A stretch of DNA of 64,000 nucleotides from Arenicellales bacterium (GTDB lineage Bacteria > Pseudomonadota > Gammaproteobacteria > Arenicellales > JAJDZL01): NCBI GenBank assembly GCA_965116205.1, contig OZ220493.1, positions 1,412,510-1,476,509 of the forward strand, in the 5' to 3' direction. The notes below the pieces were generated by a model. That model was not told the DNA's origin and did no database searches. It was given only the letters and a program-made list of their open reading frames with translations. Both the position numbers and the translations under genes were made by a program. Positions within the stretch are counted from its first letter, which is position 1. The number at the start of each line of letters is the position of its first letter. Positions 1 to 64,000 of the stretch are shown one piece after another.

Positions 1-2
1 TG

Positions 3-653
3 ATCAGTTATGATCTTCGCAGTCACGGACAGGCACCGTTAACGGCGGTCGATTATGGGCTTGCGGAGTTGGTCGATGATCTTGAATGTGTTCGTGAACG
101 AAGCGGCGTGAAAAAGGCACATTTTGTCGGACACTCGCTTGGCGGTATGATCGGCCCCGCCTATGCGCGCAAGTTTCCACAGCGAGTTCTGTCACTTGCG
201 CTACTGTCGACGGCAGCCGGCCGTAGTGCCGATGATCGTCAAAAAGTCTGGAATGTGGTACATTCAATGGAGCAGGAAGGGGTTGCGAATCGACTCAAGA
301 CGCTGACAACCCGATGGTTCACTGATGAGTTCATTGCGCAGCATCCAGACATAGTTGATGCGCGTCTCAAGCAGATCATTGACATGGATGTCGCCAACTT
401 CCTCAACGTTTTCAAAATTTATGCCGGTACGGAAATGATGCCGTGGCTACATGAAATCAACGTACCAACGTTGGTTTTGACCGGTGAAAACGATGGTGGA
501 TGTAGTCCGCGGCTCAATCAAATGATCGTCGAGCGGATGCCGGATGCGGAACTTGTTATTCTGCCGCACTACAAGCACGCGATACTGCTTGAGGCCGGGC
601 GCGAGGTGGCCGAGCAGATTGTCAAGTTCATTGACCGGCGATTTTCCCGATAA
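3..653 (+). CDS. alpha/beta-fold hydrolase, 5' end cut by window edge
   Basis: The frame stays open from nt 3 (ISYDLRSHGQAPL...), upstream of the tracked ATG at 69. Nucleophile elbow GHSLGG; C-terminal His region HYKHAILLE; stop at 651-653. Confidence 0.8.
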   Translation: MSYDLRSHGQAPLTAVDYGLAELVDDLECVRERSGVKKAHFVGHSLGGMIGPAYARKFPQRVLSLALLSTAAGRSADDRQKVWNVVHSMEQEGVANRLKTLTTRWFTDEFIAQHPDIVDARLKQIIDMDVANFLNVFKIYAGTEMMPWLHEINVPTLVLTGENDGGCSPRLNQMIVERMPDAELVILPHYKHAILLEAGREVAEQIVKFIDRRFSR

Positions 654-680
654 ATCACTGTTACAATTGAGAAGGTCTCA

Positions 681-1721
681 ATGATCAGGACGCTTAATTC
701 AAACTGGTATGTTGATCCAACGATTTATCAGCAAGAACGGGAGCGCATTTTTCGGCCCAGTTGGTGGTTAGTAGGCCCCGCTCATTGGGTCGCCAAGTCG
801 GGGGATTATCTGTGCGATCGGATCTGTGGTTGGCCGGTGTTTGTCTTGCGTTCTCAAGATGGAGTGTTGCGTGCTTTCTTGAATGTCTGTCGCCACCGGG
901 GTGCTAGTCTTTTAGAAGAAGGCAATGGTACAGCTACCACTACAATCCGGTGTCCCTACCATGGCTGGCTTTATGATGATAAGGGTCGGTTGCAGAACGC
1001 TCCGCGTTTTGGTGAACAGCTGAACCATGAGGCTGACATGTTAGCGCTGAAAAAGATTGATGTTCACTTGTGGAATGGATTGGTATTCGTCAAAGTTGGA
1101 TGGGACCAAGGCGAGAATTTTGATGATTGGTTGGGTGATGTGGACCATTTATGTGCTAATTTTCCCGGTCCCGCTGATCTTGATTACCACGACACCTTCA
1201 CCGTTGCAGGGCAACTCAACTGGAAGACCTACTGTGACAACACCGTCGAAGGGTATCACCTGAATCAGATTCACCCACGCTTGGGCAAGGCTTTGGCCGG
1301 TGGTAGGGTGCAGTTATTTTCCGTCAATGAAGGACGTTCAGTGGTATTCGATGTGACGCATGGTGCGAGCGGCGAAGCGCAGATCGCGAGAGGTAGTCAG
1401 GGGCTGTGGGTTTATCATTTTCCTGGATTGCAGTTGGTACTGGGTGAAAAGATCTTCAAAGCGGAGAGAGTTGAACCGCAAAGCCACCAAGACGTTCGTT
1501 CAAGAAACTGGGCTTGGTACGGTGGACTGGATGAAGCGGCGCGACATGACGCTTTTGCATGGGGTCGACAGATCGTTGAAGAGGATTTCGGCATCTGTTC
1601 GAAGGTGACGGAAAATATGCGTGCCGGTGTTTATTCACCGGGCCCGCTTTCACCAGCCATGGAAAAGCACGTGGCGCAATTTCAACAACTTGTCAAAGAC
1701 ATCCTGTTGAACGACGGATAG
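681..1721 (+). CDS. Rieske [2Fe-2S] non-heme iron oxygenase alpha-subunit-like protein
   Basis: 346-aa ORF. Rieske motif CRHRG...CPYHGW; mononuclear iron motif-like NTVEGYHLNQIHP. It starts 27 nt after the hydrolase stop, so the two are probably co-transcribed. Confidence 0.8.
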   Translation: MIRTLNSNWYVDPTIYQQERERIFRPSWWLVGPAHWVAKSGDYLCDRICGWPVFVLRSQDGVLRAFLNVCRHRGASLLEEGNGTATTTIRCPYHGWLYDDKGRLQNAPRFGEQLNHEADMLALKKIDVHLWNGLVFVKVGWDQGENFDDWLGDVDHLCANFPGPADLDYHDTFTVAGQLNWKTYCDNTVEGYHLNQIHPRLGKALAGGRVQLFSVNEGRSVVFDVTHGASGEAQIARGSQGLWVYHFPGLQLVLGEKIFKAERVEPQSHQDVRSRNWAWYGGLDEAARHDAFAWGRQIVEEDFGICSKVTENMRAGVYSPGPLSPAMEKHVAQFQQLVKDILLNDG

Positions 1722-1751
1722 CAGTCGGTGAATGGACTTCGTCATATATTG

Positions 1752-2498
1752 CTAGCGGCCGCCGGTGGCATCCAGTATCGTACCGGTGCAGTAGGAAGAC
1801 TTATCCGAAAGTAGCCACAGAATCGCTTCGGCAATTTCCTCCGGCTGGCCAACTCGTTGCATGGCAATGGTGTCTTTCAATTGCGCAAATCGCGTTTCCC
1901 CACCCACACTGTCATGCATTTCGGTCTGAATGAATCCCGCCCGGACCGCATTGACGCGAATGCCCTGTTCGGCGACTTCCTTGGCCAGGCCAATGGTCAA
2001 CGTATCAATCGCCGCTTTTGATGCGGCATAGTCGACGTAGTCATTGGCCGCACCGATGCGCGCCGCGCCAGAGGTCAGGTTGATGATTGACCCGCCGCGC
2101 CCGCCATGCGCGGTTGACATTCGGTGAATGGCCTCGCGGGAACAAATAAAAGGTCCGACGACATTGACATCGAAAATTCGCCGAATGCGTTGCGCATTCA
2201 TGGATTCCACGCGTGTCAGGGGCGCAAGAATGCCGGCGTTATTAACCAGTGCATCAAGCGTGCCGAGACGAGAGTCAATCTCACCGAACATTCGAGCAAC
2301 CTGCCGTTCATCAGCAACATCGGCCTGCGCAGCAAGCGCGATACCACCGGCAGCTTGAATTTCTGCCACGACTGCTTCAGCGCGGTCCCGGTGGGTTGCA
2401 TAATTGACAACGACGCTGAATCCGTTCGCCGCGGCTTTAATGGCGGTGGCGGCGCCGATGCCGCGACTGCCGCCGGTAACCAGTATGACCTTGCTCAT
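1752..2498 (-). CDS. short-chain dehydrogenase/reductase (SDR) family oxidoreductase
   Basis: 248 aa. Cofactor motif TGGSRGIG, NNAG, catalytic YAASK. Confidence 0.9.
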   Translation of the reverse strand: MSKVILVTGGSRGIGAATAIKAAANGFSVVVNYATHRDRAEAVVAEIQAAGGIALAAQADVADERQVARMFGEIDSRLGTLDALVNNAGILAPLTRVESMNAQRIRRIFDVNVVGPFICSREAIHRMSTAHGGRGGSIINLTSGAARIGAANDYVDYAASKAAIDTLTIGLAKEVAEQGIRVNAVRAGFIQTEMHDSVGGETRFAQLKDTIAMQRVGQPEEIAEAILWLLSDKSSYCTGTILDATGGR

Positions 2499-2985
2499 TC
2501 TAATTCTCTATTGTGTGTCTGAAAGTTGTCGAGTGAATTCATTGACAAACATTGAAAAATTCCAGAACTTGAATGACTATCACGTTACTCGTGAAAACAG
2601 CCTCGCGCGGCACTCGCTATGCAGTAGTTGGCGCCTATGCATCGTGTCAGTTGGAGGCTTTCGAGTCGCTTTTCAACCACCGGCACCAGTTGCTAGACAT
2701 GCACTACCGCCGCACCCATGTCGCAATGTTGAACCCCATTGATGCCGAGACATACGCGGAGATTTAACATTCCTATTCAATATGCTACTTCATATTGGTG
2801 GTGACCTAGGAGCAGTTTGATGATTCTTTCAGTCATTGAGTAGCATCTCCAAAATCTCCCAACATATTATCACCGAATAAACGATATACTAACAACTCAG
2901 GGATTCACAAAGGATTCTGGAAAATCTAGAACATTTTGAGTGAACATCTCAACTGCTTGAGAAATTTAAGTTCCTGCTGTAACCA

Positions 2986-5985
2986 GTGATGACTACGCCG
3001 ACTATTTTTGAGACTTGCCGCCCGCGCGAAGATGTGTTGCAGGGGAAAGTTGCAGAAGCCGATTTTGCGGCGGACTTAGCGCAGGTGATGGTTGGCGAAG
3101 GTGCGCAAAATTATACAAATCCTGATCAATTTTTCGCCAACACCTATCCAACGCGTGGATTGAAAAACCTTTTGGCAAACGTCTGTAGTCGGTTAAGTGG
3201 TAGAGGTAGTGAAGTTGCGTCGATCTTCCGCCTTGATACGTCTTATGGTGGAGGCAAGTCCCATGGCTTAATTGCACTGTGTCATGTTGCTCGCAGCGGT
3301 TCAGAAATCTTTGGGATTGAGGAGTTTGTCGATCCAGAACTCATGCCTCGTCAATCCGTACGTATCGCTGCTTTCGATGGAGAAAATGCTGACCCGACCA
3401 ATGGCCGTCGCATGCTAGAAGGGCATTTAGCTTTCACTCCTTGGGGTGAAATTGCCTTTGCACTCGCAGGTGTCGAGGGATATGAGCGAGTACGAAAGAG
3501 TGATGAAAATCGGGTGGCTCCAGGCGCTGAGACGTTGCGCGAATTGTTTGGTGGCCAGCCAACACTGATCCTACTGGACGAGTTATCGGTCTACTTGCGT
3601 AAAGTCAGCAAAGATATTAATGCTCGAGAACAATTGACAGCCTTCCTGACTTCTCTGTTCAAGGCTGTAGAAAGTACAAACAATGCCGCGCTTGTTTTCA
3701 CGCTGGCTATTGGCAAAGATGGAATAGCGAAAGACGCCTATAGTGACGAGAATCAATTTATTGCCGACCAGATGGCAGAAGCAGAGAGTGTGTCAGCGCG
3801 CAAAGCAACGCTACTTAATCCAACAGAAGAAGATGAAACCATTCAAGTCGTTCGTCGTCGTTTATTTGAGTCAATTGATGAGACTGCGGCGGTTGCTGTT
3901 GGAAAGTCCTATCGAACGCTGTGGGAATCCCAGAAAGACTCCTTGCCAGAAATCGCTACTCGCCCCGAGTCCAGTGAAGCCTTCCGTTTGAGTTATCCCC
4001 TCCACCCCGAAGTTCTGGAGACCCTGACATCGAAGACCGCCACACTTGGTAAATTTCAACGAGTGCGCGGTATGCTGAGGTTACTGGCACATACGGTGGG
4101 TCAGCTTTGGGCAGAGCAACCGACCGACGCGACAGCAATTCATCTACACCATATTGACCTCGGCTACGAACCGGTCAGACAGGAGCTTGTAACTCGCCTC
4201 GAACAATCGCGATTTGTGCCAGCAATTTCCAATGACGTGTCTGCCGGGCAAGTCGATAAAACAGCATTGGCGCAGGAAATTGACAAAGATAATCATCAAG
4301 GTTTGCCACCCTATGCCTCTTATGTGGCACGCACGATCTTTATGCACACCTTAGCGTTCAACGAACCTCTGAAAGGAGTATCACCGGAACAACTGCGATA
4401 CTCAATACTGGGCCCCTTGACGGACATTAGCTTTATTGAAGAAGCGCGTAAGAAGTTTATCGTTGAATCCGCCTATCTTGATGACCGCCCCGGTGCACCG
4501 ATGAGTTTTTTGGCTGAGGCTAATTTAACTCAGATGATTCGACGAACAGAGGAACATGTAGATGCGGGGGAAGTGCGGGCTGAATTAAACGACCGAATTC
4601 GAGAAATATTTCGTGGTAAGACGTTGGATGTTGTAGCTTTTCCAGGTGGACCGTTTGATGTGACAGATGATATTGCTGATGGACGTCCGAAGTTGGTTGT
4701 TATCGGATATGATGCCTTGGCCATTTCGACTGCAGTCAATTCTGTGCCAGAGTTGGTCGGGAAAATTTATGAGAAGAAGGGGTCAACAGGGTCTGAAACC
4801 CGCTTACTTCGTAATCACTTGATCTTTGTGGTTGCCGATGAAGAGCTTAAAAAAACGATGCAACGTAAGACTTATCGTAAGTTGGCATTAAGGGAGATGG
4901 TTAAACCAGACCGCTTAACTGAACTTGCAGATTATCAACAGTTTCAACTACGTGAACTCGAGGCAAAATCGGAGCAGGAGTTGGCCCTGACTATTCAACA
5001 ATGCTACCGCCATGTGTTCTACCCATCTCGCAATCATATTGGCACTAGTAACGTCGACCTAGCGCATACCACTCTTGACATCTACTCTACCTCCGACAAA
5101 CCGGGCATGGGACAGCAACAAGTTGTACGAGTTTTACGAGACCTGAATAAGCTTCGTCTATCCGAAGACGAACCCGATTCACCATCTTATGTACGCGACC
5201 GGACACCGCTTAAGAAAGGACATATTTCAGTATTCTCGTTGCGAAACGAGTTTCGTCGTGATCCTGCCCTGCCAATGCTGGTTGGTGACGATATCTTTGT
5301 TCGTGGTGTAAGAAGGGGCATTCAACAGAGAGAATATGTTTATCAGCGAGACAAATTACTGTGTGGACCTGGTGAACCCGATGTCACTATTGAGATTGAC
5401 GAGCAATCAATGATTTTGACGATGTCGTATGCTAAGAACAAAGGGATATGGCCAAGACAGGCGCTCCCCGAAAATGGTGATAACGGCAGTCAAGAAGAAG
5501 GCGAGACTGACGGTGGTGGGGATGGCGGGGAAGACCCCACCGAAAAGGAATCATTCACTGCCGAAGGAATACTTCGGGAGGCACTTGTGCAGGTTTGGGA
5601 GCAGGTTCGCGCCAAGAAGGTGAAAATCATCAGAACATTGAATGTGCGCATGTTTGAGCCGAAAGAAGCGCTCCGTTTCATCAACACAGTCCAGTCTGTT
5701 TCTGGCGCAGGCCGAAAAGTCACTGTTATCGGCGGCTACAAAACCCGCGCTGGTGGATGTCTTCGCTTGGAATTTCAGGGGGCGGTAGAGGACGCACAAC
5801 CACTGCAGGAATTTTTGATCTCACAGTTGCGAGAAGCCGATTCTGTTGACTTTGATGTGGGTTTTGAATTATCGTTCAAAGATGGTCTGTTGATGGATAG
5901 TGACAGAGTGGAAGAGCTGACTAAACATCTATGCCGATTCGCGGAAGACAGTGCGGCTTATGTAAAGGCCGAACAAGACAATTGA
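2986..5985 (+). CDS. DUF499-like P-loop ATPase, first gene of the defence-type operon
   Basis: 999-aa ORF (GTG 2986 or ATG 2989). The N-terminus (CRPREDVLQG..ADFAADLAQV..FFANTYPT.GLKNLL) is typical of DUF499 as I recall it. Walker-A-like SYGGGKSHG and Walker-B-like LILLDEL. Confidence 0.75.
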   Translation: MMTTPTIFETCRPREDVLQGKVAEADFAADLAQVMVGEGAQNYTNPDQFFANTYPTRGLKNLLANVCSRLSGRGSEVASIFRLDTSYGGGKSHGLIALCHVARSGSEIFGIEEFVDPELMPRQSVRIAAFDGENADPTNGRRMLEGHLAFTPWGEIAFALAGVEGYERVRKSDENRVAPGAETLRELFGGQPTLILLDELSVYLRKVSKDINAREQLTAFLTSLFKAVESTNNAALVFTLAIGKDGIAKDAYSDENQFIADQMAEAESVSARKATLLNPTEEDETIQVVRRRLFESIDETAAVAVGKSYRTLWESQKDSLPEIATRPESSEAFRLSYPLHPEVLETLTSKTATLGKFQRVRGMLRLLAHTVGQLWAEQPTDATAIHLHHIDLGYEPVRQELVTRLEQSRFVPAISNDVSAGQVDKTALAQEIDKDNHQGLPPYASYVARTIFMHTLAFNEPLKGVSPEQLRYSILGPLTDISFIEEARKKFIVESAYLDDRPGAPMSFLAEANLTQMIRRTEEHVDAGEVRAELNDRIREIFRGKTLDVVAFPGGPFDVTDDIADGRPKLVVIGYDALAISTAVNSVPELVGKIYEKKGSTGSETRLLRNHLIFVVADEELKKTMQRKTYRKLALREMVKPDRLTELADYQQFQLRELEAKSEQELALTIQQCYRHVFYPSRNHIGTSNVDLAHTTLDIYSTSDKPGMGQQQVVRVLRDLNKLRLSEDEPDSPSYVRDRTPLKKGHISVFSLRNEFRRDPALPMLVGDDIFVRGVRRGIQQREYVYQRDKLLCGPGEPDVTIEIDEQSMILTMSYAKNKGIWPRQALPENGDNGSQEEGETDGGGDGGEDPTEKESFTAEGILREALVQVWEQVRAKKVKIIRTLNVRMFEPKEALRFINTVQSVSGAGRKVTVIGGYKTRAGGCLRLEFQGAVEDAQPLQEFLISQLREADSVDFDVGFELSFKDGLLMDSDRVEELTKHLCRFAEDSAAYVKAEQDN

Positions 5986-5993
5986 AGGAATAG

Positions 5994-6473
5994 ATGTCTC
6001 GCTTGATACGATTAAGGAAAGTTGAAAAATCTGCTGCCGTACCTCATTACGAACTGCGGGTGTGTCATCATGGGCCGGCGGATTTCAATTACGAAATATG
6101 GCAATTACCAACTGTCGCTTCACCGCACCTGAAGTGTGCGTTACGAGTTGCTGGACTACGAGGTCGCAATCTTGAGTTGGTGGAGCATCGAATTCTGAAA
6201 CGGCTTTCTCAATCTGGTGTTAAATTAGTAAGACATACCGATAGTGATACACGGGGTTACACTTTGACTGAAGATTTGGCATTGATTCTAGGGCTTCTAT
6301 TCCGTACGTTGGCTCCGATGCGCAACAGAGATAATATGCGCGCGGTAGCAGAAGGTATTGAGGCGATGAGTCGCGAAGAGACTGCATACTGGCTTGGCAT
6401 GGCGATGCACCGAAAACACCCTAGAAGAGTATTGACTGCGTTGCGATGGCTACTAACCGCTCCCAGAAAATAA
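5994..6473 (+). CDS. small operon protein of unknown function (possibly the DUF3780-type partner of DUF499; unverified)
   Basis: 159 aa. SD AAGGAA precedes the ATG, which lies 8 nt after the upstream stop. No motif recognised; the position matches the small gene often found beside DUF499. Confidence 0.5.
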   Translation: MSRLIRLRKVEKSAAVPHYELRVCHHGPADFNYEIWQLPTVASPHLKCALRVAGLRGRNLELVEHRILKRLSQSGVKLVRHTDSDTRGYTLTEDLALILGLLFRTLAPMRNRDNMRAVAEGIEAMSREETAYWLGMAMHRKHPRRVLTALRWLLTAPRK

Positions 6474-6483
6474 ACAGAGGCTT

Positions 6484-7200
6484 ATGGTGAGAATTGAACC
6501 AGAAATCAGTGGTGTCAGTATTGTGTTGTTGGGAGATTTCAATCCGGCAATATTCACCCCCGCTTGGTTTGCACTTCATGGCCTACTAACTGAGCAAGCG
6601 GCAAATAGTGCGAATTTACAAATCGCCCATCCTGATCTAACCATTTTTTCGACTGAGTGGGTTGAACTTTCGATTCAACGGAATCACTTCCAAGCGAGTA
6701 CCCAAAGAGAGCCCTACATTCGAGTATGTGATCTCTTAGTTCGCGTGTTCAAGGAGCATTTGTACCATACCCCAATTAAAGCATTCGGTATCAATCGTGA
6801 AGTTCACTTTCGAGTAAAAAACCAAGTTGAGCGAGACAACATTGGCAAATTGTTGGCACCTATTGAGCCATGGGGACCGTGGAAGGATGAACTCAAATTT
6901 GACGATGTCTACGGAGGAATGACTTCGCTGACAATGTCTCAGAATCGTCTTCCAGATCGTCCGCAGGGCAGTATTAACATAACCGTCGAACCATCATTGC
7001 GTATTGCGGATATGCAGTCTGGAATTTATGTCAGAATAAACGATCACTACGCGATAGAAAGTACTGATACTGAGGGGCAGGTAAAATCAATTAAATTTCT
7101 AGAAGATCGTTTTGAGGAATCTATCAAACGCAGCGATGGCATCGTTGATCATGTCATGTCCCTTTCGCAGAAAAAAGGAGAAGTTAATGAGTCAATCTAG
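6484..7200 (+). CDS. hypothetical protein (orphan, operon-embedded)
   Basis: 238-aa ORF starting 10 nt after the upstream stop, with GAGG upstream of the ATG. No recognisable catalytic motif. Confidence 0.55.
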   Translation: MVRIEPEISGVSIVLLGDFNPAIFTPAWFALHGLLTEQAANSANLQIAHPDLTIFSTEWVELSIQRNHFQASTQREPYIRVCDLLVRVFKEHLYHTPIKAFGINREVHFRVKNQVERDNIGKLLAPIEPWGPWKDELKFDDVYGGMTSLTMSQNRLPDRPQGSINITVEPSLRIADMQSGIYVRINDHYAIESTDTEGQVKSIKFLEDRFEESIKRSDGIVDHVMSLSQKKGEVNESI

Positions 7201-7798
7201 TCAAACCATAGAAATTGAGAACTTAAATACGTCGGTACATGGAGACAGTATAGAAAGAAAAAACTCTTTACCGTATCTTCTATCAAGTGCCGAAAACGAA
7301 ATCAAACGTGTATTGACACCAGTTAACTCTTCAAAGACAAGTAATTTACCGACAAATACCACAGCCACTGTAATTCAGCCCAATCCTTCCGAAAACTACG
7401 TTTGGAAAAAAGGCATCTCTGCACCGATCATAGAACTTCCGTTGCCCAAGACACCTGTCCGACCAAAAACTACTTTTCGAGCATTGCAAGAGTGGGAAGG
7501 ATATGTAGTCAGTATTGAAGAAGATGAGTTCGTGGCTCGTCTGATAGATATAACAGCCGGTGCCACATGTGAAACCGAAGAAGCGATAATTCCACTGAAA
7601 GAAATTTCCGATAATGATGTGGCCAATTTGGAGATCGGTAGCAAATTTCGTTGGGTAATTGGTTACGAGCAATCACCCGAGGGGACGCGAAAACGGATAT
7701 CTGAGATCATCTTCCGCGATCTTCCGAGAATAACTGAAAGCGACTTGCAAGCGGGTAGAGAGTGGGCTAAAAAGATAATTGCGGCTTTCACATCGTGA
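7187..7798 (+). CDS. hypothetical protein (S/T/N/P-rich N-half, compact C-terminal domain)
   Basis: I prefer the internal ATG at 7187 (SD AAGGAG at 7175-7180, 6 nt upstream) to the tracked 7112. It overlaps the upstream gene by 14 nt. 203 aa, no motif recognised. Confidence 0.5.
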   Translation: MSQSSQTIEIENLNTSVHGDSIERKNSLPYLLSSAENEIKRVLTPVNSSKTSNLPTNTTATVIQPNPSENYVWKKGISAPIIELPLPKTPVRPKTTFRALQEWEGYVVSIEEDEFVARLIDITAGATCETEEAIIPLKEISDNDVANLEIGSKFRWVIGYEQSPEGTRKRISEIIFRDLPRITESDLQAGREWAKKIIAAFTS

Positions 7799-8886
7799 CT
7801 GAAGCAAAAAAGCAACCAGGAAAAAGAGAGTTCGAGTTGACGCTTATTGGACCTGGTTACGGCGAGAGCATCATTCTGCATGTTGGCAACAACGTGTGGG
7901 TTGTCGTTGATTCCTGTTCTGACCCTACTGAAAAGGTGGGTGCTCTGCACTACTTAAAGAGTATTGGTGTCAACCCGAAACACAAAATTGCTCTGATCGT
8001 AGCGACGCACTGGCACGACGATCACATACGCGGAATGGCTGATTTGGTTGAACTTTGCCATCACGCAGAATTTTGCTGCTCAAATTCTCTTTGTTGTGAG
8101 GAGTTTCTGACATTGTTGGGAACGTTTGAAGGTCGAGAAGTTTCTCCAACCAAACATGGATTGAAGCAACTCCATAGTGTGTTTTCTCAATTAGAACAAC
8201 TCGGAAAGAAACCAATATTTGCATCGGCTAATCGAGTTATATTCGAGAGAGATGCATGCACCATCAAGTCGCTATCACCAGGAGACGATACATACCTGAG
8301 TTTTTTGAATTCTATACGACGATTAATCCCTCAACATGGTGAAAACAAGACACAGATTCCTAGCCTATCGCCTAACAAGACTTCGGTCGTACTATGGATT
8401 GAGTGCGGTGAATGTACAGTGCTTCTAGGAGCTGATCTAGAACGTCAGGGGTGGACAACTATACTGACGAATTCGGTACGTCCCAAAGGTGCAGCTTCGG
8501 TTTTTAAGATTCCTCATCACGGTTCGAAAAACGCGGATGAACCTGAAGTATGGAATCGAATGCTCGAAAAAAAACCTTTCGCGGTAGTTGCACCCTGGCA
8601 ACAAGGAGGATGGTCTCGTTTTCGGCCAACTATTTGCGATGTTAAGCGTATTTTGGAGTTTACTCCAAATGCCTGGATTACAACAAGTAAAGGGACATAT
8701 CATCAATCCAAACCAAAACACAAGAATGCTACCGTACAACGAACCTTACGCGAAAGCGGTACGAAGATTCAACCTCTGGTAGGTGATAGAGGGATGGTAC
8801 GGTTGCGTCGTTCAATAGACTCAATTGATACTTGGAAAGTAGAGAAGTTTGGAGAAGCCTGCCATCTCTCTGACTACGTGGTTTGA
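7795..8886 (+). CDS. metallo-beta-lactamase-fold hydrolase, ComEC/Rec2-like subtype (candidate nuclease)
   Basis: 363 aa. MBL motif ATHWHDDH; downstream VLLGADLE...FKIPHHGSKNA is typical of ComEC-type MBL domains. The GTG start overlaps the upstream stop (GTGA, 7795-7798). Confidence 0.75.
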   Translation: MTEAKKQPGKREFELTLIGPGYGESIILHVGNNVWVVVDSCSDPTEKVGALHYLKSIGVNPKHKIALIVATHWHDDHIRGMADLVELCHHAEFCCSNSLCCEEFLTLLGTFEGREVSPTKHGLKQLHSVFSQLEQLGKKPIFASANRVIFERDACTIKSLSPGDDTYLSFLNSIRRLIPQHGENKTQIPSLSPNKTSVVLWIECGECTVLLGADLERQGWTTILTNSVRPKGAASVFKIPHHGSKNADEPEVWNRMLEKKPFAVVAPWQQGGWSRFRPTICDVKRILEFTPNAWITTSKGTYHQSKPKHKNATVQRTLRESGTKIQPLVGDRGMVRLRRSIDSIDTWKVEKFGEACHLSDYVV

Positions 8887-8893
8887 TATACCC

Positions 8894-11857
8894 ATGTCTG
8901 ACAAACGTCTGATTGAAGATTGGTTGCCGATAGAAGAACTTGGTATTGAGAGTCTGCGAGAAAGGACACCGATGACTCCATATCCGGCTCCGAATCGTTT
9001 GCATGTCTGGTGGGCACGTCGGCCGTTGGTGGCATCACGTGCCGCCATTCTGGCTTCCTTACTACCGGCGGATGCAAACCACGAGAAGTTTCTACACGTG
9101 TTAGGAATTCATGGCAATCCGGTAGCCGCGCGAACCGCTATAGATGAGGCTAGACGATCTGGAAGACGCGTGACCAATCCTTACAACTATGATCGGGCTT
9201 TCAAGTATCTGCCCACACAAAATATACAAAACGAGGAAGGTGAAGAAGATTCTGATCTGAATTGGCTCGAAAAGAATATCAACTCGTCCTTGAACACAAT
9301 CAGAGTTTGCGACCCAACGGCAGGTGGGGGTAGCATTCCTTTTGAGGCTGCAAGATTTGGTCTTGGGACTATCGGAAACGATTTAAATCCTGTGGCGGCC
9401 CTTATATTGAAGGCTACGGTGGCGTGGCCCACAGAATTTTATGATGAGATATTGGATCAGTTTACATCATTGGCTAGTGAATGGCGCGCTCATCTTGAAA
9501 ATCGTTTGGGAACTTTTTTTCCGCAGAAAGCAGACAACGACCAAAGAGATCATACTTATCTCTGGGCGCGTACAATCACCTGTCCGTATTGTAACGGTTT
9601 GGTTCCACTGTCTCCAAACTGGAAACTTGCGCCTGATGGAACAGGTGTTCGATTGAAACCGAATATAAGCGGAGGTCCCGGAACAGAGGGCAGGGCCTGT
9701 TCATTTGAAATCGTCGAGAATTCACGCGATCAATCACAGGGCACAGTGACGCGTGGTGACGCTATCTGTCCGTTTCTAGATTGTGGGCGCGTTATTGATA
9801 GCGATGAAATCAAAAGACAGGCTCAATCAGGACATGTAGGCGAACAGCTTTTTGCTATTGTTTACAAAAGACAAATATCTGGTAAAAATCTCAAGTCTGG
9901 AAAAGAAGGAAGGAAGAAATGGGTTCGCGGCTACCGCACACCCGACCAATGGGACGACAACAGTGCTGAGGCTAGAGAATATCTTGAACAGAAACTACCT
10001 GAATGGGAAGCGCTTGATATCGTGCCAAGAGAACGAATGCCAGATGGATATAGCACCTCGCATCCCAAACAATACGGCGTATCGTTATGGAATGACCTGT
10101 TTTCGCCGCGCCAACTTCTCTGTCACGGTATCAGTGTCGAGGTTTTTCGAGATATGCTTGAAGCTGATCGAAAAAGAGAACGATTGAATGATCCTCGCAA
10201 AGCAGCATATGGATATCTAGCCATTGTGATAGATACTATGTTGAACTACAACTCTCGATGTGGACGTTGGGATAGCACGACGTGTAGAGTAAGGTCAATA
10301 TTTGATAGACATGATTTCGCATTTGTGTGGTCTTACGGTGAGATGGCACCTTTGGTGAAAGGTGTGGGTTTTGATTGGGCCATCCAGAAGACAGTTAAGT
10401 GCATCAATGAACTTTTGTCACTGATTGATCCAAAAAAAGAGTGTTCTGAGATGGAAGACATGTTTGCAGATGAATACAAGCCGCCTCCAATTTCAATATC
10501 TTGCAAGTCTGGTGACAGTCTTGACCATATTGAGGATGGAAGCATTGACGCAGTAGTGATGGATCCTCCTTATTACGACAATGTTATGTATGCTGAACTC
10601 TCGGATTTCTTTTATGTTTGGCTCAAGCGTACTGCCGGTTACATCTATCCTGAACTTTTTCGCCGTAATTTAACTGACAAGGAAAATGAGGCAGTCGCCA
10701 ATCCCGGCCGGTTCCATGGCATGAAGGGTGCAAAGGCGCTTGCAAGACGTGAATATCAAGAACGGATGTCGTCTATCTTTGCTGAGTGTCGACGGGTACT
10801 AAAACCTGATGGCATTATGACTCTAATGTTTACACACAAGGCGACAGGTGCTTGGGATGCACTCACGAAAGGTTTGATGGAATCAGGATTCATGATCAAA
10901 GCATCGTGGCCCATAAAAACGGAGGCAGAAGGAAGCCTTCATATTCGCAACAAAGCGGCGGCTAATAGCACGATATTTTTGGTCTGCCGCCCACGCCCTA
11001 AGGTGGAAAGCGATCAAGTTGTTTACTGGGAAGAAGTAGAGTCGGAAGTTGCGGAAAAAGTCCATGGGCGAATTAGGGGTTTTGAGAAAGCCGGAATCAA
11101 AGGAGTCGATCTTTACTTGGCTTCGTTCGGACCAGCTTTGGAAGTATTTTCAAGCCATTGGCCGCTAAAACGTGGCACACCACGTGAGCGCTCGTTGCAA
11201 CGGAAAATGCAGTCGAAAAGTATGATTGAAGAGGAAAATGATCCCTACATGGTTACTCCAGAAGATGCGCTTGATGCAGCGCGTCGAGAGGTCAAGAAAT
11301 GGCGCTTAGAACAGATAACTAATCTGAAAACTGAAGTCGACCTTGATACTACCACCGCGTTCTTCGTGCTTGCTTGGGATGCTTTCCAAGCGCCCAAATT
11401 TTCCTACGATGAGGCATTGCGTCTTGCCCGCGCAGTTGGTGTGAATCTTGACCGCGACGTTGTAGGTAGATTGGCCAAGAAAGAGGGTAGCAACATCGTA
11501 TTGTGGGACAGTAGTGTGAGGGCGGCAAAGGGGACACTTGGACCAGCGGATGCTTCACGAGGTATGATTGACGCTATCCATCACGCGGCAAATCAGGCTC
11601 GCACGCGTTCACTTAAAGCTGCGCAACAACTGCTTGCAGACACAAGGGTAGATCAGAATCCCAGTTTTAAAATAGCACTCAAGGCGGTGATTGAAGTGCT
11701 GCCTCAGTCTAAGTCGTTCACAGAATTCAATCTCGAAGGCGACTTGGCGGCTTCGGGTGATGACTACGAAGCTCTCTACAATCTGAATCGCCTGTTTTAC
11801 AGCGATCGAGTCAAATTGCCCGAACAGGAAAAAATCGGTTTCGAAAACAAAAATTGA
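8894..11857 (+). CDS. DUF1156-type DNA methyltransferase with Zn-ribbon (N6-A/N4-C class, DPPY)
   Basis: ATG at 8894, 7 nt after the MBL stop; the tracked 8849 start would overlap the MBL gene. N-terminus MSDKRLIEDWLPIEELG; SAM motif DPTAGGGSIPFEA; catalytic VMDPPYYD; Cys pairs CPYCNG and CPFLDCG. Confidence 0.85.
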   Translation: MSDKRLIEDWLPIEELGIESLRERTPMTPYPAPNRLHVWWARRPLVASRAAILASLLPADANHEKFLHVLGIHGNPVAARTAIDEARRSGRRVTNPYNYDRAFKYLPTQNIQNEEGEEDSDLNWLEKNINSSLNTIRVCDPTAGGGSIPFEAARFGLGTIGNDLNPVAALILKATVAWPTEFYDEILDQFTSLASEWRAHLENRLGTFFPQKADNDQRDHTYLWARTITCPYCNGLVPLSPNWKLAPDGTGVRLKPNISGGPGTEGRACSFEIVENSRDQSQGTVTRGDAICPFLDCGRVIDSDEIKRQAQSGHVGEQLFAIVYKRQISGKNLKSGKEGRKKWVRGYRTPDQWDDNSAEAREYLEQKLPEWEALDIVPRERMPDGYSTSHPKQYGVSLWNDLFSPRQLLCHGISVEVFRDMLEADRKRERLNDPRKAAYGYLAIVIDTMLNYNSRCGRWDSTTCRVRSIFDRHDFAFVWSYGEMAPLVKGVGFDWAIQKTVKCINELLSLIDPKKECSEMEDMFADEYKPPPISISCKSGDSLDHIEDGSIDAVVMDPPYYDNVMYAELSDFFYVWLKRTAGYIYPELFRRNLTDKENEAVANPGRFHGMKGAKALARREYQERMSSIFAECRRVLKPDGIMTLMFTHKATGAWDALTKGLMESGFMIKASWPIKTEAEGSLHIRNKAAANSTIFLVCRPRPKVESDQVVYWEEVESEVAEKVHGRIRGFEKAGIKGVDLYLASFGPALEVFSSHWPLKRGTPRERSLQRKMQSKSMIEEENDPYMVTPEDALDAARREVKKWRLEQITNLKTEVDLDTTTAFFVLAWDAFQAPKFSYDEALRLARAVGVNLDRDVVGRLAKKEGSNIVLWDSSVRAAKGTLGPADASRGMIDAIHHAANQARTRSLKAAQQLLADTRVDQNPSFKIALKAVIEVLPQSKSFTEFNLEGDLAASGDDYEALYNLNRLFYSDRVKLPEQEKIGFENKN

Positions 11858-14800
11858 CGATGTTGCGGAACCACAAATGGAAACTCAAATACACTCTTGA
11901 AGATGGTGACCTCAACAAGTGTTTTTATGTCCCTGCTCTGGAGGATGCGAGACGTTACGATCGAATATCCGGCTACTTCACCGCTACCGCCCTAGCACTC
12001 GCAGCGCGTGGAATTGAAAGTCTGGTGTGTAATGAGGGTCGTATGCGACTTGTAGTCGGTTGCACGCTGAAACAGCCCGAAATTGAAGCCATAAAACGCG
12101 GGGAACAGGTTCGCACCCTTGTTGAACAGAACTTAAGACAACTTCCGCTCACCCCACCGGACTTGGAATCAAATGATGCACTAGAGCTATTAGCATGGAT
12201 GGTTGCATGCGGAATTCTCGAAGTGAAAGTTGCTGTTCCCTGTAATGAAGAGGGCCTGCCGACAGCGGAAAATGCATTACTGCACGCCAAAACCGGTATC
12301 ATTATGGACCGGATGGGTGATCGAATCGCTTGGACTGGCAGTCTCAACGAAACAGGGGCCGGGTGGCGGAATAACTGGGAGAGTATTCATGTTTACACCA
12401 GTTGGGGTTCTGACCTTGAAAGAGTGGTTGAAGAAGAGGAAAATTTTGCTCGTATTTGGTTAGGTGAGGCGCAGCGTCTCATCGTGTTGGATGTTCCTGA
12501 AGCAGTTCGTAAAGAACTATTGCGCTTTAAGCCAAATTCAGGACTCCCCAAACGCTTAGAATCGACTGAAATTGACGAATCGCCAGAGAATCTTTTACGA
12601 GATCGAGTCTGGAAATTCATACAAGGACCGCCGTCGCAGGCAGGAAACAGTCAGAGCATCAGTGAGTCCACCGCTCCAGTCCTTCCCTGGCCGCATCAAA
12701 TTCGGGCATTTGAACGTCTGAATAGAAAATGGCCACCTCGCCTACTGATTGCAGACGAGGTGGGTTTGGGTAAAACCATACAGGCCGGACTACTCTTACG
12801 CCAAGCATGGCTTGATGGACGAGCAAAGAGAATTTTAATTCTAGCCCCCAAAGCAGTACTCAAACAGTGGCAGGTTGAGTTGCGAGACAAGTTCAACTTA
12901 AATTGGCCCATCTATGATGATGGCAAGCTGAGCTGGCATCCTTCGCCGGCGTTGCAGGGGCAAAATATACGTGAAGTTGGACGAGACCAATGGCATCGTG
13001 AACCAATTGTCATCGCTTCAAGCCAATTGATGCGGCGTGCCGACAGAGCACTTGAACTTCAGGAAAATGCCGAGCCTTGGGATCTGTTGGTACTTGACGA
13101 GGCACACCACGCACGCCGGCGCGCTGCAGCTAGCAGTCAGGAAGACAGGCCTAACGCCTTACTGAAACTGATGCGGACCTTGAAGGATCGTACAAAAGGT
13201 CTAATTCTAATGACGGCGACACCGATGCAAGTACATCCTATTGAGGTCTGGGACCTACTTGATCTACTAGGTTTGCCATCGGAATGGAACTCAAAATGTT
13301 TTCTAGACTTTTTTGAAGATGCCAATCAATTTAAACCTTCAGTAGATACTTTTGAACAGATGGCATTGCAGTTTCAAGCGATCGAGCGGGCATACGGTGA
13401 GACCAAGGTGATAGACGTAAAAAATTTGGTTGATCTTTCACAATGGAGTATTGCCAAGATACTTCGTGTGCTTCGCGGCAAACCCAGTATTCCTCGCCGC
13501 AAGCTGGAAGCCGATGAACGTCGTGGGGCAGTTGCAATCATGCGTACTGAAACCCCGGTTCGTAGACTGATCTCGCGAAACACCCGTGATTTACTGCGAC
13601 ATTACCACCAGCGTGGAATGATGAAAATGTCAGTTGCTAATCGTCACGTTGATGATTGCTTTCTCAAACTGACTCAAAGGGAGAGGGTGATTTACGACGC
13701 AGTGGAAGACTACATTGCAACTGTTTATGACAATGCTCGTGTTGATGAACGCAATGCAGTAGGTTTTATCATGACAGTTTATCGTCGTCGCCTAGCCAGT
13801 AGTTTTAATGCACTTAGCAAAACTCTACAGAAGCGTAGGAACACACTCGAACATTCGAACGAAGTCAAGTCAATTGACAATGACATTGCGATGAGTGACG
13901 ACATTCCAGATGATGAGACGACTGACGACATTCTTGATATTGAGGAATTGAATGACCTTGCTCGGAAAGCACTGCAGAAAGAAGAGCATAGTGAAATTGA
14001 ACATTTGCTTTCACAAATTCAAGCTTTACCGCCTGACAGTAAACTTGACACTCTGAAAACTGTTCTTACTGATTTGAACGATGATGGTTACCAACAGGTG
14101 ATGATTTTCACACAGTACACAGATACGATGGAATTTTTACGCGACTCATTGCAATTTGACAGCAGTCGAAAGTTGATGTGTTTTTCCGGGCGCGGTGGAG
14201 AAGTCTTCAATTCCATTGATAATTGGCAGTTGATCGGACGAGAAGATGCCAAACGAAGGTTCAGAAATGGCGATGCAGATCTTCTGATTTGTACGGATGC
14301 CGCAGCGGAAGGTCTGAACTTTCAGTTTTGTGGTGCCATGGTCAATTACGACATGCCTTGGAACCCGATGCGAGTTGAACAGCGCATCGGGCGCATTGAC
14401 CGATTAGGTCAAGAATTTTCGACCATTCGCATAGTGAATATGCATTACGAGGGAACGATCGAAGCAAATATTTATCGTGTATTGGGCGAACGAATTGATT
14501 TGTTCAAGAACGTGGTGGGACGATTGCAACCGATTTTGGCTCGACTACCAAGCACAATAACGCAAAGTGTGCTTACAGGTAAGAATAGGAATATAGAAGA
14601 ACGTGCGAATATTTTCTCGGAAATTGAAACGGACATCGCTCGTTCCAAGGAAATGGGATTTGACATTGATGGAATCACAGAGAGCAATCTCAACATGCCA
14701 GATCGAGAGCCATCAATTATCACTATGGAAGACCTCAACAGAATCATCACTTCTGAAAACTTAATGTCGGACAGTATTAAAATCCAACAACTGGGAGCCC

Positions 14801-14997
14801 ACGAATATGGATTCTCAGTACCGGGTAGAAACAATCCAATAAGGGTAACAACGGACCCAAGGTATTTTGAAGAGCACACGGAAGATATGGAATTCTGGTC
14901 ACCTGGAAATCCACTGTTCATTGCCCCAGATTACGCGGCTGATGTAGAGCTGGACTCTTCGCAAAGGACACTGAAGGATATCCTTGACAGTGGTTGA
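11854..14997 (+). CDS. HKD (phospholipase-D-like nuclease) domain fused to SNF2/DEAD-like helicase
   Basis: About 1,045 aa. N-terminal HKD motif HAKTGIIMD...GSLNET. Helicase motif I ADEVGLGKT, motif II LVLDEAHH, motif VI QRIGRIDRLGQ. The start is either TTG 11854, overlapping the upstream stop, or ATG 11860. Confidence 0.85.
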   Translation: MTMLRNHKWKLKYTLEDGDLNKCFYVPALEDARRYDRISGYFTATALALAARGIESLVCNEGRMRLVVGCTLKQPEIEAIKRGEQVRTLVEQNLRQLPLTPPDLESNDALELLAWMVACGILEVKVAVPCNEEGLPTAENALLHAKTGIIMDRMGDRIAWTGSLNETGAGWRNNWESIHVYTSWGSDLERVVEEEENFARIWLGEAQRLIVLDVPEAVRKELLRFKPNSGLPKRLESTEIDESPENLLRDRVWKFIQGPPSQAGNSQSISESTAPVLPWPHQIRAFERLNRKWPPRLLIADEVGLGKTIQAGLLLRQAWLDGRAKRILILAPKAVLKQWQVELRDKFNLNWPIYDDGKLSWHPSPALQGQNIREVGRDQWHREPIVIASSQLMRRADRALELQENAEPWDLLVLDEAHHARRRAAASSQEDRPNALLKLMRTLKDRTKGLILMTATPMQVHPIEVWDLLDLLGLPSEWNSKCFLDFFEDANQFKPSVDTFEQMALQFQAIERAYGETKVIDVKNLVDLSQWSIAKILRVLRGKPSIPRRKLEADERRGAVAIMRTETPVRRLISRNTRDLLRHYHQRGMMKMSVANRHVDDCFLKLTQRERVIYDAVEDYIATVYDNARVDERNAVGFIMTVYRRRLASSFNALSKTLQKRRNTLEHSNEVKSIDNDIAMSDDIPDDETTDDILDIEELNDLARKALQKEEHSEIEHLLSQIQALPPDSKLDTLKTVLTDLNDDGYQQVMIFTQYTDTMEFLRDSLQFDSSRKLMCFSGRGGEVFNSIDNWQLIGREDAKRRFRNGDADLLICTDAAAEGLNFQFCGAMVNYDMPWNPMRVEQRIGRIDRLGQEFSTIRIVNMHYEGTIEANIYRVLGERIDLFKNVVGRLQPILARLPSTITQSVLTGKNRNIEERANIFSEIETDIARSKEMGFDIDGITESNLNMPDREPSIITMEDLNRIITSENLMSDSIKIQQLGAHEYGFSVPGRNNPIRVTTDPRYFEEHTEDMEFWSPGNPLFIAPDYAADVELDSSQRTLKDILDSG

Positions 14998-15431
14998 CTG
15001 CTAGCATTCCTGTATTAGTTGTCTCTTCACATCTCATCAATGTGGTGGGGGTTGGGCTGGCAACATTTATTAAGTCGATATGTAGGATAAATTGGAGATG
15101 CTGGTTAGAATCTCTCATTTACGACTCCAGCGCTGATGGTACCCAACTCCAATCAAACTGGTCATGTACCAAAATGCAAATGATGTCCTCAGATGGCAAA
15201 GTTCATTTGTATATGCTCATGTGTCCGCACAGCTACTATTGATTTAGAACCGACTGAGTTTGTCGTATAACGTCTGGAAATCCACTAATGTAGATATAGT
15301 CGAAACATGAAAAATGATCACTTTTGAAAGTGAACGCAGCTCCTGATTGGGAGCGTATTCGAAAAACACGTTTTCAGACCGCATGGCTCTGATCTTGAAA
15401 ATCTCGGTAGGTCTCTGATGGTGTTACCACC

Positions 15432-15575
15432 ATGAACAAGCTTAGACTGTTTATTGGACAAAGGGTTTTTTAAGTTTACGCAAAGATGACAGTTTCTATG
15501 TGGATAAAACACACCATATCCAAAATGGTATTGATAACGATAAATTCTATTTTTCGTCTCAGCGTAGCAACACAT
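15432..15575 (+). pseudogene. frameshifted, truncated N-terminal remnant of a fourth AAA-ATPase-like/PD-(D/E)XK paralogue
   Basis: ATG 15432 gives MNKLRLFIGQRVF*. After a 1-nt frame slip in the GGGTTTTTT run (15463-15471) the reading continues GFLSLRKDDSFYVDKTHHIQNGIDNDKFYFSS. This aligns residue-for-residue with MRKLKLPIGAASFARLRNNGCYYVDKTPHINKLIDDGDYYFLS of the intact copies. Similarity is lost before the RPRRFGKS P-loop. Confidence 0.55.
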
Positions 15576-15660
15576 GAGATCTCAAGCACATCGTCAATCA
15601 CTGGTTGCTTTCGGATTGGAGAAACAGACTTAGAAGCGAAACGATGAGCCGGTTATGTTT

Positions 15661-15720
15661 CACGTATGAGACACAAATTGATTTGTGTACCATATTCTGC
15701 AAATTATGGGTGACAAAAAG
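15661..15720. repeat. direct repeat copy A immediately downstream of fic, with 18-bp perfect palindrome
   Basis: About 45 of 60 positions are identical, ungapped, to 17191-17250 (my by-eye alignment). It contains ACACAAATTGATTTGTGT (15671-15688) and reiterated TGACAAAA motifs. Confidence 0.7.
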
Positions 15721-15737
15721 ATGACAAAATCTCAGAG

Positions 15738-16883
15738 TTAAACCGAGGTGCCTTTGATGATGTTCAGCAATTCAGAAAATGCCATAACAGCGGCTCTGCT
15801 TCCTCGTCCCTCATGGATAATCTTCAGAGTTTCATTCTCGCGCAGACTGTTGAGTATCCGTCGTGCTGTAGTCGATGGAACTTTCGCCTGATGCAGAAAA
15901 TCAGTACTCCGGAAAATAGGCCGCTCAAAGATCCAGTCCAGGGCAAAGATAGCGTATTGAGAGCGGGTCAACTCAACAATATCAGTTTTCATGGTGTTGT
16001 AAAAGTTGATGATGTTTCTGCATTTCGTTAAATTGTCTTCAGCCTGATGTCTGATGGCTTTAAGAAAAAACTGACACCACCCGGTCCAGTCGTTATCACG
16101 GGATACTGCAAGTAGACCATCGTAGTAGGCTTCTGGATGAGTTTCCAAATAAGCGCTGATATAGAACATAGGTGCATGAATCAGTTCTACCTGCCAGAGG
16201 AACAGCGGCACGAACATCCGCCCTAAGCGACCATTACCATCCAAGAATGGGTGAATTGCTTCAAATTCGGCATGAAGAATGGCTAGTTGCACCAGTTTGT
16301 CGGGTGCCTCGGCGTGAATGTAGCGTTCCCAAGCACTCATGGCGTCGGGAATTTTGCCGGCCTCTATCGGTACGAACCGCGCCTCTTCCTGAGTGCAACC
16401 GGGTGGGCCGATCCAATTAGGAACGCGTCGATAATCGCCTGGTGACTTCCCTTTACCTTGCGCCCCGCGCAGCAACACTTGGTGTGCCTGTAGGAGAACT
16501 CTTTGAGAGAGTGGTAGATTCTTCAGTAATTGTATGGCCTGTCGCAAGGCGGCGCAGTAGTTGCGCACTTCATCAATGTCGTGACGACGCTGAGAGGAGT
16601 CTGGCTTCCACCCCGCTTCAAATTGCAATACCTCGGCCATGGTGGCTTGAGTTCCCTCAATTCGAGACGATAGCACCGCTTCTTGGGTTGTCAGTGGGGC
16701 CAGCAGAACACTAGGATTTGGGATGGTAGCGAGTGTACCGTCGTAGCGCGCCAGTGCGAAAGTCGCGGGTCCGATATGAGGAATCAGTTGGCGCCAATCA
16801 AGTTGTCCTTCAGGCGGAAAGCGGCCAGGCTGGTAGTAAACGGGTGGCATTGAATTCTCTTGAACTCCAGCACGCCTAGCCAT
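15738..16883 (-). CDS. Fic family protein, class II (N-terminal auto-inhibitory helix), probable AMPylase
   Basis: 381 aa. Fic motif HPFLDGNGRLGR; inhibitory motif SSRIEG, which fits (S/T)xxxE(G/N), lies N-terminal of the core. The C-terminal region looks like a winged helix. Confidence 0.9.
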   Translation of the reverse strand: MARRAGVQENSMPPVYYQPGRFPPEGQLDWRQLIPHIGPATFALARYDGTLATIPNPSVLLAPLTTQEAVLSSRIEGTQATMAEVLQFEAGWKPDSSQRRHDIDEVRNYCAALRQAIQLLKNLPLSQRVLLQAHQVLLRGAQGKGKSPGDYRRVPNWIGPPGCTQEEARFVPIEAGKIPDAMSAWERYIHAEAPDKLVQLAILHAEFEAIHPFLDGNGRLGRMFVPLFLWQVELIHAPMFYISAYLETHPEAYYDGLLAVSRDNDWTGWCQFFLKAIRHQAEDNLTKCRNIINFYNTMKTDIVELTRSQYAIFALDWIFERPIFRSTDFLHQAKVPSTTARRILNSLRENETLKIIHEGRGSRAAVMAFSELLNIIKGTSV

Positions 16884-17190
16884 TCGTAGCGATGCTATGG
16901 TTGCGCCATTCGATTACACTTTTTCTCATCATGCTCAATGGCAGAATCGCACTTTTTTTCTCAAGCTGAATTTCCCCTTATAAACGGCCACGATACTCCT
17001 CAGCACATGTGCATTAACTGTCACGCACAGCAATATGACTTTTCGAGATTCACGACCAGTTATGCATGATTCTGTGCACGAAATCGTCGCATTTCGAATA
17101 TCTGTAGTAACCATCCTCAACGATTTTTATGTAAACCATCTAAGTTTACGTCCATTACAACTATCCTTCGCTCACCGATCAGTTGTGTTG

Positions 17191-17250
17191 CATGTACGGG
17201 TCACAAATTGATTTGTACACCATATTTTATGATATATGGGTCACAAAATC
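17191..17250. repeat. direct repeat copy B upstream of fic, with 14-bp palindrome
   Basis: Partner of 15661-15720. Contains ACAAATTGATTTGT (17203-17216) and GGGTCACAAAA / GATGTCAAAAA motifs. Confidence 0.7.
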
Positions 17251-17555
17251 TAATGGGATGTCAAAAATGTTGTTGAATCAGTCAGCGAGATGAATGAGTA
17301 AACGAGATGTTACTGACTGTGGTGCCTACAGGTAGTTTTGCCACCTGAGTACGATGAAACCTCAGAGAGTGTGGATGAGTCGATTCAACATCAATGGCGA
17401 AGTGCTTGGTGTCTCACTCACTATGACGAGAATTCGTATGATGTCGCCAGTGTTATTTTCATTATGGGTACATCCACCGGTAGGCTACCCATCCACGGTT
17501 AGTATCAGTTAGGTAAAGAGGTAACTCTTTCAATATCAAGTGTGTATTAGTGACA

Positions 17556-17689
17556 GTCGTCGGGCGAGGTACTGTCCGCCATTCGTGCGGTTGCCGACCC
17601 CGCCAATGGCTGAATTGAATTAAATTCGTTACACCAGAACCAATAAACTGCTTCAGTACTTCTGTTTGAGGTCAGGATATCTGAAATGG
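17556..17689. repeat. left copy of an imperfect direct repeat (about 135 bp) bracketing the three-paralogue array
   Basis: Shares perfectly conserved blocks with 23388-23525 in the same order: TGAATTGAATTAA, AGAACCAATAAACTGCTT and AGGTCAGGATATCTGAA. Confidence 0.65.
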
Positions 17690-17950
17690 ATCATCTCGCC
17701 CCCATCAATTGATGTACAAATTTGGCAACCATTTCCAGCACTCTCAACTTCAGCGTCAGTTCCTTTCCAGAACTATCTGTTTAGTGCGCATTTGATGATT
17801 CAAGGTGTAGCATTTTACTTGTTGGAAATGGAATGAGTGGTGAGTTGACAATGATTGACCATTTTACTGTGCATCTCTCAACCGAGAGGCAATGTCGAAC
17901 TCCCATTTGTAATACAATTGCAATAATAGAACTAGTGCGAACATACGACA

Positions 17951-19519
17951 ATGAGCCATTTCAAACTGCCAATCGGTGAAGCATCCTTTCCAGAAATCAG
18001 GAAACAGAACTGTTACTATGTGGACAAGACGCCACATATTCAGAAGCTAACTGATGAGGGCAAGTACTGGTTTCTGTCTCGCCCGCGGCGGTTCGGTAAA
18101 TCATTGCTCATCTCCACTCTGAAGGAACTGTTCGAAGGGAATGAACCGCTGTTCCGTGGCCTGCACATCCACGACCGCTGGGACTGGAACATCCGATATC
18201 CGGTAGTGCGATTAAGTTTTGATGCCAGTTTTGGCAGGCCGGGCAAACTTAACCGCTATACGATCCAACAGCTAGCTAAGCAGGAAAAAAGTGCTGGTCT
18301 TGAGCCGGCACTCCAGACCGACGATTCGGACGAGCGTTTGCAGGACGTCATTTTTAATCTCCATGCTGCTACCGGGCAAGGAGTGGTGGTGCTGGTGGAT
18401 GAATATGACAAGCCACTTTTGGATCTGTTGGACAACCCACAGCAGGCGGAAGCCAACCGCCAGTGCCTGCATGGTGTGTATGGCATTCTCAAGGGCTGTG
18501 CCGACCAGCTCCGGTTCGTTTTCGTCACCGGCATCAGCATGTATTCCAAGGTGAGTCTGTTCTCCGGCATGAATAATCTGGAAGACATCAGCCTCGACCC
18601 CGAGTATGCCGCCATATGTGGGTATACGGATAGGGAAATCGACACGGTGTTTGCCCCGGAACTGGCAGGACTCGACCGCAGTGAGATGCAGCGCTGGTAC
18701 AACGGCTACCACTGGCTCGGGCGAGAGAAAGTCTATAACCCCTTCGACATCCTGCTGCTGTTCAAAAAAAGACAGTTCAAACCGTATTGGTATGCCACCG
18801 GCACGCCCAGTTATCTACATGGTCGGCTGGCCCGCGGTGGTGTCAATACGCTGCAGTTGGAGAACCTGGAGTTGTATGAAAAGGAACTGTCCAATTTCAA
18901 TATTGACAACATCAGCATCAATGCGCTGCTGTTCCAGTGTGGCTATCTGACCATCGTCGATCAGGCGCTGCGCGGTTCCAGGATGTGTTATACCCTGACC
19001 TACCCCAACCATGAAGTGCGCATCTCACTCAACGAGGAACTGCTCGAAGCGATCAGTGACCAAAGTCAGCTGACGGAGCTGTCCGGTAAGGGTGAGCGAC
19101 TGATTGAACGGTTGGACGCCAATGACTTTGATGGGTTCCAAGCGGCCGTGCATGCGTTTTTCTCCGCCATTCCGCATCAGTGGCATGATCGTAGCGACCT
19201 CGCCCGTTATGAGGCATTTTTCACCAGCGTGCTGTATTCCTGTTTCGTGAGTCTCGGTGTTACGGTGACGGGGGAAGAATCATCCAGTCATGGTCGTGCT
19301 GATCTGGTGGTGACCCGGGGTGAACAGGTGTTCATCTTGGAATGCAAGATGCAGGGCGACGGTACGGCGGCAGCGGCACTGGCTGAGGCGGTGGCGCAGT
19401 TGCGCGAGAAGAAATATGCCAACAAGTATCGGACTGAAGGCCGTAAGATTCATCTGTTGGCGATGGTGTTTGAACGTGAGGACCGCAATCTGGTGCAGTT
19501 CAACGTGGAAAGCCTGTGA
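17951..19519 (+). CDS. AAA-ATPase-like domain + PD-(D/E)XK nuclease-like domain protein, paralogue 1
   Basis: 522 aa. N-terminus LPIGEASFPEIRKQNCYYVDKTPHI; P-loop-like SRPRRFGKS; Walker-B-like VVLVDEYDKP; C-terminal GRADLVV...VFILECK (D...ExK). Confidence 0.85.
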   Translation: MSHFKLPIGEASFPEIRKQNCYYVDKTPHIQKLTDEGKYWFLSRPRRFGKSLLISTLKELFEGNEPLFRGLHIHDRWDWNIRYPVVRLSFDASFGRPGKLNRYTIQQLAKQEKSAGLEPALQTDDSDERLQDVIFNLHAATGQGVVVLVDEYDKPLLDLLDNPQQAEANRQCLHGVYGILKGCADQLRFVFVTGISMYSKVSLFSGMNNLEDISLDPEYAAICGYTDREIDTVFAPELAGLDRSEMQRWYNGYHWLGREKVYNPFDILLLFKKRQFKPYWYATGTPSYLHGRLARGGVNTLQLENLELYEKELSNFNIDNISINALLFQCGYLTIVDQALRGSRMCYTLTYPNHEVRISLNEELLEAISDQSQLTELSGKGERLIERLDANDFDGFQAAVHAFFSAIPHQWHDRSDLARYEAFFTSVLYSCFVSLGVTVTGEESSSHGRADLVVTRGEQVFILECKMQGDGTAAAALAEAVAQLREKKYANKYRTEGRKIHLLAMVFEREDRNLVQFNVESL

Positions 19520-19527
19520 AGATGAGC

Positions 19528-19548
19528 AGTGCCGTTCGGTCCACTTTT
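19528..19548 (+). terminator. weak hairpin + T-run after paralogue 1
   Basis: AGTGCCG-TT-CGG(TC)CACT followed by TTT. The equivalent site after paralogue 2 carries compensatory changes. Confidence 0.3.
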
Positions 19549-19723
19549 AGTGATTTGATATGCAGCATTTTATTGATTGCTCATTGATGAGTGATGTTTC
19601 TAAAATGTCATCTGTCTCGTTATTTCCCCGGTGGTTATCGAGAGGGGCCGGCGCATGAGTGGAGCTGTCAGATTCTCCCTTGTGATACAATTTCGATGAC
19701 ACCGCTACTCAGTACATACGGCA

Positions 19724-21292
19724 ATGAGAAAGTTGAAACTTCCAATCGGCGCCGCTTCTTTTGCCAGGCTTCGGAACAATGGATGTTACTATGTGGATAA
19801 GACACCGCACATCAATAAACTAATTGATGATGGCGATTATTATTTTCTATCCCGCCCGCGGCGGTTTGGAAAGTCCGTGCTGGTCTCCACTCTGCAGGAA
19901 CTGTTCGAAGGGAATGAAGAACTGTTCCGTGGCCTGCACATCCACGATCACTGGAACTGGGATATCAAGTACCCGGTGGTGCGACTGAGTTTCGACACGG
20001 GGTATGGCGAACCACAATCTCTGCACGACGATTTGCTGGATCAGTTGGAATTGCTTGAAGATGCTGCGAACATCACCCCGTCTTCGACCGCGCGGACCGG
20101 CCCCGGTCAGCTGCGAAATCTAATCGTCAGACTGCATCAGGACACCGGTCAGCGCGTCGTAGTGCTAGTGGATGAATATGATAAGCCCATTTTGGATCAG
20201 TTGAACAATCCGCCGCAGGCGGAAGCCCACCGCCAATATTTGCATGGCCTATATGGCATCCTCAAAGGCTGTGCCGAGCAGCTTCGGTTCGTCTTCGTCA
20301 CCGGCATAAGCATGTATTCCAAAGTCAGTCTGTTCTCCGGCATGAACAATCTTCGCGACATCAGTCTGAATCCCGATTACGCTACCATATGTGGTTATAC
20401 GGATAGGGACATCGACACGGTGTTCGCGCCGGAACTGGCAGGACTCGATCGCAGTGAGATGCAGCGCTGGTACAACGGCTACCACTGGCTCGGACAGGAG
20501 AAAGTCTACAACCCCTTTGACATCCTGCTGCTGTTCGCTGAGCGAATGTTCAAACCGTACTGGTATGCCACCGGCACGCCCAGTTATCTACATGGCCGGC
20601 TGGCGCGTGGTGGCGTCAATACGCTACAGTTGGAGAACCTGGAACTGTATGAAAAGGAACTGTCCAATTTCAACATTGATAAGATCAGCATCAACGCGCT
20701 GCTGTTCCAGTGTGGTTATCTGACCATCGTCGATCAGGAGTTGCGCGGTTCTAGGATGTGCTATACCCTGACCTACCCCAATCATGAAGTGCGCATCTCA
20801 CTCAACGAGGAACTACTCGAAGCGGTCAGTGACCAGGGACAGCTGACGGGGCTGTCTGGTCAGGGTGAGCGGCTGATTGAACGGTTGGACGCCAATGACT
20901 TTGATGGGTTCCAAGCGGCAGTGCATGCGTTTTTCTCTGCCATTCCGCATCAGTGGCATGATAGCAGCGACCTCGCCCGTTATGAGGCGTTTTTCAGCAG
21001 TGTGCTGTATTCCTGTTTCGTGAGTCTTGGTGTTACGGTGACGGGGGAAGAATCATCCAGTCACGGTCGTGCCGACCTGGTGGTGACCCGTGGTGAACAG
21101 GTGTTCATTCTGGAGTGCAAGATGCAGGGCGATGGTACGTCGGCAGCGGCACTGGCTGAGGCGGTGGCGCAGCTGCGCGAGAAGAAATATGCCAACAAGT
21201 ATCGAACCGGCGATCATAAAGTTCACCTGCTGGCAATGGTGTTTGAACGTGAGGACCGCAATCTGGTACAGTTCAGTGTGGAAAGCCTGTAA
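19724..21292 (+). CDS. AAA-ATPase-like domain + PD-(D/E)XK nuclease-like domain protein, paralogue 2
   Basis: 522 aa, same motifs as paralogue 1, start offset 1,773 bp from paralogue 1. Confidence 0.85.
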   Translation: MRKLKLPIGAASFARLRNNGCYYVDKTPHINKLIDDGDYYFLSRPRRFGKSVLVSTLQELFEGNEELFRGLHIHDHWNWDIKYPVVRLSFDTGYGEPQSLHDDLLDQLELLEDAANITPSSTARTGPGQLRNLIVRLHQDTGQRVVVLVDEYDKPILDQLNNPPQAEAHRQYLHGLYGILKGCAEQLRFVFVTGISMYSKVSLFSGMNNLRDISLNPDYATICGYTDRDIDTVFAPELAGLDRSEMQRWYNGYHWLGQEKVYNPFDILLLFAERMFKPYWYATGTPSYLHGRLARGGVNTLQLENLELYEKELSNFNIDKISINALLFQCGYLTIVDQELRGSRMCYTLTYPNHEVRISLNEELLEAVSDQGQLTGLSGQGERLIERLDANDFDGFQAAVHAFFSAIPHQWHDSSDLARYEAFFSSVLYSCFVSLGVTVTGEESSSHGRADLVVTRGEQVFILECKMQGDGTSAAALAEAVAQLREKKYANKYRTGDHKVHLLAMVFEREDRNLVQFSVESL

Positions 21293-21300
21293 AGATGAAC

Positions 21301-21320
21301 AGTGCTGTTCAGTTCACGTT
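21301..21320 (+). terminator. weak hairpin after paralogue 2
   Basis: AGTGCTG-TT-CAG(TT)CAC then GTTT. CCG/CGG in copy 1 becomes CTG/CAG here, a compensatory pair. Confidence 0.3.
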
Positions 21321-21369
21321 TAGTGATTTGATATGCAGAATTTTGTTGATTGCTGATTGATTCTCCCTT

Positions 21370-21399
21370 TTGACAAAATTTCAATGACACCTTTACTTA
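21370..21399 (+). promoter_or_regulatory. candidate sigma70-type promoter of paralogue 3
   Basis: Perfect -35 TTGACA (21370-21375), 18-nt spacer, weak -10 TACTTA (21394-21399), ATG at 21412. This implies a very short leader. A degenerate version precedes paralogues 1 and 2. Confidence 0.3.
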
Positions 21400-21411
21400 G
21401 TACATACGGCA

Positions 21412-22980
21412 ATGAGAAAGTTCAAACTGCCAATCGGTGAAGCATCCTTTCCAGAGATTAGGAAACAGAACTGTTACTATGTGGACAAGACGCCACATAT
21501 TCAGCAACTGACTGATGATGGCAAGTACTGGTTCCTATCGCGCCCGCGGCGGTTTGGAAAATCTCTGCTCATTTCCACTCTGCAGGAACTGTTCGAAGGG
21601 AATGAAGAATTGTTCCGCGGCCTGCACATCCACGATCACTGGAACTGGGCTATCAAGTACCCGGTGGTGCGACTGAGTTTCGACACGGGGTATGGCGAAC
21701 CACAATCTCTGCACGATGATTTGCTCGATCAGCTGGAGCCGCTTGAAGATGACGCAGACATCGACGCATCTTCGACCGCGCGCACCGGTCCCGGTCGGTT
21801 GCGAAATCTAATCGTCAGACTGCATCAGAACTCCGGTCAGCGCATCGTAGTGCTGGTGGATGAATACGATAAGCCCATTTTGGATCAGCTGAACAATCCG
21901 CAGCAGGCGGAAGCCAACCGCCAATACCTACACGGCCTGTATGGAATGCTCAAGGGCTGTGCCGAGCAGCTCCGGTTCGTCTTCGTCACCGGCATCAGCA
22001 TGTATTCCAAAGTCAGTCTGTTCTCGGGTATGAACAATCTCCGCGACATCAGTCTGAATCCCGATTACGCCACCATATGTGGTTATACGGATACGGACAT
22101 CGATACGGTGTTCGCGCCGGAACTGGAAGGACTCGACCGCAGTGAGATGCAGTGGTGGTACAACGGCTACCACTGGCTCGGTCGGGAGAAAGTCTACAAC
22201 CCCTTCGACATCCTGCTGCTGTTCGCTGAGCGAATGTTTAAGCCGTATTGGTATGCCACCGGCACGCCCAGTTATCTACATGGTCGGCTGGCGCGCGGTG
22301 GCGTCAATACGCTGCAGTTGGAGAACCTGGAGTTGTATGAAAAGGAACTGTCCAATTTCAATATTGACAACATCAGCATCAATGCGCTGCTGTTCCAGTG
22401 TGGTTATCTGACCATCGTCGATCAGGCGCTGCGCGGTTCGCGGATGTGCTATACCCTGACCTACCCCAATCATGAAGTGCGCATCTCACTCAACGAGGAA
22501 CTGCTCGAAGCGGTCAGTGACCAGGGTCAGCTGACGGAACTATCAAGTAAGGGTGAGCGGCTGATTGAACGGTTGGACGCCAATGACTTTGATGGGTTCC
22601 AAGCGGCCGTGCATGCGTTTTTCTCCGCCATTCCGCATCAGTGGCATGACCGCAGCGACCTCGCCCGTTATGAGGCGTTTTTCACCAGTGTGCTGTATTC
22701 GTGTTTCGTGAGTCTCGGTGTTACGGTGACGGGGGAAGAATCATCCAGTCACGGTCGTGCCGACCTGGTGGTGACCCGTGGCGAACAGGTGTTCATCTTG
22801 GAATGTAAGATGCAGGGGGACGGCACGGCGGCAGCGGCACTGGCTGAGGCGGTGGCGCAGCTGCGCGAGAAGAAATATGCCAACAAGTATCGGGCCGGCG
22901 ATCATAAAGTTCACCTGCTGGCGATGGTGTTTGAACGTGAGGACCGCAATCTGGTGAAGTTTAGCGTGGAAAGCTTGTGA
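21412..22980 (+). CDS. AAA-ATPase-like domain + PD-(D/E)XK nuclease-like domain protein, paralogue 3
   Basis: 522 aa, same motifs, start offset 1,688 bp from paralogue 2. Confidence 0.85.
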   Translation: MRKFKLPIGEASFPEIRKQNCYYVDKTPHIQQLTDDGKYWFLSRPRRFGKSLLISTLQELFEGNEELFRGLHIHDHWNWAIKYPVVRLSFDTGYGEPQSLHDDLLDQLEPLEDDADIDASSTARTGPGRLRNLIVRLHQNSGQRIVVLVDEYDKPILDQLNNPQQAEANRQYLHGLYGMLKGCAEQLRFVFVTGISMYSKVSLFSGMNNLRDISLNPDYATICGYTDTDIDTVFAPELEGLDRSEMQWWYNGYHWLGREKVYNPFDILLLFAERMFKPYWYATGTPSYLHGRLARGGVNTLQLENLELYEKELSNFNIDNISINALLFQCGYLTIVDQALRGSRMCYTLTYPNHEVRISLNEELLEAVSDQGQLTELSSKGERLIERLDANDFDGFQAAVHAFFSAIPHQWHDRSDLARYEAFFTSVLYSCFVSLGVTVTGEESSSHGRADLVVTRGEQVFILECKMQGDGTAAAALAEAVAQLREKKYANKYRAGDHKVHLLAMVFEREDRNLVKFSVESL

Positions 22981-23387
22981 AAAAACTGTGGAAGATTCAT
23001 GTATCCTGACTTAAACACCGACTCAATTTCACAAGGGCATTAAATTGGTATGGCCATTTCAATAGTTCGTCTTATTACACTCCCATTTCATCGGGTTCGG
23101 GCATATCACAATAGGTTGGATGCAGAATCTGGTTTGTTACGTGTTATGCTACGCACGTTTTTGCTTCGCAGCCGTGGTTATCAATTTCTCTAGATGGCCA
23201 CTGGACAGTGAATCTCACTGTTCTTCGCGGTTGGTGAGCAAGAGCGCCATCATTATTTCGATACACGATCTCGAATCGCACGATGAGCGGTCAATGGATG
23301 AAAAATGCCGGCATTTCCAGCGCCAAGCTGATGGACTCAGATGGGAGGTCCATCAGTCACTGAGAGTTCACCATCGACGATGATTGG

Positions 23388-23525
23388 CTGCCGGGTGGGA
23401 CACTATCTACCATCCGAGCGGTTACCGACCTCGCCGATTGCGAAACTGAATTGAATTAAGACTTTACACGAGAACCAATAAACTGCTTGAGTTCTTTTGT
23501 TCAAGGTCAGGATATCTGAATTGAG
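23388..23525. repeat. right copy of the imperfect direct repeat bracketing the paralogue array
   Basis: See 17556-17689; same conserved blocks in the same order and orientation. Confidence 0.65.
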
Positions 23526-24124
23526 AAAACACAGGGCACACAATCGAATGTGACAGCAACCGTGTGCTTAAATCATCCAGTGAAGAGACTCATCAAACGA
23601 GATATTGTTGATGGTGGGGCTTGTCGGTGGTTTTATCGCTCATACACGACGAAAAATCAAAGGGTGCGGATGAGTAACTCAACATTGATGACGAAGGAAA
23701 GGCGTCTCATGTGCTTTGACGAGAGTTCGAAATATATCGCTATCGTTGTTTTCGAAAGCTGTACACCGACTTCGACGGTTCGTTTTAGTAAGTCATTGTT
23801 TTCATTAGGGGCGAGTTCACCAGTAGGCACTACAACTCATCTGTTCTTCAGCTCGGATTCTGGGGAATGAAGGAGAGTTATTTCAGTTCGAGCAGATTGA
23901 TATTGTGGATGTCTCCGATCACTCGGTACAGGTTTCGACTCATTTCTTTCATGTCTGAGGGCTGTGTCCGTTGGGGTTTTGATCTTTCTAGCACACAGTA
24001 TCTAAAATGATCATCAATAAGACGATCTTGGCACAGAAGTTGTCGTTCAAGGTTCGGCTGAAGTTCAATACAATAGCTGAAAATACCGAAACCATCCATT
24101 TCATTCATTGCCGGGGCAGCTAGA

Positions 24125-24601
24125 ATGTCAGAAAAGCCTATTCATGTGTTATTTCTGTGTACCGGCAACTCTGCGCGTAGCATCCTCTGTGAAGCGATGC
24201 TCAATCATTTCGGAGACGCGCGTTTCAAAGGCTTCAGCGCCGGTAGTCAACCCAAGAATGCGGTGCATCCAATGACACTCAAAACACTTGAAAAATTCGG
24301 CGCCTCGACCCAACAGTATCGCTCGAAGAGTTGGGATGAATTTTCCGGAAACTTTGCGCCGGTAATGGATATCGTGGTTACCGTGTGCAGTAACGCAGCG
24401 GCAGAAGTTTGTCCGGTCTGGCCGGCGTCAACCGTTGTGGCGCATTGGCATATGGCCGACCCGGCGGCTTATGTCGGTTCCATAGCGGCGCAGGAAAAGC
24501 AATTTGAACGGACGCGGCGGGTGGCTCATTCAGCAGTATCGGAACTGGTTCAAACCGTTCTTAACGATTCTGATCCTAAAACGCCAGTTCCATTCCTTTA
24601 A
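24125..24601 (+). CDS. arsC: arsenate reductase, low-molecular-weight phosphatase (thioredoxin-coupled type) family
   Basis: 158 aa. P-loop LCTGNSARS; downstream Cys pair VCSNAAAEVCP; SKSWDEF and HW..ADPA blocks are typical of proteobacterial LMWP-type ArsC. Confidence 0.8.
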   Translation: MSEKPIHVLFLCTGNSARSILCEAMLNHFGDARFKGFSAGSQPKNAVHPMTLKTLEKFGASTQQYRSKSWDEFSGNFAPVMDIVVTVCSNAAAEVCPVWPASTVVAHWHMADPAAYVGSIAAQEKQFERTRRVAHSAVSELVQTVLNDSDPKTPVPFL

Positions 24602-24646
24602 TTCCATTTGGGCGCGCGGCTCAGTTCCATTCCTTTAATTCCATTT
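24585..24646. repeat. 25-bp direct duplication spanning the arsC stop codon
   Basis: CAGTTCCATTCCTTTAATTCCATTT occurs at 24585-24609 and again at 24622-24646, separated by GGGCGCGCGGCT. Confidence 0.6.
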
Positions 24647-24658
24647 TAGCGCATCTCA

Positions 24659-24682
24659 GATAAGAGGCGATACTTATCGCCT
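24659..24682. terminator. inverted repeat between convergent arsC and betC (possible bidirectional terminator)
   Basis: GATAAG-aggcgata-CTTATC, or alternatively AGGCGATA-ct-TATCGCCT. No strong T-run. Confidence 0.3.
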
Positions 24683-24731
24683 ATCAATGCCTGCGCCCGG
24701 CGAATATGAGGATAACAGAGAATCGATCTGT

Positions 24732-26273
24732 TCAATTGCGCCGTTGCGCATCGAAACGCGGAAATCTAGCCACCGCGGCCATCTCATCACAGGTTTTATG
24801 GGTTCGAACATAAGCTTGTGTTGCATCTTGAAATGGTTGGTAGTCCCAAGCCACGTTCGGAGTTTTCATCATGGAATGGTGAATGATCCGTCGGGCTCTT
24901 TGATTTTCTAGAATGTCGCGGCGCACTTGGTCGAGGTCCCACCTTGCGAGAACCTCTTTGCGAAAAGCTGTAGCAATGGGCTGATAGGCTTCAAGGGGAG
25001 CAAGATTCTCCAGCTCTTCAGGGTCTTTTTCGACATCAAATAACAGAGGTGGGTCGGTTTCACAGTAGATGTATTTATACTGGTTCCGACGAATCATCAC
25101 CATAGGGTGAGATGTACATTCGGCGGAATACTGACTGATTGCAGAACTACTGTCATCTTCTCCATCACGCGTTAGTAGTTTAGTCAGACTACGCCCATCA
25201 ATGGCATTTGCTAATGGTGGAGCACGGTCGCTCCCCATGGTTGCCAGTTCTAGCAATGTGGGTAGCAGATCAATGGTTGAGCAGGCATTCAGGATGATGG
25301 CCGATTGGATCTCGGGTCCAGCAATAATGAGCGGCACTCTGACGGAGCGCTCGAAAAAACTCATTTTGTACCACAGCCCTCGCTCGCCAAGCATATCACC
25401 GTGGTCCGCCGTAACGACAATAATCGTATTGTCTAATAGCTGGGTACTTTTGAGCGTATCAACAAACTGCCCGATCCAGTCATCTACATAAGAAGTATTG
25501 GCGTAATAGGCTCGTCGCGCATTGCGTATTGAAGATTCAGAGGGTGGGTCCACATCAGCCTGCATACCTGATAAAAGTCGTTGGCTGTGTGGGTCGCTGG
25601 GCACTGAGTCTGCATTCAGACCGGGCACGTCAATATCGTCCGGCGCATAGAGGTCCCACCAATTGCGGTGCGCGACATACGGGTCGTGCGGATGAGTGAA
25701 TGAAGCAAACATCGTGAATGGCTGTAAATCCGGGTCGCGCGCATAATCCCACAACCTGCGGATGCCATGAAATCCTGCTTCATTGTCAAATTCGAGTTGA
25801 AAGGTCATATCAGCGATGCCGGCCTCGTGTATGCTACTCATGTTGTGGTAAAAGTCGTCGATGCGTTCGTCGGCAGATTCCCAGTTCGGGGTAAACGCGT
25901 AATCAGCCGGGTAGATGTCAGTGGTCAGGCGCTCGGAAAATCCATGCAGTTGATCCGGGCCGACAAAGTGCATTTTTCCGGTTAGACAGGTGTGGTAGCC
26001 TAGGTGTCCAAGATAGTGACAGAGGGTCGGCACTGCGGAAGAAAATTCTGCGGCATTGTCATAAGCTCGGATGTTCCAGGCCTGTTGTCCCGATAGTAGC
26101 GAAAATCGCGCCGGCGCGCATTGTGGATAGGGAGTATAAGCCGCATCAAAACGACAGCCTCTTTCGGCTAGACGATTCATGTTTGGCGTTTTCACCACTG
26201 GATGGCCGTAAGCGCCGGTGAAATGTGGGGCCAATTGATCCGCCATGAGAATCAGTAGATTGGGAGCTTTCAT
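24732..26273 (-). CDS. betC: choline-sulfatase
   Basis: 513 aa. Sulfatase signature CAPARFSLLSG (formylglycine site). Long blocks match BetC as I recall it: GKMHFVGPDQLHGFSERLTTDIYPAD, SFTHPHDPYVA, DPHSQR, DHGDMLGERGLWYKMSFFE. Confidence 0.8.
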   Translation of the reverse strand: MKAPNLLILMADQLAPHFTGAYGHPVVKTPNMNRLAERGCRFDAAYTPYPQCAPARFSLLSGQQAWNIRAYDNAAEFSSAVPTLCHYLGHLGYHTCLTGKMHFVGPDQLHGFSERLTTDIYPADYAFTPNWESADERIDDFYHNMSSIHEAGIADMTFQLEFDNEAGFHGIRRLWDYARDPDLQPFTMFASFTHPHDPYVAHRNWWDLYAPDDIDVPGLNADSVPSDPHSQRLLSGMQADVDPPSESSIRNARRAYYANTSYVDDWIGQFVDTLKSTQLLDNTIIVVTADHGDMLGERGLWYKMSFFERSVRVPLIIAGPEIQSAIILNACSTIDLLPTLLELATMGSDRAPPLANAIDGRSLTKLLTRDGEDDSSSAISQYSAECTSHPMVMIRRNQYKYIYCETDPPLLFDVEKDPEELENLAPLEAYQPIATAFRKEVLARWDLDQVRRDILENQRARRIIHHSMMKTPNVAWDYQPFQDATQAYVRTHKTCDEMAAVARFPRFDAQRRN

Positions 26274-26624
26274 GCTTGCATTACCAGGTTCATCTGAACA
26301 AGAAAATCATCATGTCCTAGGTTGGCTATGATGAAGACAAAAAGGTCAGGCGATATCGGTTTGTTTCTGATGGTGGGCATTATAGTATTCCATGGGGATG
26401 AACATGCCCTGACTGCAGGCACTTCCCAATACTGCGGCCTGTAGCAGGCGATGACGCAATTACCGAACTGAACTAGTTTGAAATGACGACCCGAGAAGAA
26501 AAAAGAACCCACTAATTTTGCTTAAAGGTGAGGATGACCTGACTTTCTTAACACGTTGTCCTCCTGTTTTTCACTGGCAATTGTGTGAACGTTTTGGGTT
26601 AAACACATCAGCACATAAAAATAA

Positions 26625-26653
26625 TCGAATGCCAACATTTGACCATCTATAAT
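26625..26653 (+). promoter_or_regulatory. candidate promoter upstream of aprBA
   Basis: -35 TCGAAT (26625-26630), 17-nt spacer, consensus -10 TATAAT (26648-26653), about 185 nt upstream of the aprB ATG. Weak -35. Confidence 0.3.
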
Positions 26654-26838
26654 TTGCACGACGACGGCGAATTGATTTAATGCCTAGAAGCAGACAGGAT
26701 GACAAGGCGTTGAATTGAGACATTCTGCCGACGCTGGATGGCCACGCGAATTCAAATCTTGATGGTAAAGCGGGATGACCGGCTCGGTCACTACACGTTA
26801 AATGACAATGCAAAATAATATTTTAGGAGAAGGAAATT

Positions 26839-27303
26839 ATGCCGACCTACGTACGCACTGACAAATGTGATGGTTGCAAAGGCCAGGACAAAACGGCCTG
26901 TATGTACATTTGTCCACACGATTTAATGTTCTTGGACAAGGATGGCTCTCTGACCGGACACCCGATGAAAGCCTTCAATCAGGAACCGGAACAATGCTGG
27001 GAGTGCTATTCTTGTGTCAAGATCTGTCCTCAGCAGGCGATTGAAGTTCGCCATTATGCAGATGTCGTACCGCTTGGTGCATCGGTACAACCATTACGCG
27101 GAACCGAATCGATCATGTGGACCATTAAATTTCGTAATGGCAATCGCAAACGATTTAAATTTCCGATTCGAACCACCCCTGAAGGATCCGCGGAGCCTTA
27201 CGTCAATAAACCCTCAGCCGATTTCAGCGAAATTGAAGATCACACCGTCCTGTTTACCAAGAGCATGCACGATTGTGATATGACGCAGTTCGTCAACCAC
27301 TGA
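26839..27303 (+). CDS. aprB: adenylylsulfate (APS) reductase beta subunit
   Basis: 154 aa. MPTYVRTDKCDGCKG..ACMYICPHDLM and CWECYSCVKICPQQAI ferredoxin-type clusters. SD AGGAGAAGGA ends 4 nt before the ATG. Confidence 0.9.
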   Translation: MPTYVRTDKCDGCKGQDKTACMYICPHDLMFLDKDGSLTGHPMKAFNQEPEQCWECYSCVKICPQQAIEVRHYADVVPLGASVQPLRGTESIMWTIKFRNGNRKRFKFPIRTTPEGSAEPYVNKPSADFSEIEDHTVLFTKSMHDCDMTQFVNH

Positions 27304-27328
27304 ACATTTCCATCCAAGGAGTGAACTA

Positions 27329-29287
27329 ATGGCAGAATTTGAATTCGGCAATCCGGAAATTGTCGAAGAGGAAGTTGATATCCTCATCATTGGTGGCGGC
27401 ATGTCCGCCTGTGGATGCGCCTTTGAGATTATGCAATGGGCCGAGGGCAAGAATCTGAATATCAAGCTGGTGGATAAGGCAGCGATGGATCGTTCCGGCG
27501 CGGTGGCGCAAGGGCTTTCAGCGATCAACACATACATGGGTGAGAACGACCCATCGGACTATGTACGATATGTACGGGGCGATCTGATGGGCATTGTGCG
27601 CGAGGATCTGGTCTATGATGTGGGCCGCCATGTGGATGATTCCGTACACAATTTCGAAGAATGGGGACTGCCGATCTGGAAGCAGTCCGGTGACGAAGGC
27701 AAGAAATTGACTGAGGGCGGTAAGCCGGTGCGTTCCGGCCGTTGGCAGATCATGATCAACGGAGAGTCGTACAAGTGGATTGTTGCGGAAGCCGCAAAAA
27801 AGGCGATCGGTGTCGACAACATCAACGAACGCGTGTTTATCGTGCGGCTGATCACCGATGCTAATGATCCAAATCGGGTGGCGGGTGCAGCTGGATTCAG
27901 TGTTCGCGACAACAAGGTCTTCATCTATAAATTCAAATGCTGTCTGCTGGCCGCAGGCGGGGCAGTGAACGTCTTCCGTCCCCGTTCAGTCGGTGAAGGT
28001 ACCGGCCGCGCCTGGTATCCGGTTTGGAATGCCGGATCGACCTATTCGATGGCCGCCGAGTGCGGCGCTCATCTGACACTGATGGAAAATCGGTTCGTGC
28101 CGGCGCGATTCAAGGATGGTTATGGGCCGGTCGGGGCGTGGTTTCTGCTGTTCAAGGCGCAGGCGATGAATGCGTTTGGTGAAGACTACCAGGTGAAAAA
28201 CTATTCCATTTTGGCTGATCACGGCTACGACGCCTATGCCAGCGGTCCGAAAATGGGTACCTGTCTACGCAATCATCTGATGATGAAGGAAATGCGTGAT
28301 GGTCGTGGCCCGATTTTTATGGATACGCCGACCGCGATGGCTAAACTAGCGGAGACCATGACCCCACGGGAAATCAAACATCTGGAAGCTGAAGCGTGGG
28401 AAGATTTTCTGGATATGACAATTGGACAGTGCGGCGTTTGGGCGGGTGAAAACATTGAGCCGGACAAAGAGATGTCCGAACTGATGCCAACCGAGCCCTA
28501 TTTACTGGGTTCCCATGCCGGTTGCGCCGGCATCTGGTGTTCGGGGCCCGATGATCTACCCGGCACCCCGGAACACTACCACTGGGGATACAATCGTATG
28601 ACTACGGTCAAGGGACTATTCACCTCGGGCGATGGCGTGGGTGCTTCCGGACACAAATTCTCCTCCGGTTCCCACGCGGAAGGACGAATTGCCGCCAAAT
28701 CAATGGTGCGATTCGCGTTGGATAACAAAGATTGGCAGCCCCAGTTAAGCCGCTCGGTGGACGACATCGTCGAAGAAATCTATCGACCGGTCAAGACTTT
28801 TCTTGAACACAAGGATTACACGACGGCAATTGATATCAACCCGCACTACATTACCCCGAAAATGTTTCAGTTTCGGTTGCAGAAAATTATGGATGAGTAT
28901 GTTGCGGGGGTCGGCACGTGGTATCAGACTAATGCAAAAATGCTCGAAATCGCCGAAAAGAAGCTGGAAATGCTCCGCGAAGACTCATTGAAAATGCGCG
29001 CGAAAGATCTTCATGAACTGTTACGCGCGTGGGAGAATTATCATCGGTTGATTGCTGCGTATGCGCACATGAAACACATTCAGTTTCGTGAAGAAACGCG
29101 CTATCCCGGCTACTATTACCGAACGGACTTTCAGAACATTGATGACAAAGACTGGAAGTGCTTTGTCAATTCGAAATTCGATCGGGAAACCGGTGAATGG
29201 ACCGTTTGGAAAGAACCTTATGTGCAGATGATCAAATATCAGGATGATGAACCGGCCGGCATTGCCAACCCGGGCGCGGTGGTGTGA
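27329..29287 (+). CDS. aprA: adenylylsulfate (APS) reductase alpha subunit (FAD flavoprotein)
   Basis: 652 aa. FAD fold DILIIGGGMSACG. Length and position directly after aprB are typical of AprA. Confidence 0.9.
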   Translation: MAEFEFGNPEIVEEEVDILIIGGGMSACGCAFEIMQWAEGKNLNIKLVDKAAMDRSGAVAQGLSAINTYMGENDPSDYVRYVRGDLMGIVREDLVYDVGRHVDDSVHNFEEWGLPIWKQSGDEGKKLTEGGKPVRSGRWQIMINGESYKWIVAEAAKKAIGVDNINERVFIVRLITDANDPNRVAGAAGFSVRDNKVFIYKFKCCLLAAGGAVNVFRPRSVGEGTGRAWYPVWNAGSTYSMAAECGAHLTLMENRFVPARFKDGYGPVGAWFLLFKAQAMNAFGEDYQVKNYSILADHGYDAYASGPKMGTCLRNHLMMKEMRDGRGPIFMDTPTAMAKLAETMTPREIKHLEAEAWEDFLDMTIGQCGVWAGENIEPDKEMSELMPTEPYLLGSHAGCAGIWCSGPDDLPGTPEHYHWGYNRMTTVKGLFTSGDGVGASGHKFSSGSHAEGRIAAKSMVRFALDNKDWQPQLSRSVDDIVEEIYRPVKTFLEHKDYTTAIDINPHYITPKMFQFRLQKIMDEYVAGVGTWYQTNAKMLEIAEKKLEMLREDSLKMRAKDLHELLRAWENYHRLIAAYAHMKHIQFREETRYPGYYYRTDFQNIDDKDWKCFVNSKFDRETGEWTVWKEPYVQMIKYQDDEPAGIANPGAVV

Positions 29288-29293
29288 ATGGAT

Positions 29294-29320
29294 AAGGGGG
29301 CATCCGCCCCCTTTTTCCTT
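29294..29320 (+). terminator. rho-independent terminator of aprBA
   Basis: AAGGGGGC-atcc-GCCCCCTT stem (8 bp, 4-nt loop) followed by TTTCCTTTTT, starting 7 nt after the aprA stop. Confidence 0.8.
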
Positions 29321-29358
29321 TTTCTAGGGAAGGTAATCGAGGTCTAGGTGAGTGACAG

Positions 29359-29730
29359 TTGGAATCTGTTAGCGGATTCATACTGATTGGTATCGGACTG
29401 ATGGTTGGTGCGTTGATTGGCTTTCTGTTAGCGCGCCTTCGGCACCGCGACCATGATCGGGATGCAAAATTGGTGGCACTACAAAAGGAATACGATGACT
29501 ATCGGACAAACGTTCGCAGTCACTTTGTTGACACCGTGACGGTGTTGCAAAAGATTGATGAGCAACAGAAGGCGCTGTATCGTTCGGTGGTCGACGGGGT
29601 GACGGATTTGTGTCGGCCAGAAGATGAAATTGACGACTACTTCATTGAACAGACAAAGGCGACCTTAGGTCAATTGGAGTCGCCGAAAGAAGAGGAAAAA
29701 GACCGGAAAAACGTGTTCGAAGTGGATTGA
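29359..29730 (+). CDS. YhcB/ZapG-like (DUF1043) single-pass inner-membrane protein
   Basis: TTG start, the first possible after an in-frame TGA, with AGGTGA upstream. N-terminal TM helix ILIGIGLMVGALIGFLLA, then a coiled-coil with YRTNVRSHF..T..L...........LY, resembling E. coli YhcB. Confidence 0.6.
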   Translation: MESVSGFILIGIGLMVGALIGFLLARLRHRDHDRDAKLVALQKEYDDYRTNVRSHFVDTVTVLQKIDEQQKALYRSVVDGVTDLCRPEDEIDDYFIEQTKATLGQLESPKEEEKDRKNVFEVD

Positions 29731-29782
29731 TTGAAAAATCTGTCAAGGATTGCAGAATCGACAGTCGGTCAAAATCATCAAA

Positions 29783-30124
29783 TCAGTCACTTGAAATTTC
29801 GCCGGGCGGCTTATAGTGCATCGGAAAGGGGGTTACGACGCCTTTTTCTCCAGCATGAACTTTAGCGGCACCCTCTTTTTCAACCTCGTCGACACGAATC
29901 ACTGAATGAATCGGAATGTAAGTGCGGCTGACCCCTTCAAACTGATTTTTCAGCTGCTCTTCACCGGGATTGACGACCAGTTGGGACCGTTCGCCGAACA
30001 CGATATCGGCCACTTCGACGAAAGCATACATATCGCTTTGTAACACCTGTCGGGCGTACAGTTCATACACCTTGGACTGGTTGTGAAATACGATGCGATA
30101 CATTTTTTTCTTTTTGGACGTCAT
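29783..30124 (-). CDS. DUF1820-like small protein
   Basis: 113 aa. YRIVFHNQSKVYELYARQV.QSDMYAFVEV..IVFGERSQLVVNPGEE.LK..F matches my recollection of the gammaproteobacterial DUF1820 family. Confidence 0.55.
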   Translation of the reverse strand: MTSKKKKMYRIVFHNQSKVYELYARQVLQSDMYAFVEVADIVFGERSQLVVNPGEEQLKNQFEGVSRTYIPIHSVIRVDEVEKEGAAKVHAGEKGVVTPFPMHYKPPGEISSD

Positions 30125-30485
30125 ATCAAATAATCGAATTGGGATTCAGGACCGGTTGGCAATTCCATTGATTATATACGGACGCCATGTGCTGTATTCA
30201 AGAACGTCACCCAATGTGTGTTGGTGATCATTATGGTCAATAGCGACGATATTGCCATCTGATTTGTCATTCAGTCGGCATTGAATCCGAAGTATAAAAG
30301 TACCACTGGCACGATCAACCACAATAATCCCTTGATGAGAAAGAAGAGAAAACCATAGATGTCCAGTTTTTTAGATACCTTGCGTTAATTTGCTGAAAAA
30401 GTTGTTGCATCCTATTACGGCAAACCGGGTTCTGATTGAGTGGGAATGGTTGCGGGCTTAACAACGACCAGTTCTGATTGAAAAT

Positions 30486-31337
30486 TTATCCACGATGTAG
30501 AAATGGCAGCAGGACTTGGGCAACCCGTTCGGCGCTATCCATATGACAGTGATGACCCCCATCAATATCAACAATTGCTAAATTCTTCAACAGTGGTTCT
30601 CGACCCTGTAGTTTTGGCCATTGTTTGAGAATGCCGGCGTTGGCACGCACCAGCATCGCTTCACATTGGACTGCACTCAGATACGTGCTTACATGCTCTT
30701 CGGCAAGGTAGATGGGAGAGGGTCGGTTGAGTCGGCGGTCGGTTCGCCAGGCATATCCACGGCTTGTTTCAGTGAGATTGCGGCGGACAATCAGTGTGGC
30801 CGCCGCCAAAGATAAATCGCCGGCTTGTTGCCGGACCCGAGCTGCCTGTTCAACAGTTTGATAAAACCGCGCCGGGGATGCGACTTTAGTGGTTTGCTCA
30901 ACATGACGTTTATATTGGGTCAGTAAGTCTTCCGGTGGTGCGGTAATGGGCGCAATTCCTTCGATCATCGCCAGGCGACTGATTCGGTCTGGGACCACCG
31001 CCGCAATCAGCGCCGCCACGCCGGCCCCTAACGAGTGGCCGAGTAAAGTGAATTGTTTGAGTTGCAGTGCGTCCGCAGCGAGAATCACATCCATTGCATA
31101 GTCAATGAAGTGATAAGCATTGGCGCCAAGGCGATGACTGGATTTTCCATGTCCTGGAAAGTCAAGCGCAATCAGATGTACACCGGATAAGTGCTTTGCG
31201 AGTGGAATGAAACTGGCCGCATTATCCAACCAGCCATGCAGTGCCAGCACCGGTAGGTCGGTGTGATTGGTTGAAGTCAGCGCAGAAAGCGTGAGATTGG
31301 TTGTTTCGATGATAGTTTCTTTTAATTCAAGTGTCAT
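30486..31337 (-). CDS. alpha/beta-fold hydrolase
   Basis: I prefer the internal ATG at 31337 (MTLELKE..., 284 aa); the tracked 31490 start adds an implausible Cys/Trp/His-rich leader. HGWLDNAASF, nucleophile elbow GHSLGA, C-terminal GGHHCH. Confidence 0.8.
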   Translation of the reverse strand: MTLELKETIIETTNLTLSALTSTNHTDLPVLALHGWLDNAASFIPLAKHLSGVHLIALDFPGHGKSSHRLGANAYHFIDYAMDVILAADALQLKQFTLLGHSLGAGVAALIAAVVPDRISRLAMIEGIAPITAPPEDLLTQYKRHVEQTTKVASPARFYQTVEQAARVRQQAGDLSLAAATLIVRRNLTETSRGYAWRTDRRLNRPSPIYLAEEHVSTYLSAVQCEAMLVRANAGILKQWPKLQGREPLLKNLAIVDIDGGHHCHMDSAERVAQVLLPFLHRG

Positions 31338-32262
31338 CGGATTGAAATCTGAACAGAACTGTGGCATATGCTGATGAATATGCACCCAGTAGCGGGTTTT
31401 CAATGTCGCACTGGATGCTGGAGGCCAAAAAATGTATGATCGGTAATACTTGGAACAAGTCAGAATGATTATATTGTCGTGGGTTATCACGAAGGCTGGA
31501 TAGTGATCATCCTGAATTGACCATGGTGAAGATTGGACAATGCCGGTAAAGTCGTCGCACCGGTTGCATTATTTCGATCTGTCACTCAATGTGTACAATC
31601 GTATGTCGTGTCCGAACTTGACGTTTGATCCCGTCATCCGTCTTTGTTGAGCGTCGTAGTAGAAGCACTTCATGGTGATGAGTTTGGGCTGTACTCCTGG
31701 AAAGGTAAGAATGGATACTCCATCTGAAACAACCGGTCGGTCAACTCTCCATCTTCTGTCGGTCCTTGGTGACTGATGCCGGCTAGTTGATGTCGCATGG
31801 CGACTATTGTTCGCCTATCACCTCCAGTCGCCAAAATTCTTACGTATTCCGCCGGATATCCGCTGAAGCCGAGACGTAGCAGTCAGAACATCTATCCGGT
31901 GAATGGCGCAGTGACATCAACCTCAGTTTTGATGGATGACTGAATCTGATTGCGCCAAAAATTGACAGATTTCATTTTCCATTGCTCATTCAGAATATCA
32001 ATTTTTCTGTGAATAAAACAGATTGTCGTTATAATCAGAATCATTTTTTGCAGTGTAAAGCTACCTGACTCTGATTTTCAGATGATGCATTAACGCCATG
32101 TAAACTTTCGCGAAATTGAAAGTGATCGGATGAAAATGAATGTAGGAGAATTGAGAAAGTGGGTGAATTGGACAAGCCGAGTCGACAAAATTATTCAATG
32201 ACTGTGTCAAGTGAAAGAGGTAACGAGAAACACGCGAAGCTGATCGTATTGGCAGCAGTCAG

Positions 32263-32283
32263 AAAATTTTTTGGGGGGGGGGG
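32263..32283 (+). repeat. A4-T6-G11 homopolymer block ending 8 nt upstream of the giant-gene ATG
   Basis: AAAATTTTTTGGGGGGGGGGG read directly (11 G at 32273-32283), then TGAAGCCG and the ATG at 32292. Confidence 0.9.
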
Positions 32284-32291
32284 TGAAGCCG

Positions 32292-32384
32292 ATGGCTACC
32301 CGCCAGAGGATGTCCTGTTGCCTGAATGCGGCATTACTCACCTTGTTGTTGCTGGTTGTGGCCGTATCACCGGTCACACAGGCG
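32292..32384 (+). other. Sec signal peptide of the giant protein
   Basis: MATRQRMSCCLNAALLTLLLLVVAVSPVTQA|QS: basic n-region, hydrophobic core, and an A-x-A-like TQA cleavage site. Confidence 0.7.
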
Positions 32385-35300
32385 CAGAGCATACCCCCAC
32401 AGCCCGAGCCCGCGCAGCTTTTCAAAGCTTTCGCGGGTGATCAGGAAATAACGGTTACTTGGGATAGCCCCCGACTCGCGGAAAATTTCCTGCGTTGGGA
32501 ATTATCCATACAGCCCCGAGGTCGGGGTAAGATTGCCCGAGCGGATGTTGTCTTTATCACTGAGAGGCGAGCCAGCTATTCGTATACGTATAGAGAATTC
32601 ACGGAATTAAATTCAAGCGGAGGCTATAAAGAAACTAAAACCAGGCTCAAAAATGGTCAGACTTACGTCATTGATATTGTAGCAAGGTACAGACTAAATG
32701 AATCTACTACAGCAGGTTCAGATTATAAATCAGTTTCCGCAACACCGGTGCCCAAACCTGCCAAACCAGTCAATTTCCGCGCCACATCGGGTAATGAGCA
32801 GATCACTTTGGCTTGGCAACAGCTGACTGACCAAAGCACGGTAACAGGGATGGTAGAAAGCATCTCTCGTTGGGAATACCGGCAGAAAATAGGTGCGGCG
32901 CCCTATGGCATGTGGACCGCTATTCCCAGTTCTGAAGGTGAAACCGCCAGCCATGTTGTGACCGGTCTGAACAATGGGACAGTTTACCGATTCAAAGTTC
33001 GCGCGGTTAATCCCACCGGCAATGGTGTTGAATCGGCGGAGGTAACCGCGACTCCCATTCCGTCAGGCAAAGTCAGCCGCCTGTCAGTTGACTCGAACCG
33101 GATTACGGAGGGGAATGCTGGAATCAAGCATGTCAACATCTACATTACGCTAGGTGAGGCGGCGCCTACCGGTGGATTTGGTTTGGGCTTACAGTTTGTT
33201 CAAAGGCGTAATCAAGGGGCAGTGTCATTCATGGATGGATATGGTTGTGGCGGAGGAGTTGCTCGAAATGCACCTGATCCAAAGGCGGATATGTGCTGGA
33301 TTAGGCGTAATGTGACAATTCCAGCCGGCGAAAGGACAGGCCGGTTTGTCATTGGTATCATTGGCGATACGGATGTTGAGGTAGACGAAAGTTTTGCAGG
33401 TTTATACGCCACTGGCAGAGTAGACGGTTGGGGTCAAATAAATCCACAAATTCCGTCACTTACGATCGTCAATGACGATGGCATACCGACAGGTTTGGTG
33501 GCCACGCCGGGTAACCAACAGGTAACGCTGTCTTGGACCGGTCCAAGAGACAATAACATTACTCGCTGGGAATATCAGCAGAAGGAAGGTGCGGATGGCT
33601 TTGGGGCCTGGCAGACAATCAATCCGCGTTCCAATACCTATGTGGTGGAGAATCTGAAAAATGACGTGGCCTACGCGTTCAAGGTGCGTGCCGTGTACAG
33701 AACCATCAATGGTCCCGGTCCGCCTTCCGAGGAAGTGAGTGCGACACCGACTGCTCCTCGTATCATTATTCCGATCAGAGAAATGACGTTGGATGAAGGC
33801 GGGCATGGCAGTTACAACGTGCAGGTCAGTCTTCGCCCGACAGAAAACGTGACAGTGGTTGTGAGTGGTGCCACAGATGGCGTGTCCGTATCGCCAAGTA
33901 GCTTGACCTTCACACCGGTGAATTGGAACATTCCACAGAATATAAGAGTCGACGTGGGTGAAGATGATGACGCCGTCTCTGAAGATGTGACCCTGAAGCA
34001 CCGTGCGACGGGTAGTGGCTTTGCCGCCGCAGTCAGTCAAGCGGTGGTAGTGAGAGTGAGGGACAACGACAGCACCGGTCTCACTGTTTCGGTGCCCGCA
34101 CTCACGATAACGGAAGGCAGTCGCGCCGCTTATACGATGAAGCTGAATTCGGAGCCGACGGACGACGTGACGGTGACCGTGGGTGGCGTATCGGGTGACA
34201 TATCGGTTTCGTCAAACAGTCTGACGTTCACGGCTTTGAATTGGAACATTCCACAGCCGGTGATGGTGTCAGCGGGCGACGATGCGGATGCGAAGAATGA
34301 TGCTCCGGTGACGCTGACGCATAGCGCGGCAGGTGGTGACTACGATTCGGTAACCGTTGAGCTTATGGTGACGGTGACCGATGACGACCCACCGATACAA
34401 CCGAAGAACTTTACGGTGTCGGCCGGCAATCAACAGGCGACTCTGACCTGGGACGACCCCGAAAATCCCAACATCACCGGTTGGGAGTATCAGCAGAGGA
34501 CTGGAGATGGCAGTTATGGTGCATGGGTGCCCATCGCCAACTCCGACGCCACCACCACGACGCACCCGGTAACCGGCTTAACCAACGGGACGGTTTACGC
34601 CTTTAAGTTACGAGCGGTGAACAGTGCTGGCAATGGCGTTGAGTCAACCGAGGTGACAGCGGTGCCATTCGGAGCTGGCAAGAAAATAACGCTATCGACT
34701 GCCAAGACTAGAATTACGGAGGGAGATGACGGATTTAAGTTAATTGACATCAGCATAACAATCGGTGAGACAGTGACTGCGAGCGACGGCTTGCAGATTA
34801 CCTTTGAAATTAACAAAACGGCTTCGACGGCCACAACAATCGATCCCGGCAATTATCTGGCATCTTGTACTGAGCCGAATCCGGCAGACGCGGACCAATG
34901 CTGGATTGTTGCTCCTAACCGGGGTTCTGTCTCTACAGGCAGTTCCTCAAGCAACTACCTCATCGGCATTTTGGGCGACACGAGAGCCGAGAATGACGAA
35001 ACTATCGTGTTGAAAGCAGTGCCTGACGATGTTGCCTATACCGGCGGCTCGATTACCCTAACCATCGTTGATGATGATGCGTCTCCCACCGCTCCAACGG
35101 ATTTCAGTGTGATGCCGGGTAACGCACAGGTTGAGTTGTCTTGGACCGGCCCCGATGATGCAAGGATCACAAGTTGGGAATACCGGCAGAAGACGGGCAG
35201 TGGCACCTTTGGGAATTGGATTTCCATGCCGGACTCTGATGCCACCACCCGAACTCACACGGTATCAAACCTATCCAACAGCACCGTTTATGCTTTCAAG

Positions 35301-38300
35301 GTGCGCGCTGTCAATAGTTTTGGTGCGGGAACTGAATCCCCTGAAAAATCAGCCACGCCACGGGCACCACCGGCCTCACCAACCGGTTTAACTGCCACCG
35401 CTGGCGATGGTCAGGTGTCGCTGTCGTGGACCGATCCGAATGACGTCAGTATTACCCGTTGGGAGTACCAGCAGAAGGCCGGCGGTAGTTTTGGAAGTTG
35501 GATGGCCATTGCCGGTTCCGGCGCCAGCACCACGACATACACGGTAATCGAACTCACGAACGGGACGGAATACGCCTTCAAGGTCCGCGCGGTAAATCGC
35601 AGTGGAGAAGGTGGTGAATCAGCTGAAGCCACAGCGACTCCGGTACCCCCGGTGCCACTGGCACCCACCGGTCTCACCGCTACCGCTGGGAATACACAGG
35701 TAGCGTTATCTTGGAATAATCTGCGCGACGCTAGTACTATCCGCTGGGAATACCAGCAGAAAGCTGGTGGTAGTTATGGTAGCTGGATGCCCATTCCGGG
35801 TTCAGATGCTACCACCATGGGTCATACGGTGACCGGATTGGTGAATGGGACGATATACACTTTCAAGGTGCGCGCGGTCAATCTCGGAGGCAGCGGCGCC
35901 GAATCTGGCGAAGCATCTGCAACGCCGCTTCTACCACCGCTCAAACCTACCGGTTTCAATGCCACCAAGGGTGAGGGCCTGGTAAAGTTGTCCTGGAATA
36001 ACCTGAATAACGCCAGTATTACCCGCTGGGAGTACCAGCAGAGAGCCGGCGGCGGGAATTATGGCAATTGGACGACTATGCTCGGGTCCGGTGCGGCGAC
36101 GACGCAACATGAAGTGGCACGTCTGACCAACGGAACAACCTACACCTTCAAGATTCGCGCGGTGAATACCGCCGGTCCTGGCGCAGTCTCAGATGCGGTG
36201 TCAGTGACACCGCTCGCGCGACCCGCGAAACCTACTGGATTTTCGGCAACCTCGGACTTCAAATCGGTGAAGCTGTCGTGGACCAATCCGAATAATAACA
36301 GTATCACCCGCTGGGAATACCAGCAACGGGCCGGCACCGGCGGCAGTTATGGTTTGTGGATGGCTATTCCGAACTCAAGTGCTAGTACCACCACGTACAC
36401 AGTACCCGACTTGAACAATGGTACGGCCTACAGCTTGAGAGTTCGCGCGGTGAACGAGATTGGCGCTGGCCGGCCATCAGACGTGACGGTGGCGACCCCG
36501 GCGCTCCAACCACCCCATCAACCAACTGGCTTAAGCGCCGAAGCGAGCGATGGGCAAGTGGTGCTGAGATGGCACAATCCGAATAATTCCAGAATTACCG
36601 GTTATCAATACCAACAGAAGGAGAGTAGCGGAAATTATGGGGGTTGGCAGACTATTACTGGTTCCAGCGCCACCACCACGACGCACACGGTGACCGGTCT
36701 AACCAACTGGACAACTTACACCTTCCAGATTCGCGCGGTGAATTCGGCCGGCAACAGTCCTGCATCTGCCGAAGTGCAGTCGACGCCCATCCCCAGAACC
36801 GCTAAGCCAACGGGTTTCAAAGCGGTACCGGGCAACCGTCAAGTGATTTTGACATGGGACGATCCGAAGGATACCGATATCAAAGGCTGGTTCATTCGGT
36901 ATAAGCCAAGATTTCTAAACAAATGGTATCGTCACGTGATCATCCCTGGTTCAGACAGGAGCACTACGAGTTTCACGGTAACTCGTTTGGTAGTCACTTT
37001 AGATCGCGGTAACACAAAAAGTGATCCTCTAAACAATGGTACTAAGTATGATTTCCAGGTGAGCGCATACCGTAGCACCAGGGATTTTCCAGATGATTTA
37101 CTCTGGTCGAATGTGGTATCCGCAACTCCGTTACCACCCCCAGCGCGACCAACCGGGTTTACCGCTGTCCCCGTTGGTGATGGTGCGGTGCAACTGAATT
37201 GGAATAATCCGAACAACGCCAGTATCACAAAATGGCAATACCAGCAGCAGGAAGGTAGTAACACACCAAGTTGGTTGGATGTCAAAAACTCCGGGGCGGA
37301 CACTACGAAACAAGTCGTAACAGGACTGACCAACGGCACTGAATACACTTTCAAAATTCGCGCCGTGAATATCGCTGGTAACGGTGCCGAATCCGGTGCG
37401 GCGACTGTGACTCCAACGCAACCGGGAGCTGATGTGTCGCCATTGAGTATCACCGTAGAGGAGAATGATAAAGAAGACTACGAGATTAAGTTAAAAACTT
37501 TACCTTCGGGTAATGTAACAATTGTTGTGAGTGGTGCTTCTGGAGATGTTTCGGTATCACCGAATCGTCTGACGTTCACCCCTTTGAATTGGTCAGCGGC
37601 ACAGAAGGTTACAGTGTCGGTAGCTAAAGATGATGATGCGATTGATGACGAAGACGTAACCCTATTACATAGGGCTTCAGGTGGTGGCTACAACTCGGTA
37701 TCAATTGATTCGGTGACCGTATCGGTGAACGATACTACGCCAACACTGCAGTTGTTGACCGCCCCATCCTCGGTGACTGAGGGGATGGATATCAGTCTGA
37801 CAGTGACATCTGATCGAGCTCTGACGGGTACGCATCCGATCAGTCTGAGCTTAGCCGACCGAGATGCCAGTGGTTTTACAGCGGCCGATATTTCAGGTTC
37901 GCTTGGCCGCCGGAACTTTGATGCTATTTTCGGCGAAACGGCCAGCACGACGGGAACGGTCGCCATCCCCACCGTCCTTGACAGTGATAAAACGGAGGGT
38001 ACAGAGACCTACCGAATTACACTACACGACGCGACAGATTATGAGGTGGGCAGTAATGTTGAGGTTGATGGTGAGCTGGTTGATGCTACCAACTTGGTGT
38101 CGGTGCCGCAGACGCAGTCACTGAACGAAGGTGGGAGCAATACCGCGGTAACAATCTCGACGGATGCAAGCTTCGGAACGTCAGTGAAGTTCAACGTATC
38201 CTATAACGACATCAGCGCTACCGGAGCGATTGACCCGACCAACGGTGACTATGACAGTGATGCGGTGTCCTCTGTGACGTTCGACACCTCGGAGACGTCG

Positions 38301-41300
38301 AAGGACATCGAAATAACGCTCAACGACGATGGTCTGGATGAAGCTGACGAGACTTTCACGGTGACCGTGGCGCTGGCCGATGGCAGCACACTGCCAGCTG
38401 GGTTCGCGCTGGACAATACGGTGACCATGGTGACCATTGTTGATGACGACGAAACGCCCGTACTGGAGGAGATTGCGGATGTGACAGTTGATGTGGGCCA
38501 GGATGTTGATATCACAGCGGTGGCGACAGATGGCGACAACGACGCAGTCAGCTATAGTTGGGCACGTAAGGCCGGTGAGACATCTCCGGCCATTCCGAGA
38601 AACACCAACCTGACAGCGGCGCGACTGACGTTCACTACGACATCGCGCGGCACTTATACGATGACGGTGACCGCGGCGGATGGCCATGGCAATTCAGATA
38701 CAGAAGAGGTGGTGATCACGGTCTACCTGCCGGTCCCCGTTGCACCAACAGGATTCCGCGCGCAAGCAGGTGATGCGGAGGTGGTGCTGTCTTGGAACAA
38801 TCCCAATAATCCGAGCATTGATGGCTGGGAGTATCAGCAGAAGGAGGGTAGCGGTAATTTTGGTGATTGGTTGCCTATTTCCGGTGCAGATGCTTCAACG
38901 ACGACGCACACGGTGACCGGTCTTACGAACGATGCGGTTTACACCTTTAAGATTCGTGCGATGAATGTTACAGGAGATGGTGACGAATCGACGGAGGCAA
39001 CAGCAACGCCGCGCCTTGCGCCGCCTGACAAACCAACCAAATTCACTGCTGTAGCGGGTGACATGAAGGTGACGCTGTCTTGGAAAGACCCGAAAAACGC
39101 CAGCATTATCCGCTGGGAATATCATCAATACGACGATGCTAATGAAATTGCTTCAGGGTGGCGGAGCATTCCCAATTCAGGTCCCAGCACCAAGACGTAC
39201 ACCGTGACCGGCCTGGCGAACACATTTACCTACGTGTTCAAGGTGCGGGCGGTGAATGTAGCCGGCAATGGTACCGAATCGGAAGAAATGGTAGCCATAC
39301 CAGAACTTCCCAGACCTAAAAAGCCACAAAGTATATCAGCCCTTCCGAGCAATCGTCAGATTGTACTGACTTGGGACAATGCAAACAACCCCAGTATTGA
39401 TGTCTGGGAATATCAGCAGAGGGAAGATGATGGTGATTTTGGTGAATGGTTGCCGTTTTCTGAGACATCCACTACCACCATGCACACGGTAACCAACTTG
39501 ACGAACGGCGTGACCTACGCGTTCAAGGTGCGGGCGGTGAATGCGTCCGGACCCGGCGACGAATCGGATGAAGTGACGGCGGTACCAATTCTGAAGCCAC
39601 CAAAACCGACCGGTTTCAGCGCTGACCCGGGAGATGGGCAGGTGACCCTGATTTGGACCAACCCGAATGATCAATTGATCGAAGGCTGGCAAGTGCAGTT
39701 CAAACTATCTATTCAGGTAGGATGGCCTACTCCTACTGAGGTTCCAGATGGCACAGCGACGGATTACGTGGTTAGGAATTTACAAAATCTTGAGTATGAT
39801 TTTCGCATTCGGGCGTACTACAGCGGCAGTAATTTTGGGCGCTGGTCAGACACGAGGTCCACAACTCCAGTACAAAAAGGCGTTACAGTTTCGACGTCAA
39901 AATTGACGGTGGACGAAGGTGGACAGGGTAAGTACACAGTGAAGCTCAACACCATTCCAACAAGTGAGGTGACGATTGACGTGTTGGTTGGGGCAGGTTC
40001 AGATGATGTTTCGGTAAAACCGAATCGTCTGACCTTCACCTCCAGAAACTGGAATAAGCCGAAGACGGTGAAAGTGTCAGCCGCCAAAGACGAGGATGCG
40101 GTAACGGAGGCTGCGGTGGAGCTGATGCATAGTGCTAAGGGCGGTGGCTATGATTCAGTAGGGATAGACTCGGTGACCGTGACCGTGACCGAGACCACAC
40201 CGATTCTACAGTTGCTAACTGACCCTGTGGCGGTGACCGAGGGAGCCGATATCAGCCTCACCGTAACCTCCAATCGTGCACTGACTGGAACTTTAGCGGT
40301 GAATCTGACATTAGCCGACCGCGGAGCAAGTGGTTTTTCAGCGGCGGACATTCAAGGTGAACTGGGCCCGCGCAATTTTGATGCGACGTTTGGCGATAGT
40401 CCATCCATGACCGGGACGGTGGTCATTCCGACAAGTGCTGATTCGGTTGGGGAGAATGCGGAAACCTATCAAATTACACTGAATGATACGGCTGAGTATG
40501 AATTGGGTAACGATACGACGGCTGATGGTACATTAAATGACGATGGCAAGGGCGTGGTGCCGGCCACCCTCGTGTCGGTGCCGGCGACGCTAACGGTGAC
40601 CGAAGGGACCGATGCGAATGCGACGGTGACGATCACGTCGGGTGTGGCGTTCGGCCAGGCAGTGACCTTCAATGTCACCTACGGGGGCACGGCGACTGGC
40701 GCGGCGGTGCCAGGTGCCGGCGACGACTACGACAGCGATGCGGCGACGCAGGTGCAGTTCAATGCGACTGACACCACGAAGGACATCGTCATTCCGCTCA
40801 ACGATGATGCGCTGAACGAGGCGGCGGAGACCATCACGGTGACCGTGGCGGTGGTCGGCGGCAGACTACCGGACGGGTTCGCGCTGGGCAATGCGGTGAC
40901 CACGGTAACCATCACCGATGACGATGATGTCCCGACGGTGAGCATTGCCAATGCGGCGGCGGTGACCGAAGGCGACAGTGGCGATGCGACGATGACGTTC
41001 AATGTTTCGCTGTCGGCGGCGAGTGGCCGGGCGGTGACGGTGGACTATGCGGTGGATGCCGCGACGACGGCGACCGCGGGTACGGATTTCACGGCGGTGT
41101 CGGGCACGCTGACGTTCAGTGCCGGTCAGACACAGAAGCCGATTGCGGTCACCGTCAAGGGAGACACGCTGGATGAGGCGGATGAGACGGTGGTGGTGAA
41201 GCTGTCGAATCAGGCCAACGCCACTTTGGGTACGGCCACCGGCAGTGGCACCATCACCGATGATGACACGCTGAGTACGAGCTGGGCGTTGAGTGTGACC

Positions 41301-44300
41301 CCGGCCACGGTGACCGAGGCCAGTGGCACCACGGCGGTGACGGTGACGGCGACGCGCGCGGGCACGGCGACGTCGACGACGGCCACCACCATCGCCATTG
41401 CGGTGACCAGTGGCACGGCGACGGCGGGCAACGATTTCAGCGAGGTGACCGGTTTCAACCTCACGGTGGCGGCCGGGGCGACGTCGGGCACGGCGAATTT
41501 CGATCTCGTCGTGACCGCCGACAGTCTGAGCGAGGTGAATGAAACGGTAACTGTCGGTGGTACTTTGCAGGGCAACACGTTCAATGGCACCACGGTGACC
41601 ATCACCGATGACGATGCGGTGCCGACGCTGAGCATCGCGGCGCCGATTGCGGCGGTGACCGAAGGCGACAGCGGCAGTACGAGCATGACGTTCACCGTCA
41701 CGCTGGGAGCCGTCAGCGGCCGGTCGGTGACGGTCGATTATGCGGTGGATGTCGCATCGACGGCGGCGGGCACGGATTTCACCGGGGGTGCCGGTACTTT
41801 GACTTTTGCGGCTGGTGAGACACAGCAGTCGATCACCGTCAGCGTCACCGGTGATGAGCTGGACGAGGTGGATGAGACAGTGGTGCTGAAGCTGTCGAAT
41901 CCCACCCACGCAACCATCGGTACTGCCACGGCGACGGGGACCATTACTGATGATGATGCTTCGCCGGTGCTGGCGGCGCTGTCGGCCGTATCGAAGAAGG
42001 TTGGTCAGACGGTGACCGTCGTGGCGTCAGCCACTGATGCCGATGCCGACACGATCAGCTATGCCTGGACGAAAGACAGCGGTCCGGCGCTGCCATCCGG
42101 TACTAAGTTCGATGTGGCGACGCTGACGTTCACGGCGGCTACGGTCGGTGCCTATGTGCTGACGGTGACCGCTTCGGACGGTAATGACAATGAAGACACC
42201 AAGACGGTCACCGTTACGGTCTCCGCCGCGGATACGGTGTCGGTGCCGAAGCAGGTGACGGTGGCCGAAGGCGGTGGCAGTGTGACGGTGAAGGTGGCGG
42301 CCAGTGCGGCACTGGGTCAGGCGGTGACCTTAGATGTGACCTATGGTGGTGCGGCCAGTCAAACGGCGGACTACGATGCCACGGCCGTTACATCGGTCGA
42401 TTTCGGCACGACGGACACGTTCAAGAACATCGTCATTCCGATTACCGATGACCGGTTGGATGAGGTGGATGAAACCTTCACGGTCACCATTGCGTTGGCG
42501 GGCAGTAGCACGCTACCGGCCGGCGTCATACTGGGCAATGCGGTGACCACGGTGACGATTACCGACAACGACACGGTGAGCACGAACTGGGCGTTGAGTG
42601 TGGAGCCGGCCACGGTGACCGAGGCGAGTGGCACCACGGCGGTGACGGTGACAGCGACGCGGGCCGGCACGGTGACCGCGGCGACGTCCACGACCCTTGC
42701 CATTGCGGTGACCGGGGGCACGGCGACGGCGGGGACCGATTTCGATGCGGTGACCGGTTTCAACATCATGGTAGCCGCCGGGGCGACGTCGGGTGAAGCG
42801 GATTTCGATCTCATGGTCACCGCCGACACTCTTGATGAGGTGGATGAGACGCTAACCGTCGGCGGCACGCTGTCCGGTGCCACGGTGTCCGGCACCACGG
42901 TGACCATCACCGATGATGATGCGCCGCCGGCACTGAGCATTGTGGCGCCGAGTGCGGCGGTGACCGAAGGCGACAGTGGCAGTACGGACATGACGTTCAG
43001 CGTCACGCTGGGGGCGGCCAGCGGTCGGTCGGTGACGGTGGACTATGCGGTGGATGCTACGTCAACGGCGGCCGCGGGTACGGATTTCACCGGGGGTGCC
43101 GGCACCTTGACCTTTGCCCCCGGCACGACACAGCAGTCGATCACCGTCAGCGTCACCGGCGATGAGCTGGACGAGGACGACGAGACGGTGGTGCTGAAGT
43201 TGTCGGATGCCACCCATGCGAGCATTGGTAGCGCCACGGCGATGGGGACCATCACCGATGATGACGCATCGCCGGTGCTGGCCGCACTTGAGAATGAGAC
43301 GGTGGCGACGGGAGGGACGGTGTCGGTGACGGCAGCGGCCACCGATGCCGACGGTGATACTGTAACGTATGTCTGGACGCGCAAGACCGGGGAGACAACT
43401 CCGGCACTGCCGAGCACCACCATGGATGCGGCGACGCTGTCCTTCACGGCGGGTACGGCCGGTGTCTATACGATGACGGTGACGGCCTCGGACGGCAACG
43501 GCAATTCAGCCACCGCGACGGTGGTGATCACGGTGACGGCGAAGGTCGTGGTGTCGGTGCCGAAGAACCTGACGGTGACCGAGGGTGACGATACCAGGGC
43601 ACGGGTGACCATTGCCACGGCCACGGCGTTCGGCGAGTCGGTCACCTTCGATGTCACTTACACCGATGGCACGGCGACCGGGCATGGTACGCTGGCCAGT
43701 GGCGATTATGACAACGATGCGGTGACTTCGGTCACGTTCAGCGGCACGGATACGGAGCAACACATCGATGTGCCGCTCAACGATGATGATTTGGATGAAG
43801 TGAGTGAGCGGTTTACGGTGGGCATTGCGCTGGCCACTGGCAGCACGCTGCCGGCGACGCATACGCTGGGCAATGCGGTGACCCGGGTGACCATCAATGA
43901 CGATGATGAGCCGCCGACGGTGAGCATTGCCGATGCGGCGGCGGTGACCGAAGGCGACAGTGGCGAGGCGATGATGACGTTCAATGTTTCGCTGTCGGCG
44001 GCGAGTGGCCGGGCGGTGACGGTGGACTATGCGGTGGATGCCGCGTCGACGGCGATGGCGGGTACGGATTTCACGGCGGTGTCGGGCACGCTGACGTTCA
44101 GTGCCGGTCAGACGCAGCAGTCGGTCGCGGTCACCGTCAAGGGTGACACGCTGGATGAGGCGGATGAGACGGTGGTGGTGAAGCTGTCGAATCAGGCCAA
44201 CGCCACTTTGGGTGCGGCCACCGGCAGTGGCACCATCACCGATGATGACACGCTGAGTACGAGCTGGGCGTTGAGTGTGACCCCGGCCACGGTGACCGAG

Positions 44301-47300
44301 GCCAGTGGCACCACGGCGGTGACGGTGACGGCGACGCGCGCGGGCACGGCGACGTCGACGACGGCCACCACCATCGCCATTGCGGTGACCAGTGGCACGG
44401 CGACGGCGGGCAACGATTTCAGCGAGGTGACGGATTTTGACCTCACGGTGGCCGCCGGGGCGACGTCGGGCACCGCGGATTTCGATCTCACCGTCACCGC
44501 CGACAGTCAGGACGAGGTCAATGAGACGGTGGCCGTCGATGGCACGCTGTCGAGCAACACGGTCACCGGCACCACGGTGACCATCACCGATGACGATGCC
44601 ATACCGGCACTGAGCATCGCGGCGCCGAGTGCGGCGGTGACCGAAGGCGACAGCGGCAGTACGGACATGACGTTCACCGTCACGCTGGGGGTCGTCAGCG
44701 GACGGCCGGTGACGGTCGATTATGCGGTGGATGCCACGGCGACGGCGACGGGTACGGATTTCACCGGGGGTGCCGGCACGCTGACGTTCAATGCCGGTGA
44801 GACACGGAAGTCGATCACCGTCAGCGTCACCGGTGATGAGCTGGACGAGGCGGACGAGACGGTGGTGCTGAAGCTGTCGGATGCCACCAATGCGAGCATT
44901 GGCACCGCCACGGCGACGGGGACCATTACCGATGATGATGCGCCGCCGGCACTGAGCATCGCGGCACCGAGTGCGGCGGTGACCGAAGGCGACAGTGGCA
45001 GTACGGACATGACGTTCACCGTCACGCTGGGGGCGGCCAGCGGTCGGTCGGTGACGGTGGACTATGCGGTGGATGCTACGTCAACGGCGGCCGCGGGTAC
45101 GGATTTCACCGGGGGTGCCGGCACCTTGACCTTTGCCCCCGGCACGACACAGCAGTCGATCACCGTCAGCGTCACCGGCGATGAGCTGGACGAGGACGAC
45201 GAGACGGTGGTGCTGAAGTTGTCGGATGCCACCCATGCGAGCATTGGTAGCGCCACGGCGATGGGGACCATCACCGATGATGACGCATCGCCGGTGCTGG
45301 CCGCACTTGAGAATGAGACGGTGGCGACGGGAGGGACGGTGTCGGTGACGGCAGCGGCCACCGATGCCGACGGTGATACTGTAACGTATGTCTGGACGCG
45401 CAAGACCGGGGAGACAACTCCGGCACTGCCGAGCACCACCATGGATGCGGCGACGCTGTCCTTCACGGCGGGTACGGCCGGTGTCTATACGATGACGGTG
45501 ACGGCCTCGGACGGCAACGGCAATTCAGCCACCGCGACGGTGGTGATCACGGTGACGGCGAAGGTCGTGGTGTCGGTGCCGAAGAACCTGACGGTGACCG
45601 AGGGTGACGATACCAGGGCACGGGTGACCATTGCCACGGCCACGGCGTTCGGCGAGTCGGTCACCTTCGACGTCACTTACACCGATGGCACGGCGACCGG
45701 GCATGGTACGCTGGCCAGTGGCGATTATGACAACGATGCGGTGACTTCGGTCACGTTCAGCGGCACGGATACGGAGCAACACATTGATGTGCCGCTCAAC
45801 GATGATGATTTGGATGAAGTGAGTGAGCGATTTACGGTGGGTATTGCGCTGGCCACTGGCAGCACGCTGCCGGCGACGCATACGCTGGGCAATGCGGTGA
45901 CCCGGGTGACCATCAATGACGATGATGAGCCGCCGACGGTGAGCATTGCCAATGCGGCGGCGGTGACCGAAGGCGACAGTGGCGAGGCGACGATGACGTT
46001 CAATGTTTCGCTGTCGGCGGCCAGCGGTCGGGCGGTGACGGTGGACTATGCGGTGGATGCCGCGACGACGGCGACCGCGGGTACGGATTTCACGGCGGTG
46101 TCGGGCACGCTGACGTTCAGTGCCGGTCAGACACAGAAGCCGATTGCGGTCACCGTCAAGGGAGACACGCTGGATGAGGCGGATGAGACGGTGGTGGTGA
46201 AGCTGTCGAATCAGGCCAACGCCACTTTGGGTACGGCCACCGGCAGTGGCACCATCACCGATGATGACACGCTGAGTACGAGCTGGGCGTTGAGTGTGAC
46301 CCCGGCCACGGTGACCGAGGCCAGTGGCACCACGGCGGTGACGGTGACGGCGACGCGCGCGGGCACGGCGACGTCGACGACGGCCACCACCATCGCCATT
46401 GCGGTGACCAGTGGCACGGCGACGGCGGGCAACGATTTCAGCGAGGTGACCGGTTTCAACCTCACGGTGGCGGCCGGGGCGACGTCGGGCACCGTGGATT
46501 TCAATCTCACTGTTACTGCTGATAGTCGGGACGAAGCGGATGAGACGGTGGCCGTCAATGGCACGCTGTCGAGCAACACGGTCACCGGCACCACGGTGAC
46601 CATTACTGATGACGATGCGACGCCGGTGCTGGCGGAGATTCCTAATGAGACGGTGAAGTTGGGTCAGGCGGTGACCATCACCGCGGTGGCGACCGAAGAC
46701 GATGGTGACACGGTCACGTACGTCTGGTCGCGCAAGCCCGGAGAAACGATGCCGGTCATACCGAACGGCACGGCACTGAATCAGGCACGGCTGACATTCA
46801 CGCCGCCGGCGGCGGGCACTTACACGATGACGGTCACGGCGTCGGATGGCAATGGCAACACGGACACCGAAGAGGTGACGATCACGGTGACGGCATCCAC
46901 GGCGAGTGTAGCTGCCGCGGTACCGGTGCCGGCGCAACCAACGGGTTTGACGACAAAGGTGAACCCAAATAACGGGATCATACTTTCTTGGACAGCAACT
47001 GGTGATACGACTATCACCGGTTGGGAGTATCGTATTAAAGAATTGTTAGCCGCGAGTCCTGCTTGGGGAAATAGCGTCAGAATTTTAGGGGCTGATTCTG
47101 GGACAAGAACAGTTGAAGTTTACACAAGAGCCAATTTCTGGCATGGCCAAAAACTGGAATTCCAAGTACGATCGGTCAACATATCTGGAAATAGTCCTTG
47201 GTCAAGAATAGCTTCTGCGACGGTTAGTAACTCTTGGAATTTATCATTTGAGGTTAAACCGGCTGAAATTAGAGTTGTCCAAGGTGAAACTGCTACCTAC

Positions 47301-50300
47301 ACATTGACAAATGTGGGGTACGGAGTCCCGGGAAGGGCTGAGCTTTCCAGTCGGGACAGTAGTGTCGCTACAGTACCTTCGACTGTGAACTTTGAAAGTA
47401 CCCGCGAAACATCCAAGCAAGTCACGGTAACAGGGGTTGCAGTTGGTAGTACGGTCATATCTCACGACGCCTTCTATCACAAATGGGGTAGCAGGCCAAT
47501 CAATTCCTTCGCCTCATTTGAGAACATGGCTACGGTCAAGGTGAGGGTGGTACCACAAAAACCTGCCAAGCCGACGGGCTTGACCGCCAGAGCGGGTAAC
47601 GCACAGGTCACACTCAGCTGGACAGACCCCGGTAATTCCGACATTACGGGGTGGGAGTATCAGCGAAAGATAAACTCCAGTATATACAGTTACCGTCCTT
47701 GGGTCCCCATACCGGATTCAAGTGCCAGTACAACGAGCTATACGGTAAAAAATCTGACTGGAAATGTGAGTTATGCTTTCAGAATTCGGGCAGTTAATGA
47801 TGCGGGTGGTAGTCCGCCCTCAGATGCGGCCGTAGCACAAGTACAGTACCAAGCCCCCGCTAAACCTATCGGGTTAAAGGCGACCGCGGATGATAAACAG
47901 ATTACGCTCAGTTGGACAAATCCCATCAATCCTAGCATTTCACGATGGGAGTATCAGCAAAAAGCCGGCGCGGGAAGGTATGGTGGTTGGATCAAAATGC
48001 AAGATTCGAATGCGGCCACGTGGAGATACACGGTACGGAATTTGAATAATGGTACGAACTATACATTTAAGATCCGGGCAGTGAATGTCACGTCTCAAGC
48101 AAGTGCACCCTCCGACGAAGTGACGATCGCACCGGTTGTGCCATCTATAGTCTCGGTGCCGGCGACTCTAATGGTGGCTGAGGGTGCTGGTAATGCAACG
48201 GTGACCATCACCACGGCTGCGGCCTTCAGTCAATCGGTGACGTTCGATGTCACCTATGGTGGCAGTTCGGCGACCGGGGCGAACAATCCGGCGAATGGTG
48301 ACTACGACAACGATGCGGTGACCGCGGTGACGTTCGGTGTGAGCGACACGACGAAGGACATTGTCATTCCGATCACTGATGATAGTCGCGACGAAAAAAA
48401 TGAAACGTTTACGGTAACAATTGCTCCAGCTGCTGACCTACCACATGGGTTTAAGTTGGGCACCACGAAGACTACCGTAACCATCACCGACGACGATGAA
48501 TCACCAGTACTAGCTGAAATTAATGATGTCACGATCAAATTAGGTGAGACGGTGAATATCACGGCCTCGGCGACCGATGGCGACAGTGACACGATCACTT
48601 ATGTTTGGACGAGATTGAATGGTGAAACGATACCGGTCTTACCGAGCGGCACTGACCTGACTAAGGCGCGTTTGACCTTCACGCCCTTGGTAGGTGGTGT
48701 AAGTCCTTTTGTAGGTTCTAGTGCGAGTTACACGATGACGGTGACGGCGACGGATAGCGACGGTAATAAGGACACCGAGCAGGTGGCGATCACGGTAGAT
48801 GAAGAGGTCGCAGTATCGGTGCCAGTGTCAGTGTCAGTGACAGAGGGGACAGATGCGAATGCGCGAATAACAATAACACCATCATCAACATTTAATAGTG
48901 CGACAACCTTCAACGTTAGTTACAGTGACGGTACGGCAACCGGGGCGAATGTTCCATCTGATGGTGACTATGACAATGATGCGGTGACACAGGTGACTCT
49001 CAGTGCGGGCGACACCGAGAAACACATTGACATCCCGATCACCGATGATGATCTGGATGAAGACGACGAGACGTTCACGGTGACAGTTGCGGCCGCCGCC
49101 GCTCTACCCGGTGGATTCGAACTGAGTAAGACCACGGTGACCATCACCGATGATGATGAGTCGCCGGAGCTGGCGGCACTGGACGATGTCACGGTGCAGC
49201 TGGGTCAGGCGGTGGATGTGACGGCATCGGCGACCGATGGCGATGGCGACACGGTCACTTATGCCTGGACGCGCAAGACCGGGGAAACGGTGCCGGCCAT
49301 CCCGAACGGCACGGCACTGAATGCGGCGCGGCTGACGTTCACGCCACCGGCGGCGGGCACTTACACGATGACGGTGACGGCGTCCGATGGCAATGACAAT
49401 ACGGACACTGCGGAGGTGACCATTACGGTGTCGGCGGCGGCCGTGGTGTCGGTGCCGGCGACGCTGACGGTGGCCGAGGCGGTGGGCGATGCGACGGTGA
49501 CGGTGACCACCACGGCGGCGTTCGGTGAATCGGTGACGCTGAATGTCACTTATGGTGGCAGTTCGGCGACCGGGGCCAGTAATCCGGCGAGTGGCGACTA
49601 CGACAATGATGCGGTGACCGCGGTGACGTTCGGTGCGGCGGACACCACGAAGGACATTGACATTCCGATCACCGATGATGATCTGGATGAAGCAGCTGAG
49701 ACGTTCACGGTGACCATTGCGGCGGCTTCGAGCGGGCTGCCGGCCGGCTGGGCGCTGGGTACCAAGAAGACCACGGTGACCATCACCGATGACGATGAGT
49801 CGCCGGAGCTGGCGGCACTGGACGATGTCACGGTGCAGCTGGGTCAGGCGGTGGATGTGACGGCGGTGGCGACCGATGGCGATGGCGACACGGTCACTTA
49901 TGCCTGGACGCGCAAGACCGGGGAAACGGTGCCGGCCATCCCGAACGGTACGACACTGAATGCGGCGCGGCTGACGTTCACGCCACCGGCGGCGGGCACT
50001 TACACGATGACGGTGACGGCGTCCGATGGCAATGACAATACGGACACTGCGGAGGTGACCATTACGGTGTCGGCGGCGGCCGTGGTGTCGGTGCCGGCGA
50101 CGCTGACGGTGGCCGAGGCGGTGGGCGATGCGACGGTGACGGTGACCACCACGGCGGCGTTCGGTGAATCGGTGACGCTGAATGTCACCTATGGTGGCAG
50201 TTCGGCGACCGGGGCCAGTAATCCGGCGAGTGGCGACTATGACAATGATGCGGTGACTGCGGTGACGTTCGGTGCGGCGGACACCACGAAGGACATTGAC

Positions 50301-53300
50301 ATTCCGATCACCGATGATGATCTGGATGAAGCAGCTGAGACGTTCACGGTGACCATTGCGGCGGCTTCGAGCGGGCTGCCGGCCGGCTGGACGCTGGGTA
50401 CCAAGAAGACCACGGTGACCATCACCGATGACGATGAGTCGCCGGAGCTGGCGGCACTGGACGATGTCACGGTGCAGCTGGGTCAGGCGGTGGATGTGAC
50501 GGCGGCGGCGACCGATGGCGATGGCGACACGGTCACTTATGCCTGGACGCGCAAGACCGGGGAAACGGTGCCGGCCATCCCGAACGGCACGGCACTGAAT
50601 GCGGCGCGGCTGACGTTCACGCCACCGGCGGCGGGCACTTACACGATGACGGTGACGGCGTCCGATGGCAATGACAATACGGACACTGCGGAGGTGACCA
50701 TTACGGTGTCGGCGGCGGCCGTGGTGTCGGTGCCGGCGACGCTGACGGTGGCCGAGGCGGTGGGCGATGCGACGGTGACGGTGACCACCACGGCGGCGTT
50801 CGGTGAATCGGTGACGCTGAATGTCACCTATGGTGGCAGTTCGGCGACCGGGGCCAGTAATCCGGCGAGTGGCGACTATGACAATGATGCGGTGACTGCG
50901 GTGACGTTCGGTGCGGCGGACACCACGAAGGACATTGACATTCCGATTACCGATGATGATCTGGATGAAGCAGCTGAGACGTTCACGGTGACCATTGCGG
51001 CAGCTTCGAGCGGGCTGCCGGCCGGCTGGACGCTGGGTACCAAGAAGACCACGGTGACCATCACCGATGACGATGAGTCGCCGGAGCTGGCGGCACTGGA
51101 CGATGTCACGGTGCAGCTGGGTCAGGCGGTGGATGTGACGGCGGCGGCGACCGATGGCGATGGCGACACGGTCACTTATGCCTGGACGCGCAAGACCGGG
51201 GAAACGGTGCCGGCCATCCCGAACGGCACGGCACTGAATGCGGCGCGGCTGACGTTCACGCCACCGGCGGCGGGCACTTACACGATGACGGTGACGGCGT
51301 CCGATAACAATGACAATACGGACACTGCGGAGGTGACCATTACGGTGTCGGCGGCGGCCGTGGTGTCGGTGCCGGCGACGCTGACGGTGGCCGAATCGGT
51401 GGGCGATGCGACGGTGACGGTGACCACCACGGCGGCGTTCGGTGAATCGGTGACGCTGAATGTCACCTATGGTGGCAGTTCGGCGACCGGGGCCAGTAAT
51501 CCGGCGAGTGGCGACTATGACAATGATGCGGTGACCGCGGTGACGTTCGGTGCGGCGGACACCACGAAGGACATTGACATTCCGATCACCGATGATGATC
51601 TGGATGAAGCAGCTGAGACGTTCACGGTGACCATTGCGGCGGCTTCGAGCGGGCTGCCGGCCGGCTGGACGCTGGGCACCAAGAAGACCACGGTGACCAT
51701 CACCGATGACGATGAGTCGCCGGAGCTGGCGGCACTGGACGATGTCACGGTGCAGCTGGGTCAGGCGGTGGATGTGACGGCGGCGGCGACCGATGGCGAT
51801 GGCGACACGGTCACTTATGCCTGGACGCGCAAGACCGGGGAAACGGTGCCGGCCATCCCGAACGGCACGGCACTGAATGCGGCGCGGCTGACGTTCACGC
51901 CACCGGCGGCGGGCACTTACACGATGACGGTGACGGCGTCCGATGGCAATGACAATACGGACACTGCGGAGGTGACCATTACGGTGTCGGCGGCGGCCGT
52001 GGTGTCGGTGCCGGCGACGCTGACGGTGGCCGAGGCGGTGGGCGATGCGACGGTGACGGTGACCACCACGGCGGCGTTCGGTGAATCGGTGACGCTGAAT
52101 GTCACCTATGGTGGCAGTTCGGCGACCGGGGCCAGTAATCCGGCGAGTGGCGACTATGACAATGATGCGGTGACCGCGGTGACGTTCGGTGCGGCGGACA
52201 CCACGAAGGACATTGACATTCCGATCACCGATGATGATCTGGATGAAGCAGCTGAGACGTTCACGGTGACCATTGCGGCAGCTTCGAGCGGGCTGCCGGC
52301 CGGCTGGACGCTGGGCACCAAGAAGACCACGGTGACCATCACCGATGACGATGAGTCGCCGGAGCTGGCGGCACTGGACGATGTCACGGTGCAGCTGGGT
52401 CAGGCGGTGGATGTGACGGCGGCGGCGACCGATGGCGATGGCGACACGGTCACTTATGCCTGGACGCGCAAGACCGGGGAAACGGTGCCGGCCATCCCGA
52501 ACGGCACGGCACTGAATGCGGCGCGGCTGACGTTCACGCCACCGGCGGCGGGCACTTACACGATGACGGTGACGGCGTCCGATGGCAATGACAATACGGA
52601 CACTGCGGAGGTGACCATTACGGTGTCGGCGGCGGCCGTGGTGTCGGTGCCGGCGACGCTGACGGTGGCCGAGGCGGTGGGCGATGCGACGGTGACGGTG
52701 ACCACCACGGCGGCGTTCGGTGAATCGGTGACGCTGAATGTCACCTATGGTGGCAGTTCGGCGACCGGGGCCAGTAATCCGGCGAGTGGCGACTATGACA
52801 ATGATGCGGTGACTGCGGTGACGTTCGGTGCGGCGGACACCACGAAGGACATTGACATTCCGATCACCGATGATGATCTGGATGAAGCAGCTGAGACGTT
52901 CACGGTGACCATTGCGGCGGCTTCGAGCGGGCTGCCGGCCGGCTGGACGCTGGGTACCAAGAAGACCACGGTGACCATCACCGATGACGATGAGTCGCCG
53001 GAGCTGGCGGCACTGGACGATGTCACGGTGCAGCTGGGTCAGGCGGTGGATGTGACGGCATCGGCGACCGATGGCGATGGCGACACGGTCACTTATGCCT
53101 GGACGCGCAAGACCGGGGAAACGGTGCCGGCCATCCCGAACGGCACGGCACTGAATGCGGCGCGGCTGACGTTCACGCCACCGGCGGCGGGCACTTACAC
53201 GATGACGGTGACGGCGTCCGATGGCAATGACAATACGGACACTGCGGAGGTGACCATTACGGTGTCGGCGGCGGCCGTGGTGTCGGTGCCGGCGACGCTG

Positions 53301-56300
53301 ACGGTGGCCGAGGCGGTGGGCGATGCGACGGTGACGGTGACCACCACGGCGGCGTTCGGTGAATCGGTGACGCTGAATGTCACTTATGGTGGCAGTTCGG
53401 CGACCGGGGCCAGTAATCCGGCGAGTGGCGACTACGACAATGATGCGGTGACCGCGGTGACGTTCGGTGCGGCGGACACCACGAAGGACATTGACATTCC
53501 GATCACCGATGATGATCTGGATGAAGCAGCTGAGACGTTCACGGTGACCATTGCGGCGGCTTCGAGCGGGCTGCCGGCCGGCTGGGCGCTGGGTACCAAG
53601 AAGACCACGGTGACCATCACCGATGACGATGAGTCGCCGGAGCTGGCGGCACTGGACGATGTCACGGTGCAGCTGGGTCAGGCGGTGGATGTGACGGCGG
53701 TGGCGACCGATGGCGATGGCGACACGGTCACTTATGCCTGGACGCGCAAGACCGGGGAAACGGTGCCGGCCATCCCGAACGGTACGACACTGAATGCGGC
53801 GCGGCTGACGTTCACGCCACCGGCGGCGGGCACTTACACGATGACGGTGACGGCGTCCGATGGCAATGACAATACGGACACTGCGGAGGTGACCATTACG
53901 GTGTCGGCGGCGGCCGTGGTGTCGGTGCCGGCGACGCTGACGGTGGCCGAGGCGGTGGGCGATGCGACGGTGACGGTGACCACCACGGCGGCGTTCGGTG
54001 AATCGGTGACGCTGAATGTCACCTATGGTGGCAGTTCGGCGACCGGGGCCAGTAATCCGGCGAGTGGCGACTATGACAATGATGCGGTGACTGCGGTGAC
54101 GTTCGGTGCGGCGGACACCACGAAGGACATTGACATTCCGATTACCGATGATGATCTGGATGAAGCAGCTGAGACGTTCACGGTGACCATTGCGGCGGCT
54201 TCGAGCGGGCTGCCGGCCGGCTGGACGCTGGGCACCAAGAAGACCACGGTGACCATCACCGATGACGATGAGTCGCCGGAGCTGGCGGCACTGGACGATG
54301 TCACGGTGCAGCTGGGTCAGGCGGTGGATGTGACGGCGGTGGCGACCGATGGCGATGGCGACACGGTCACTTATGCCTGGACGCGCAAGACCGGGGAAAC
54401 GGTGCCGGCCATCCCGAACGGCACGGCACTGAATGCGGCGCGGCTGACGTTCACGCCACCGGCGGCGGGCACTTACACGATGACGGTGACGGCGTCCGAT
54501 GGCAATGACAATACGGACACCGCGGAGGTGACCATTACGGTGTCGGCGGCGGCCGTGGTGTCGGTGCCGGCGACGCTGACGGTGGCCGAGGCGGTGGGCG
54601 ATGCGACGGTGACGGTGACCACCACGGCGGCGTTCGGTGAATCGGTGACGCTGAATGTCACTTATGGTGGCAGTTCGGCGACCGGGGCCAGTAATCCGGC
54701 GAGTGGCGACTACGACAATGATGCGGTGACTGCGGTGACGTTCGGTGCGGCGGACACCACGAAGGACATTGACATTCCGATCACCGATGATGATCTGGAT
54801 GAAGCAGCTGAGACGTTCACGGTGACCATTGCGGCGGCTTCGAGCGGGCTGCCGGCCGGCTGGACGCTGGGCACCAAGAAGACCACGGTGACCATCACCG
54901 ATGACGATGAGTCGCCGGAGCTGGCGGCACTGGACGATGTCACGGTGCAGCTGGGTCAGGCGGTGGATGTGACGGCGGCGGCGACCGATGGCGATGGCGA
55001 CACGGTCACTTATGCCTGGACGCGCAAGACCGGGGAAACGGTGCCGGCCATCCCGAACGGCACGGCACTGAATGCGGCGCGGCTGACGTTCACGCCACCG
55101 GCGGCGGGCACTTACACGATGACGGTGACGGCGTCCGATGGCAATGACAATACGGACACTGCGGAGGTGACCATTACGGTGTCGGCGGCGGCCGTGGTGT
55201 CGGTGCCGGCGACGCTGACGGTGGCCGAGGCGGTGGGCGATGCGACGGTGACGGTGACCACCACGGCGGCGTTCGGTGAATCGGTGACGCTGAATGTCAC
55301 TTATGGTGGCAGTTCGGCGACCGGGGCCAGTAATCCGGCGAGTGGCGACTATGACAATGATGCGGTGACTGCGGTGACGTTCGGTGCGGCGGACACCACG
55401 AAGGACATTGACATTCCGATCACCGATGATGATCTGGATGAAGCAGCTGAGACGTTCACGGTGACCATTGCGGCGGCTTCGAGCGGGCTGCCGGCCGGCT
55501 GGACGCTGGGCACCAAGAAGACCACGGTGACCATCACCGATGACGATGAGTCGCCGGAGCTGGCGGCACTGGACGATGTCACGGTGCAGCTGGGTCAGGC
55601 GGTGGATGTGACGGCGGCGGCGACCGATGGCGATGGCGACACGGTCACTTATGCCTGGACGCGCAAGACCGGGGAAACGGTGCCGGCCATCCCGAACGGC
55701 ACGGCACTGAATGCGGCGCGGCTGACGTTCACGCCACCGGCGGCGGGCACTTACACGATGACGGTGACGGCGTCCGATGGCAATGACAATACGGACACTG
55801 CGGAGGTGACCATTACGGTGTCGGCGGCGGCCGTGGTGTCGGTGCCGGCGACGCTGACGGTGGCCGAGGCGGTGGGCGATGCGACGGTGACGGTGACCAC
55901 CACGGCGGCGTTCGGTGAATCGGTGACGCTGAATGTCACTTATGGTGGCAGTTCGGCGACCGGGGCCAGTAATCCGGCGAGTGGCGACTACGACAATGAT
56001 GCGGTGACCGCGGTGACGTTCGGTGCGGCGGACACCACGAAGGACATTGACATTCCGATTACCGATGATGATCTGGATGAAGCAGCTGAGACGTTCACGG
56101 TGACCATTGCGGCGGCTTCGAGCGGGCTGCCGGCCGGCTGGACGCTGGGTACCAAGAAGACCACGGTGACCATCACCGATGATGATGCGGTCGGAGTGAC
56201 GTTATCAGTGACTGAACTGACTGTAGTAGAGGGAAGTGAAAACAGTTACACGGTAGTCTTGAATTCCGAACCGACGGCTGATGTAACCATTGCGATCAGC

Positions 56301-57923
56301 GGCGCTGCCGGTGACGTGACCTTGGATAAATCATCGCTAACCTTTACGACATCCAATTGGTCTACGGCGCAGACCGTGACAGTGTCGGCAATGAAAGATG
56401 AAGACCTGATCGAGGATGCTGACGTGACGCTGACGCACAGTGCCAGTGGCGGAGACTATGACTCAGTTACCATTGATTCTGTGACCGTAAAAGTGACCGA
56501 AAACGATGCATCAAATGATGAGCAGATGGAACGTGTCAACCGTGTCCACTCTGAACTGTTGCCTCGTTTGGTTGAAGAGATGGTATCGGTGGATGTAGTC
56601 ATTCGTCGCATCGAAGATTTAGAAGGTGGTGCACCTACGGGCAACTCGTTCCGTTTTGGTACATCACCCGCTACGATTCAGCCAATGGGGCTTCACGATT
56701 ATCAATGGTCGACAGAATCATCTCAATCGCGACCGACTCTTCAGGAGTTGATGAATGGCGCCGCTTTCAACATGTCGGTTGATGATACCGGGACTTCGGA
56801 GGGTGGTTTGGTATTTTGGGGTCAAAGTGATTGGCTGTCACTCTCAGATTCAGGAAACAACGTATCTTGGGATGGTGAAATGTGGTCAGCCAATTTTGGA
56901 ATTGACACTCGTATCCGTTCAGACCTGTTGGCCGGTGTTGCAGTATCTCGGCACGAAGGTCAATTCGATGCGGAAACCGACGACCGGAAGTCCGTCTACG
57001 AAACGGGACTGAACTCAGTGCAACCTTATATGGCATGGCTGTTGGAGGATGGATCAAATCTGTGGACCAGTGCTGGTTACGGTGATGGTAGAGTACGCGT
57101 CAAGGAGGAAGGCAGCGATTCTTGGCAGACTGTCGATCTGAAGATATCCAACGTCGCGGTGGGCGGTCGCGGCATGTTGGATTTGGATCCGCATATGATT
57201 GAGGGTGGCACGACCCGTCTTGCCATCAAAGGTGAGGGATCTTTCGTTAGGGGCAAAACAACAGCCAGTGGGGTTTTGCAAGCTCTGAGAGTGAATACCC
57301 ACCGATTACGCCTGTTGTTACAAGGCTCGCATGAACGAACACTTTCGAATGGTGAGCAACTGACTTCGACTTTGGAGATGGGCGTTCGCTACGATGGAGG
57401 TGAAACTGCTGAACAGAACAACTTGGAAGTTGGCGCCAGTGTGAGTTATCGTAACCCTGCCTCTCGACTGACGCTTGAGGCTCATGCTAGAGGTTTGGTT
57501 GCAGCTGAGAAAGAGCGCAAAGAATGGGGCGTCGGCGGTCGCGTGCAATTGGATTCAGATGCGAAGGGGCGCGGCCTTTACCTGAAGATGATGCCTACTT
57601 ATGGAAATGTGGAAGATGGATTCAATCAGTTGTTTAATCACAAATCGGCATCAGCAGTGAGCTCGGAGAGTGGATTTAATCCTAGATTTCATCTGGAGGC
57701 TGAGCTGGGTTACGGAGTTGCCGTACCCGTTCCAGGACCATTGGCAGTATTGAGCCCCTATGCTGGATTTTCATTGGCTGAAGAAGGCAACCGAACTTTC
57801 CGACTCGGCACGCGTTACAGCCACACAGAGAATCTTTCTATAAGTATTGAAGCTGAACGCAGTTTAAATATTGAGTCCATTGCAGAGCATGGGATCGCGC
57901 TACGTGGCGAGATTCGCTGGTAG
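32292..57923 (+). CDS. giant (8,543 aa) secreted modular surface protein: FN3 + Calx-beta-like + PKD/Ig-like modules with C-terminal autotransporter-like beta-barrel
   Basis: A single uninterrupted ORF (tracked from 32271). ATG 32292 yields a classical Sec signal. About 19 FN3-like modules (..L.W..P....I..WEYQQK......W......T..Y.V..L.NGT.Y.F.VRAVN..G.G..S). Many Calx-beta-like modules (VTEGDSG...MTF.V.L...SGR.VTVDYAV....TA.AGTDF....GTLTF..G.TQ..I.V.V.GD.LDE.DETVV.KLS......TITDDD). PKD/cadherin-like Ig modules (ATD.DGDTVTY.WTRK.GE..P......A.LTFT...GTYTMTVTASDGN.N). The protein ends ...LRGEIRW. Confidence 0.9.
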   Translation: MATRQRMSCCLNAALLTLLLLVVAVSPVTQAQSIPPQPEPAQLFKAFAGDQEITVTWDSPRLAENFLRWELSIQPRGRGKIARADVVFITERRASYSYTYREFTELNSSGGYKETKTRLKNGQTYVIDIVARYRLNESTTAGSDYKSVSATPVPKPAKPVNFRATSGNEQITLAWQQLTDQSTVTGMVESISRWEYRQKIGAAPYGMWTAIPSSEGETASHVVTGLNNGTVYRFKVRAVNPTGNGVESAEVTATPIPSGKVSRLSVDSNRITEGNAGIKHVNIYITLGEAAPTGGFGLGLQFVQRRNQGAVSFMDGYGCGGGVARNAPDPKADMCWIRRNVTIPAGERTGRFVIGIIGDTDVEVDESFAGLYATGRVDGWGQINPQIPSLTIVNDDGIPTGLVATPGNQQVTLSWTGPRDNNITRWEYQQKEGADGFGAWQTINPRSNTYVVENLKNDVAYAFKVRAVYRTINGPGPPSEEVSATPTAPRIIIPIREMTLDEGGHGSYNVQVSLRPTENVTVVVSGATDGVSVSPSSLTFTPVNWNIPQNIRVDVGEDDDAVSEDVTLKHRATGSGFAAAVSQAVVVRVRDNDSTGLTVSVPALTITEGSRAAYTMKLNSEPTDDVTVTVGGVSGDISVSSNSLTFTALNWNIPQPVMVSAGDDADAKNDAPVTLTHSAAGGDYDSVTVELMVTVTDDDPPIQPKNFTVSAGNQQATLTWDDPENPNITGWEYQQRTGDGSYGAWVPIANSDATTTTHPVTGLTNGTVYAFKLRAVNSAGNGVESTEVTAVPFGAGKKITLSTAKTRITEGDDGFKLIDISITIGETVTASDGLQITFEINKTASTATTIDPGNYLASCTEPNPADADQCWIVAPNRGSVSTGSSSSNYLIGILGDTRAENDETIVLKAVPDDVAYTGGSITLTIVDDDASPTAPTDFSVMPGNAQVELSWTGPDDARITSWEYRQKTGSGTFGNWISMPDSDATTRTHTVSNLSNSTVYAFKVRAVNSFGAGTESPEKSATPRAPPASPTGLTATAGDGQVSLSWTDPNDVSITRWEYQQKAGGSFGSWMAIAGSGASTTTYTVIELTNGTEYAFKVRAVNRSGEGGESAEATATPVPPVPLAPTGLTATAGNTQVALSWNNLRDASTIRWEYQQKAGGSYGSWMPIPGSDATTMGHTVTGLVNGTIYTFKVRAVNLGGSGAESGEASATPLLPPLKPTGFNATKGEGLVKLSWNNLNNASITRWEYQQRAGGGNYGNWTTMLGSGAATTQHEVARLTNGTTYTFKIRAVNTAGPGAVSDAVSVTPLARPAKPTGFSATSDFKSVKLSWTNPNNNSITRWEYQQRAGTGGSYGLWMAIPNSSASTTTYTVPDLNNGTAYSLRVRAVNEIGAGRPSDVTVATPALQPPHQPTGLSAEASDGQVVLRWHNPNNSRITGYQYQQKESSGNYGGWQTITGSSATTTTHTVTGLTNWTTYTFQIRAVNSAGNSPASAEVQSTPIPRTAKPTGFKAVPGNRQVILTWDDPKDTDIKGWFIRYKPRFLNKWYRHVIIPGSDRSTTSFTVTRLVVTLDRGNTKSDPLNNGTKYDFQVSAYRSTRDFPDDLLWSNVVSATPLPPPARPTGFTAVPVGDGAVQLNWNNPNNASITKWQYQQQEGSNTPSWLDVKNSGADTTKQVVTGLTNGTEYTFKIRAVNIAGNGAESGAATVTPTQPGADVSPLSITVEENDKEDYEIKLKTLPSGNVTIVVSGASGDVSVSPNRLTFTPLNWSAAQKVTVSVAKDDDAIDDEDVTLLHRASGGGYNSVSIDSVTVSVNDTTPTLQLLTAPSSVTEGMDISLTVTSDRALTGTHPISLSLADRDASGFTAADISGSLGRRNFDAIFGETASTTGTVAIPTVLDSDKTEGTETYRITLHDATDYEVGSNVEVDGELVDATNLVSVPQTQSLNEGGSNTAVTISTDASFGTSVKFNVSYNDISATGAIDPTNGDYDSDAVSSVTFDTSETSKDIEITLNDDGLDEADETFTVTVALADGSTLPAGFALDNTVTMVTIVDDDETPVLEEIADVTVDVGQDVDITAVATDGDNDAVSYSWARKAGETSPAIPRNTNLTAARLTFTTTSRGTYTMTVTAADGHGNSDTEEVVITVYLPVPVAPTGFRAQAGDAEVVLSWNNPNNPSIDGWEYQQKEGSGNFGDWLPISGADASTTTHTVTGLTNDAVYTFKIRAMNVTGDGDESTEATATPRLAPPDKPTKFTAVAGDMKVTLSWKDPKNASIIRWEYHQYDDANEIASGWRSIPNSGPSTKTYTVTGLANTFTYVFKVRAVNVAGNGTESEEMVAIPELPRPKKPQSISALPSNRQIVLTWDNANNPSIDVWEYQQREDDGDFGEWLPFSETSTTTMHTVTNLTNGVTYAFKVRAVNASGPGDESDEVTAVPILKPPKPTGFSADPGDGQVTLIWTNPNDQLIEGWQVQFKLSIQVGWPTPTEVPDGTATDYVVRNLQNLEYDFRIRAYYSGSNFGRWSDTRSTTPVQKGVTVSTSKLTVDEGGQGKYTVKLNTIPTSEVTIDVLVGAGSDDVSVKPNRLTFTSRNWNKPKTVKVSAAKDEDAVTEAAVELMHSAKGGGYDSVGIDSVTVTVTETTPILQLLTDPVAVTEGADISLTVTSNRALTGTLAVNLTLADRGASGFSAADIQGELGPRNFDATFGDSPSMTGTVVIPTSADSVGENAETYQITLNDTAEYELGNDTTADGTLNDDGKGVVPATLVSVPATLTVTEGTDANATVTITSGVAFGQAVTFNVTYGGTATGAAVPGAGDDYDSDAATQVQFNATDTTKDIVIPLNDDALNEAAETITVTVAVVGGRLPDGFALGNAVTTVTITDDDDVPTVSIANAAAVTEGDSGDATMTFNVSLSAASGRAVTVDYAVDAATTATAGTDFTAVSGTLTFSAGQTQKPIAVTVKGDTLDEADETVVVKLSNQANATLGTATGSGTITDDDTLSTSWALSVTPATVTEASGTTAVTVTATRAGTATSTTATTIAIAVTSGTATAGNDFSEVTGFNLTVAAGATSGTANFDLVVTADSLSEVNETVTVGGTLQGNTFNGTTVTITDDDAVPTLSIAAPIAAVTEGDSGSTSMTFTVTLGAVSGRSVTVDYAVDVASTAAGTDFTGGAGTLTFAAGETQQSITVSVTGDELDEVDETVVLKLSNPTHATIGTATATGTITDDDASPVLAALSAVSKKVGQTVTVVASATDADADTISYAWTKDSGPALPSGTKFDVATLTFTAATVGAYVLTVTASDGNDNEDTKTVTVTVSAADTVSVPKQVTVAEGGGSVTVKVAASAALGQAVTLDVTYGGAASQTADYDATAVTSVDFGTTDTFKNIVIPITDDRLDEVDETFTVTIALAGSSTLPAGVILGNAVTTVTITDNDTVSTNWALSVEPATVTEASGTTAVTVTATRAGTVTAATSTTLAIAVTGGTATAGTDFDAVTGFNIMVAAGATSGEADFDLMVTADTLDEVDETLTVGGTLSGATVSGTTVTITDDDAPPALSIVAPSAAVTEGDSGSTDMTFSVTLGAASGRSVTVDYAVDATSTAAAGTDFTGGAGTLTFAPGTTQQSITVSVTGDELDEDDETVVLKLSDATHASIGSATAMGTITDDDASPVLAALENETVATGGTVSVTAAATDADGDTVTYVWTRKTGETTPALPSTTMDAATLSFTAGTAGVYTMTVTASDGNGNSATATVVITVTAKVVVSVPKNLTVTEGDDTRARVTIATATAFGESVTFDVTYTDGTATGHGTLASGDYDNDAVTSVTFSGTDTEQHIDVPLNDDDLDEVSERFTVGIALATGSTLPATHTLGNAVTRVTINDDDEPPTVSIADAAAVTEGDSGEAMMTFNVSLSAASGRAVTVDYAVDAASTAMAGTDFTAVSGTLTFSAGQTQQSVAVTVKGDTLDEADETVVVKLSNQANATLGAATGSGTITDDDTLSTSWALSVTPATVTEASGTTAVTVTATRAGTATSTTATTIAIAVTSGTATAGNDFSEVTDFDLTVAAGATSGTADFDLTVTADSQDEVNETVAVDGTLSSNTVTGTTVTITDDDAIPALSIAAPSAAVTEGDSGSTDMTFTVTLGVVSGRPVTVDYAVDATATATGTDFTGGAGTLTFNAGETRKSITVSVTGDELDEADETVVLKLSDATNASIGTATATGTITDDDAPPALSIAAPSAAVTEGDSGSTDMTFTVTLGAASGRSVTVDYAVDATSTAAAGTDFTGGAGTLTFAPGTTQQSITVSVTGDELDEDDETVVLKLSDATHASIGSATAMGTITDDDASPVLAALENETVATGGTVSVTAAATDADGDTVTYVWTRKTGETTPALPSTTMDAATLSFTAGTAGVYTMTVTASDGNGNSATATVVITVTAKVVVSVPKNLTVTEGDDTRARVTIATATAFGESVTFDVTYTDGTATGHGTLASGDYDNDAVTSVTFSGTDTEQHIDVPLNDDDLDEVSERFTVGIALATGSTLPATHTLGNAVTRVTINDDDEPPTVSIANAAAVTEGDSGEATMTFNVSLSAASGRAVTVDYAVDAATTATAGTDFTAVSGTLTFSAGQTQKPIAVTVKGDTLDEADETVVVKLSNQANATLGTATGSGTITDDDTLSTSWALSVTPATVTEASGTTAVTVTATRAGTATSTTATTIAIAVTSGTATAGNDFSEVTGFNLTVAAGATSGTVDFNLTVTADSRDEADETVAVNGTLSSNTVTGTTVTITDDDATPVLAEIPNETVKLGQAVTITAVATEDDGDTVTYVWSRKPGETMPVIPNGTALNQARLTFTPPAAGTYTMTVTASDGNGNTDTEEVTITVTASTASVAAAVPVPAQPTGLTTKVNPNNGIILSWTATGDTTITGWEYRIKELLAASPAWGNSVRILGADSGTRTVEVYTRANFWHGQKLEFQVRSVNISGNSPWSRIASATVSNSWNLSFEVKPAEIRVVQGETATYTLTNVGYGVPGRAELSSRDSSVATVPSTVNFESTRETSKQVTVTGVAVGSTVISHDAFYHKWGSRPINSFASFENMATVKVRVVPQKPAKPTGLTARAGNAQVTLSWTDPGNSDITGWEYQRKINSSIYSYRPWVPIPDSSASTTSYTVKNLTGNVSYAFRIRAVNDAGGSPPSDAAVAQVQYQAPAKPIGLKATADDKQITLSWTNPINPSISRWEYQQKAGAGRYGGWIKMQDSNAATWRYTVRNLNNGTNYTFKIRAVNVTSQASAPSDEVTIAPVVPSIVSVPATLMVAEGAGNATVTITTAAAFSQSVTFDVTYGGSSATGANNPANGDYDNDAVTAVTFGVSDTTKDIVIPITDDSRDEKNETFTVTIAPAADLPHGFKLGTTKTTVTITDDDESPVLAEINDVTIKLGETVNITASATDGDSDTITYVWTRLNGETIPVLPSGTDLTKARLTFTPLVGGVSPFVGSSASYTMTVTATDSDGNKDTEQVAITVDEEVAVSVPVSVSVTEGTDANARITITPSSTFNSATTFNVSYSDGTATGANVPSDGDYDNDAVTQVTLSAGDTEKHIDIPITDDDLDEDDETFTVTVAAAAALPGGFELSKTTVTITDDDESPELAALDDVTVQLGQAVDVTASATDGDGDTVTYAWTRKTGETVPAIPNGTALNAARLTFTPPAAGTYTMTVTASDGNDNTDTAEVTITVSAAAVVSVPATLTVAEAVGDATVTVTTTAAFGESVTLNVTYGGSSATGASNPASGDYDNDAVTAVTFGAADTTKDIDIPITDDDLDEAAETFTVTIAAASSGLPAGWALGTKKTTVTITDDDESPELAALDDVTVQLGQAVDVTAVATDGDGDTVTYAWTRKTGETVPAIPNGTTLNAARLTFTPPAAGTYTMTVTASDGNDNTDTAEVTITVSAAAVVSVPATLTVAEAVGDATVTVTTTAAFGESVTLNVTYGGSSATGASNPASGDYDNDAVTAVTFGAADTTKDIDIPITDDDLDEAAETFTVTIAAASSGLPAGWTLGTKKTTVTITDDDESPELAALDDVTVQLGQAVDVTAAATDGDGDTVTYAWTRKTGETVPAIPNGTALNAARLTFTPPAAGTYTMTVTASDGNDNTDTAEVTITVSAAAVVSVPATLTVAEAVGDATVTVTTTAAFGESVTLNVTYGGSSATGASNPASGDYDNDAVTAVTFGAADTTKDIDIPITDDDLDEAAETFTVTIAAASSGLPAGWTLGTKKTTVTITDDDESPELAALDDVTVQLGQAVDVTAAATDGDGDTVTYAWTRKTGETVPAIPNGTALNAARLTFTPPAAGTYTMTVTASDNNDNTDTAEVTITVSAAAVVSVPATLTVAESVGDATVTVTTTAAFGESVTLNVTYGGSSATGASNPASGDYDNDAVTAVTFGAADTTKDIDIPITDDDLDEAAETFTVTIAAASSGLPAGWTLGTKKTTVTITDDDESPELAALDDVTVQLGQAVDVTAAATDGDGDTVTYAWTRKTGETVPAIPNGTALNAARLTFTPPAAGTYTMTVTASDGNDNTDTAEVTITVSAAAVVSVPATLTVAEAVGDATVTVTTTAAFGESVTLNVTYGGSSATGASNPASGDYDNDAVTAVTFGAADTTKDIDIPITDDDLDEAAETFTVTIAAASSGLPAGWTLGTKKTTVTITDDDESPELAALDDVTVQLGQAVDVTAAATDGDGDTVTYAWTRKTGETVPAIPNGTALNAARLTFTPPAAGTYTMTVTASDGNDNTDTAEVTITVSAAAVVSVPATLTVAEAVGDATVTVTTTAAFGESVTLNVTYGGSSATGASNPASGDYDNDAVTAVTFGAADTTKDIDIPITDDDLDEAAETFTVTIAAASSGLPAGWTLGTKKTTVTITDDDESPELAALDDVTVQLGQAVDVTASATDGDGDTVTYAWTRKTGETVPAIPNGTALNAARLTFTPPAAGTYTMTVTASDGNDNTDTAEVTITVSAAAVVSVPATLTVAEAVGDATVTVTTTAAFGESVTLNVTYGGSSATGASNPASGDYDNDAVTAVTFGAADTTKDIDIPITDDDLDEAAETFTVTIAAASSGLPAGWALGTKKTTVTITDDDESPELAALDDVTVQLGQAVDVTAVATDGDGDTVTYAWTRKTGETVPAIPNGTTLNAARLTFTPPAAGTYTMTVTASDGNDNTDTAEVTITVSAAAVVSVPATLTVAEAVGDATVTVTTTAAFGESVTLNVTYGGSSATGASNPASGDYDNDAVTAVTFGAADTTKDIDIPITDDDLDEAAETFTVTIAAASSGLPAGWTLGTKKTTVTITDDDESPELAALDDVTVQLGQAVDVTAVATDGDGDTVTYAWTRKTGETVPAIPNGTALNAARLTFTPPAAGTYTMTVTASDGNDNTDTAEVTITVSAAAVVSVPATLTVAEAVGDATVTVTTTAAFGESVTLNVTYGGSSATGASNPASGDYDNDAVTAVTFGAADTTKDIDIPITDDDLDEAAETFTVTIAAASSGLPAGWTLGTKKTTVTITDDDESPELAALDDVTVQLGQAVDVTAAATDGDGDTVTYAWTRKTGETVPAIPNGTALNAARLTFTPPAAGTYTMTVTASDGNDNTDTAEVTITVSAAAVVSVPATLTVAEAVGDATVTVTTTAAFGESVTLNVTYGGSSATGASNPASGDYDNDAVTAVTFGAADTTKDIDIPITDDDLDEAAETFTVTIAAASSGLPAGWTLGTKKTTVTITDDDESPELAALDDVTVQLGQAVDVTAAATDGDGDTVTYAWTRKTGETVPAIPNGTALNAARLTFTPPAAGTYTMTVTASDGNDNTDTAEVTITVSAAAVVSVPATLTVAEAVGDATVTVTTTAAFGESVTLNVTYGGSSATGASNPASGDYDNDAVTAVTFGAADTTKDIDIPITDDDLDEAAETFTVTIAAASSGLPAGWTLGTKKTTVTITDDDAVGVTLSVTELTVVEGSENSYTVVLNSEPTADVTIAISGAAGDVTLDKSSLTFTTSNWSTAQTVTVSAMKDEDLIEDADVTLTHSASGGDYDSVTIDSVTVKVTENDASNDEQMERVNRVHSELLPRLVEEMVSVDVVIRRIEDLEGGAPTGNSFRFGTSPATIQPMGLHDYQWSTESSQSRPTLQELMNGAAFNMSVDDTGTSEGGLVFWGQSDWLSLSDSGNNVSWDGEMWSANFGIDTRIRSDLLAGVAVSRHEGQFDAETDDRKSVYETGLNSVQPYMAWLLEDGSNLWTSAGYGDGRVRVKEEGSDSWQTVDLKISNVAVGGRGMLDLDPHMIEGGTTRLAIKGEGSFVRGKTTASGVLQALRVNTHRLRLLLQGSHERTLSNGEQLTSTLEMGVRYDGGETAEQNNLEVGASVSYRNPASRLTLEAHARGLVAAEKERKEWGVGGRVQLDSDAKGRGLYLKMMPTYGNVEDGFNQLFNHKSASAVSSESGFNPRFHLEAELGYGVAVPVPGPLAVLSPYAGFSLAEEGNRTFRLGTRYSHTENLSISIEAERSLNIESIAEHGIALRGEIRW
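35085..37416 (+). repeat. eight consecutive FN3-like modules (about 290 bp each), diverged
   Basis: Module starts: PTDFSVMPGNAQVELSW, PTGLTATAGDGQVSLSW, PTGLTATAGNTQVALSW, PTGFNATKGEGLVKLSW, PTGFSATSDFKSVKLSW, PTGLSAEASDGQVVLRW, PTGFKAVPGNRQVILTW, PTGFTAVPVGDGAVQLNW. Confidence 0.8.
38731..39872 (+). repeat. four consecutive FN3-like modules
   Basis: PTGFRAQAGDAEVVLSW, PTKFTAVAGDMKVTLSW, PQSISALPSNRQIVLTW, PTGFSADPGDGQVTLIW, each followed by a W.YQ.. and ..F.VRA.. core. Confidence 0.75.
40938..46609 (+). repeat. Calx-beta-rich block with nested kb-scale duplications (offsets 2,982 and 2,019 bp)
   Basis: A segment starting GTGAGCATTGCC recurs at 40938, 43920 and 45939. 42902-44590 is repeated at 44921-46609. 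The core, about 42960-43975 versus 44979-45994, differs at only about 8 positions by my reading. Confidence 0.8.
49158..56186 (+). repeat. 11 tandem, in-frame, near-identical 639-bp (213-aa) units, each one PKD/Ig-like + one Calx-beta-like module
   Basis: GAGTCGCCGGAGCTGG starts at 49158, 49797, 50436, 51075, 51714, 52353, 52992, 53631, 54270, 54909 and 55548. Units 5 and 6 differ at 3 of 639 nt by my reading. A diverged unit precedes the array (about 48495-49157). Confidence 0.9.
56502..57920 (+). other. C-terminal helical linker + autotransporter-like outer-membrane beta-barrel domain
   Basis: Helix-prone EQMERVNRVHSELLPRLVEEMVSVDVVIRRIEDLEG, then alternating-pattern strands (VFWGQSDWLSLS, WSANFGIDTRI, LAGVAVSRHEG, LWTSAGYGDGRVRV, FHLEAELGYGVAV, LSISIEAERSL). 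The terminal residues are GEIRW, i.e. aromatic. Confidence 0.6.
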
Positions 57924-58546
57924 AAGACAAAGTGAATGATGAATATTGGCGTATAACATTCCGCGCATAAAATGGACGGGTGAAAGTCCGAGCTAGCTGT
58001 CATAGCCGTCGTTGTGGCCAAAAAATCGAACCGACAGTCCTTCTTGTCTGAAAGTTTCGTCGCATGCTTCAGAAACAGTTGCATTGGCAATCAAAGGTTC
58101 AAATCATCTGTCCGACAACAATGGGTGTTCTTGATTTGAGTTCTTGTGTCGAAGAGAGAATTCACCTGGACGAAACTCAACATTAATTCACTTTAGGCGC
58201 AAATTAAATCCCCTATTGGTCGTCCATCAAAGGTGAAAAATGGTGTCTCACGCAAAGACGTTTTTGCTATATTTATGCGCCTGACGTGACGGTATAGGAC
58301 ATTGTTTTATCAAATGGAAGGAGTTTGAACTTGATGCAATGTCATTGCCCGGCCCATTAGAAATGTAATGCAATCATTACCTGACTCTTACTTGTTGTGG
58401 GTTTTAAAATGATGTCGTTTTCTTTTCAGAAGATGATCGAACGGGTTGAATGGTATAGTCCTGTAGATATGCCTGAATGGAAGTTGCATCATGTTTTTTG
58501 ACGATGCAAAAGTTTAGGTGAGCAAAAACATCCCTTCTAAGAACAC

Positions 58547-61500
58547 ATGAAAAAAAGCTCGGATGCTTCTAGCATCCATATCGGCCATGGCACTTGGATT
58601 CCAGGTGGTGGCGCCGAATTCGACAATTCTGGAAAATTCTTTTTCTGGATTGAGACTTCGGTTATCCCAAAGATGAAAATCAAGCGGAAGGCAAGTTTTC
58701 ACCCTCACCATCTTGCGGACCCGGATGACCTGTATAAATTCCTGTCCGCTGGCCTGTTGCTGAGCAACTCGATGATTGCCAGACTTGAACCCCAGGCGGC
58801 GACTTATTGGCTATTCCTGCCCAGTCATGAAAAAAAGCCTTTACCCAGCATTGCATTGGCGCAGATGTTTCATGCTTCTCTACAAGATGATGCGCAAGAC
58901 TTAACGTGGCATTGCTGGGAAATTCAGGGAGTTTGCGTTTCTAGACCCATGCTGTTCTTAAAGGAACTTGACTACATCAATACTTTTCAACGACCTGATC
59001 TGTTTCTGGGACACGACATCTGGTTCTGGATTCGTTACAGCCGTGCACTGGGCGATATAGTCCGGCGACATCATTTTCTGCCGGTGATGAAATGCCGCCA
59101 CCCCGGCGACGAGAGTGCTCCGCCGCAGATTCACAGCAGCTGGGCACCTGCTGCCCAACAGTATGAAAGTAACCTTCGAGAGTTTGCTCGAGCTATGCCT
59201 GGTATTTGCAGAATCTCCCATCATGAAAAAAAACCGAAAAGGCCGGAGGTGGTACAGCCACCATGTTTGGCGCCGGTTGGATTACTTCGACACTTTTCTG
59301 AACAACAGACGAACCAATTGGTTACTGACGCGATGGTCACAAAAACGACACTCAACCAGTTCAAAGGACAATGGCCGCAAGAGGCATTGCGTGGCCCTAT
59401 GTGTTTTTCGACCTTAGCCGAACACGAACTGACTATGGATGACTGGCGAGGCTGGCGCGCCTGGCATCAGTCTATCCTCGGTCGGCAAGGTCCGTTCCTC
59501 GAACATGATGGAGCAGAGCAGATGGGATTTGTTTTGGGCATTCGTTTGAGTCAGGTTGACGATGAAACTGACGATGCCTTACAACTCACATTTTTTGTTT
59601 CCGCGGTGCAGGACCCATCGCTACAAATTAATCTCGAAGAGTGGTGGGCGCAGTCTGAAGAGCAGCAAACCAGCTGGCTAAAACACTTCGGTCAGCAGTT
59701 TGAGCGCAATCTTCTGGTGTATTTGGGCCATGCTGCGCGGATTTGTCCATTGTTGTGGCAAGCGATGGAAACGCCTCAGCCAATTGGTATTGACATTGAT
59801 ATTAACACGGCGTACGAGTTTCTAAAAAATGATGCTCTGGTACTGGAATCAGCTGGCTTCAGAGTTCTCCTTCCAAGCTGGTGGACCCCAAAAGGACGCC
59901 AGCGGGCGCGTCTGCGTGTCAACGCCTCCAGCAAATCAGGCACCGTCTCTTCGGCAGAAATCTCATCCGGTTATTTCAGTTTTGATAAGGTCGTCGAATT
60001 CAGTTATGAATTTGCCGTAGGCCAGCACTTAGTCAGTGAGGATGAATGGCGGCAACTGGTCAATGCCAAGACTCCATTAGTTCGATTTCGCGGTGAATGG
60101 ATGGAACTGGACCGAGAGCAAATGGGGCGGATGCTGGAACTGGTGCACGGGCAGGAACAGGGTTTGACTACATTTTCCAGCATGCTGAAAGAAATTGCTG
60201 AAGCCGACACAGAGACCACCGAATATGTCTTTGATCGTGTTTTAGATGATATTCTCAGACGACTGCAACAGAAAGAGGCCATTCAACCTTTAGAAGATCC
60301 TGCTAACCTCAATGGTACACTGAGAGCTTACCAGAAGATCGGCGTTTCTTGGTTGACCACCATGGAATCTTTGGGACTCAATCCCTGTTTGGCCGATGAT
60401 ATGGGGCTAGGCAAGACGATTCAGGTTATCGCTCTGGTGCTCCATGAACGGGCAACTGCCGCAACTGGAGAGAAAAGTGCTCCTGCCATTACATTGTTGA
60501 TCGCTCCCACTTCCGTCATGGGTAACTGGCAGCGAGAGATCTGGAAATTCGCTCCGCAACTGAAGTGCATGCTTCATCACGGTAGTGATCGAATCATGGA
60601 AGCAGGAAAACTGAAAAAGGCCTGTGCTCGCAACGATTTCTTGATTACCTCATTCAGCATTGCCCGCCGTGACAGTGCGTTGCTCAAGCAACAGCAATGG
60701 GGTCGCATTGTGGTGGACGAAGCACAGAACATCAAGAATCCCAAGTCTGCGCAAGCCAAAGCGATTTGTGCACTGGAGGCACCACATCGTATTGCGCTGA
60801 CCGGAACACCGATTGAAAATCGTTTAATGGACTTGTGGTCATTGTTCCATTTTCTTAATCCAGGTTTTCTTGGTAACGAAACGCAATTCAGAAAGGCATA
60901 CGAGATGCCGATCCAACGTCACGGTGATCAGGCACGAACTCGACAACTACAGAAACTCGTTCACCCCTTCATTCTACGCCGCATGAAGACGGACCCAGCA
61001 ATCATCAGTGATCTACCTGATAAGGTGGAACAGAAAATATACTGCAACCTGACTCAGGAACAGGCCTCACTGTATCAAGCCGTAGTTGATGACGTGCTGA
61101 AACAACTAGAGGAAGCCGACGGTATGCAACGCCGCGGCATGATACTGGCTACCCTCATGAAGTTGAAGCAGATCTGCAACCACCCAGCACAGTTTCTTCA
61201 GGATGCAAGCCCCTTTACTGAAACTCGGTCCCAAAAGTTGGAACGTCTCAATGGGATGATCGAAGAAGCATTGGAAGAAAAAAGCAGTATGCTGGTTTTT
61301 ACCCAGTTCACGGAAATAGGGATAGAGCTCGAGCGTTTCGTTCGCGACCGGCATCGTTGTCCAGTACACTATTTGCATGGCGGCACCAATCGGGGCCAAC
61401 GACAGCGAATGATTGAAAACTTCCAGAACCCAACCACTCCTGCAGGAATCTTCATACTGTCTCTGAAAGCCGGTGGAGTCGGTATCACCTTAACCCGTGC

Positions 61501-61777
61501 TAATCATGTTTTCCATTTCGATCGCTGGTGGAACCCAGCGGTCGAAAATCAGGCGACTGACCGCGCTTACCGCATCGGACAAAAGAAAACCGTTTTCGTA
61601 CACAAGATGGTAACACTTGGAACACTTGAAGAGAAGATTGATGCCATGATTGAAGATAAAAAAGCACTGGCTGAAAATATTGTCGGGGCGGATGAAAATT
61701 GGATTACTGAGATGGACAACGAACAGTTCGGACAGTTGATTTCACTGAATCGTCAAGCGATCATGGAGGCCGCATAA
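58547..61777 (+). CDS. SNF2-family helicase with long N-terminal region and SNF2-helicase-associated domain (YwqA-like)
   Basis: 1,076 aa. Associated-domain block LLPSWWTPKG...FSYEFAVGQHLVSEDEWRQLVNAKTPLVRFRGEWMELD. Motif I LADDMGLGKT, motif II VVDEAQNIKN, motif VI QATDRAYRIGQ. Confidence 0.85.
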   Translation: MKKSSDASSIHIGHGTWIPGGGAEFDNSGKFFFWIETSVIPKMKIKRKASFHPHHLADPDDLYKFLSAGLLLSNSMIARLEPQAATYWLFLPSHEKKPLPSIALAQMFHASLQDDAQDLTWHCWEIQGVCVSRPMLFLKELDYINTFQRPDLFLGHDIWFWIRYSRALGDIVRRHHFLPVMKCRHPGDESAPPQIHSSWAPAAQQYESNLREFARAMPGICRISHHEKKPKRPEVVQPPCLAPVGLLRHFSEQQTNQLVTDAMVTKTTLNQFKGQWPQEALRGPMCFSTLAEHELTMDDWRGWRAWHQSILGRQGPFLEHDGAEQMGFVLGIRLSQVDDETDDALQLTFFVSAVQDPSLQINLEEWWAQSEEQQTSWLKHFGQQFERNLLVYLGHAARICPLLWQAMETPQPIGIDIDINTAYEFLKNDALVLESAGFRVLLPSWWTPKGRQRARLRVNASSKSGTVSSAEISSGYFSFDKVVEFSYEFAVGQHLVSEDEWRQLVNAKTPLVRFRGEWMELDREQMGRMLELVHGQEQGLTTFSSMLKEIAEADTETTEYVFDRVLDDILRRLQQKEAIQPLEDPANLNGTLRAYQKIGVSWLTTMESLGLNPCLADDMGLGKTIQVIALVLHERATAATGEKSAPAITLLIAPTSVMGNWQREIWKFAPQLKCMLHHGSDRIMEAGKLKKACARNDFLITSFSIARRDSALLKQQQWGRIVVDEAQNIKNPKSAQAKAICALEAPHRIALTGTPIENRLMDLWSLFHFLNPGFLGNETQFRKAYEMPIQRHGDQARTRQLQKLVHPFILRRMKTDPAIISDLPDKVEQKIYCNLTQEQASLYQAVVDDVLKQLEEADGMQRRGMILATLMKLKQICNHPAQFLQDASPFTETRSQKLERLNGMIEEALEEKSSMLVFTQFTEIGIELERFVRDRHRCPVHYLHGGTNRGQRQRMIENFQNPTTPAGIFILSLKAGGVGITLTRANHVFHFDRWWNPAVENQATDRAYRIGQKKTVFVHKMVTLGTLEEKIDAMIEDKKALAENIVGADENWITEMDNEQFGQLISLNRQAIMEAA

Positions 61778-62613
61778 TGGTTCAGATGGTACGCACCTGG
61801 TGGGGAGAAAAATTTCTGGATGCGCTGATCAACTATATGGATTTAGGTCGTCTTAAGCGCGGCCGGTCTTACTCCGGTCCTTGGCGACTGAAGGCATTCG
61901 AAATCAATGGGCATCGGGTTAACGCCAAAGTACGGGGCAACACCAATCCTTATTTTGGGGTTTATACTGAACCCACCTACGAGGTTCAGGTTTCATTGAA
62001 AACTTTTTCAAAAACGGATTGGGAGAGAGTTACGAAAGACATCAGTAACCATGCTGCCACTCTGTCACAGTTAATGCTTGATGAAATGCCGCCTGGTATT
62101 GAAAAAATATTTGCCGCGAGAAAGCTTCGCTTCCTACCGGAAAACCATTCCGACATAGAGAGTCAGTGCTCCTGTCCTGACTGGGCTTCCACCTGCAAGC
62201 ATGTGGCTGGCGTCTACTACAAAATTGCCTCATTGTTGGACCGAGATCCACTGCTGCTGTTTCAGTTGCGAGGTATGAACTTTGACCGACTGCGTGAGGC
62301 ACTGGCCACATCCAATTTGGGACAAGCATTGATTGACCAGCTTAACAGCTCCAGCGTGGAAGTGGAGTACCAGTCTCATCTCTATCCGAGCCCGGAACAG
62401 GAGTCCAATGAACATTTCAACCTAAAGTCCTTCTGGCAAGGCACTGAATTGGTGCCGGAGCCCAACCGATTGGAGGGCGATGCTGTCACTCCCGCGATCT
62501 TAATCAAGAAAGGCGGTGATCTTCCCAAGTTCTGGCATCATAACCAATCGTTCATTCAAATGATGGAACCAATCTACACTCGAATTGTCGATAAAAATCG
62601 TAATTCACTTTGA
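61777..62613 (+). CDS. SWIM zinc-finger protein (YwqB-like partner of the SNF2 helicase)
   Basis: 278 aa. SWIM signature CSCPDWASTCKHV (CxC...CxH). Its start codon overlaps the helicase stop (ATAATG). Confidence 0.8.
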   Translation: MVQMVRTWWGEKFLDALINYMDLGRLKRGRSYSGPWRLKAFEINGHRVNAKVRGNTNPYFGVYTEPTYEVQVSLKTFSKTDWERVTKDISNHAATLSQLMLDEMPPGIEKIFAARKLRFLPENHSDIESQCSCPDWASTCKHVAGVYYKIASLLDRDPLLLFQLRGMNFDRLREALATSNLGQALIDQLNSSSVEVEYQSHLYPSPEQESNEHFNLKSFWQGTELVPEPNRLEGDAVTPAILIKKGGDLPKFWHHNQSFIQMMEPIYTRIVDKNRNSL

Positions 62614-62624
62614 GTTGGCAGAAA

Positions 62625-62653
62625 GTGAAGTCAGGATTATTCCGATACTTCAC
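62625..62653. terminator. hairpin between convergent SWIM gene and downstream minus-strand genes
   Basis: GTGAAGT-15 nt-ACTTCAC, a 7-bp stem. Large loop and poor T-run. Confidence 0.25.
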
Positions 62654-62665
62654 CTTTAGCTCCAA

Positions 62666-62929
62666 TCAGGCGGCGAGCAGGTTGTTTTCGATATCGTGAA
62701 TTAAAGTTAAATCCCAACCCATCTCATGGAAAATAAAGCTGGAATCCTTACATGCAGTGCGTTTTTCTCCGGCTTGATAAACAACATTGCCAATTGAAGC
62801 AGTATTCCTTGGATTAGACATGTGTACAGCCACATGGAGTGTTTTGATAAAGCTGTAGAGTAATTCCTTGGTCAACGTCTCCCCCTGATGTAGAAAGCCG
62901 GACATATTCGGAAGGTCGAAACTCAACAT
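62666..62929 (-). CDS. hypothetical small protein downstream of the Schlafen/HATPase_c_4-type gene
   Basis: 87-aa ORF on the same strand, 47 nt after the upstream gene's stop. No motif recognised. Confidence 0.3.
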   Translation of the reverse strand: MLSFDLPNMSGFLHQGETLTKELLYSFIKTLHVAVHMSNPRNTASIGNVVYQAGEKRTACKDSSFIFHEMGWDLTLIHDIENNLLAA

Positions 62930-62976
62930 TCTGCTACAGCCGACGTTTAGTCAATTAACTTGTTAATCAGATTCAT

Positions 62977-64000
62977 TCATGCCCAAAATGGTAGATAACG
63001 GGCGTTTCTGCGAGCTTGTCCCGTCTCAAATGGCTTAATAACGCCAGCTTCTACTGCCTCTCGAATATAGCGTGATATCTGCGATTTGTTCTTTTCCTCA
63101 ACACCAAAACGCTTACGTAGAGAAATATTGGTTAGATATTTGCCGCCATCTACATGTTGAAGGCAGGCATGTAGATAACTAGCCCAAACTCGCTCATCGC
63201 GGCGCATCCTGCTCAAAGGTTTATAAGCGAACAGTGTAGCCCGTGAAAACTCACCTGAAATTTCCCACCTCGGTGGCGGAAGTTGATAAATTTCAGTTGC
63301 ATGGACAATCTTGTCCACCCCAGTACCTCGCTCTTCGCATAATCCAATACGGCGCATAAAAGCGGCAAGTTTGTCATTGCGAGATATAGGTGGTTGATCA
63401 AGTAGGCGATTGATCTCTCCAATAGGCTTGCCCGGGTTTGTGACTTCAAAACGCGTCTCAAATATTTCGATCATCGGTCCGGCACCCGTAACTTCAAAAT
63501 CTTGATGAATTAGAGCATTGACGATCAGCTCGCGGATTGCAAAAAACGGATACATCGTGTTATTTTTGCGAAAATAATCTTGGATCACTTCGTTTCTTGG
63601 CAAAAGTCCCATGATATAAGCTATCTGACTCTTAAACGCCGGTACATATCCCGTCGTACCTTCAATTTCACCTTTTACATCAAATCGATCGTTCCGATTG
63701 TAATGGATGATACGAATGGCTTTGCGTTTTAATGATGGGAATTTCGACAGATCTCGTGCAAATAAAATGGCACCGAGGTTCGTAATGTCCCATTGTCCTG
63801 CGTCGTTCTTGCGCAGAAATTCTTCCATCTCCAAAGCATCTAGGATATTTAAAGGATTTGATGGTATAGGGCGGCCCATTTGTTCGAAATAGGAGGCATA
63901 GTCTAATAAATTCAATACATCATCTGCACCCTTATCCATCAGTGACGCGCGTTGTTCAAATGGTGTAGAATCAAATTTTTGCCAGAGAATTCGCTTCTTT
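62977..64000 (-). CDS. COG2865-type putative regulator/ATP-binding protein (HATPase_c_4 domain + C-terminal wHTH; N-terminal AlbA_2/Schlafen-like part beyond the window)
   Basis: FAIRELIVNALIHQDFEVTGAGPMIEIFETRFEVTNPGKP is the typical HATPase_c_4 block. The frame stays open upstream of the tracked ATG 63939 to the window edge (..KKRILWQKFDSTPFEQRASL-MDKG..), so the gene is 5'-truncated here. Confidence 0.65.
   Translation of the reverse strand, partial: KKRILWQKFDSTPFEQRASLMDKGADDVLNLLDYASYFEQMGRPIPSNPLNILDALEMEEFLRKNDAGQWDITNLGAILFARDLSKFPSLKRKAIRIIHYNRNDRFDVKGEIEGTTGYVPAFKSQIAYIMGLLPRNEVIQDYFRKNNTMYPFFAIRELIVNALIHQDFEVTGAGPMIEIFETRFEVTNPGKPIGEINRLLDQPPISRNDKLAAFMRRIGLCEERGTGVDKIVHATEIYQLPPPRWEISGEFSRATLFAYKPLSRMRRDERVWASYLHACLQHVDGGKYLTNISLRKRFGVEEKNKSQISRYIREAVEAGVIKPFETGQARRNARYLPFWA

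Follow-up and report, generated by a model that had tools for sequence, protein, structure and literature searches.

Proteins combining an AAA-ATPase-like domain (PF09820) with a PD-(D/E)XK nuclease domain (PF08011) were defined as the DUF1703 family by Knizewski et al. 2007 (PMC1913061), where NACHT–Mrr fusions were also noted. The closest described case to the locus reported here is that of Cardinium hertigii cCpun, in which the family has expanded to at least 25 copies, predicted to be secreted, with recombination between paralogues detected by RDP and PHI and without homogenisation (Siozios et al. 2019, PMC6387759). The PF09820 ATPase domain is also listed in a review for RADAR (RdrA), PARIS1 and Old-tin (PMC10952713). 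A recombining multi-copy DUF1703 expansion has been known from Cardinium since 2019, and the one described below is not new in kind.

Within the 64,000-nucleotide stretch of DNA that was analyzed, referred to in the following as the window, three genes are arranged head-to-tail, with ORF starts offset by 1,773 and 1,688 bp (Table 1). The coordinates, offsets and 522-residue lengths given in an earlier note on this DNA were exact, and the two domains it had named were both found in all three copies: PF09820 (AAA-ATPase_like) at residues 7–204, with E about 1e-55 and 185–190 bits against a cutoff of 26.1, and PF08011 (PDDEXK_9) at residues 420–516, with E about 1e-17 and 61–65 bits against a gathering cutoff of 25.5 bits. 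All three are thus members of the DUF1703 family, with the same four-part architecture, Walker motifs and nuclease motifs I–IV (PMC1913061). In copy 1 numbering, Walker A (RPRRFGKS) spans residues 44–51, Walker B (DEYD) residues 150–153, and the E / D / ExK motifs of the nuclease comprise E421, D451, E464 and K466. The active site is conserved well beyond the array: when 139 diverse homologues were compared, G49, K50, S51, D150, E151, E421, D451, E464 and K466 were each kept by at least 90% of them. Each protein has one nuclease domain and ends with it at residue 522, without a C-terminal repeat or sensor domain.

Table 1. Features of the DUF1703 array and its surroundings (window coordinates).
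Feature	Position	Strand	Remarks
Hma-like defence operon	2986..14997	+	Context of the array
Decayed DUF1703 fragment	15432..15570	+	~45 N-terminal codons, frameshift, stop at the P-loop position
SoFic-type Fic gene	15738..16883	-	Between the decayed fragment and copy 1
Candidate -10 TACAAT, copy 1	17913..17918	+	32 nt before ATG; leader conserved among the three units; sequence-level inference only
Copy 1	17951..19519	+	DUF1703 protein, 522 aa, type A variable hairpin
Hypervariable segment, copy 1 (aa 93–145, type A)	18227..18385	+	Nucleotide identity to copies 2/3 37–47%
69-bp element directly after copy 1 stop	19520..19588	+	88% identical to 21293–21361
Candidate extended -10 (TGATACAAT), copy 2	19686..19691	+	32 nt before ATG
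Copy 2	19724..21292	+	DUF1703 protein, 522 aa, type B variable hairpin
Hypervariable segment, copy 2 (type B cassette)	20000..20158	+	Cassette also in P0006 and P0007
69-bp element directly after copy 2 stop	21293..21361	+	Same element as 19520..19588
Candidate extended -10 (TGACAAAAT), copy 3	21374..21379	+	32 nt before ATG
Copy 3	21412..22980	+	DUF1703 protein, 522 aa, type B variable hairpin
Hypervariable segment, copy 3 (type B)	21688..21846	+	Nearest P0007 (92%), copy 2 only 83%

The earlier note had described the three copies as a segmental mosaic, and every motif contrast that it quoted is present in the alignment. Copies 1 and 3 agree against copy 2 over residues 1–60 and again near residues 315–340 (NIDNIS/DQALRG in copies 1 and 3, NIDKIS/DQELRG in copy 2), whereas copies 2 and 3 agree against copy 1 over residues ~60–160 and near residue 275 (AERMF, with KKRQF in copy 1). 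At the nucleotide level, copies 1 and 3 are grouped by 35 of 48 sites at nt 6–160, and copies 2 and 3 by 107 of 129 sites at nt 162–489. Across 307 informative sites, 187 adjacent pairs had the same pattern, compared to 132.5 ± 7.5 (maximum 165) when the site patterns were permuted; none of 10,000 permutations reached the observed clustering (z = 7.3). The longest same-pattern runs covered 29 and 14 sites, compared to at most 25 and 10 in the permutations, confirming that the mosaic is real and above chance. The C-terminal ~330 residues, which the note called nearly identical, are 95–100% identical at the protein level but still differ at synonymous sites (dS 0.15–0.28), so that the copies are not young.

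The array belongs to a large multigene family, of which it is a small local part. On the same 3,328,990-bp contig (a 3.33-Mb genome) there are at least 16 distinct DUF1703 paralogues, with identities of 78–95% within the close clade. Copy 1 is 90% identical to P0270 and P0271, both outside the window, and 82–85% identical to copies 2 and 3; it is also closer to P0002, again outside the window, than to its two neighbors. The N-terminal 54 residues of copy 2 belong to another lineage than those of copies 1 and 3, with P0273 as the nearest relative, while the N-terminus of copy 3 resembles copy 1, P0270 and P0002. In several segments, each copy is matched best by a paralogue from elsewhere in the genome, and the nearest neighbors disagree from one segment to the next. 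Whole-gene dS among the three copies is 0.31–0.59. By segment, dS ranges from 0.09 to saturated, the lowest value (0.086) being between copies 2 and 3 at residues 55–92, with dN/dS of 0.06–0.3. Every copy is under purifying selection, and the combination of these segment values points to old, selectively maintained genes that swap segments genome-wide.

Related Arenicellales MAGs contain dozens of DUF1703 copies. Copy number varies hugely between related genomes, and fragments and pseudogenes of the family are frequent. One related genome has at least six copies head-to-tail at a single locus, in a run that continues into overlapping loci, and the PHI statistic for its arrays was 0.325 versus 0.418 ± 0.014 and 0.255 versus 0.513 ± 0.013; no permutation out of 1,000 gave a value as low as that observed. 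A recombination signal was obtained from the site-pattern permutation for the array and from PHI for the related genome. These results show that the family evolves by birth and death, together with homologous segment exchange among dispersed and tandem paralogues. The MAGs with related loci belong to lineages typical of sponges, an origin that is read from their names alone.

Divergence is strongest immediately downstream of the P-loop, where the earlier note had placed it: at residues 93–145, pN between copy 1 and copies 2 and 3 is 0.51 and pS is saturated. In an AlphaFold model (pLDDT 94.3, pTM 0.92), this segment is predicted to form a helical hairpin (helices 99–114 and 126–141) between strand β2 and the Walker B strand. 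The predicted layout of the whole protein is an AAA+ α/β domain, a helical lid, an α-helical middle region and a restriction-endonuclease-like fold, and the model shows a winged-helix-like hairpin and a helical linker between the ATPase and lid and the nuclease. When the model was searched with Foldseek, the N-terminal two thirds matched the STAND ATPase Dark/Apaf-1 (probability 1.0 over 397 columns, but with a TM score of 0.32), and the C-terminus matched the HincII, Hjc and CidB/CinB nucleases. Neither Pfam NACHT nor NB-ARC matched the array protein, even at E ≤ 10.

In the model, the two-helix hairpin sits in a position topologically equivalent to the initiator-specific helical insertion; the Foldseek match to ORC was weak. 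In the AAA+ initiator clade (ORC/Cdc6/DnaA), this insertion contacts DNA, and the pore-loop or initiator-specific-motif region of other AAA+ proteins is likewise substrate-contacting. The DUF1703 hairpin would, judging from topology alone, occupy this same position. Three hairpin types (A, B and C) are shuffled across the paralogues of the genome, and the types are common to paralogues that are just 56–61% identical overall and to other genomes. The hairpin is the strongest candidate for the part of the protein that would set specificity. Its ω of 0.28–0.47 is similar to that of the C-terminal half, and dN/dS exceeded 1 in no segment examined, so diversifying selection on the hairpin is not demonstrated.

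Each array gene has its own candidate promoter. The 53-bp leader of copy 2 (19671–19723) is 87% identical to that of copy 3 (21359–21411), and in related genomes nearly all copies are preceded, at a distance of ~30 nt, by a conserved −10 of the TGCTAYAAT type. The 69-bp element that follows copies 1 and 2 is absent after copy 3, and no significant RNA structure was found in it. The array lies on the margin of a defence island, and the decayed fourth copy, defence operon and Fic gene that the earlier note saw beside it were all identified. The operon comprises genes for an HmaC-like DUF499 ATPase, a DUF7680 protein, two unknown ORFs, an MBL-fold protein, an HmaB-like DUF1156 methyltransferase and a PLD+SNF2 helicase.

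Our tentative preference, which we would put slightly short of an even chance, is that DUF1703 proteins are nucleotide-switched nucleases of biological conflict, belonging to a recombining family with the hairpin as specificity candidate. Each protein would be a self-contained enzyme of this kind, in which a nucleic-acid or invader-derived cue triggers assembly or conformational change through ATP binding or hydrolysis at the non-canonical P-loop (RPRRFGKS / DEYD), and this change then allows DNA cleavage by the E-D-ExK nuclease at the C-terminus. Many paralogues with shuffled hairpins and shuffled C-terminal variants would then amount to a set of recognition variants.

A defence or conflict role, as the earlier note proposed, is plausible. 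In its favor are the conserved catalytic residues, the position of the array beside the Hma-like system and the SoFic gene, the presence of plasmid-borne homologues among toxin–antitoxin modules, and the absence of the family from bona fide phage genomes. In 4 of the 150 closest 50%-cluster representatives, the whole DUF1703 core is fused to a TIR, metallophosphoesterase or NACHT+FGE-sulfatase domain. Metallophosphoesterase fusions to the core occur three times, at either end, and the TIR–DUF1703 fusion is a single continuous ORF, though a singleton, and none of 119 other listed relatives has TIR. These rare fusions point to conflict systems. Other results speak against such a role. Housekeeping genes (Dfp, FolD, cytochromes, oxidoreductases, ABC transporters) predominate among the 133 direct neighbors of homologues, with only a handful of defence-like genes and no recurring partner. 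No PADLOC-DB v2 model, RdrA included, matched copies 1 and 2, and no NCBIfam anti-phage model matched copy 1. Moreover, defence genes usually occur in far fewer copies than the 16 to several dozen seen per 3–4 Mb genome.

The conflict reading can be taken further, to a recombination-diversified innate-immune repertoire of minimal NLR-like ATPase-nucleases, made up of the array and the dispersed copies, in which the hairpin would set the foreign nucleic acid or protein recognized, and new specificities would arise as the paralogues, at least 16 in number, exchange hairpin cassettes (A, B, C) and C-terminal variants. We regard this extension as doubtful. If true, it would be a bacterial analogue of the recombining NLR clusters of plants or fungi, amplified in symbionts under heavy phage and foreign-DNA pressure.

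An alternative that we consider unlikely is that the ATPase–nuclease unit, with its promoter and flanks, is a selfish or addictive gene that, in the manner of a homing or toxin-like element, proliferates for itself inside genomes and from one genome to another, the mosaic being a by-product of recombining copies. The high copy number, the dispersal of copies beside housekeeping genes and the frequent fragments and pseudogenes fit this idea, as do the ~80–100 bp of conserved upstream and ~150 bp of conserved downstream sequence that copies share. Sponge-type MAGs of different phyla have copies that are ~50% identical, a hint of horizontal spread, family members are present on plasmids, expansions are found in Cardinium, Rickettsia and Simkania, all rich in selfish DNA, and the nuclease is structurally like that of the CifB toxin. 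However, singleton copies have no terminal inverted repeats or significant flanking direct repeats, and the window ORFs scanned include no transposase, integrase or invertase and no recombinase domain, unlike a transposon or insertion-sequence unit. No antidote-like partner recurs among the 133 neighbors, and at three loci from different MAGs (L037, L038 and L040) the flanking ORFs have identical locus coordinates, a comparison of coordinates rather than sequences that hints at a stable position instead of mobility.

It is less probable that these are ATPase-nucleases of cellular DNA metabolism or regulation, present as redundant paralogues, in which the hairpin is a poorly constrained surface element. 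Purifying selection on all copies, the housekeeping neighbors and the lack of excess non-synonymous change in the hairpin agree with such a role, but the hugely different copy numbers and birth-and-death dynamics, the patchy, partly plasmid-borne distribution and the fusion of some homologues to immune-type effector and sensor domains do not, and the persistence of discrete, anciently diverged cassette types across paralogues and genomes is unexpected from neutral drift. The earlier note's own model, a recent local triplication homogenised and reshuffled solely by conversion among the three copies, is largely refuted and now seems very improbable: the head-to-tail order, the common 69-bp and 53-bp spacer blocks, the alternating site blocks and the single low dS value are outweighed by the whole-gene dS, by nearest matches outside the array and by the wide spread of the cassette types. 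Equally hard to credit is export of the nucleases by a symbiont onto host or competitor cells, an idea put forward for Cardinium, with variation reflecting host-target evolution. In its favor, host-associated bacteria show expansions of the family, MAGs whose names indicate sponge-typical lineages provide related loci, and ankyrin-repeat genes make up 4 of the 133 neighbors. Against it, the N-terminus (MSHFKLPIGEASF...) belongs to the conserved ATPase domain and, by inspection rather than by a predictor, does not resemble a signal peptide, many free-living bacteria and plasmids also carry the family, and no secretion-system genes adjoin the array.

Lineage-specific expansion and recombination are typical of receptor families of the STAND/NLR type, which are NTPase–effector fusions, and the predicted order of P-loop NTPase, helical lid, winged-helix and nuclease effector may resemble that of Apaf-1/Dark and the bacterial Avs; unlike these, the array proteins have a non-canonical P-loop, no NACHT/NB-ARC sequence match and no C-terminal sensor. 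The nuclease module is similar to that of CifB (CidB/CinB; Foldseek probability 1.0, ~190 columns, rmsd 3.9–8.6 Å), but CifB proteins contain two such domains and are paired with a cognate CifA, whereas the array genes have one nuclease domain and no partner between or beside the copies. Unlike RADAR, they have no RdrB-like deaminase partner. With Cardinium the locus shares lineage-specific expansion and recombination among paralogues without homogenisation (at least 25 copies in cCpun, at least 16 in this genome). It differs in its gammaproteobacterial (Arenicellales-like) host lineage, in the absence of anything in the array sequences that suggests secretion, and in the high identity within the close clade, compared to an average of 39% in Cardinium (PMC6387759). 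It also differs in its head-to-tail arrays with a conserved promoter and leader for each copy, and in the exchange of discrete hairpin cassette types. To what was known of DUF1703, the analysis adds a confident model in which the hypervariable helical hairpin lies between β2 and Walker B.

Each protein encoded by the three-gene array was matched in Pfam by PF09820 (AAA-ATPase_like, aa 7–204, E ~1e-55) and PF08011 (PDDEXK_9, aa 420–516, E ~1e-17), both far above the gathering cut-offs, which bears out the domain assignment of the earlier note. Consecutive copies start 1,773 and 1,688 bp apart, and the proteins are 82% (copies 1/2), 85% (copies 1/3) and 92% (copies 2/3) identical. No further full DUF1703 copy was found elsewhere in the window. 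The decayed fourth copy reported previously is there, as a frameshifted remnant between the upstream helicase gene and the SoFic gene. About 1 kb of non-coding DNA separates the SoFic gene from copy 1, and it looks as if the Fic cassette replaced a former array member.

Features of the window, of the copies and of the predicted structure (nt, nucleotides; aa, residues; P handles, homologous proteins encoded outside the array)
Feature	Position	Strand	Remarks
Hma-like operon	2986–14997	+	HmaC-like DUF499 ATPase ... HmaB-like DUF1156 methylase, PLD+SNF2 helicase
DUF7680 (extra gene of operon)	5994–6473	+
Two overlapping ORFs (operon)	6484–7200, 7112–7798	+	no family match
MBL-fold protein (operon)	7795–8886	+	weak likeness to DRT-/Lamassu-associated MBL proteins
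DUF1703 remnant	15432–15570	+	N-terminal, ~45 codons, frameshifted
SoFic gene	15738–16883	opposite to remnant
Copy 1	17951–19519	+	522 codons
Copy 2	19724–21292	+	522 codons
Copy 3	21412–22980	+	522 codons
Single giant ORF	32271–57923	+	8,550 codons
SNF2 helicase with DUF3670	58547–61777
SWIM zinc finger	61777–62613		weak, borderline-scoring match
HATPase_c_4 protein	62977–63939	opposite to SNF2 helicase	RecG-C-terminal-like
Segmentation block of copies	nt 6–160		copies 1+3 grouped by 35/48 sites
Segmentation block of copies	nt 162–489		copies 2+3 grouped by 107/129 sites
Segmentation block of copies	remainder		mixed site patterns
β1 (model)	aa 39–43
Walker A (model)	aa 44–51
β2 (model)	aa 85–89
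Helical hairpin (model)	aa 99–114, 126–141
β3 (model)	aa 145–153		Walker B, DEYD
β4 (model)	aa 187–194
Helical lid (model)	aa 227–300
β-hairpin (model)	aa 334–350		winged-helix-like
Helical linker (model)	aa 354–412
Nuclease fold (model)	aa 418–521		αβββαββ
Hairpin type A	aa 93–145		copy 1, P0270, P0271, P0003, P0008
Hairpin type B	aa 93–145		copies 2 and 3, P0006, P0007; more distant: P0047, P0054
Hairpin type C	aa 93–145		P0002, P0004, P0273, P0274, P0026

All of the segmental contrasts described earlier were recovered in an alignment of the three proteins. At the nucleotide level there were 307 informative sites, with copy 1 the odd one in 178, copy 2 in 87 and copy 3 in 42. Adjacent sites shared the same pattern in 187 pairs, compared with 132.5 ± 7.5 in 10,000 permutations (maximum 165; z = 7.3), and runs of 29 and 14 sites were longer than in any permutation, showing that the mosaicism goes beyond chance. 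Likelihood segmentation divided the informative sites into three blocks, the first grouping copies 1 and 3 and the second copies 2 and 3. Between nt 301 and 400, copy 1 is 37–41% identical to copies 2 and 3, which are 82% identical to each other.

The claim that gene conversion occurs among the three copies was too narrow, because their segments often match paralogues outside the array best. A protein search revealed further paralogues on the same 3,328,990-bp contig, and a cluster look-up gave four more; the genome holds at least 12 at 76–95% identity and four at 54–63%, or at least 16 in all. The nearest relatives of copy 1 are the paralogues P0270 and P0271 (90%) and P0002 (89%), with its neighbours in the array further away. 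For copy 3, aa 93–145 are 92% identical to P0007 and 89% to P0006, with copy 2 at only 83%, while aa 1–54 of copy 2 are closest to P0273 (83%) and its aa 491–522 are identical in P0003. Residues 93–145 fall into three discrete types, A, B and C, reassorted relative to two C-terminal variants, and type-B-like hairpins are present in another genome too. The process thus appears to be exchange across a dispersed multigene family, as judged for the out-of-window paralogues from protein-level comparison only.

Nei–Gojobori estimates showed that dS varies widely between segments of the three genes, from 0.086 for copies 2 and 3 at aa 55–92 to 1.3 for copies 1 and 2 at aa 1–54; at aa 93–145, copy 1 is saturated against copies 2 and 3 (pS 0.80, pN 0.51). 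The C-terminal part, previously called nearly identical, is so only with qualification: over aa 281–490 dS is still 0.15–0.28 in all three pairs. dN/dS among the copies is 0.06–0.30 in every segment, and no segment examined had a ratio above 1. These estimates show that the genes are old, intact and under purifying selection, with segment-specific histories; they are not young duplicates. Positive selection on the hairpin was unsupported: ω was 0.28–0.47 across 727 pairs of paralogues, comparable to the C-terminal half, and copies 2 and 3 gave 0.30.

An AlphaFold model from 12 close paralogues was too poor to use (pLDDT 55), which was remedied by a 139-sequence alignment (pLDDT 94.3, pTM 0.92). 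In this model, the hypervariable segment is predicted to coincide exactly with the helical hairpin that connects β2 to the Walker B strand. Within an otherwise highly conserved ATPase domain, the hairpin is the sole high-entropy stretch among 114 family members (~2.2 bits, versus 0.0–1.3 for most 10-residue blocks of aa 41–290); the C-terminal half is likewise variable in the wider family. Residues G49, K50, S51, D150, E151, E421, D451, E464 and K466 are each kept by at least 90% of 139 homologues. Foldseek found no whole-chain relative in the PDB, and a PDB sequence-profile search gave zero matches at E ≤ 1. By Foldseek, the N-terminal two thirds resemble the STAND ATPase Dark (prob 1.0, 397 columns) and the C-terminus resembles the HincII, Hjc and CidB/CinB nuclease modules.

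In species-representative genomes, a scan detected 164 related stretches, with 47–60% identity for the best 77 loci. Those 77 come from MAGs labelled Arenicellales, Candidatus Poriferihabitaceae, Pseudohongiella, Latescibacterota, Vicinamibacterales, Binatia and Gemmatimonadota, names that suggest sponge-associated lineages. Two Arenicellales chromosomes hold 15 and 17 of the 77 loci, together with many DUF1703 fragments. One 13.5-kb locus (L020) contains six full copies head-to-tail, in a run that extends into the overlapping loci L026–L029. In two such arrays the PHI test was significant (0.325 versus 0.418 ± 0.014, and 0.255 versus 0.513 ± 0.013), with 0 of 1,000 permutations at or below the observed value in each. 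Close homologues are common to MAGs of Gammaproteobacteria, Latescibacterota, Acidobacteriota (Vicinamibacterales), Gemmatimonadota and Binatia, and the 47–60% identity of the best 77 loci exceeds the 35–41% shared with the majority of the nearest cluster representatives, suggesting horizontal exchange within one community type, possibly sponge microbiomes. The family is very large, with 16,696 matching clusters at 50% identity (E ≤ 1e-3), or 2,542 at E ≤ 1e-30.

In the related Arenicellales genomes, a TGCTAYAAT-type extended −10 precedes the ATG of nearly every copy by about 30 nt. The candidate −10 sequences of the three window copies, TACAAT, TGATACAAT and TGACAAAAT, all lie exactly 32 nt 5′ of the ATG, which suggests that every gene is a transcription unit in its own right. 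A 69-bp element is conserved directly after the stop codons of copies 1 and 2. It does not resemble a structured RNA or terminator (folding z-scores 0.16 and −0.93, no Rfam match), and a degenerate version upstream of copy 1 is a weak possibility, the colinear 7–9-nt matches at ~17756–17817 being individually non-significant.

Our best mechanistic reading, held tentatively and at slightly less than even odds, is that the DUF1703 protein would be a self-contained, ATP-switched nuclease in conflict with foreign DNA, and that the paralogue set would act as a specificity repertoire. The defence or conflict role proposed earlier finds support in the neighbourhood, where the array adjoins an Hma-like system and then the SoFic gene. 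Homologues are also plasmid-borne (64 records, one example lying among RelE/ParE, HipA and MqsA modules), and 4 of the 150 closest cluster representatives join the whole DUF1703 core to another domain. One is a TIR fusion, a genuine single ORF; three carry a calcineurin-like metallophosphoesterase (N-terminal in two, C-terminal in one), one of them with NACHT and FGE-sulfatase as well. Against this role, no PADLOC model matched copy 1 or copy 2 and no NCBIfam model matched copy 1, and the 133 genes directly flanking homologues were mostly housekeeping, with few defence-like genes and no recurrent partner. That dN/dS stays below 1 throughout, the hairpin included, also weighs against it. A selfish-gene explanation of the family has a lower probability than this reading, and more mundane roles of DUF1703 proteins are also possible. 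A mobile-element explanation was tested with negative results: no direct or inverted repeats flanked singleton copies to mark transposon- or cassette-like boundaries, the window contained zero tRNA genes as integration sites, and no recombinase was found among its scanned ORFs. The matches sought as phage-borne homologues were unannotated faecal contigs only.

The rare fusion architectures (metallophosphoesterase, NACHT+FGE-sulfatase, TIR) were seen in the homologues P0188, P0201, P0142 and P0136; the TIR fusion was a singleton, with no TIR in the 119 other relatives listed, and a clade of TIR-fused homologues was rejected. The extra genes of the Hma-like operon sit between its HmaC-like ATPase and HmaB-like methylase, and its helicase bears the PLD domain at the N-terminus.

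Directly downstream of the array (24125–29287) lie core sulfur and arsenic metabolism genes, for an ArsC-like reductase, a choline-sulfatase (above the TIGR03417 cut-off) and AprB/AprA adenylylsulfate reductase, suggesting that the source is a sulfur-oxidising or sulfur-cycling gammaproteobacterium. The giant ORF probably encodes an adhesin or a surface protein of eukaryote-like type. Fibronectin type III/Ig-like repeats crowd its first 2,000 residues (nine fn3 stretches), its interior has 62–65% GC versus ~47–50% in the surrounding DNA, and it contains 2.1 repeats of a 345-bp unit (44574–45294). The genes at 58547–63939 may form a second conflict-related cluster.

DUF1703 is among the larger uncharacterised prokaryotic families, known since 2007 and with no function assigned, and the locus and its relatives offer a compact, testable picture: every unit is a single gene with its own candidate promoter, the ATPase and nuclease sites are intact and under purifying selection, the hypervariable hairpin is discrete and occurs in exchangeable types, and at least six copies can follow one another head-to-tail in one locus. 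Should the repertoire idea be true, the known defence systems would gain a very abundant single-gene immune module, and gene-family expansions in symbionts would become easier to explain. Otherwise, DUF1703 probably represents a widespread selfish nuclease, an outcome of interest as well.

The combination of an AAA+ module with a PD-(D/E)XK nuclease was defined as DUF1703 by Knizewski et al. 2007 (PMC1913061), who noted the unusual Walker A RPRRFGKS and analogous NACHT–Mrr fusions. In Cardinium cCpun, Siozios et al. 2019 (PMC6387759) described at least 25 DUF1703 paralogues with reticulate evolution, recombination being confirmed by RDP and PHI, and reported independent expansions in scattered taxa, leaving the function unknown. 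A 2023 review (PMC10952713) lists PF09820 for RADAR (RdrA), PARIS1 and Old-tin. Insect genes appear in one record (10.1101/2021.08.30.458195), and whitefly papers also name the domain. The literature searched held no experiment on a DUF1703 protein. The original observation is correct and concerns a phenomenon whose type is already known, here in a new lineage: the array repeats the published DUF1703 pattern and is therefore an incremental finding on its own. To that pattern are added copies that each look like a separate transcription unit, long head-to-tail arrays in related genomes, strong purifying selection on all copies despite mosaicism, a main variable cassette that the model places in the helical hairpin from β2 to the Walker B strand, and discrete cassette types that persist across paralogues and genomes.

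Follow-up and report, generated by a model that had tools for sequence, protein, structure and literature searches.

The window (the whole stretch of DNA that was analysed, 64 kb) contains on its plus strand a giant gene of 25.6 kb (32292..57923), the open reading frame of which encodes 8,543 amino acids (aa) counted from its ATG. The predicted protein starts with a typical Sec-type signal peptide of 31 aa, recognized by inspection (MATRQRMSCCLNAALLTLLLLVVAVSPVTQA, 32292..32384, plus strand), with the cleavage site judged by eye to lie between MATRQRMSCCLNAALLTLLLLVVAVSPVTQA and QS. The passenger carries fn3, Calx-beta, PKD/K319L-like, He_PIG and Big_9 repeats, for which the domain matches had E-values of 1e-117 (fn3), 9e-86 and 2e-185 (Calx-beta) and 5e-152 (PKD-type). 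A C-terminal autotransporter beta-domain, a type Va translocator, was found at 56826..57920 on the plus strand (PF03797, E 4.3e-7, 30.4 bits at a cut-off of 26), and the protein terminates in ...LRGEIRW, i.e. in an aromatic residue (W). The combination of a signal peptide, a repeat passenger and a PF03797 beta-domain identifies the product as a giant type Va autotransporter of a diderm bacterium. As judged from these features it is a true surface or secreted protein, in agreement with an earlier first-pass annotation of the DNA, which had called it a giant surface protein and had recognized that the ATG at 32292 opens a signal peptide. Within the gene, eleven tandem units of 639 bp (213 aa) occupy 49235..56263 (plus strand); they are 98.6-100% identical to the first unit, except for the last one (92%), and are likely a substrate for recombinational copy-number change.

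The giant gene has a GC content of 58.9% compared with about 48% in both flanks, and the GC content jumps from about 40% to about 58% at a homopolymer tract located directly in front of the gene. The upstream region (31338..32291) is AT-rich (27-48% GC), forms the left edge of an island and is without counterpart in related genomes. Next to it lie aprBA and genes for a ZapG-like protein, a DUF1820 protein and an alpha/beta-hydrolase. The hydrolase was 100% identical to a protein (P0001) encoded on a 3.33-Mb contig, and its counterparts in two chromosome-scale metagenome-assembled genomes (MAGs), one of which is labelled Arenicellales, share 76% and 68% identity with it. Both relatives keep the aprBA-zapG-DUF1820-hydrolase synteny, and the homology (loci L013 and L014) stops exactly at 31337, where the hydrolase gene starts. 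In place of the giant gene both have toxin-antitoxin, IS, integrase and citrate-synthase genes. As other genes occupy this position in the relatives, they offer no orthologous tract for comparison. The foreign GC content and the break in synteny imply that the giant gene is a foreign insertion in a variable spot. Judged by sequence, positions 31338-64000 are a strain-specific island, the right end of which is not reached within the window, and the giant gene was probably acquired horizontally as a recent foreign insertion. Exact-protein look-ups with AprB and the hydrolase P0001 gave no match, and no relative turned up when metagenome contigs were scanned with a peptide pattern.

Elsewhere in the window, three tandem paralogs of 522 aa (17951-19519, 19724-21292 and 21412-22980) have predicted AAA-ATPase-like and PD-(D/E)XK nuclease domains (PF09820 and PF08011); the sequences upstream of the second and the third are near-identical. 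Directly 3' of the giant gene, an SNF2-family helicase gene (1,076 aa, DUF3670) shares a stop/start overlap with a gene for a 278-aa protein in which a SWIM zinc finger is weakly matched (E 5.4e-4, 19.9 bits, cut-off 19.6). This pair (58547-62613) may belong to the same island.

The homopolymer tract and the start of the gene

Reading of the sequence, directly and by script, gave the order CAG-AAAA-TTTTTT-GGGGGGGGGGG-TGAAGCCG-ATG from 5' to 3'. The block thus consists of A4 (32263-32266), T6 (32267-32272) and G11 (32273..32283), all on the plus strand, and is separated from the ATG at 32292 by TGAAGCCG (32284-32291), exactly as the first-pass annotation had described it with a tract ending 8 nt before the start codon. 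The A4-T6 part (32263..32272), which lies directly 5' of G11, is of ordinary run length: the window has 10 other T6 runs, 3 T7 runs and 29 A runs of at least 6, with A8 at 8567 and 59226. It may serve as an A/U-rich stretch 5' of the ribosome-binding site. The G11 run, the candidate slipped-strand tract, is the sole G/C run of at least 6 nt in the 64 kb. G runs of lengths 1 to 5 occurred 9344, 3471, 498, 112 and 22 times, lengths 6 to 10 were absent and length 11 was found once; the longest C run in the window is 5. The number of G runs of at least 11 expected per window is 0.025 under a first-order Markov model, or about 0.0014 when the observed decay of about 0.2 is extrapolated. By extrapolation from the shorter runs the whole window should contain about 7 of length 6 and none was seen, which suggests that the genome avoids slippage-prone G/C runs. 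In the related genomes the longest G/C run was C6 (two 20-kb loci, 41 kb).

G/C homopolymers are known to slip from about 7-8 nt upward. G11 is therefore above the length known to slip, and it is over-represented against the genome background. The view that the tract is of the classic contingency-locus type was supported in part, by its length and composition, by its being a unique outlier, by its location in front of a giant autotransporter gene and by the presence of homopolymers at the same place in homologs (see below), and a contingency-locus reading of G11 is plausible. As G11 is an assembled consensus, its true length is uncertain by about one base (10 or 12 are possible). Related assemblies have metaMDBG-style contig names, which indicates that the window is probably a long-read consensus as well. 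If the 11-mer were off by one, a different frame state would be the one 'as assembled'. G11 is nevertheless a real homopolymer and very probably slippage-prone, and hypermutability would be expected of it. A terminator composed of T6 and G11 was considered and rejected, since on inspection the order of the elements is wrong on both strands.

Shine-Dalgarno (SD) strength was scored for each candidate start as the duplex that its 20 preceding nt can form with the canonical anti-SD, a canonical 3' end of the 16S rRNA being assumed. The ATG at 32292 is preceded, at about 6-8 nt, by an 8-bp duplex (GGGGGUGA/UCACCUCC, one G.U pair) of -11.7 kcal/mol, scored with a spacing of 6 nt. The SD-like element, GGGGGTGA, is located at 32279..32286 (plus strand) and consists of the last 5 G's of the tract followed by TGA. 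With GGGGGUGA this was the strongest SD of the 20 start sites scored, and the first percentile of the background in the window was -9.8. For comparison, aprA scored -8.0, aprB -7.3, the GTG at 32159 that opens a leader ORF -7.3 and the TTG at 32271 -1.8 kcal/mol. The TTG (32271..32273, plus strand) is the sole in-frame start 5' of the ATG at G11; its frame opens after a TGA at 32241-43 and reads TTG, three GGG codons, GTG, AAG and CCG before the ATG. The earlier remark that this TTG, the tracked start, would place the tract in the coding sequence as Gly codons was right about the frame, but use of the TTG is unlikely as it lacks an SD, and for this reason it was discarded as the gene start. 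Because the strongest SD belongs to the ATG at 32292 and the TTG has none, the functional start is most likely the ATG at 32292, 3' of the tract.

This position has consequences for what slippage could do. As the tract supplies the SD with its 3' end, which stays at a fixed distance from the ATG, a slip of one base in either direction would cause no frameshift in the giant ORF and would leave the SD spacing as it is. The giant gene thus most likely does not show the intragenic arrangement in which a tract lies 3' of the functional start and a change of one base truncates the protein. Since both the SD spacing and the main frame are immune to slippage, modulation is predicted and a clean ON/OFF switch is not. 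Two of the mechanisms suggested by the first-pass annotation lose their footing here. Control through the geometry of the ribosome-binding site is not supported because the spacing between the SD and the ATG stays constant, and in-frame/out-of-frame switching of the gene is not supported because the TTG has no SD and the SD-bearing GTG at 32159 is out of frame at G11. The general idea of an ON/OFF or volume switch survived in part: a clean ON/OFF is not predicted, while a graded or three-state effect via the leader ORF is.

The best candidate promoter has a perfect -10 hexamer TATAAT at 32030..32035 (plus strand) with a weak -35, and is a consensus match only; a stricter scan gave no plus-strand promoter. 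Transcription from this site would yield a leader of about 250 nt that includes the leader ORF, with the tract about 240 nt into the transcript. Around the tract no sigma-70-like -35/-10 pair was detected on the plus strand in strict and loose scans for this sigma type. The tract thus neither lies between nor overlaps such elements, and the ATG is situated just 8 nt 3' of it, so that control through promoter geometry, which had also been suggested, finds no support. No Rfam family matched in 31300-32600, and the folds of the leader and the tract region were not better than those of shuffled sequences (z -1.3, -1.9 and -0.9). The poly-C leaders of homologous genes showed less structure than shuffles.

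The leader ORF and its frame states

The leader ORF (32159..32440, plus strand) has 93 codons at G11 and spans the tract. It starts with GTG, has an in-frame ATG at 32198 and is preceded by the SD AGGAG at 32144-32148, with a duplex energy of -7.3 kcal/mol at a spacing of 9, which equals that of aprB. The GC content of this region (38-48%) is similar to that of intergenic DNA, and in the leader ORF region conservation was not detectable. That an ORF beginning at 32159 crosses the tract in another frame than the giant ORF was thus correctly noted before, and so was its fusion to the giant ORF upon loss of one G, which was reproduced by simulating G10 (and was also found for G13). In these two states the fusion adds an N-terminal extension of 47-48 aa to the giant protein, which would include ...AAVRKFFGGGVKPMATRQR.... 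At G9 or G12 the simulated leader ORF terminates at the TGA at 32284..32286 (plus strand), 5 nt 5' of the ATG at 32292. In the assembled state, G11, the leader ORF extends to 32440 and so shares 149 nt with the beginning of the giant ORF.

Slippage in the tract would consequently reset the frame of the putative leader ORF while the giant ORF stays on. At a tract length of 3n (G9 or G12), the stop near the ATG would suit coupling of termination and reinitiation. At 3n+1 (G10 or G13) the leader ORF would be fused to the giant ORF and give an extended isoform, and at 3n+2 (G11) ribosomes that translate the leader ORF would run across the start site of the giant ORF. The outcome would be a stochastic, heritable and reversible modulation of the level or the isoform of the protein, and not a clean ON/OFF. 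Both the translation of the leader ORF and its effect on expression are deduced from the sequence and should be read as predictions. Given that the main ORF keeps its strong SD and its ATG in all states of the tract, the effect could be small or nil. We therefore put forward only tentatively, with slightly less than even confidence, the reading that the slippage-prone tract modulates expression via the leader ORF's frame, or in some other way via the 5' leader, without ever switching the gene fully off. The design of the window gene would then be unusual, with a tract that acts both as SD and as a three-state frame selector (coupled, fused or overlapping).

Tracts in homologous giant genes

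A scan with the first 500 aa of the giant protein against species-representative genomes yielded 12 loci in MAGs of Thermoanaerobaculia, Pseudohongiella, Paracoccaceae, Tepidiformaceae, Binatia, Arenicellales, Dehalococcoidia, Latescibacterota and others. This mix of taxa suggests a marine-invertebrate or sponge microbiome; published papers place Arenicellales in sponges. The N-terminus of the window protein was collinear with that of the Binatia homolog L006 (E 4e-8). Tracts of C8 to C27 just 5' of the signal-peptide coding sequence were present at nine homolog 5' ends on seven contigs other than the window. In the unbiased set, which stems from a few related assembly projects, a tract was found at 6 of the 10 visible 5' ends, the window with its G11 included; L001-L003, L005, L007-L009 are left out of this count as their 5' ends lie beyond the fetched DNA. 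The other five, all poly-C on the sense strand, are carried by three tandem paralogs of L004 (C16 at 1889-1904, C14 at 5085-5098 and C8 at 7313-7320), by L006 (C19, 139-157) and by L011 (C16, 1700-1715). The visible 5' ends of L010, L012, L015 and L016 had no tract.

Additional cases came from a protein library searched exhaustively with HMMER (1.84 billion representatives), from which the best 150 giant fn3 proteins were taken. A run of at least four Pro before the signal peptide occurred in 5 of 72 signal-peptide-like N-termini among these best 150 homologs, compared with 1.2% of internal 80-aa windows (p=0.0015). All four Pro-run cases that were fetched as DNA proved to be pure C tracts, C13-C27. 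They are L018 (C27, 3025-3051, after GGGAG-6nt-ATG), L019 (C18, 2029-2046, after TTGACA-N18-TATAAT and AGGAGG-5nt-ATG), L020 (C16, 2043-2058, ATG 8 nt later) and L021 (C13, 1672-1684, ATG 10 nt later), again poly-C in the sense direction; because they were found through in-frame Pro runs, L018-L021 are subject to ascertainment bias. The loci P0121 and P0123 had no 5' tract. P0156, with an N-terminal GGGG, was tried as a second sense-strand poly-G, but the underlying DNA, GGGGGTGGCGGG, does not form a tract. No match to the L004 leader came from a DNA-pattern scan, and none to the N-terminus of L004 g2 from a protein search in a database without those MAG proteins.

In L019 a TAG and a TAA in the two other frames follow directly 3' of the tract, and the neighbouring gene encodes an fn3 autotransporter. 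In L004 g2 and g3 the arrangement is AAGGAG-7nt-ATG-TCT-A-Cn, which continues in frame into the signal peptide. The flanks of the L004 paralogs are conserved (g2 and g3 are 84% identical) and their tract lengths are C16, C14 and C8. These differences in length have the appearance of a hypermutability signature for the homolog tracts. In nearly all cases a change of one base in either direction brings translation that began at the upstream start to a premature end after 15-64 aa, and the unbiased homolog tracts were in frame in 4 of 4. The intragenic frameshift design, i.e. start, tract and signal peptide in this order, was encountered in L019, L018 and L004 g2/g3. As far as can be read from their DNA, these best-defined homologs would have the design of a classical intragenic ON/OFF switch, like that of NalP and MspA.

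In the 223 kb of fetched loci all eight tracts of at least 11 nt were located at the 5' ends of giant genes, and all were poly-C. This recurrence at the same 5' position across the family makes a chance or artefactual tract unlikely and suggests that long homopolymers are maintained there. The strand is different in the window, which has poly-G on the sense strand where the eight long homolog tracts have poly-C. This implies that the window tract may not be the same device.

Near-identical DNA of giant fn3 genes was observed in chromosome-scale MAGs assigned to different phyla or classes. L001 and L002 (Thermoanaerobaculia and Pseudohongiella) were 98.9% identical over 6.7 kb, and positions 4249-5168 of L006 and 1-920 of L007 (Binatia and Pseudohongiella) 96.9% over 921 bp. 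The giant-gene DNA of L005, L007 and L009, three gammaproteobacterial MAGs, was 93-97% identical. The near-identity across phyla points to very recent transfer or to misassembly. The sharing of giant-gene DNA across phyla (93-99%) would fit the foreign composition of the window gene. It is possible, although we regard it as somewhat doubtful, that a family of giant fn3/Calx-beta/cadherin genes circulates horizontally across phyla (among them Gammaproteobacteria, Chloroflexota and Binatota, probably as symbionts that live together in marine invertebrates, for instance sponges) with exceptionally long 5' homopolymer switches (C13-C27 and G11) directly in front of the signal peptide, of which the window gene would represent a distinct design.

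Alternative readings and known systems

The homologs bring forward a different interpretation of the window tract, namely that of a classical intragenic ON/OFF switch. The true start would then be the GTG at 32159 or the ATG at 32198, the tract would be coding (Gly) and the gene would be expressed at G10 or G13, with the assembled G11 representing either an OFF-phase majority or a consensus error of one base. In the best-defined homologs (L019, L018, L004 g2 and g3) an SD and ATG are indeed followed by a few codons, the tract and the signal peptide, with stops in both other frames. The AGGAG at the GTG and the single continuous ORF that exists at G10 or G13 are consistent with the same layout in the window, and so is the internal Met after the tract, which L020, L021 and L011 also have, at a distance of 8-25 nt. 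However, the strongest SD of the set, at an ideal spacing, belongs to the ATG at 32292, the step in GC content from about 40% to about 58% coincides with the tract, and the 47-aa extension resembles neither extended signal peptides that are known nor the homologs' leaders. Besides, translation from the ATG at 32292 would persist at G11, so that the 'OFF' state would leak. For the window gene we consider such a switch unlikely.

In Neisseria gonorrhoeae, the G-run of pilC is said to have been placed by Jonsson and co-workers in 1991 within the region that encodes the signal peptide. The autotransporters NalP and MspA of Neisseria meningitidis phase-vary via intragenic homopolymers (PMC3723659). 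These 5'-coding poly-C/G tracts of secreted or surface proteins resemble the present ones, and their design is matched by the homologs L019, L018 and L004 g2/g3. The window gene differs from NalP, MspA and pilC in that its best start lies 3' of the tract and its main ORF is not frameshifted by slippage. Homopolymers at the 5' end of genes have been described as gene-inactivation devices, with slippage occurring about 1000-fold above the point-mutation rate (Orsi et al., 2010; PMC2831843), and in Listeria monocytogenes the poly(A) of inlA, which encodes a surface protein, is likewise found at the very 5' end of the gene (PMC2831843). In contrast to inlA and the genes of that set, in which the tracts are short poly(A/T) runs inside ORFs, those reported here are G/C tracts of 11 (window) to 27 nt (homologs) in genes for giant repeat proteins of uncultured bacteria.

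The tract could also be incidental. A G-rich SD (GGGGGTGA) would have expanded by neutral slippage, possibly after the transfer of the gene, and the run would perhaps be unstable but without a selected regulatory role. The 3' end of the tract being the SD, together with the fact that changes in length spare both the SD-ATG spacing and the main ORF, agrees with this, and so do its position as the sole sense-strand poly-G among the tracts of the family and the probably recent insertion of the giant gene. Against it, the lack of any other G/C run of at least 6 nt indicates that such runs are purged unless they are maintained, and long tracts are found repeatedly and independently at this site in homologs of other phyla. 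An incidental origin thus appears improbable, and modulation through the leader remains the reading that we prefer.

A third explanation places the effect at the level of the transcript. The length of the tract would change promoter use, elongation or stability (through a G-rich non-template strand, an R-loop or a G-quadruplex) and leave translation aside. The uspA1 tract is reportedly located far 5' of the start codon and is said, after work by Lafontaine and co-workers in 2001, to act on the mRNA level. In Moraxella catarrhalis uspA1 a G(n) tract 5' of the ORF sets the amount of mRNA, which is low at G8-10 and high at G11-12 (PMC7302503). In Treponema pallidum the tpr genes have poly-G tracts in their promoters, and transcription of tprL starts 4 nt 3' of a poly-G, the length of which modulates promoter activity (PMC7864442). 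The window tract lies 3' of the sole good -10 element and is thus probably transcribed, which would also agree with such volume control. What weakens the explanation is that the tract is neither flanked by nor part of a sigma-70-like -35/-10 pair, and that neither a significant RNA structure nor an Rfam family was found. Taken together, control at the transcript level seems quite improbable for this gene.

The likenesses to these systems extend beyond the mechanism. With uspA1 the window shares a G(n) tract of about 9-12 nt upstream of a surface-adhesin ORF and a change that is graded and not absolute (PMC7302503). In the window, however, the tract abuts and forms the SD, is 8 nt from the ATG and is crossed by a leader ORF, and UspA1 is a trimeric (type Vc) protein, whereas that of the window is of type Va and about 10 times larger. 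T. pallidum tpr and tp0126, N. meningitidis porA and opc and Bordetella fim have G/C tracts of 7-15 nt directly 5' of outer-membrane-protein genes, sometimes a few nt from the annotated start (PMC7864442). Their tracts are in or next to the promoter, either in the -35/-10 spacer or just 5' of the transcription start, whereas the window tract is without such flanking elements.

That the tract, or most of its length, is an assembly or polishing artefact and absent from the organism is very hard to believe: homopolymers are the main error class in long-read consensus sequences, the related assemblies have metaMDBG-style names and L016 (3x coverage) has an apparent frameshift at a C9, but the flanks are coherent (SD, ATG and an intact 25.6-kb ORF), the window has no other long G/C run, and an artefact would neither single out one gene family's 5' ends in assemblies made independently nor leave all four of the unbiased homolog tracts in frame.

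In pathogens and commensals of mammals, phase variation by simple repeats is textbook knowledge. As a rule, giant fn3, cadherin and Calx-beta proteins are discussed as factors by which symbionts recognize their host or evade phagocytosis. In the literature searched no paper was found that links simple-repeat phase variation to symbionts of sponges or other marine invertebrates. The class of mechanism is well known; for the context, tracts of up to C27 at giant 'eukaryote-like' adhesin genes of uncultured marine symbionts, the searches gave no paper. If the giant genes do carry hypermutable 5' tracts, a clonal symbiont population would contain adhesin-ON and adhesin-OFF cells as well as intermediate ones. 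Communities could in that case stochastically switch or tune host-facing 'eukaryote-like' adhesins, which would have a bearing on colonization, transmission and predation by phages or the host. For the annotation of MAGs it would mean that a 25-kb gene is recorded as intact, as N-terminally extended or as broken depending on a consensus error of one base at such a tract.

A few shorter G/C runs were noticed in the fetched loci. In L016 a C9 (7310-7318) is located in an fn3 homolog at an apparent frameshift that splits the gene; at 3x coverage this may be a sequencing error or else a true tract within the gene. In L003, 22 nt separate the stop codon of the Paracoccaceae homolog from a C9 (7897-7905), and the next ATG follows this run at about 50 nt. 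In L015, from a MAG of 69% GC, an inverted homopolymer pair G9-N7-C10 (6791-6816) is found just 3' of a small fn3 gene; it resembles a terminator hairpin, and runs of 7-10 are commoner in high-GC genomes.

Follow-up and report, generated by a model that had tools for sequence, protein, structure and literature searches.

A tandem array of eleven near-identical didomain units, probably homogenised by recombination, in a giant adhesin gene of a likely Arenicellales sponge symbiont

A 64,000-nt stretch of DNA assigned to the Arenicellales (hereafter the window) contains a giant gene in which 11 near-identical units of 639 bp follow one another in frame. We consider it likely that this array forms the membrane-proximal stalk of a very large adhesin anchored in the outer membrane, and that its units are homogenised by intragenic recombination that also changes their number. 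The same reading takes the host to be an uncultured, sulfur-oxidising sponge symbiont of the Arenicellales.

Results

The repeat array

Re-measurement reproduced exactly the arrangement reported in a preliminary description of this DNA, namely a 639-bp period with 11 units (213 aa each), the first beginning at 49158 and the last running from 55548 to 56186, in frame 0 of the ORF at 32271–57923.

48501–49160, + strand: older, diverged, in-phase copy of the unit (220 aa; 69% nucleotide identity to the array consensus; GC3 0.54), abutting unit 1
49158–56186, + strand: array of 11 x 639 bp, mean pairwise diversity 0.95%
49158–50308, + strand: exact 1,151-bp tract (unit 1 and 512 bp of unit 2), identical to 52992–54142 (units 7–8)
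49182–49430, + strand: PKD-like Ig domain of unit 1 (unit residues 8–90 counted from SPELAAL), recurring every 639 bp
49455–49796, + strand: Calx-beta domain of unit 1 (unit residues 99–212), ending in a TITDDD(E) acidic linker and recurring every 639 bp

Near-identity sets in near 49128, ~30 bp ahead of unit 1. Every unit is 98.9–100% identical to unit 5, as against 25–35% for flanking 639-bp windows, and pairs of units differ at 0–11 positions, with three differences between units 5 and 6 as had been claimed. TRF overlooked the array because its maximum period was 500. Both domains of the unit score above Pfam cut-offs: the PKD-like Ig domain matches K319L-like_PKD (51.3 bits) and also He_PIG, Big_9 and PKD, and the Calx-beta domain scores 46.9 bits, with an NCBIfam NCX1 match at 93–196. 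An AF2 model of two units was all-beta, with four beta-sandwiches (pLDDT 82.5) whose relative orientation is uncertain (pTM 0.60).

The giant gene

32271–57923, + strand: giant adhesin ORF, 8,550 codons from the listed TTG, with a probable ATG start at 32292
32273–32283, + strand: G11 homopolymer ending 9 nt upstream of the probable ATG, the sole run of nine or more G in the 64 kb
32292–32384, + strand: probable Sec signal peptide (MATRQRMSCCLNAALLTLLLLVVAVSPVTQA, followed by QS) with a basic n-region, a hydrophobic core and an A-x-A-like site, judged by eye from the translation and not by a dedicated predictor
40882–46626, + strand: second repeat region, of Calx-beta and PKD higher-order repeats (offsets 2,019, 2,982 and 5,001 bp; 91–97% identity; GC3 0.71–0.88)
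56187–56510, + strand: single 108-aa beta-sandwich domain between array and anchor
56511–57920, + strand: C-terminal anchor of helices followed by a beta-barrel, ending in GEIRW (PF03797 Autotransporter match; AF2)

The passenger contains about 80 beta-sandwich domains, all of the fn3, Calx-beta and PKD/He_PIG types; the Pfam matches comprise fn3 (13+2 stretches), Calx-beta (12+15) and K319L-like PKD/He_PIG (4+13). The G11 run is a candidate slipped-strand switch or, alternatively, an error-prone site. The 108-aa domain is about 45–67% identical to a domain that the best database matches contain in many copies (18% query coverage), some of these matches being named proteins of sponge-symbiont MAGs.

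The C-terminal barrel matches PF03797 with 30.6 bits on a 470-aa fragment (cut-off 26) and 24.5 bits on a 578-aa fragment, the match covering anchor residues 106–224 and model positions 7–125 of 255 only; 7 of 12 homologs also match this family. The AF2 model of the anchor (pLDDT 75) has about 18 strands, compared with 12 in type Va autotransporters, and Foldseek returned generic large barrels only, with a TM score of 0.58 to the BrkA beta-domain (normalised to target). Because only half of the PF03797 model is matched and about 18 strands rather than 12 are predicted, the secretion route is not certain.

The preliminary description had read the array as a stalk, which fits the Sec signal, the didomain beta-sandwich units beside a C-terminal barrel and the all-beta AF2 model. 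The protein would be exported by Sec, anchored by its autotransporter-type barrel and presumably displayed at the surface. Each unit would contribute a PKD-like Ig and a Calx-beta sandwich, so that 11 units would supply 22 domains connected through acidic TITDDD(E) linkers; if each domain spans the 4.6 nm reported for the extender of another adhesin, the stalk would measure ~100 nm, or ~9 nm per unit. By analogy with such extenders, and from the linker motifs, it may be rod-like and stiffened by Ca2+. With a didomain array, Sec export and a barrel anchor, array length would determine the distance at which the N-terminal FN3/Calx-beta region is held from the cell.

Organism and relatives

The giant ORF is flanked downstream by genes for an SNF2 helicase and a SWIM protein and upstream by those for an alpha/beta hydrolase and aprBA. 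The aprBA genes and the relatives of AprA place the organism among Arenicellales sponge symbionts; the AprA loci of the nearest relatives were taken with 3-kb flanks, which stop short of the adhesin gene. No conspecific sequence was found by a genome-contig scan with the C-terminal domain, by exact look-up of the SNF2, SWIM and AprB proteins, by a protein search with the unit, where identities stayed at or below 73%, or by a metagenome scan, where the relatives returned were at most 39% identical.

A homologous array is present in relative L156, where 26 units of 633 bp are 99.95% alike. Its unit is 73–75% identical to that of the window, against ~99% within the window array. The two arrays show concerted evolution with turnover of copy number between lineages (11 versus 26 units), although orthologous units might have been amplified in each lineage separately and not inherited as one homogenised array. 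In the more distant relative L001 a different unit, of 318 bp, occurs in at least 17 copies at ~100% identity beside the same type of barrel, and the domain amplified there carries the same conserved motifs as the 108-aa domain of the window. Adhesin genes are fragmented in the relatives: that of L156 is split into products of 13,680, 226 and 3,938 aa, and that of L159 into many pieces. Annotators should thus be aware that giant repeat adhesin genes are liable to appear split.

Codon and amino acid composition

At their fourfold-degenerate sites, four arrays from four genomes, representing three unrelated unit types, are 86–95% G/C, chiefly with G as the third base on the coding strand. These values lie far above those of the unique parts of the same genes, in genomes whose background G/C at fourfold sites ranges from 0.33 to 0.75. 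In the window gene the enrichment sets in and ceases no more than about 300 nt from either end of the array, and it is absent from copies of these domains that are not repeated. The amino acid content of the arrays is also shifted, with more Gly, Ala, Arg and Pro and fewer Phe, Tyr, Met, Ile, Asn and Lys. The 44 metagenome loci considered for a link between GC3 and repetition came mostly from high-GC genomes near the ceiling, in short-read assemblies without near-identical arrays.

One source of such a composition could be foreign DNA. A high-GC cassette recently acquired from co-resident high-GC sponge symbionts, which entered in phase and was amplified afterwards, would explain why the array has a GC3 of 0.78 when other genes of the window range from 0.38 to 0.67; domain-level similarity crosses phyla, and most metagenome members of the family lie in genes with a GC3 of 0.8–0.95. 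We nevertheless regard this origin as unlikely. The unit is most closely related to the in-phase copy beside it and to the array in a related genome, and a search of 5.8 billion proteins with the unit returned nothing above 73% identity and no closer donor. Polarised third-position changes that followed the divergence of the window array from the L156 array are balanced (4:4 and 17:14), without the excess of G/C-to-A/T changes expected of decay towards host composition. The ratio of G to C at fourfold sites, 1.5–5 in the arrays, exceeds the value of about 1.2 in high-GC relatives, and a single acquisition sits poorly with a signature that recurs across genomes and unit types.

Translational selection is an unlikely cause, because the amino acid content shifts too and aprBA, which is presumably highly expressed, is only mildly G/C-ending. 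Simple strand-symmetric gBGC fails on the large excess of G over C and on the persistence of GAT, AAT and TAT codons in both the window and L156 arrays. We tentatively raise the possibility that gene conversion between units is itself G/C-biased, perhaps with a strand-asymmetric component, and that this shapes the composition of the arrays. A comparison of the array with the flanking older copy gave a 38:4 excess on the branch, which is unpolarisable as the outgroup is itself an array.

Exchange between units

The array has 18 variable nucleotide sites, all of them substitutions and mostly synonymous, with no indels or frame breaks (pS 0.024; pN/pS 0.18). Synonymous identity among the units is far too high for protein-level selection by itself to account for it. 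All of the variants and silent sites listed in the preliminary description were recovered, and the order of the S/V/A variant at codon 24 of the unit (TCG, GTG or GCG) is exactly S,V,A,A,A,A,S,V,V,A,A. The other replacements are GGT ACG ACA in units 2 and 8 versus GGC ACG GCA, GCG or ACG at codon 199, and, in unit 4 only, GGC to AAC and GAG GCG to GAA TCG. Three silent sites can be added to the earlier list: codon 23 (GCA/GCG), codon 84 (ACT/ACC, unit 9) and codon 212 (GAC/GAT, unit 11).

Units 1 and 7 show no differences and units 2 and 8 show two. This match, at an offset of 3,834 bp, had been taken as a possible six-unit higher-order repeat. It holds as one exact 1,151-bp tract, which records a single very recent copy event by conversion or duplication. 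A six-unit periodicity is rejected, since units 3–5 and 9–11 differ at 19 of 1,917 positions, the background level. The proposed per-unit variant matrix and recombination test thus bear out exchange among units and not the six-unit pattern.

A 7-kb array at 99% identity is hard to assemble, tandem repeats are among the sources of assembly error documented in PMC6868369, and the L156 array, on a contig labelled 10x, contains two 1-bp insertions. Collapse or expansion by the assembler might therefore have created the copy number, the order of units or the 1,151-bp tract. We think this improbable: 10 of the 11 units are distinct and ordered, their differences (substitutions without indels, mostly synonymous) are unlike those left by collapse or read error, and arrays of the same kind occur in independent assemblies of relatives, the nearest of which are on Mb-scale contigs, some circular, suggesting long reads.

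A single recent duplication burst without continuing exchange, its variants being later mutations on a tree-like history, would suit the very low diversity and the private changes (four in unit 4, one each in units 9 and 11), but it is improbable. In the four-gamete test all four combinations occur at 20 of 66 informative site pairs, which calls for at least five exchanges (Rm >= 5) or for repeated mutation inside a 639-bp unit of 1% diversity; adjacent units show no greater similarity than units far apart; and the homologous array of a 25%-diverged lineage has been homogenised separately.

The mosaic of variants thus upholds the earlier proposal of ongoing exchange. Very recent amplification, proposed with it, is not required: as the type of array is shared with a diverged lineage, the array may be old and continually homogenised. 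Under homogenisation by recombination, gene conversion and unequal crossing-over between units would maintain ~99% identity, and the same intragenic homologous recombination would alter unit number over time; copy number may also vary in the present-day population.

Discussion

The array adds an unusually large Gram-negative example, with a didomain repeat unit, to the proteins with stalks of variable length. FN3 and Calx-beta domains also serve animal cell adhesion, and Calx-beta is present in sponge aggregation factors. Since its passenger is rich in these types, the giant adhesin is a plausible host-contact molecule with a reach that could be tuned by recombination. In our weighing, the composition signature matters more than the new stalk. 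If conversion between units is biased, intragenic arrays would report naturally on biased gene conversion in bacteria, the bias would reshape both the codons and the amino acid make-up of periscope-type stalks, and the finding would bear on what determines bacterial GC content, which is a matter of debate. The signature suggests a cheap test in long-read genomes, namely whether fourfold G/C in near-identical repeats inside a gene departs from that in the gene's unique parts.

Comparison with known systems

The closest known class is that of the Periscope Proteins, which includes SasG (G5-E repeats), Rib/alpha C, Sgo_0707 (SHIRT) and CdrA (Whelan et al. 2021, PMC8201768). In this class high DNA identity goes with variation in repeat number and is the proposed driver of intragenic recombination (PMC8201768). 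The window protein shares with these long, highly identical DNA repeats that encode folded domains of an elongated stalk, and with SasG the use of two structural modules per repeat unit; a surface location like theirs is predicted from its Sec-like N-terminus and its barrel. It differs in its anchor, a predicted C-terminal outer-membrane barrel in place of LPXTG or TPS, in its far larger size (8,550 aa), in its second higher-order repeat region and in its uncultured sponge-symbiont host. The defining trait of the class is length variation from strain to strain, while the difference seen here is between lineages (11 versus 26 units).

Giant RTX adhesins with beta-sandwich extenders, such as MpIBP, SiiE, LapA, MhLap and AhLap, have repeats that reach up to 94–100% identity inside one protein and diverge strongly from species to species (PMC7493085, Table 2), and their extenders are stiffened by Ca2+ (PMC7493085). 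The likeness lies in a giant Gram-negative adhesin made mostly of tandem beta-sandwich repeats, with acidic linkers that would suit rigidification by Ca2+. An RTX/T1SS model is nevertheless rejected. Pfam scans of the giant protein and its C-terminus detected no RTX or HemolysinCabind families, no T1SS genes (ABC transporter, MFP or TolC-like) lie near the ORF, and the protein has an N-terminal Sec signal and a C-terminal barrel; the route of secretion and anchoring thus appears to differ.

Type Va autotransporters (BrkA, EspP) share the signal peptide, pre-barrel helices and the terminal aromatic W, and their PF03797 beta-domain is matched in part by the C-terminus of the window protein. Their passengers are beta-helices, in contrast with the Ig-like, FN3 and Calx-beta sandwiches found here, and their 12-stranded barrel differs from the predicted anchor with its partial PF03797 match. 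For the composition signature, a parallel is offered by mammalian X-chromosome palindromes, conversion-homogenised sequences with raised G/C relative to their surroundings (PMC8981503). There, as in the array, an identity of at least 99% is kept by frequent conversion and G/C exceeds that of the surroundings, but the palindromes are eukaryotic and their enrichment is strand-symmetric, whereas that of the bacterial array is mainly G-ending on the coding strand.

Array structure and exchange between units

The giant adhesin gene was described in a preliminary account as carrying eleven near-identical tandem units, and direct comparison of 639-bp windows bore out the starts, period and end of this array. 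Units begin at 49158, 49797 and so on to 55548 and the array ends at 56186, the number eleven being the count as assembled; TRF was silent on the array only because its maximum period was 500. The principal features of the gene are as follows.

32271-57923, + strand: giant adhesin open reading frame of 8,550 codons, with the array in frame 0
40882-46626: second repeat region, repeated Calx-beta and PKD modules with 91-97% identity
48501-49160: diverged older copy of the unit, adjoining the array directly and in phase, 69% identical to the unit
49158-56186: array of eleven 639-bp units
56511-57920: C-terminal barrel region (anchor)

With unit 5 as reference every unit is 98.9-100% identical, as against 25-35% for adjacent windows. 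The unit phase indeed runs from 49158, although near-identity already sets in some 30 bp before that, close to 49128. The units vary at 18 nucleotide sites in all, in each case by substitution, giving 0 to 11 differences per unit pair. Every variant in the preliminary list was recovered, including the codon 24 order S,V,A,A,A,A,S,V,V,A,A and the changes confined to unit 4, but three silent sites were missing from that list.

A possible six-unit higher-order repeat had also been suggested. Unit 1 is identical to unit 7, unit 2 departs from unit 8 at two sites, and the exact match at an offset of 3,834 is 1,151 bp long. However, units 3-5 differ from units 9-11 at 19 of 1,917 positions, which is the background level of about six differences per unit pair, and the array therefore contains a single long tract of recent copying, without six-unit periodicity. 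Units 1 and 7 share their Ser codon TCG (49227-49229 and 53061-53063) with the older copy; the edge unit seems to have kept the flank allele, or to have taken it up by exchange, and then to have been copied recently to position 7 in the array interior.

Ongoing exchange between units, as originally proposed, is upheld by the mosaic distribution of variants. All four allele combinations are present in 20 of 66 informative site pairs, a minimum of five exchanges or recurrent mutations is required within 639 bp at 1% diversity, and unit similarity is independent of distance, adjacent units being no closer than distant ones. The variants are true biological differences under purifying selection, because they consist of substitutions only and have a pN/pS of 0.18 (pS 0.024, pN 0.004). 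Constraint at the protein level cannot suffice to explain near-identity at synonymous sites.

Architecture of the giant protein

Each 213-aa unit encodes two domains and ends in an acidic linker, TITDDD(E).

Residues 8-90, counted from SPELAAL: PKD-like Ig domain (K319L-like_PKD, He_PIG, Big_9)
Residues 99-212: Calx-beta domain, following the PKD-like Ig domain

An AlphaFold2 model of two units comprised four beta-sandwich domains (mean pLDDT 82.5), and its Foldseek matches were chains of Ig, cadherin and NCX1 Calx-beta domains. Across the giant protein, Pfam identified 15 FN3, 27 Calx-beta and 17 PKD-like stretches, together with a recurring domain that has no family assignment. With translation from the ATG at 32292, the N-terminus would be a Sec-type signal, MATRQRMSCCLNAALLTLLLLVVAVSPVTQA|QS. 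A G11 homopolymer (32273-32283), directly after T6, stops 9 nt short of this probable start; the 64 kb contain no other run of at least nine G. Reading from an upstream ATG at 32198 crosses the tract in another frame, which G10 or G13 would fuse to the giant ORF. This tract could be a candidate slipped-strand phase-variation switch or, equally, a homopolymer error hotspot.

The 470-residue C-terminal region scored 30.6 bits against the Pfam Autotransporter beta-domain (cut-off 26), with only the first half of the model aligning, and the same family was matched by 7 of 12 aligned homologues. AlphaFold2 predicted helices followed by a beta-barrel of about 18 strands (pLDDT 75), larger than the 12-stranded type Va barrel, and Foldseek returned generic large barrels only. 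Because of this partial Pfam alignment, the predicted strand number and the generic structural matches, we use the label autotransporter-type for the predicted barrel rather than assigning it to type Va; it may represent a distinct barrel class. Of the candidate stretches in a metagenome scan, 74 proved to be relatives. RTX repeats were absent from the giant protein and T1SS genes from among its neighbours.

Genomic context and host

Upstream of the giant gene are genes for an alpha/beta hydrolase and, at a distance of a few kb, for AprBA and a sulfatase; downstream are genes for an SNF2 helicase and a SWIM protein.

26839-29287: aprB and aprA (APS reductase)
24732-26273: sulfatase

The host is a sulfur-oxidising sponge symbiont. 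Sulfur oxidation is indicated by aprB, aprA and the sulfatase near the adhesin gene. The association with sponges is indicated by relatives of AprA, the more distant of which are labelled 'Candidatus Porisulfidus' and 'Poriferihabitaceae', and by the domain just before the anchor, whose matches include proteins of the named sponge-symbiont MAGs AqS1 and AqS3. The nearest relatives of AprA are in two Arenicellales MAGs of sponge symbionts (94% and 91% identity at the protein level), with 79% DNA identity to the first, and no conspecific sequence was found in the collections searched. The window also contains three tandem paralogous genes unrelated to the adhesin (17951-22980; 522 aa each; AAA-ATPase_like plus PDDEXK_9; 82-91% identical), whose GC3 of 0.63-0.67 is the highest among its ordinary genes.

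Arrays in related genomes

A protein search with the unit returned nothing above 73% identity. The best match led to L156, a locus on a 2.62-Mb contig of another assembly, where a giant gene carries 26 units of 633 bp (11 units in the window) that are mutually 99.95% identical, with one substitution and two 1-bp insertions, and only 75% identical to the window unit. Since identity is at least 99% within genomes and 73-75% between them, the sequences point to concerted evolution of homologous arrays. The single-base insertions in L156 (~9986 and ~10605, in units 13 and 14 of an otherwise perfect array) split the gene call into 13,680, 226 and 3,938 aa; as the contig is labelled 10x, they may be consensus errors rather than pseudogenisation.

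The more distant L001 encodes a C-terminal barrel of the type seen in the window, at 47% identity, and carries a different 318-bp unit in at least 17 copies of ~100% identity, and a third locus, L157, has an FN3-based higher-order repeat of 2,112 bp with 98.5-98.8% identity. Near-identical arrays thus recur in this adhesin family, with a module of its own amplified in each lineage. The L001 array (1-5545) runs into the start of a contig that is presumably circular, its name ending in 'c'. L159 belongs to a further genome from the sample that gave L001. Its homologous Calx-beta/PKD gene (1-14825) is broken into about eleven short ORFs, lacks near-identical repeats and has a GC3 of 0.48-0.68, lower than the 0.71 of its neighbours; it looks like a decaying copy. 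Within the window gene, copies in the second repeat region are spaced 2,019 bp (1,703 bp at 97.4%), 2,982 bp (91.3%) and 5,001 bp (93.5%) apart.

Compositional signature of the arrays

The most interesting lead from the array is compositional. At fourfold-degenerate sites, G/C makes up 86-95% in near-identical arrays, for the most part as G, far above unique parts of the same genes and neighbouring genes.

Table. Composition at fourfold-degenerate sites (signature regions: window 49158-56186 and 40971-46670; L001 3-5585; L156 2032-18773; L157 1-8638)
Region; G/C; G-ending
Window array; 0.90; 0.67
Window gene, unique parts; 0.57; 0.32
Nine other window genes; 0.47; 0.23
L001 array; 0.92; 0.69
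L001 barrel and ten neighbour genes; 0.33; 0.16
L156 array; 0.86; 0.51
L157 higher-order repeat; 0.95; 0.80
Nine housekeeping genes, L157 genome (L158); 0.75; 0.36

GC3 is 0.78 in the window array and 0.71-0.88 in the second repeat region, compared with 0.34-0.68 in non-repeated parts of the gene and 0.38-0.67 in other window genes; the switches are placed within ~300 nt of the array borders. In L001 the array has a GC3 of 0.87 and neighbouring genes 0.31-0.41. Across 85 bins of 300 nt in the window gene, GC3 correlates with best intragenic paralogue identity (Spearman 0.82). The protein sequence is shifted as well: Gly+Ala+Arg+Pro outnumber Phe+Tyr+Met+Ile+Asn+Lys by 2.0-2.4 to one in arrays, against 1.1-1.55 to one where these domains occur outside arrays.

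The link between G/C enrichment and homogenization would be compatible with GC-biased gene conversion, but alone this process leaves unexplained both the strong preference for G rather than C on the coding strand and the retention of GAT/AAT/TAT in two arrays. Codon-level selection or a strand-asymmetric repair effect may also be responsible. A foreign high-GC cassette is possible, but its decay towards the host would produce mostly G/C-to-A/T changes, whereas polarized third-position changes since the window and L156 arrays split are evenly divided between the two directions (window lineage 4:4, L156 lineage 17:14; against an assumed 80% G/C-to-A/T, pooled p = 3e-6 and window lineage alone p 0.056, the 80% being derived from a background GC3 of ~0.47 that may not be that of the L156 genome). 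Atypical oligonucleotide usage is already known for genes of large multidomain surface proteins (PMC1274298); a non-exhaustive literature search found no published description of such a G/C signature in arrays.

Comparison with known systems

The preliminary interpretation, recent amplification yielding a length-variable stalk, is partly supported, and a variable-length stalk of the Periscope Protein kind is the best-supported reading of the array. In Periscope Proteins, a rod of folded domains is encoded by long DNA repeats of high identity, which are gained or lost through intragenic recombination (PMC8201768). Three features of this class are present or predicted here, although the class is defined by strain-to-strain length variation and the length difference here is known between lineages only. 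The array is also alike in function to the beta-sandwich extenders of RTX adhesins, whose repeats share 94-100% identity within one protein and owe their stiffness to linker Ca2+ (PMC7493085), but the secretion route is different. At the 4.6 nm per domain of MpIBP (PMC7493085), the 22 array domains would span ~100 nm, or ~9 nm per unit. The array is best read as a stalk of the periscope type that evolves in concert and is part of a giant, autotransporter-type adhesin in a sponge symbiont.

Follow-up and report, generated by a model that had tools for sequence, protein, structure and literature searches.

The window, a 64,000-nucleotide stretch of a genome from an Arenicellales bacterium, contains a giant open reading frame on the forward strand. 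The frame is intact and uninterrupted through position 57923. Its longest version starts at a TTG at 32271; counted from an ATG at 32292, it encodes ~8,543 amino acids. By eye, the translation begins with a putative Sec-type signal peptide, MATRQRMSCCLNAALLTLLLLVVAVSPVTQAQ (32292-32387), in which a basic n-region leads into a hydrophobic core and then an end resembling a cleavage site (TQA/AQ). The passenger that follows (32388-56501) is made of arrays of beta-sandwich modules: ~13 FN3, ~24 Calx-beta and ~16 PKD/K319L-like by Pfam scan, with 11 near-identical 639-nt tandem units at ~49128-56150 by repeat analysis. The 3' end of the frame (56502-57920) encodes a 473-amino-acid domain with a final Trp, followed by the stop codon (57921-57923). 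These limits are exactly those given in an earlier note on this DNA. That note was also right that the composition drops back to the style of the 5' end: GC content is 0.52 and 0.50 at 56-58 kb, whereas the repeat blocks lie at 0.64-0.66 and the 5' end at 0.47-0.52.

We found that the C-terminal domain is a member of a very large family, as yet uncharacterised, which features prominently in genomes of sponge symbionts. With a threshold of E<=1e-3, a search with the domain profile recovered 10,482 representative proteins (6,141 at E<=1e-30), and the domain is present in >6,000 representative clusters. In 188 of 209 members retrieved, the domain ends <=3 residues from the C-terminus of the protein. 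The terminal aromatic residue pointed out in the earlier note is shared by 183 of these 188 (W in 124, F in 58, Y in 1). Passengers of the 54 relatives scanned were beta-sandwich, cadherin or LRR; none was a beta-helix.

By sequence, the closest known family is the autotransporter beta-domain, PF03797. A profile search, as suggested in the earlier note, gave this as the only significant Pfam family, at 30 bits (curated gathering cut-off, 26 bits), with profile positions 7-127 of 255 matching 56826-57188. PF03797 also matched 39 of the 54 relatives (best E-value 1e-15). The barrel signal is more than chance, because this match is above the cut-off and the domain profile recovers thousands of proteins.

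We ran AF2 twice on the domain, with alignments of 12 and 58 sequences (pLDDT 76.7 and 85.7; pTM 0.73 and 0.80). In both models the helix-prone stretch noticed earlier, EQMERVNRVHSELLPRLVEEMVSVDVVIRRIEDLEG, forms two helices (residues 2-27 and 30/31-41; 56505-56624; pLDDT 86-96 in the deeper model). The pair is conserved across the family (R..rvN...LP.varA...l.Avt.Rie) and is a candidate pore-traversing or plug segment. A variable linker follows (residues 42-78; 56625-56735), predicted to be disordered (pLDDT <50 at 54-75), with family-alignment gaps at 46-48 and 64-70. Next is a conserved motif, TLQELMNGAAFNMSV (residues 79-92; 56736-56777; consensus L.elL.GssF.LPL), modelled as a short helix plus a strand.

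The predicted barrel spans residues 103-473 (56808-57920), with the same 18 strands in both models (within 103-471). All 13 strands listed in the earlier note lie inside predicted ones (s1-5, 8, 10, 11, 13, 14, 16, 17 and 18) and five had been missed (s6, 209-229; s7, 236-253; s9, 286-300; s12, 340-350; s15, 415-426); therefore, the predicted total is 18. In the family-wide profile, hydrophobicity alternates along the strands, most strongly in s9-s18. The sole long variable loop (residues 370-395; 57609-57686) joins s13 and s14, has pLDDT <50 at 373-391 and a gap and insertion at 384-385 of the family alignment, and, should s1 begin on the periplasmic side, would face the outside of the cell. 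The last strand, EHGIALRGEIRW (57885-57920), with alternating hydrophobic residues and the terminal Trp, resembles a BAM beta-signal.

Together, sequence and models indicate that the domain is an outer-membrane beta-barrel related to autotransporter barrels, at the C-terminus of a giant adhesin. The autotransporter reading stands as to the barrel, the PF03797 match, the Sec signal, the preceding helices and the aromatic end, and no conserved partner gene was found. It is not supported for strand number or helix position, both themselves predictions. Against 12 strands are the 18 modelled, the ~170 residues beyond the alignable part of PF03797 in relatives (profile 1-207 only, approximately strands 1-10), and the Foldseek results. 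The most likely reading is that the domain is self-contained and, with its expanded barrel, acts as a type V-like translocator and anchor.

Foldseek matched no solved barrel of equal size. Its matches, TonB-dependent receptors (TMq up to ~0.42) and the BrkA barrel (TMt 0.59, rmsd 6.1 Å), are those of a large barrel. Strand density (371 residues/18, or 20.6 per strand) is the same as in 12-strand autotransporter barrels. In solved autotransporters the helix abuts strand 1, whereas here ~60 residues, including the conserved motif, are predicted to lie between them. How such a passenger is threaded, left open in the earlier note, has a partial precedent: according to a review (PMC6555100), arrays of Ig-like modules are secreted by type Ve intimin/invasin by way of a hairpin, with energy from sequential folding.

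We found that the last 473 codons of a giant ORF (window positions 56502-57923, forward strand) probably encode both the outer-membrane translocator and the anchor of a giant Sec-exported surface adhesin, and that this domain is best explained as an expanded relative of the type V beta-domain, with a predicted 18 strands. An earlier note on this DNA had read the same segment as an autotransporter translocator; that is, a helical linker followed by a barrel of about 12 strands ending in Trp. Much of that reading stood: there is homology to PF03797 (the Pfam autotransporter beta-domain), a Sec signal, an aromatic end and no partner gene. The 12 strands did not stand, since 18 are predicted. We file the domain as homologous to, and presumably working like, an autotransporter translocator, with a modelled barrel that departs from the 12-strand definition.

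The ORF (32271..57923, forward strand) is uninterrupted and has 8,550 codons counted from a TTG. Its probable start is the ATG at 32292, which opens a Sec-type signal peptide, MATRQRMSCCLNAALLTLLLLVVAVSPVTQAQ, as read from the translation. The last 473 codons end in ...IALRGEIRW, followed by the stop. What the earlier note had said about the sequence of this segment was correct in every particular: the translation is as quoted there, the end is Trp, and the GC content drops. The repeat blocks have a GC of 0.64-0.66, whereas the last 2 kb are at 0.52/0.50, a composition like that of the 5' end. A homopolymer run, T6 G11 (window 32267-32283), stops 8 nt short of the probable ATG. This run could be the ribosome-binding site of the giant ORF, or overlap one. 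It is also the type of tract that gives slipped-strand phase variation in surface adhesins.

The passenger (window 32388-56501, forward strand) is about 8,000 aa long and, by Pfam scan, contains FN3 (~13), Calx-beta (~24) and PKD/K319L-like (~16) modules, Calx-beta being the commonest. A repeat block at 49128-56150 (also 40880-46900) has 11 tandem units of 639 nt, each encoding 213 aa (PKD plus Calx-beta) and 98-100% identical in nucleotide sequence; older diverged copies are present too. GC is 64-66% in the repeat blocks and 43-52% in both gene ends and the flanks. These patterns suggest that the repeat cassette expanded recently or evolves in concert, or that it is of foreign origin. Calx-beta is a building block of the sponge Aggregation Factor, and papers on that factor treat it at length. 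One speculative idea is that a symbiont adhesin might mimic or bind the host aggregation factor.

We compared the domain to known sequence families. The earlier note had proposed an HMM search against autotransporter beta-domain profiles, and in that search PF03797 was the only Pfam family to match the 473 aa significantly (E=5.5e-7, 30 bits, cut-off 26). The match in this protein, 4 bits over the cut-off, covers residues 109-229 (121 residues, numbered from window 56502) and profile positions 7-127 of 255. PF03797 was above its gathering score in 39 of the 54 relatives scanned, with a best E of 1.3e-15. Six relatives match over profile positions 1-207, which lie on the first ~200 barrel residues, and the alignment then ends; ~170 residues remain past that point, compared to ~48 profile positions left. 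A scan of the domain against NCBIfam, autotransporter models included, gave no match. No autotransporter or other OMP chain came up in sequence searches of the PDB, whether the query was the single sequence or a profile of 12 or 54 sequences; passenger columns had contaminated the larger profile, and its matches were limited to Calx-beta and Ig folds. Alignment (hhalign) of the family profile to one Ag43 beta-domain sequence, a weak target because it is a single sequence, gave no signal.

The domain defines a large family. A word-indexed search found 11 relatives with the sequence and 54 with a profile. An exhaustive profile search of 1.84 billion representatives matched 10,482 proteins at E<=1e-3, 6,141 of them at E<=1e-30. 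The 150 best of the 10,482 matches are in proteins of 448 to 7,149 aa, and nearly all are full-length and at or near the C-terminus. In 188 of 209 relatives retrieved, the domain ends no more than three residues from the end of the protein. The terminal residue in these 188 is Trp in 124, Phe in 58 and Tyr in 1 (183/188 aromatic). Together with the Trp end here, these counts bear out the aromatic last residue that the earlier note had named as the BAM recognition signature.

The passengers of the family include Calx-beta, FN3, cadherin, Big, LapA, PKD, LRR and Spondin_N modules (Pfam). Pertactin and beta-helix families were not found among the passengers of the 54 members scanned. Adhesion-type modules precede the domain in every member retrieved. 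A genome scan yielded 519 relatives, and the best 80 of these 519 are all from MAGs. These 80 come from Alpha- and Gammaproteobacteria, Binatia, Thermoanaerobaculia/Acidobacteria, Nitrospirales, Nitrospinales and Thermodesulfobacteriota, and some carry sponge-symbiont names (Ca. Poriferihabitaceae, Ca. Porisulfidus, Ca. Spongiihabitans). Many genomes among the best 80 have multiple copies; one, a Thermohalobaculum sp., has at least 10. This distribution suggests habitat-linked horizontal spread of the barrel domain.

We also looked for a partner gene. There was no conserved partner in 80 related loci, and no downstream gene was common to more than 5 of them. The lack of a recurrent downstream gene fits a self-contained system. 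Self-sufficiency is a property of type Va systems, and it holds here both across the 80 loci and in the window, where the neighbours are unrelated: an alpha/beta hydrolase, aprBA, a sulfatase and a defence-like cluster upstream of the giant ORF, and an SNF2 helicase and a SWIM protein downstream. Secretion genes, including those for an ABC transporter, a membrane-fusion protein and TolC, are absent from the vicinity of the giant ORF. Type 1 secretion was considered and rejected, given the Sec signal and the lack of flanking transporter genes. An RTX-type giant adhesin was rejected as well: the C-terminus is a barrel, and the Pfam scans gave no RTX family.

Several of the upstream genes have features of their own. 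The genes for APS reductase, aprB and aprA (window 26839-29287), lie beside the sulfatase and a low-molecular-weight phosphatase, and they point to a sulfur-oxidising or sulfate-reducing lifestyle of the bacterium, which we take to be a sulfur metaboliser with relatives in sponge-associated lineages. A cluster of large genes (window 2986-14997) encodes DUF499, DUF7680, a metallo-beta-lactamase-fold protein, DUF1156 (methylase-like) and an SNF2/DEAD helicase with a PLD nuclease domain; it looks like a phage-defence island of the DISARM/BREX-like kind. Three consecutive ORFs of 522 aa each (window 17951-22980) are a tandem triplication of an uncharacterised ATPase-nuclease, the first with AAA-ATPase_like and PD-(D/E)XK (PDDEXK_9) domains.

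We predicted the structure of the domain with AlphaFold2, using alignments of 12 sequences (pLDDT 76.7, pTM 0.73) and 58 sequences (pLDDT 85.7, pTM 0.80). Both models have helices at residues 2-27 and 30/31-41 (pLDDT 86-96 in the deeper model), disorder at 54-75, and a short helix plus strand at 80-92 that coincides with a conserved motif, L.elL.GssF.LPL. Where the earlier note had a helical linker, helices are confidently predicted at 2-41; they do not directly abut the first strand, as the helix of solved autotransporters does, but sit ~60 residues upstream of it, and are a candidate pore segment. Both models then have 18 strands (s1-s18) within residues 103-471, joined by short turns and a lone long variable loop at 370-395 (26 residues). 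All 13 strands named in the earlier note coincide with predicted strands; five others had been missed there. Strand density (371 aa / 18 = 20.6 aa per strand) is the same as that of the classical 255 aa over 12 strands. The strand count and the closing of the barrel are predictions from AlphaFold2 secondary-structure output and Foldseek scores. In the family-wide profile, hydrophobic alternation is strongest in s9-s18. The hairpin s8-s9 (residues 262-300, window 57285-57401; RLRLaLEGSHe...LTPsLEvGl) weakly resembles s14-s15 (residues 396-426, window 57687-57779; RLdAElGYGf...lLTPY.GlsL) with an hhalign E of 0.059, a hint that the extra strands arose through hairpin duplication.

Comparison of the model to solved structures gave no close counterpart. 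In Foldseek searches of the PDB, 22-strand TonB-dependent receptors ranked first (TMq 0.41-0.47, 7-11% identity), followed by LptD and the 16-strand CdiB (TMq 0.38 for CdiB). Autotransporter barrels were lower and fit partially: BrkA had TMt 0.51-0.59, an rmsd of 6-7 Å and the top identity, 16%, and EspP and AIDA-I had TMt 0.40-0.46. Based on this ranking and these fits, the modelled barrel has more than 12 strands and no solved counterpart of equal size. The two models and the poor superposition on autotransporter barrels speak against the 12-stranded barrel of the earlier note.

The main rival to an expanded barrel is an ordinary type Va protein with a 12-strand barrel, in which the extra ~120 residues form long loops or an inserted element, either a loop or a periplasmic domain, that AlphaFold2 mis-merged into the barrel. 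The PF03797 homology agrees with this, as does the fact that BrkA, the structural match of highest identity, reaches TMt 0.59 (rmsd 6.1 Å); s1-s10 plus s17-s18 would make 12 strands. Nor did covariation confirm closure of the barrel between s1 and s18: in an underpowered mean-field DCA of strand pairing (254 sequences, Meff 165), adjacent hairpins were ~1.5 sd over background and s1-s18 gave no signal. We nonetheless regard an ordinary type Va barrel as unlikely. Both AlphaFold2 runs gave an unbroken up-down meander of 18 strands with pLDDT >90, and autotransporter barrels fell below the 22-strand receptors in Foldseek, at 6-7 Å rmsd. The segment s11-s16 has the strongest lipid-like alternation, is highly conserved and has almost no indels. 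The lone long linker divides the strands 13 + 5, unlike 12 + 6. More generally, the family alignment is nearly without indels outside two variable regions, which makes very long loops on a 12-strand barrel unlikely. The Foldseek list, headed by TonB-dependent receptors, LptD and CdiB, could also be taken to place the domain in another OMP class (porin, TonB-dependent-like or Omp85-like), the PF03797 match then being generic beta-barrel similarity; weak matches to PF13505 in a few relatives go in the same direction. We consider this very improbable. The TM-scores are 0.3-0.45 at 7-12% identity, and most relatives score above the gathering threshold of PF03797, whereas the PF13505 matches do not reach theirs. 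The Pfam scan of the domain, with matches taken to E=1, had no TonB box, plug domain (PF07715) or TonB_dep_Rec, and no POTRA, Bac_surface_Ag or ShlB family. Membership in the TonB-dependent receptors or Omp85 was rejected since the defining domains are absent.

A separate question is whether the barrel moves the passenger at all. It might be a membrane anchor or pore only, with an autotransporter likeness that is architectural and a passenger that is brought to the surface by another system or stays in the periplasm. Translocation of the passenger is an inference here, and 8,000 aa is far longer than the passengers for which type Va export has been shown. Giant Ig-like adhesins are as a rule substrates of type 1 secretion, and some relatives have a LapA domain. 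On the other hand, this protein has an N-terminal Sec signal, and its C-terminus is the barrel itself with no RTX/T1SS signal; ABC transporter, membrane-fusion protein and TolC genes are absent nearby, the 80 loci have no conserved partner, and every member retrieved has the domain fused behind adhesion-type modules. Weighing these, we think it quite improbable that the barrel is an anchor or pore only.

A simple model for an expanded type V translocator is as follows. The first 9-10 strands would be the part that can be aligned to a classical 12-strand barrel, and the ~170 further residues would be added strands, giving the predicted 18-stranded barrel. In front of it is a module of ~100 residues (two conserved helices, a variable linker and the conserved short motif) that probably sits in the lumen and tethers the passenger. 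The N-terminal signal peptide, evident in the sequence, would direct the protein to Sec export. The barrel would then be inserted by BAM, using the C-terminal aromatic beta-signal. By analogy with types Va and Ve, the passenger may cross as a hairpin, C-to-N, through or alongside the barrel, and the driving force may be the sequential folding of its beta-sandwich modules outside the cell. The helical module would be left in the pore as plug and tether. We speculate that the wider barrel and lumen are an adaptation to the helical module or to Ig-like passengers.

It is possible, and we propose it tentatively, that these proteins make up an undescribed subclass of type V secretion. It would be defined by an 18-strand, autotransporter-derived barrel with a lumenal module (two helices plus motif) that displays animal-like adhesion domains (FN3, Calx-beta, cadherin, PKD, LRR) in very long arrays, with many copies per genome in at least eight bacterial phyla or classes, including MAGs named as sponge symbionts. 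Such a spread would suggest that the genes move horizontally among members of sponge microbiomes and that the proteins help to attach to or recognise the host. The long debate over how autotransporter passengers cross the outer membrane centres on the narrow 12-strand pore. If our reading is correct, an 18-strand barrel derived from autotransporters, always joined to beta-sandwich or LRR passengers of up to >8,000 residues, would be a natural experiment that raises the question of another translocation mode through a wider pore. It would also show in concrete terms how the 'eukaryotic-like' adhesion proteins, known for long from sponge symbionts, could be exported. With >6,000 clusters at 50% identity in the family and no functional name on the relatives checked, assigning a structure and a function would annotate a large number of genes in one step.

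The adhesins LapA, SiiE and MpIBP are type 1-secreted giant Ig-like proteins that have a C-terminal T1SS signal, an N-terminal retention module and an ABC/MFP/TolC apparatus. The protein described here is like these and BapA-like adhesins in size class and in its extender of Ig-like or Calx-beta-like repeats, and some family members share the LapA domain. It is unlike them in its N-terminal Sec signal and C-terminal barrel. TpsB proteins of type Vb (FhaC, CdiB) also have a larger barrel with an N-terminal helix in the lumen, and CdiB is a Foldseek match. In contrast to our protein, they have 16 strands, POTRA domains and a separate passenger polypeptide, and we detected no sequence homology to them. 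Proteins with eukaryote-like adhesion domains fused to a domain labelled by Pfam as an autotransporter beta-domain, as here, were described in sponge methanotroph symbionts by Rubin-Blum et al. 2019 (PMC6474228). The passage on these proteins uses the Pfam label only to infer secretion and does not go into the size of the barrel, the linker module or the extent of the family (PMC6474228).

Types Va and Ve are also close in architecture. Among the type V barrels listed in a review (PMC6555100), those of Va, Vc and Ve have 12 strands, those of Vb and Vd have 16, and that of the proposed Vf has 8; none has 18. Full-text literature searches, of incomplete coverage, turned up no account of an autotransporter barrel with 18 strands. 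The order of Sec signal, passenger, helical segment and C-terminal barrel is that of type Va proteins (BrkA, EspP, AIDA-I, NalP, Ag43), as are the PF03797 homology over the first ~10 strands, the aromatic residue at the C-terminus and the lack of a partner gene. The differences from type Va are the 18 predicted strands instead of 12, a barrel of ~370 aa instead of ~255, a helix ~60 residues away from strand 1 with a conserved motif in between, a passenger of ~8,000 aa made of FN3/Calx-beta/PKD arrays and not of beta-helix, and the lack of a sequence match from the domain to any solved autotransporter. Intimin and invasin (type Ve) have their barrel at the N-terminus, with 12 strands, a LysM periplasmic domain and membership in another Pfam family. 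Like our protein, they have a passenger that is a string of Ig-like domains and stays attached. In type Ve, such a passenger is secreted as a hairpin with energy from sequential folding (PMC6555100), and by analogy type Ve would be the best precedent for the export of a passenger of this kind.
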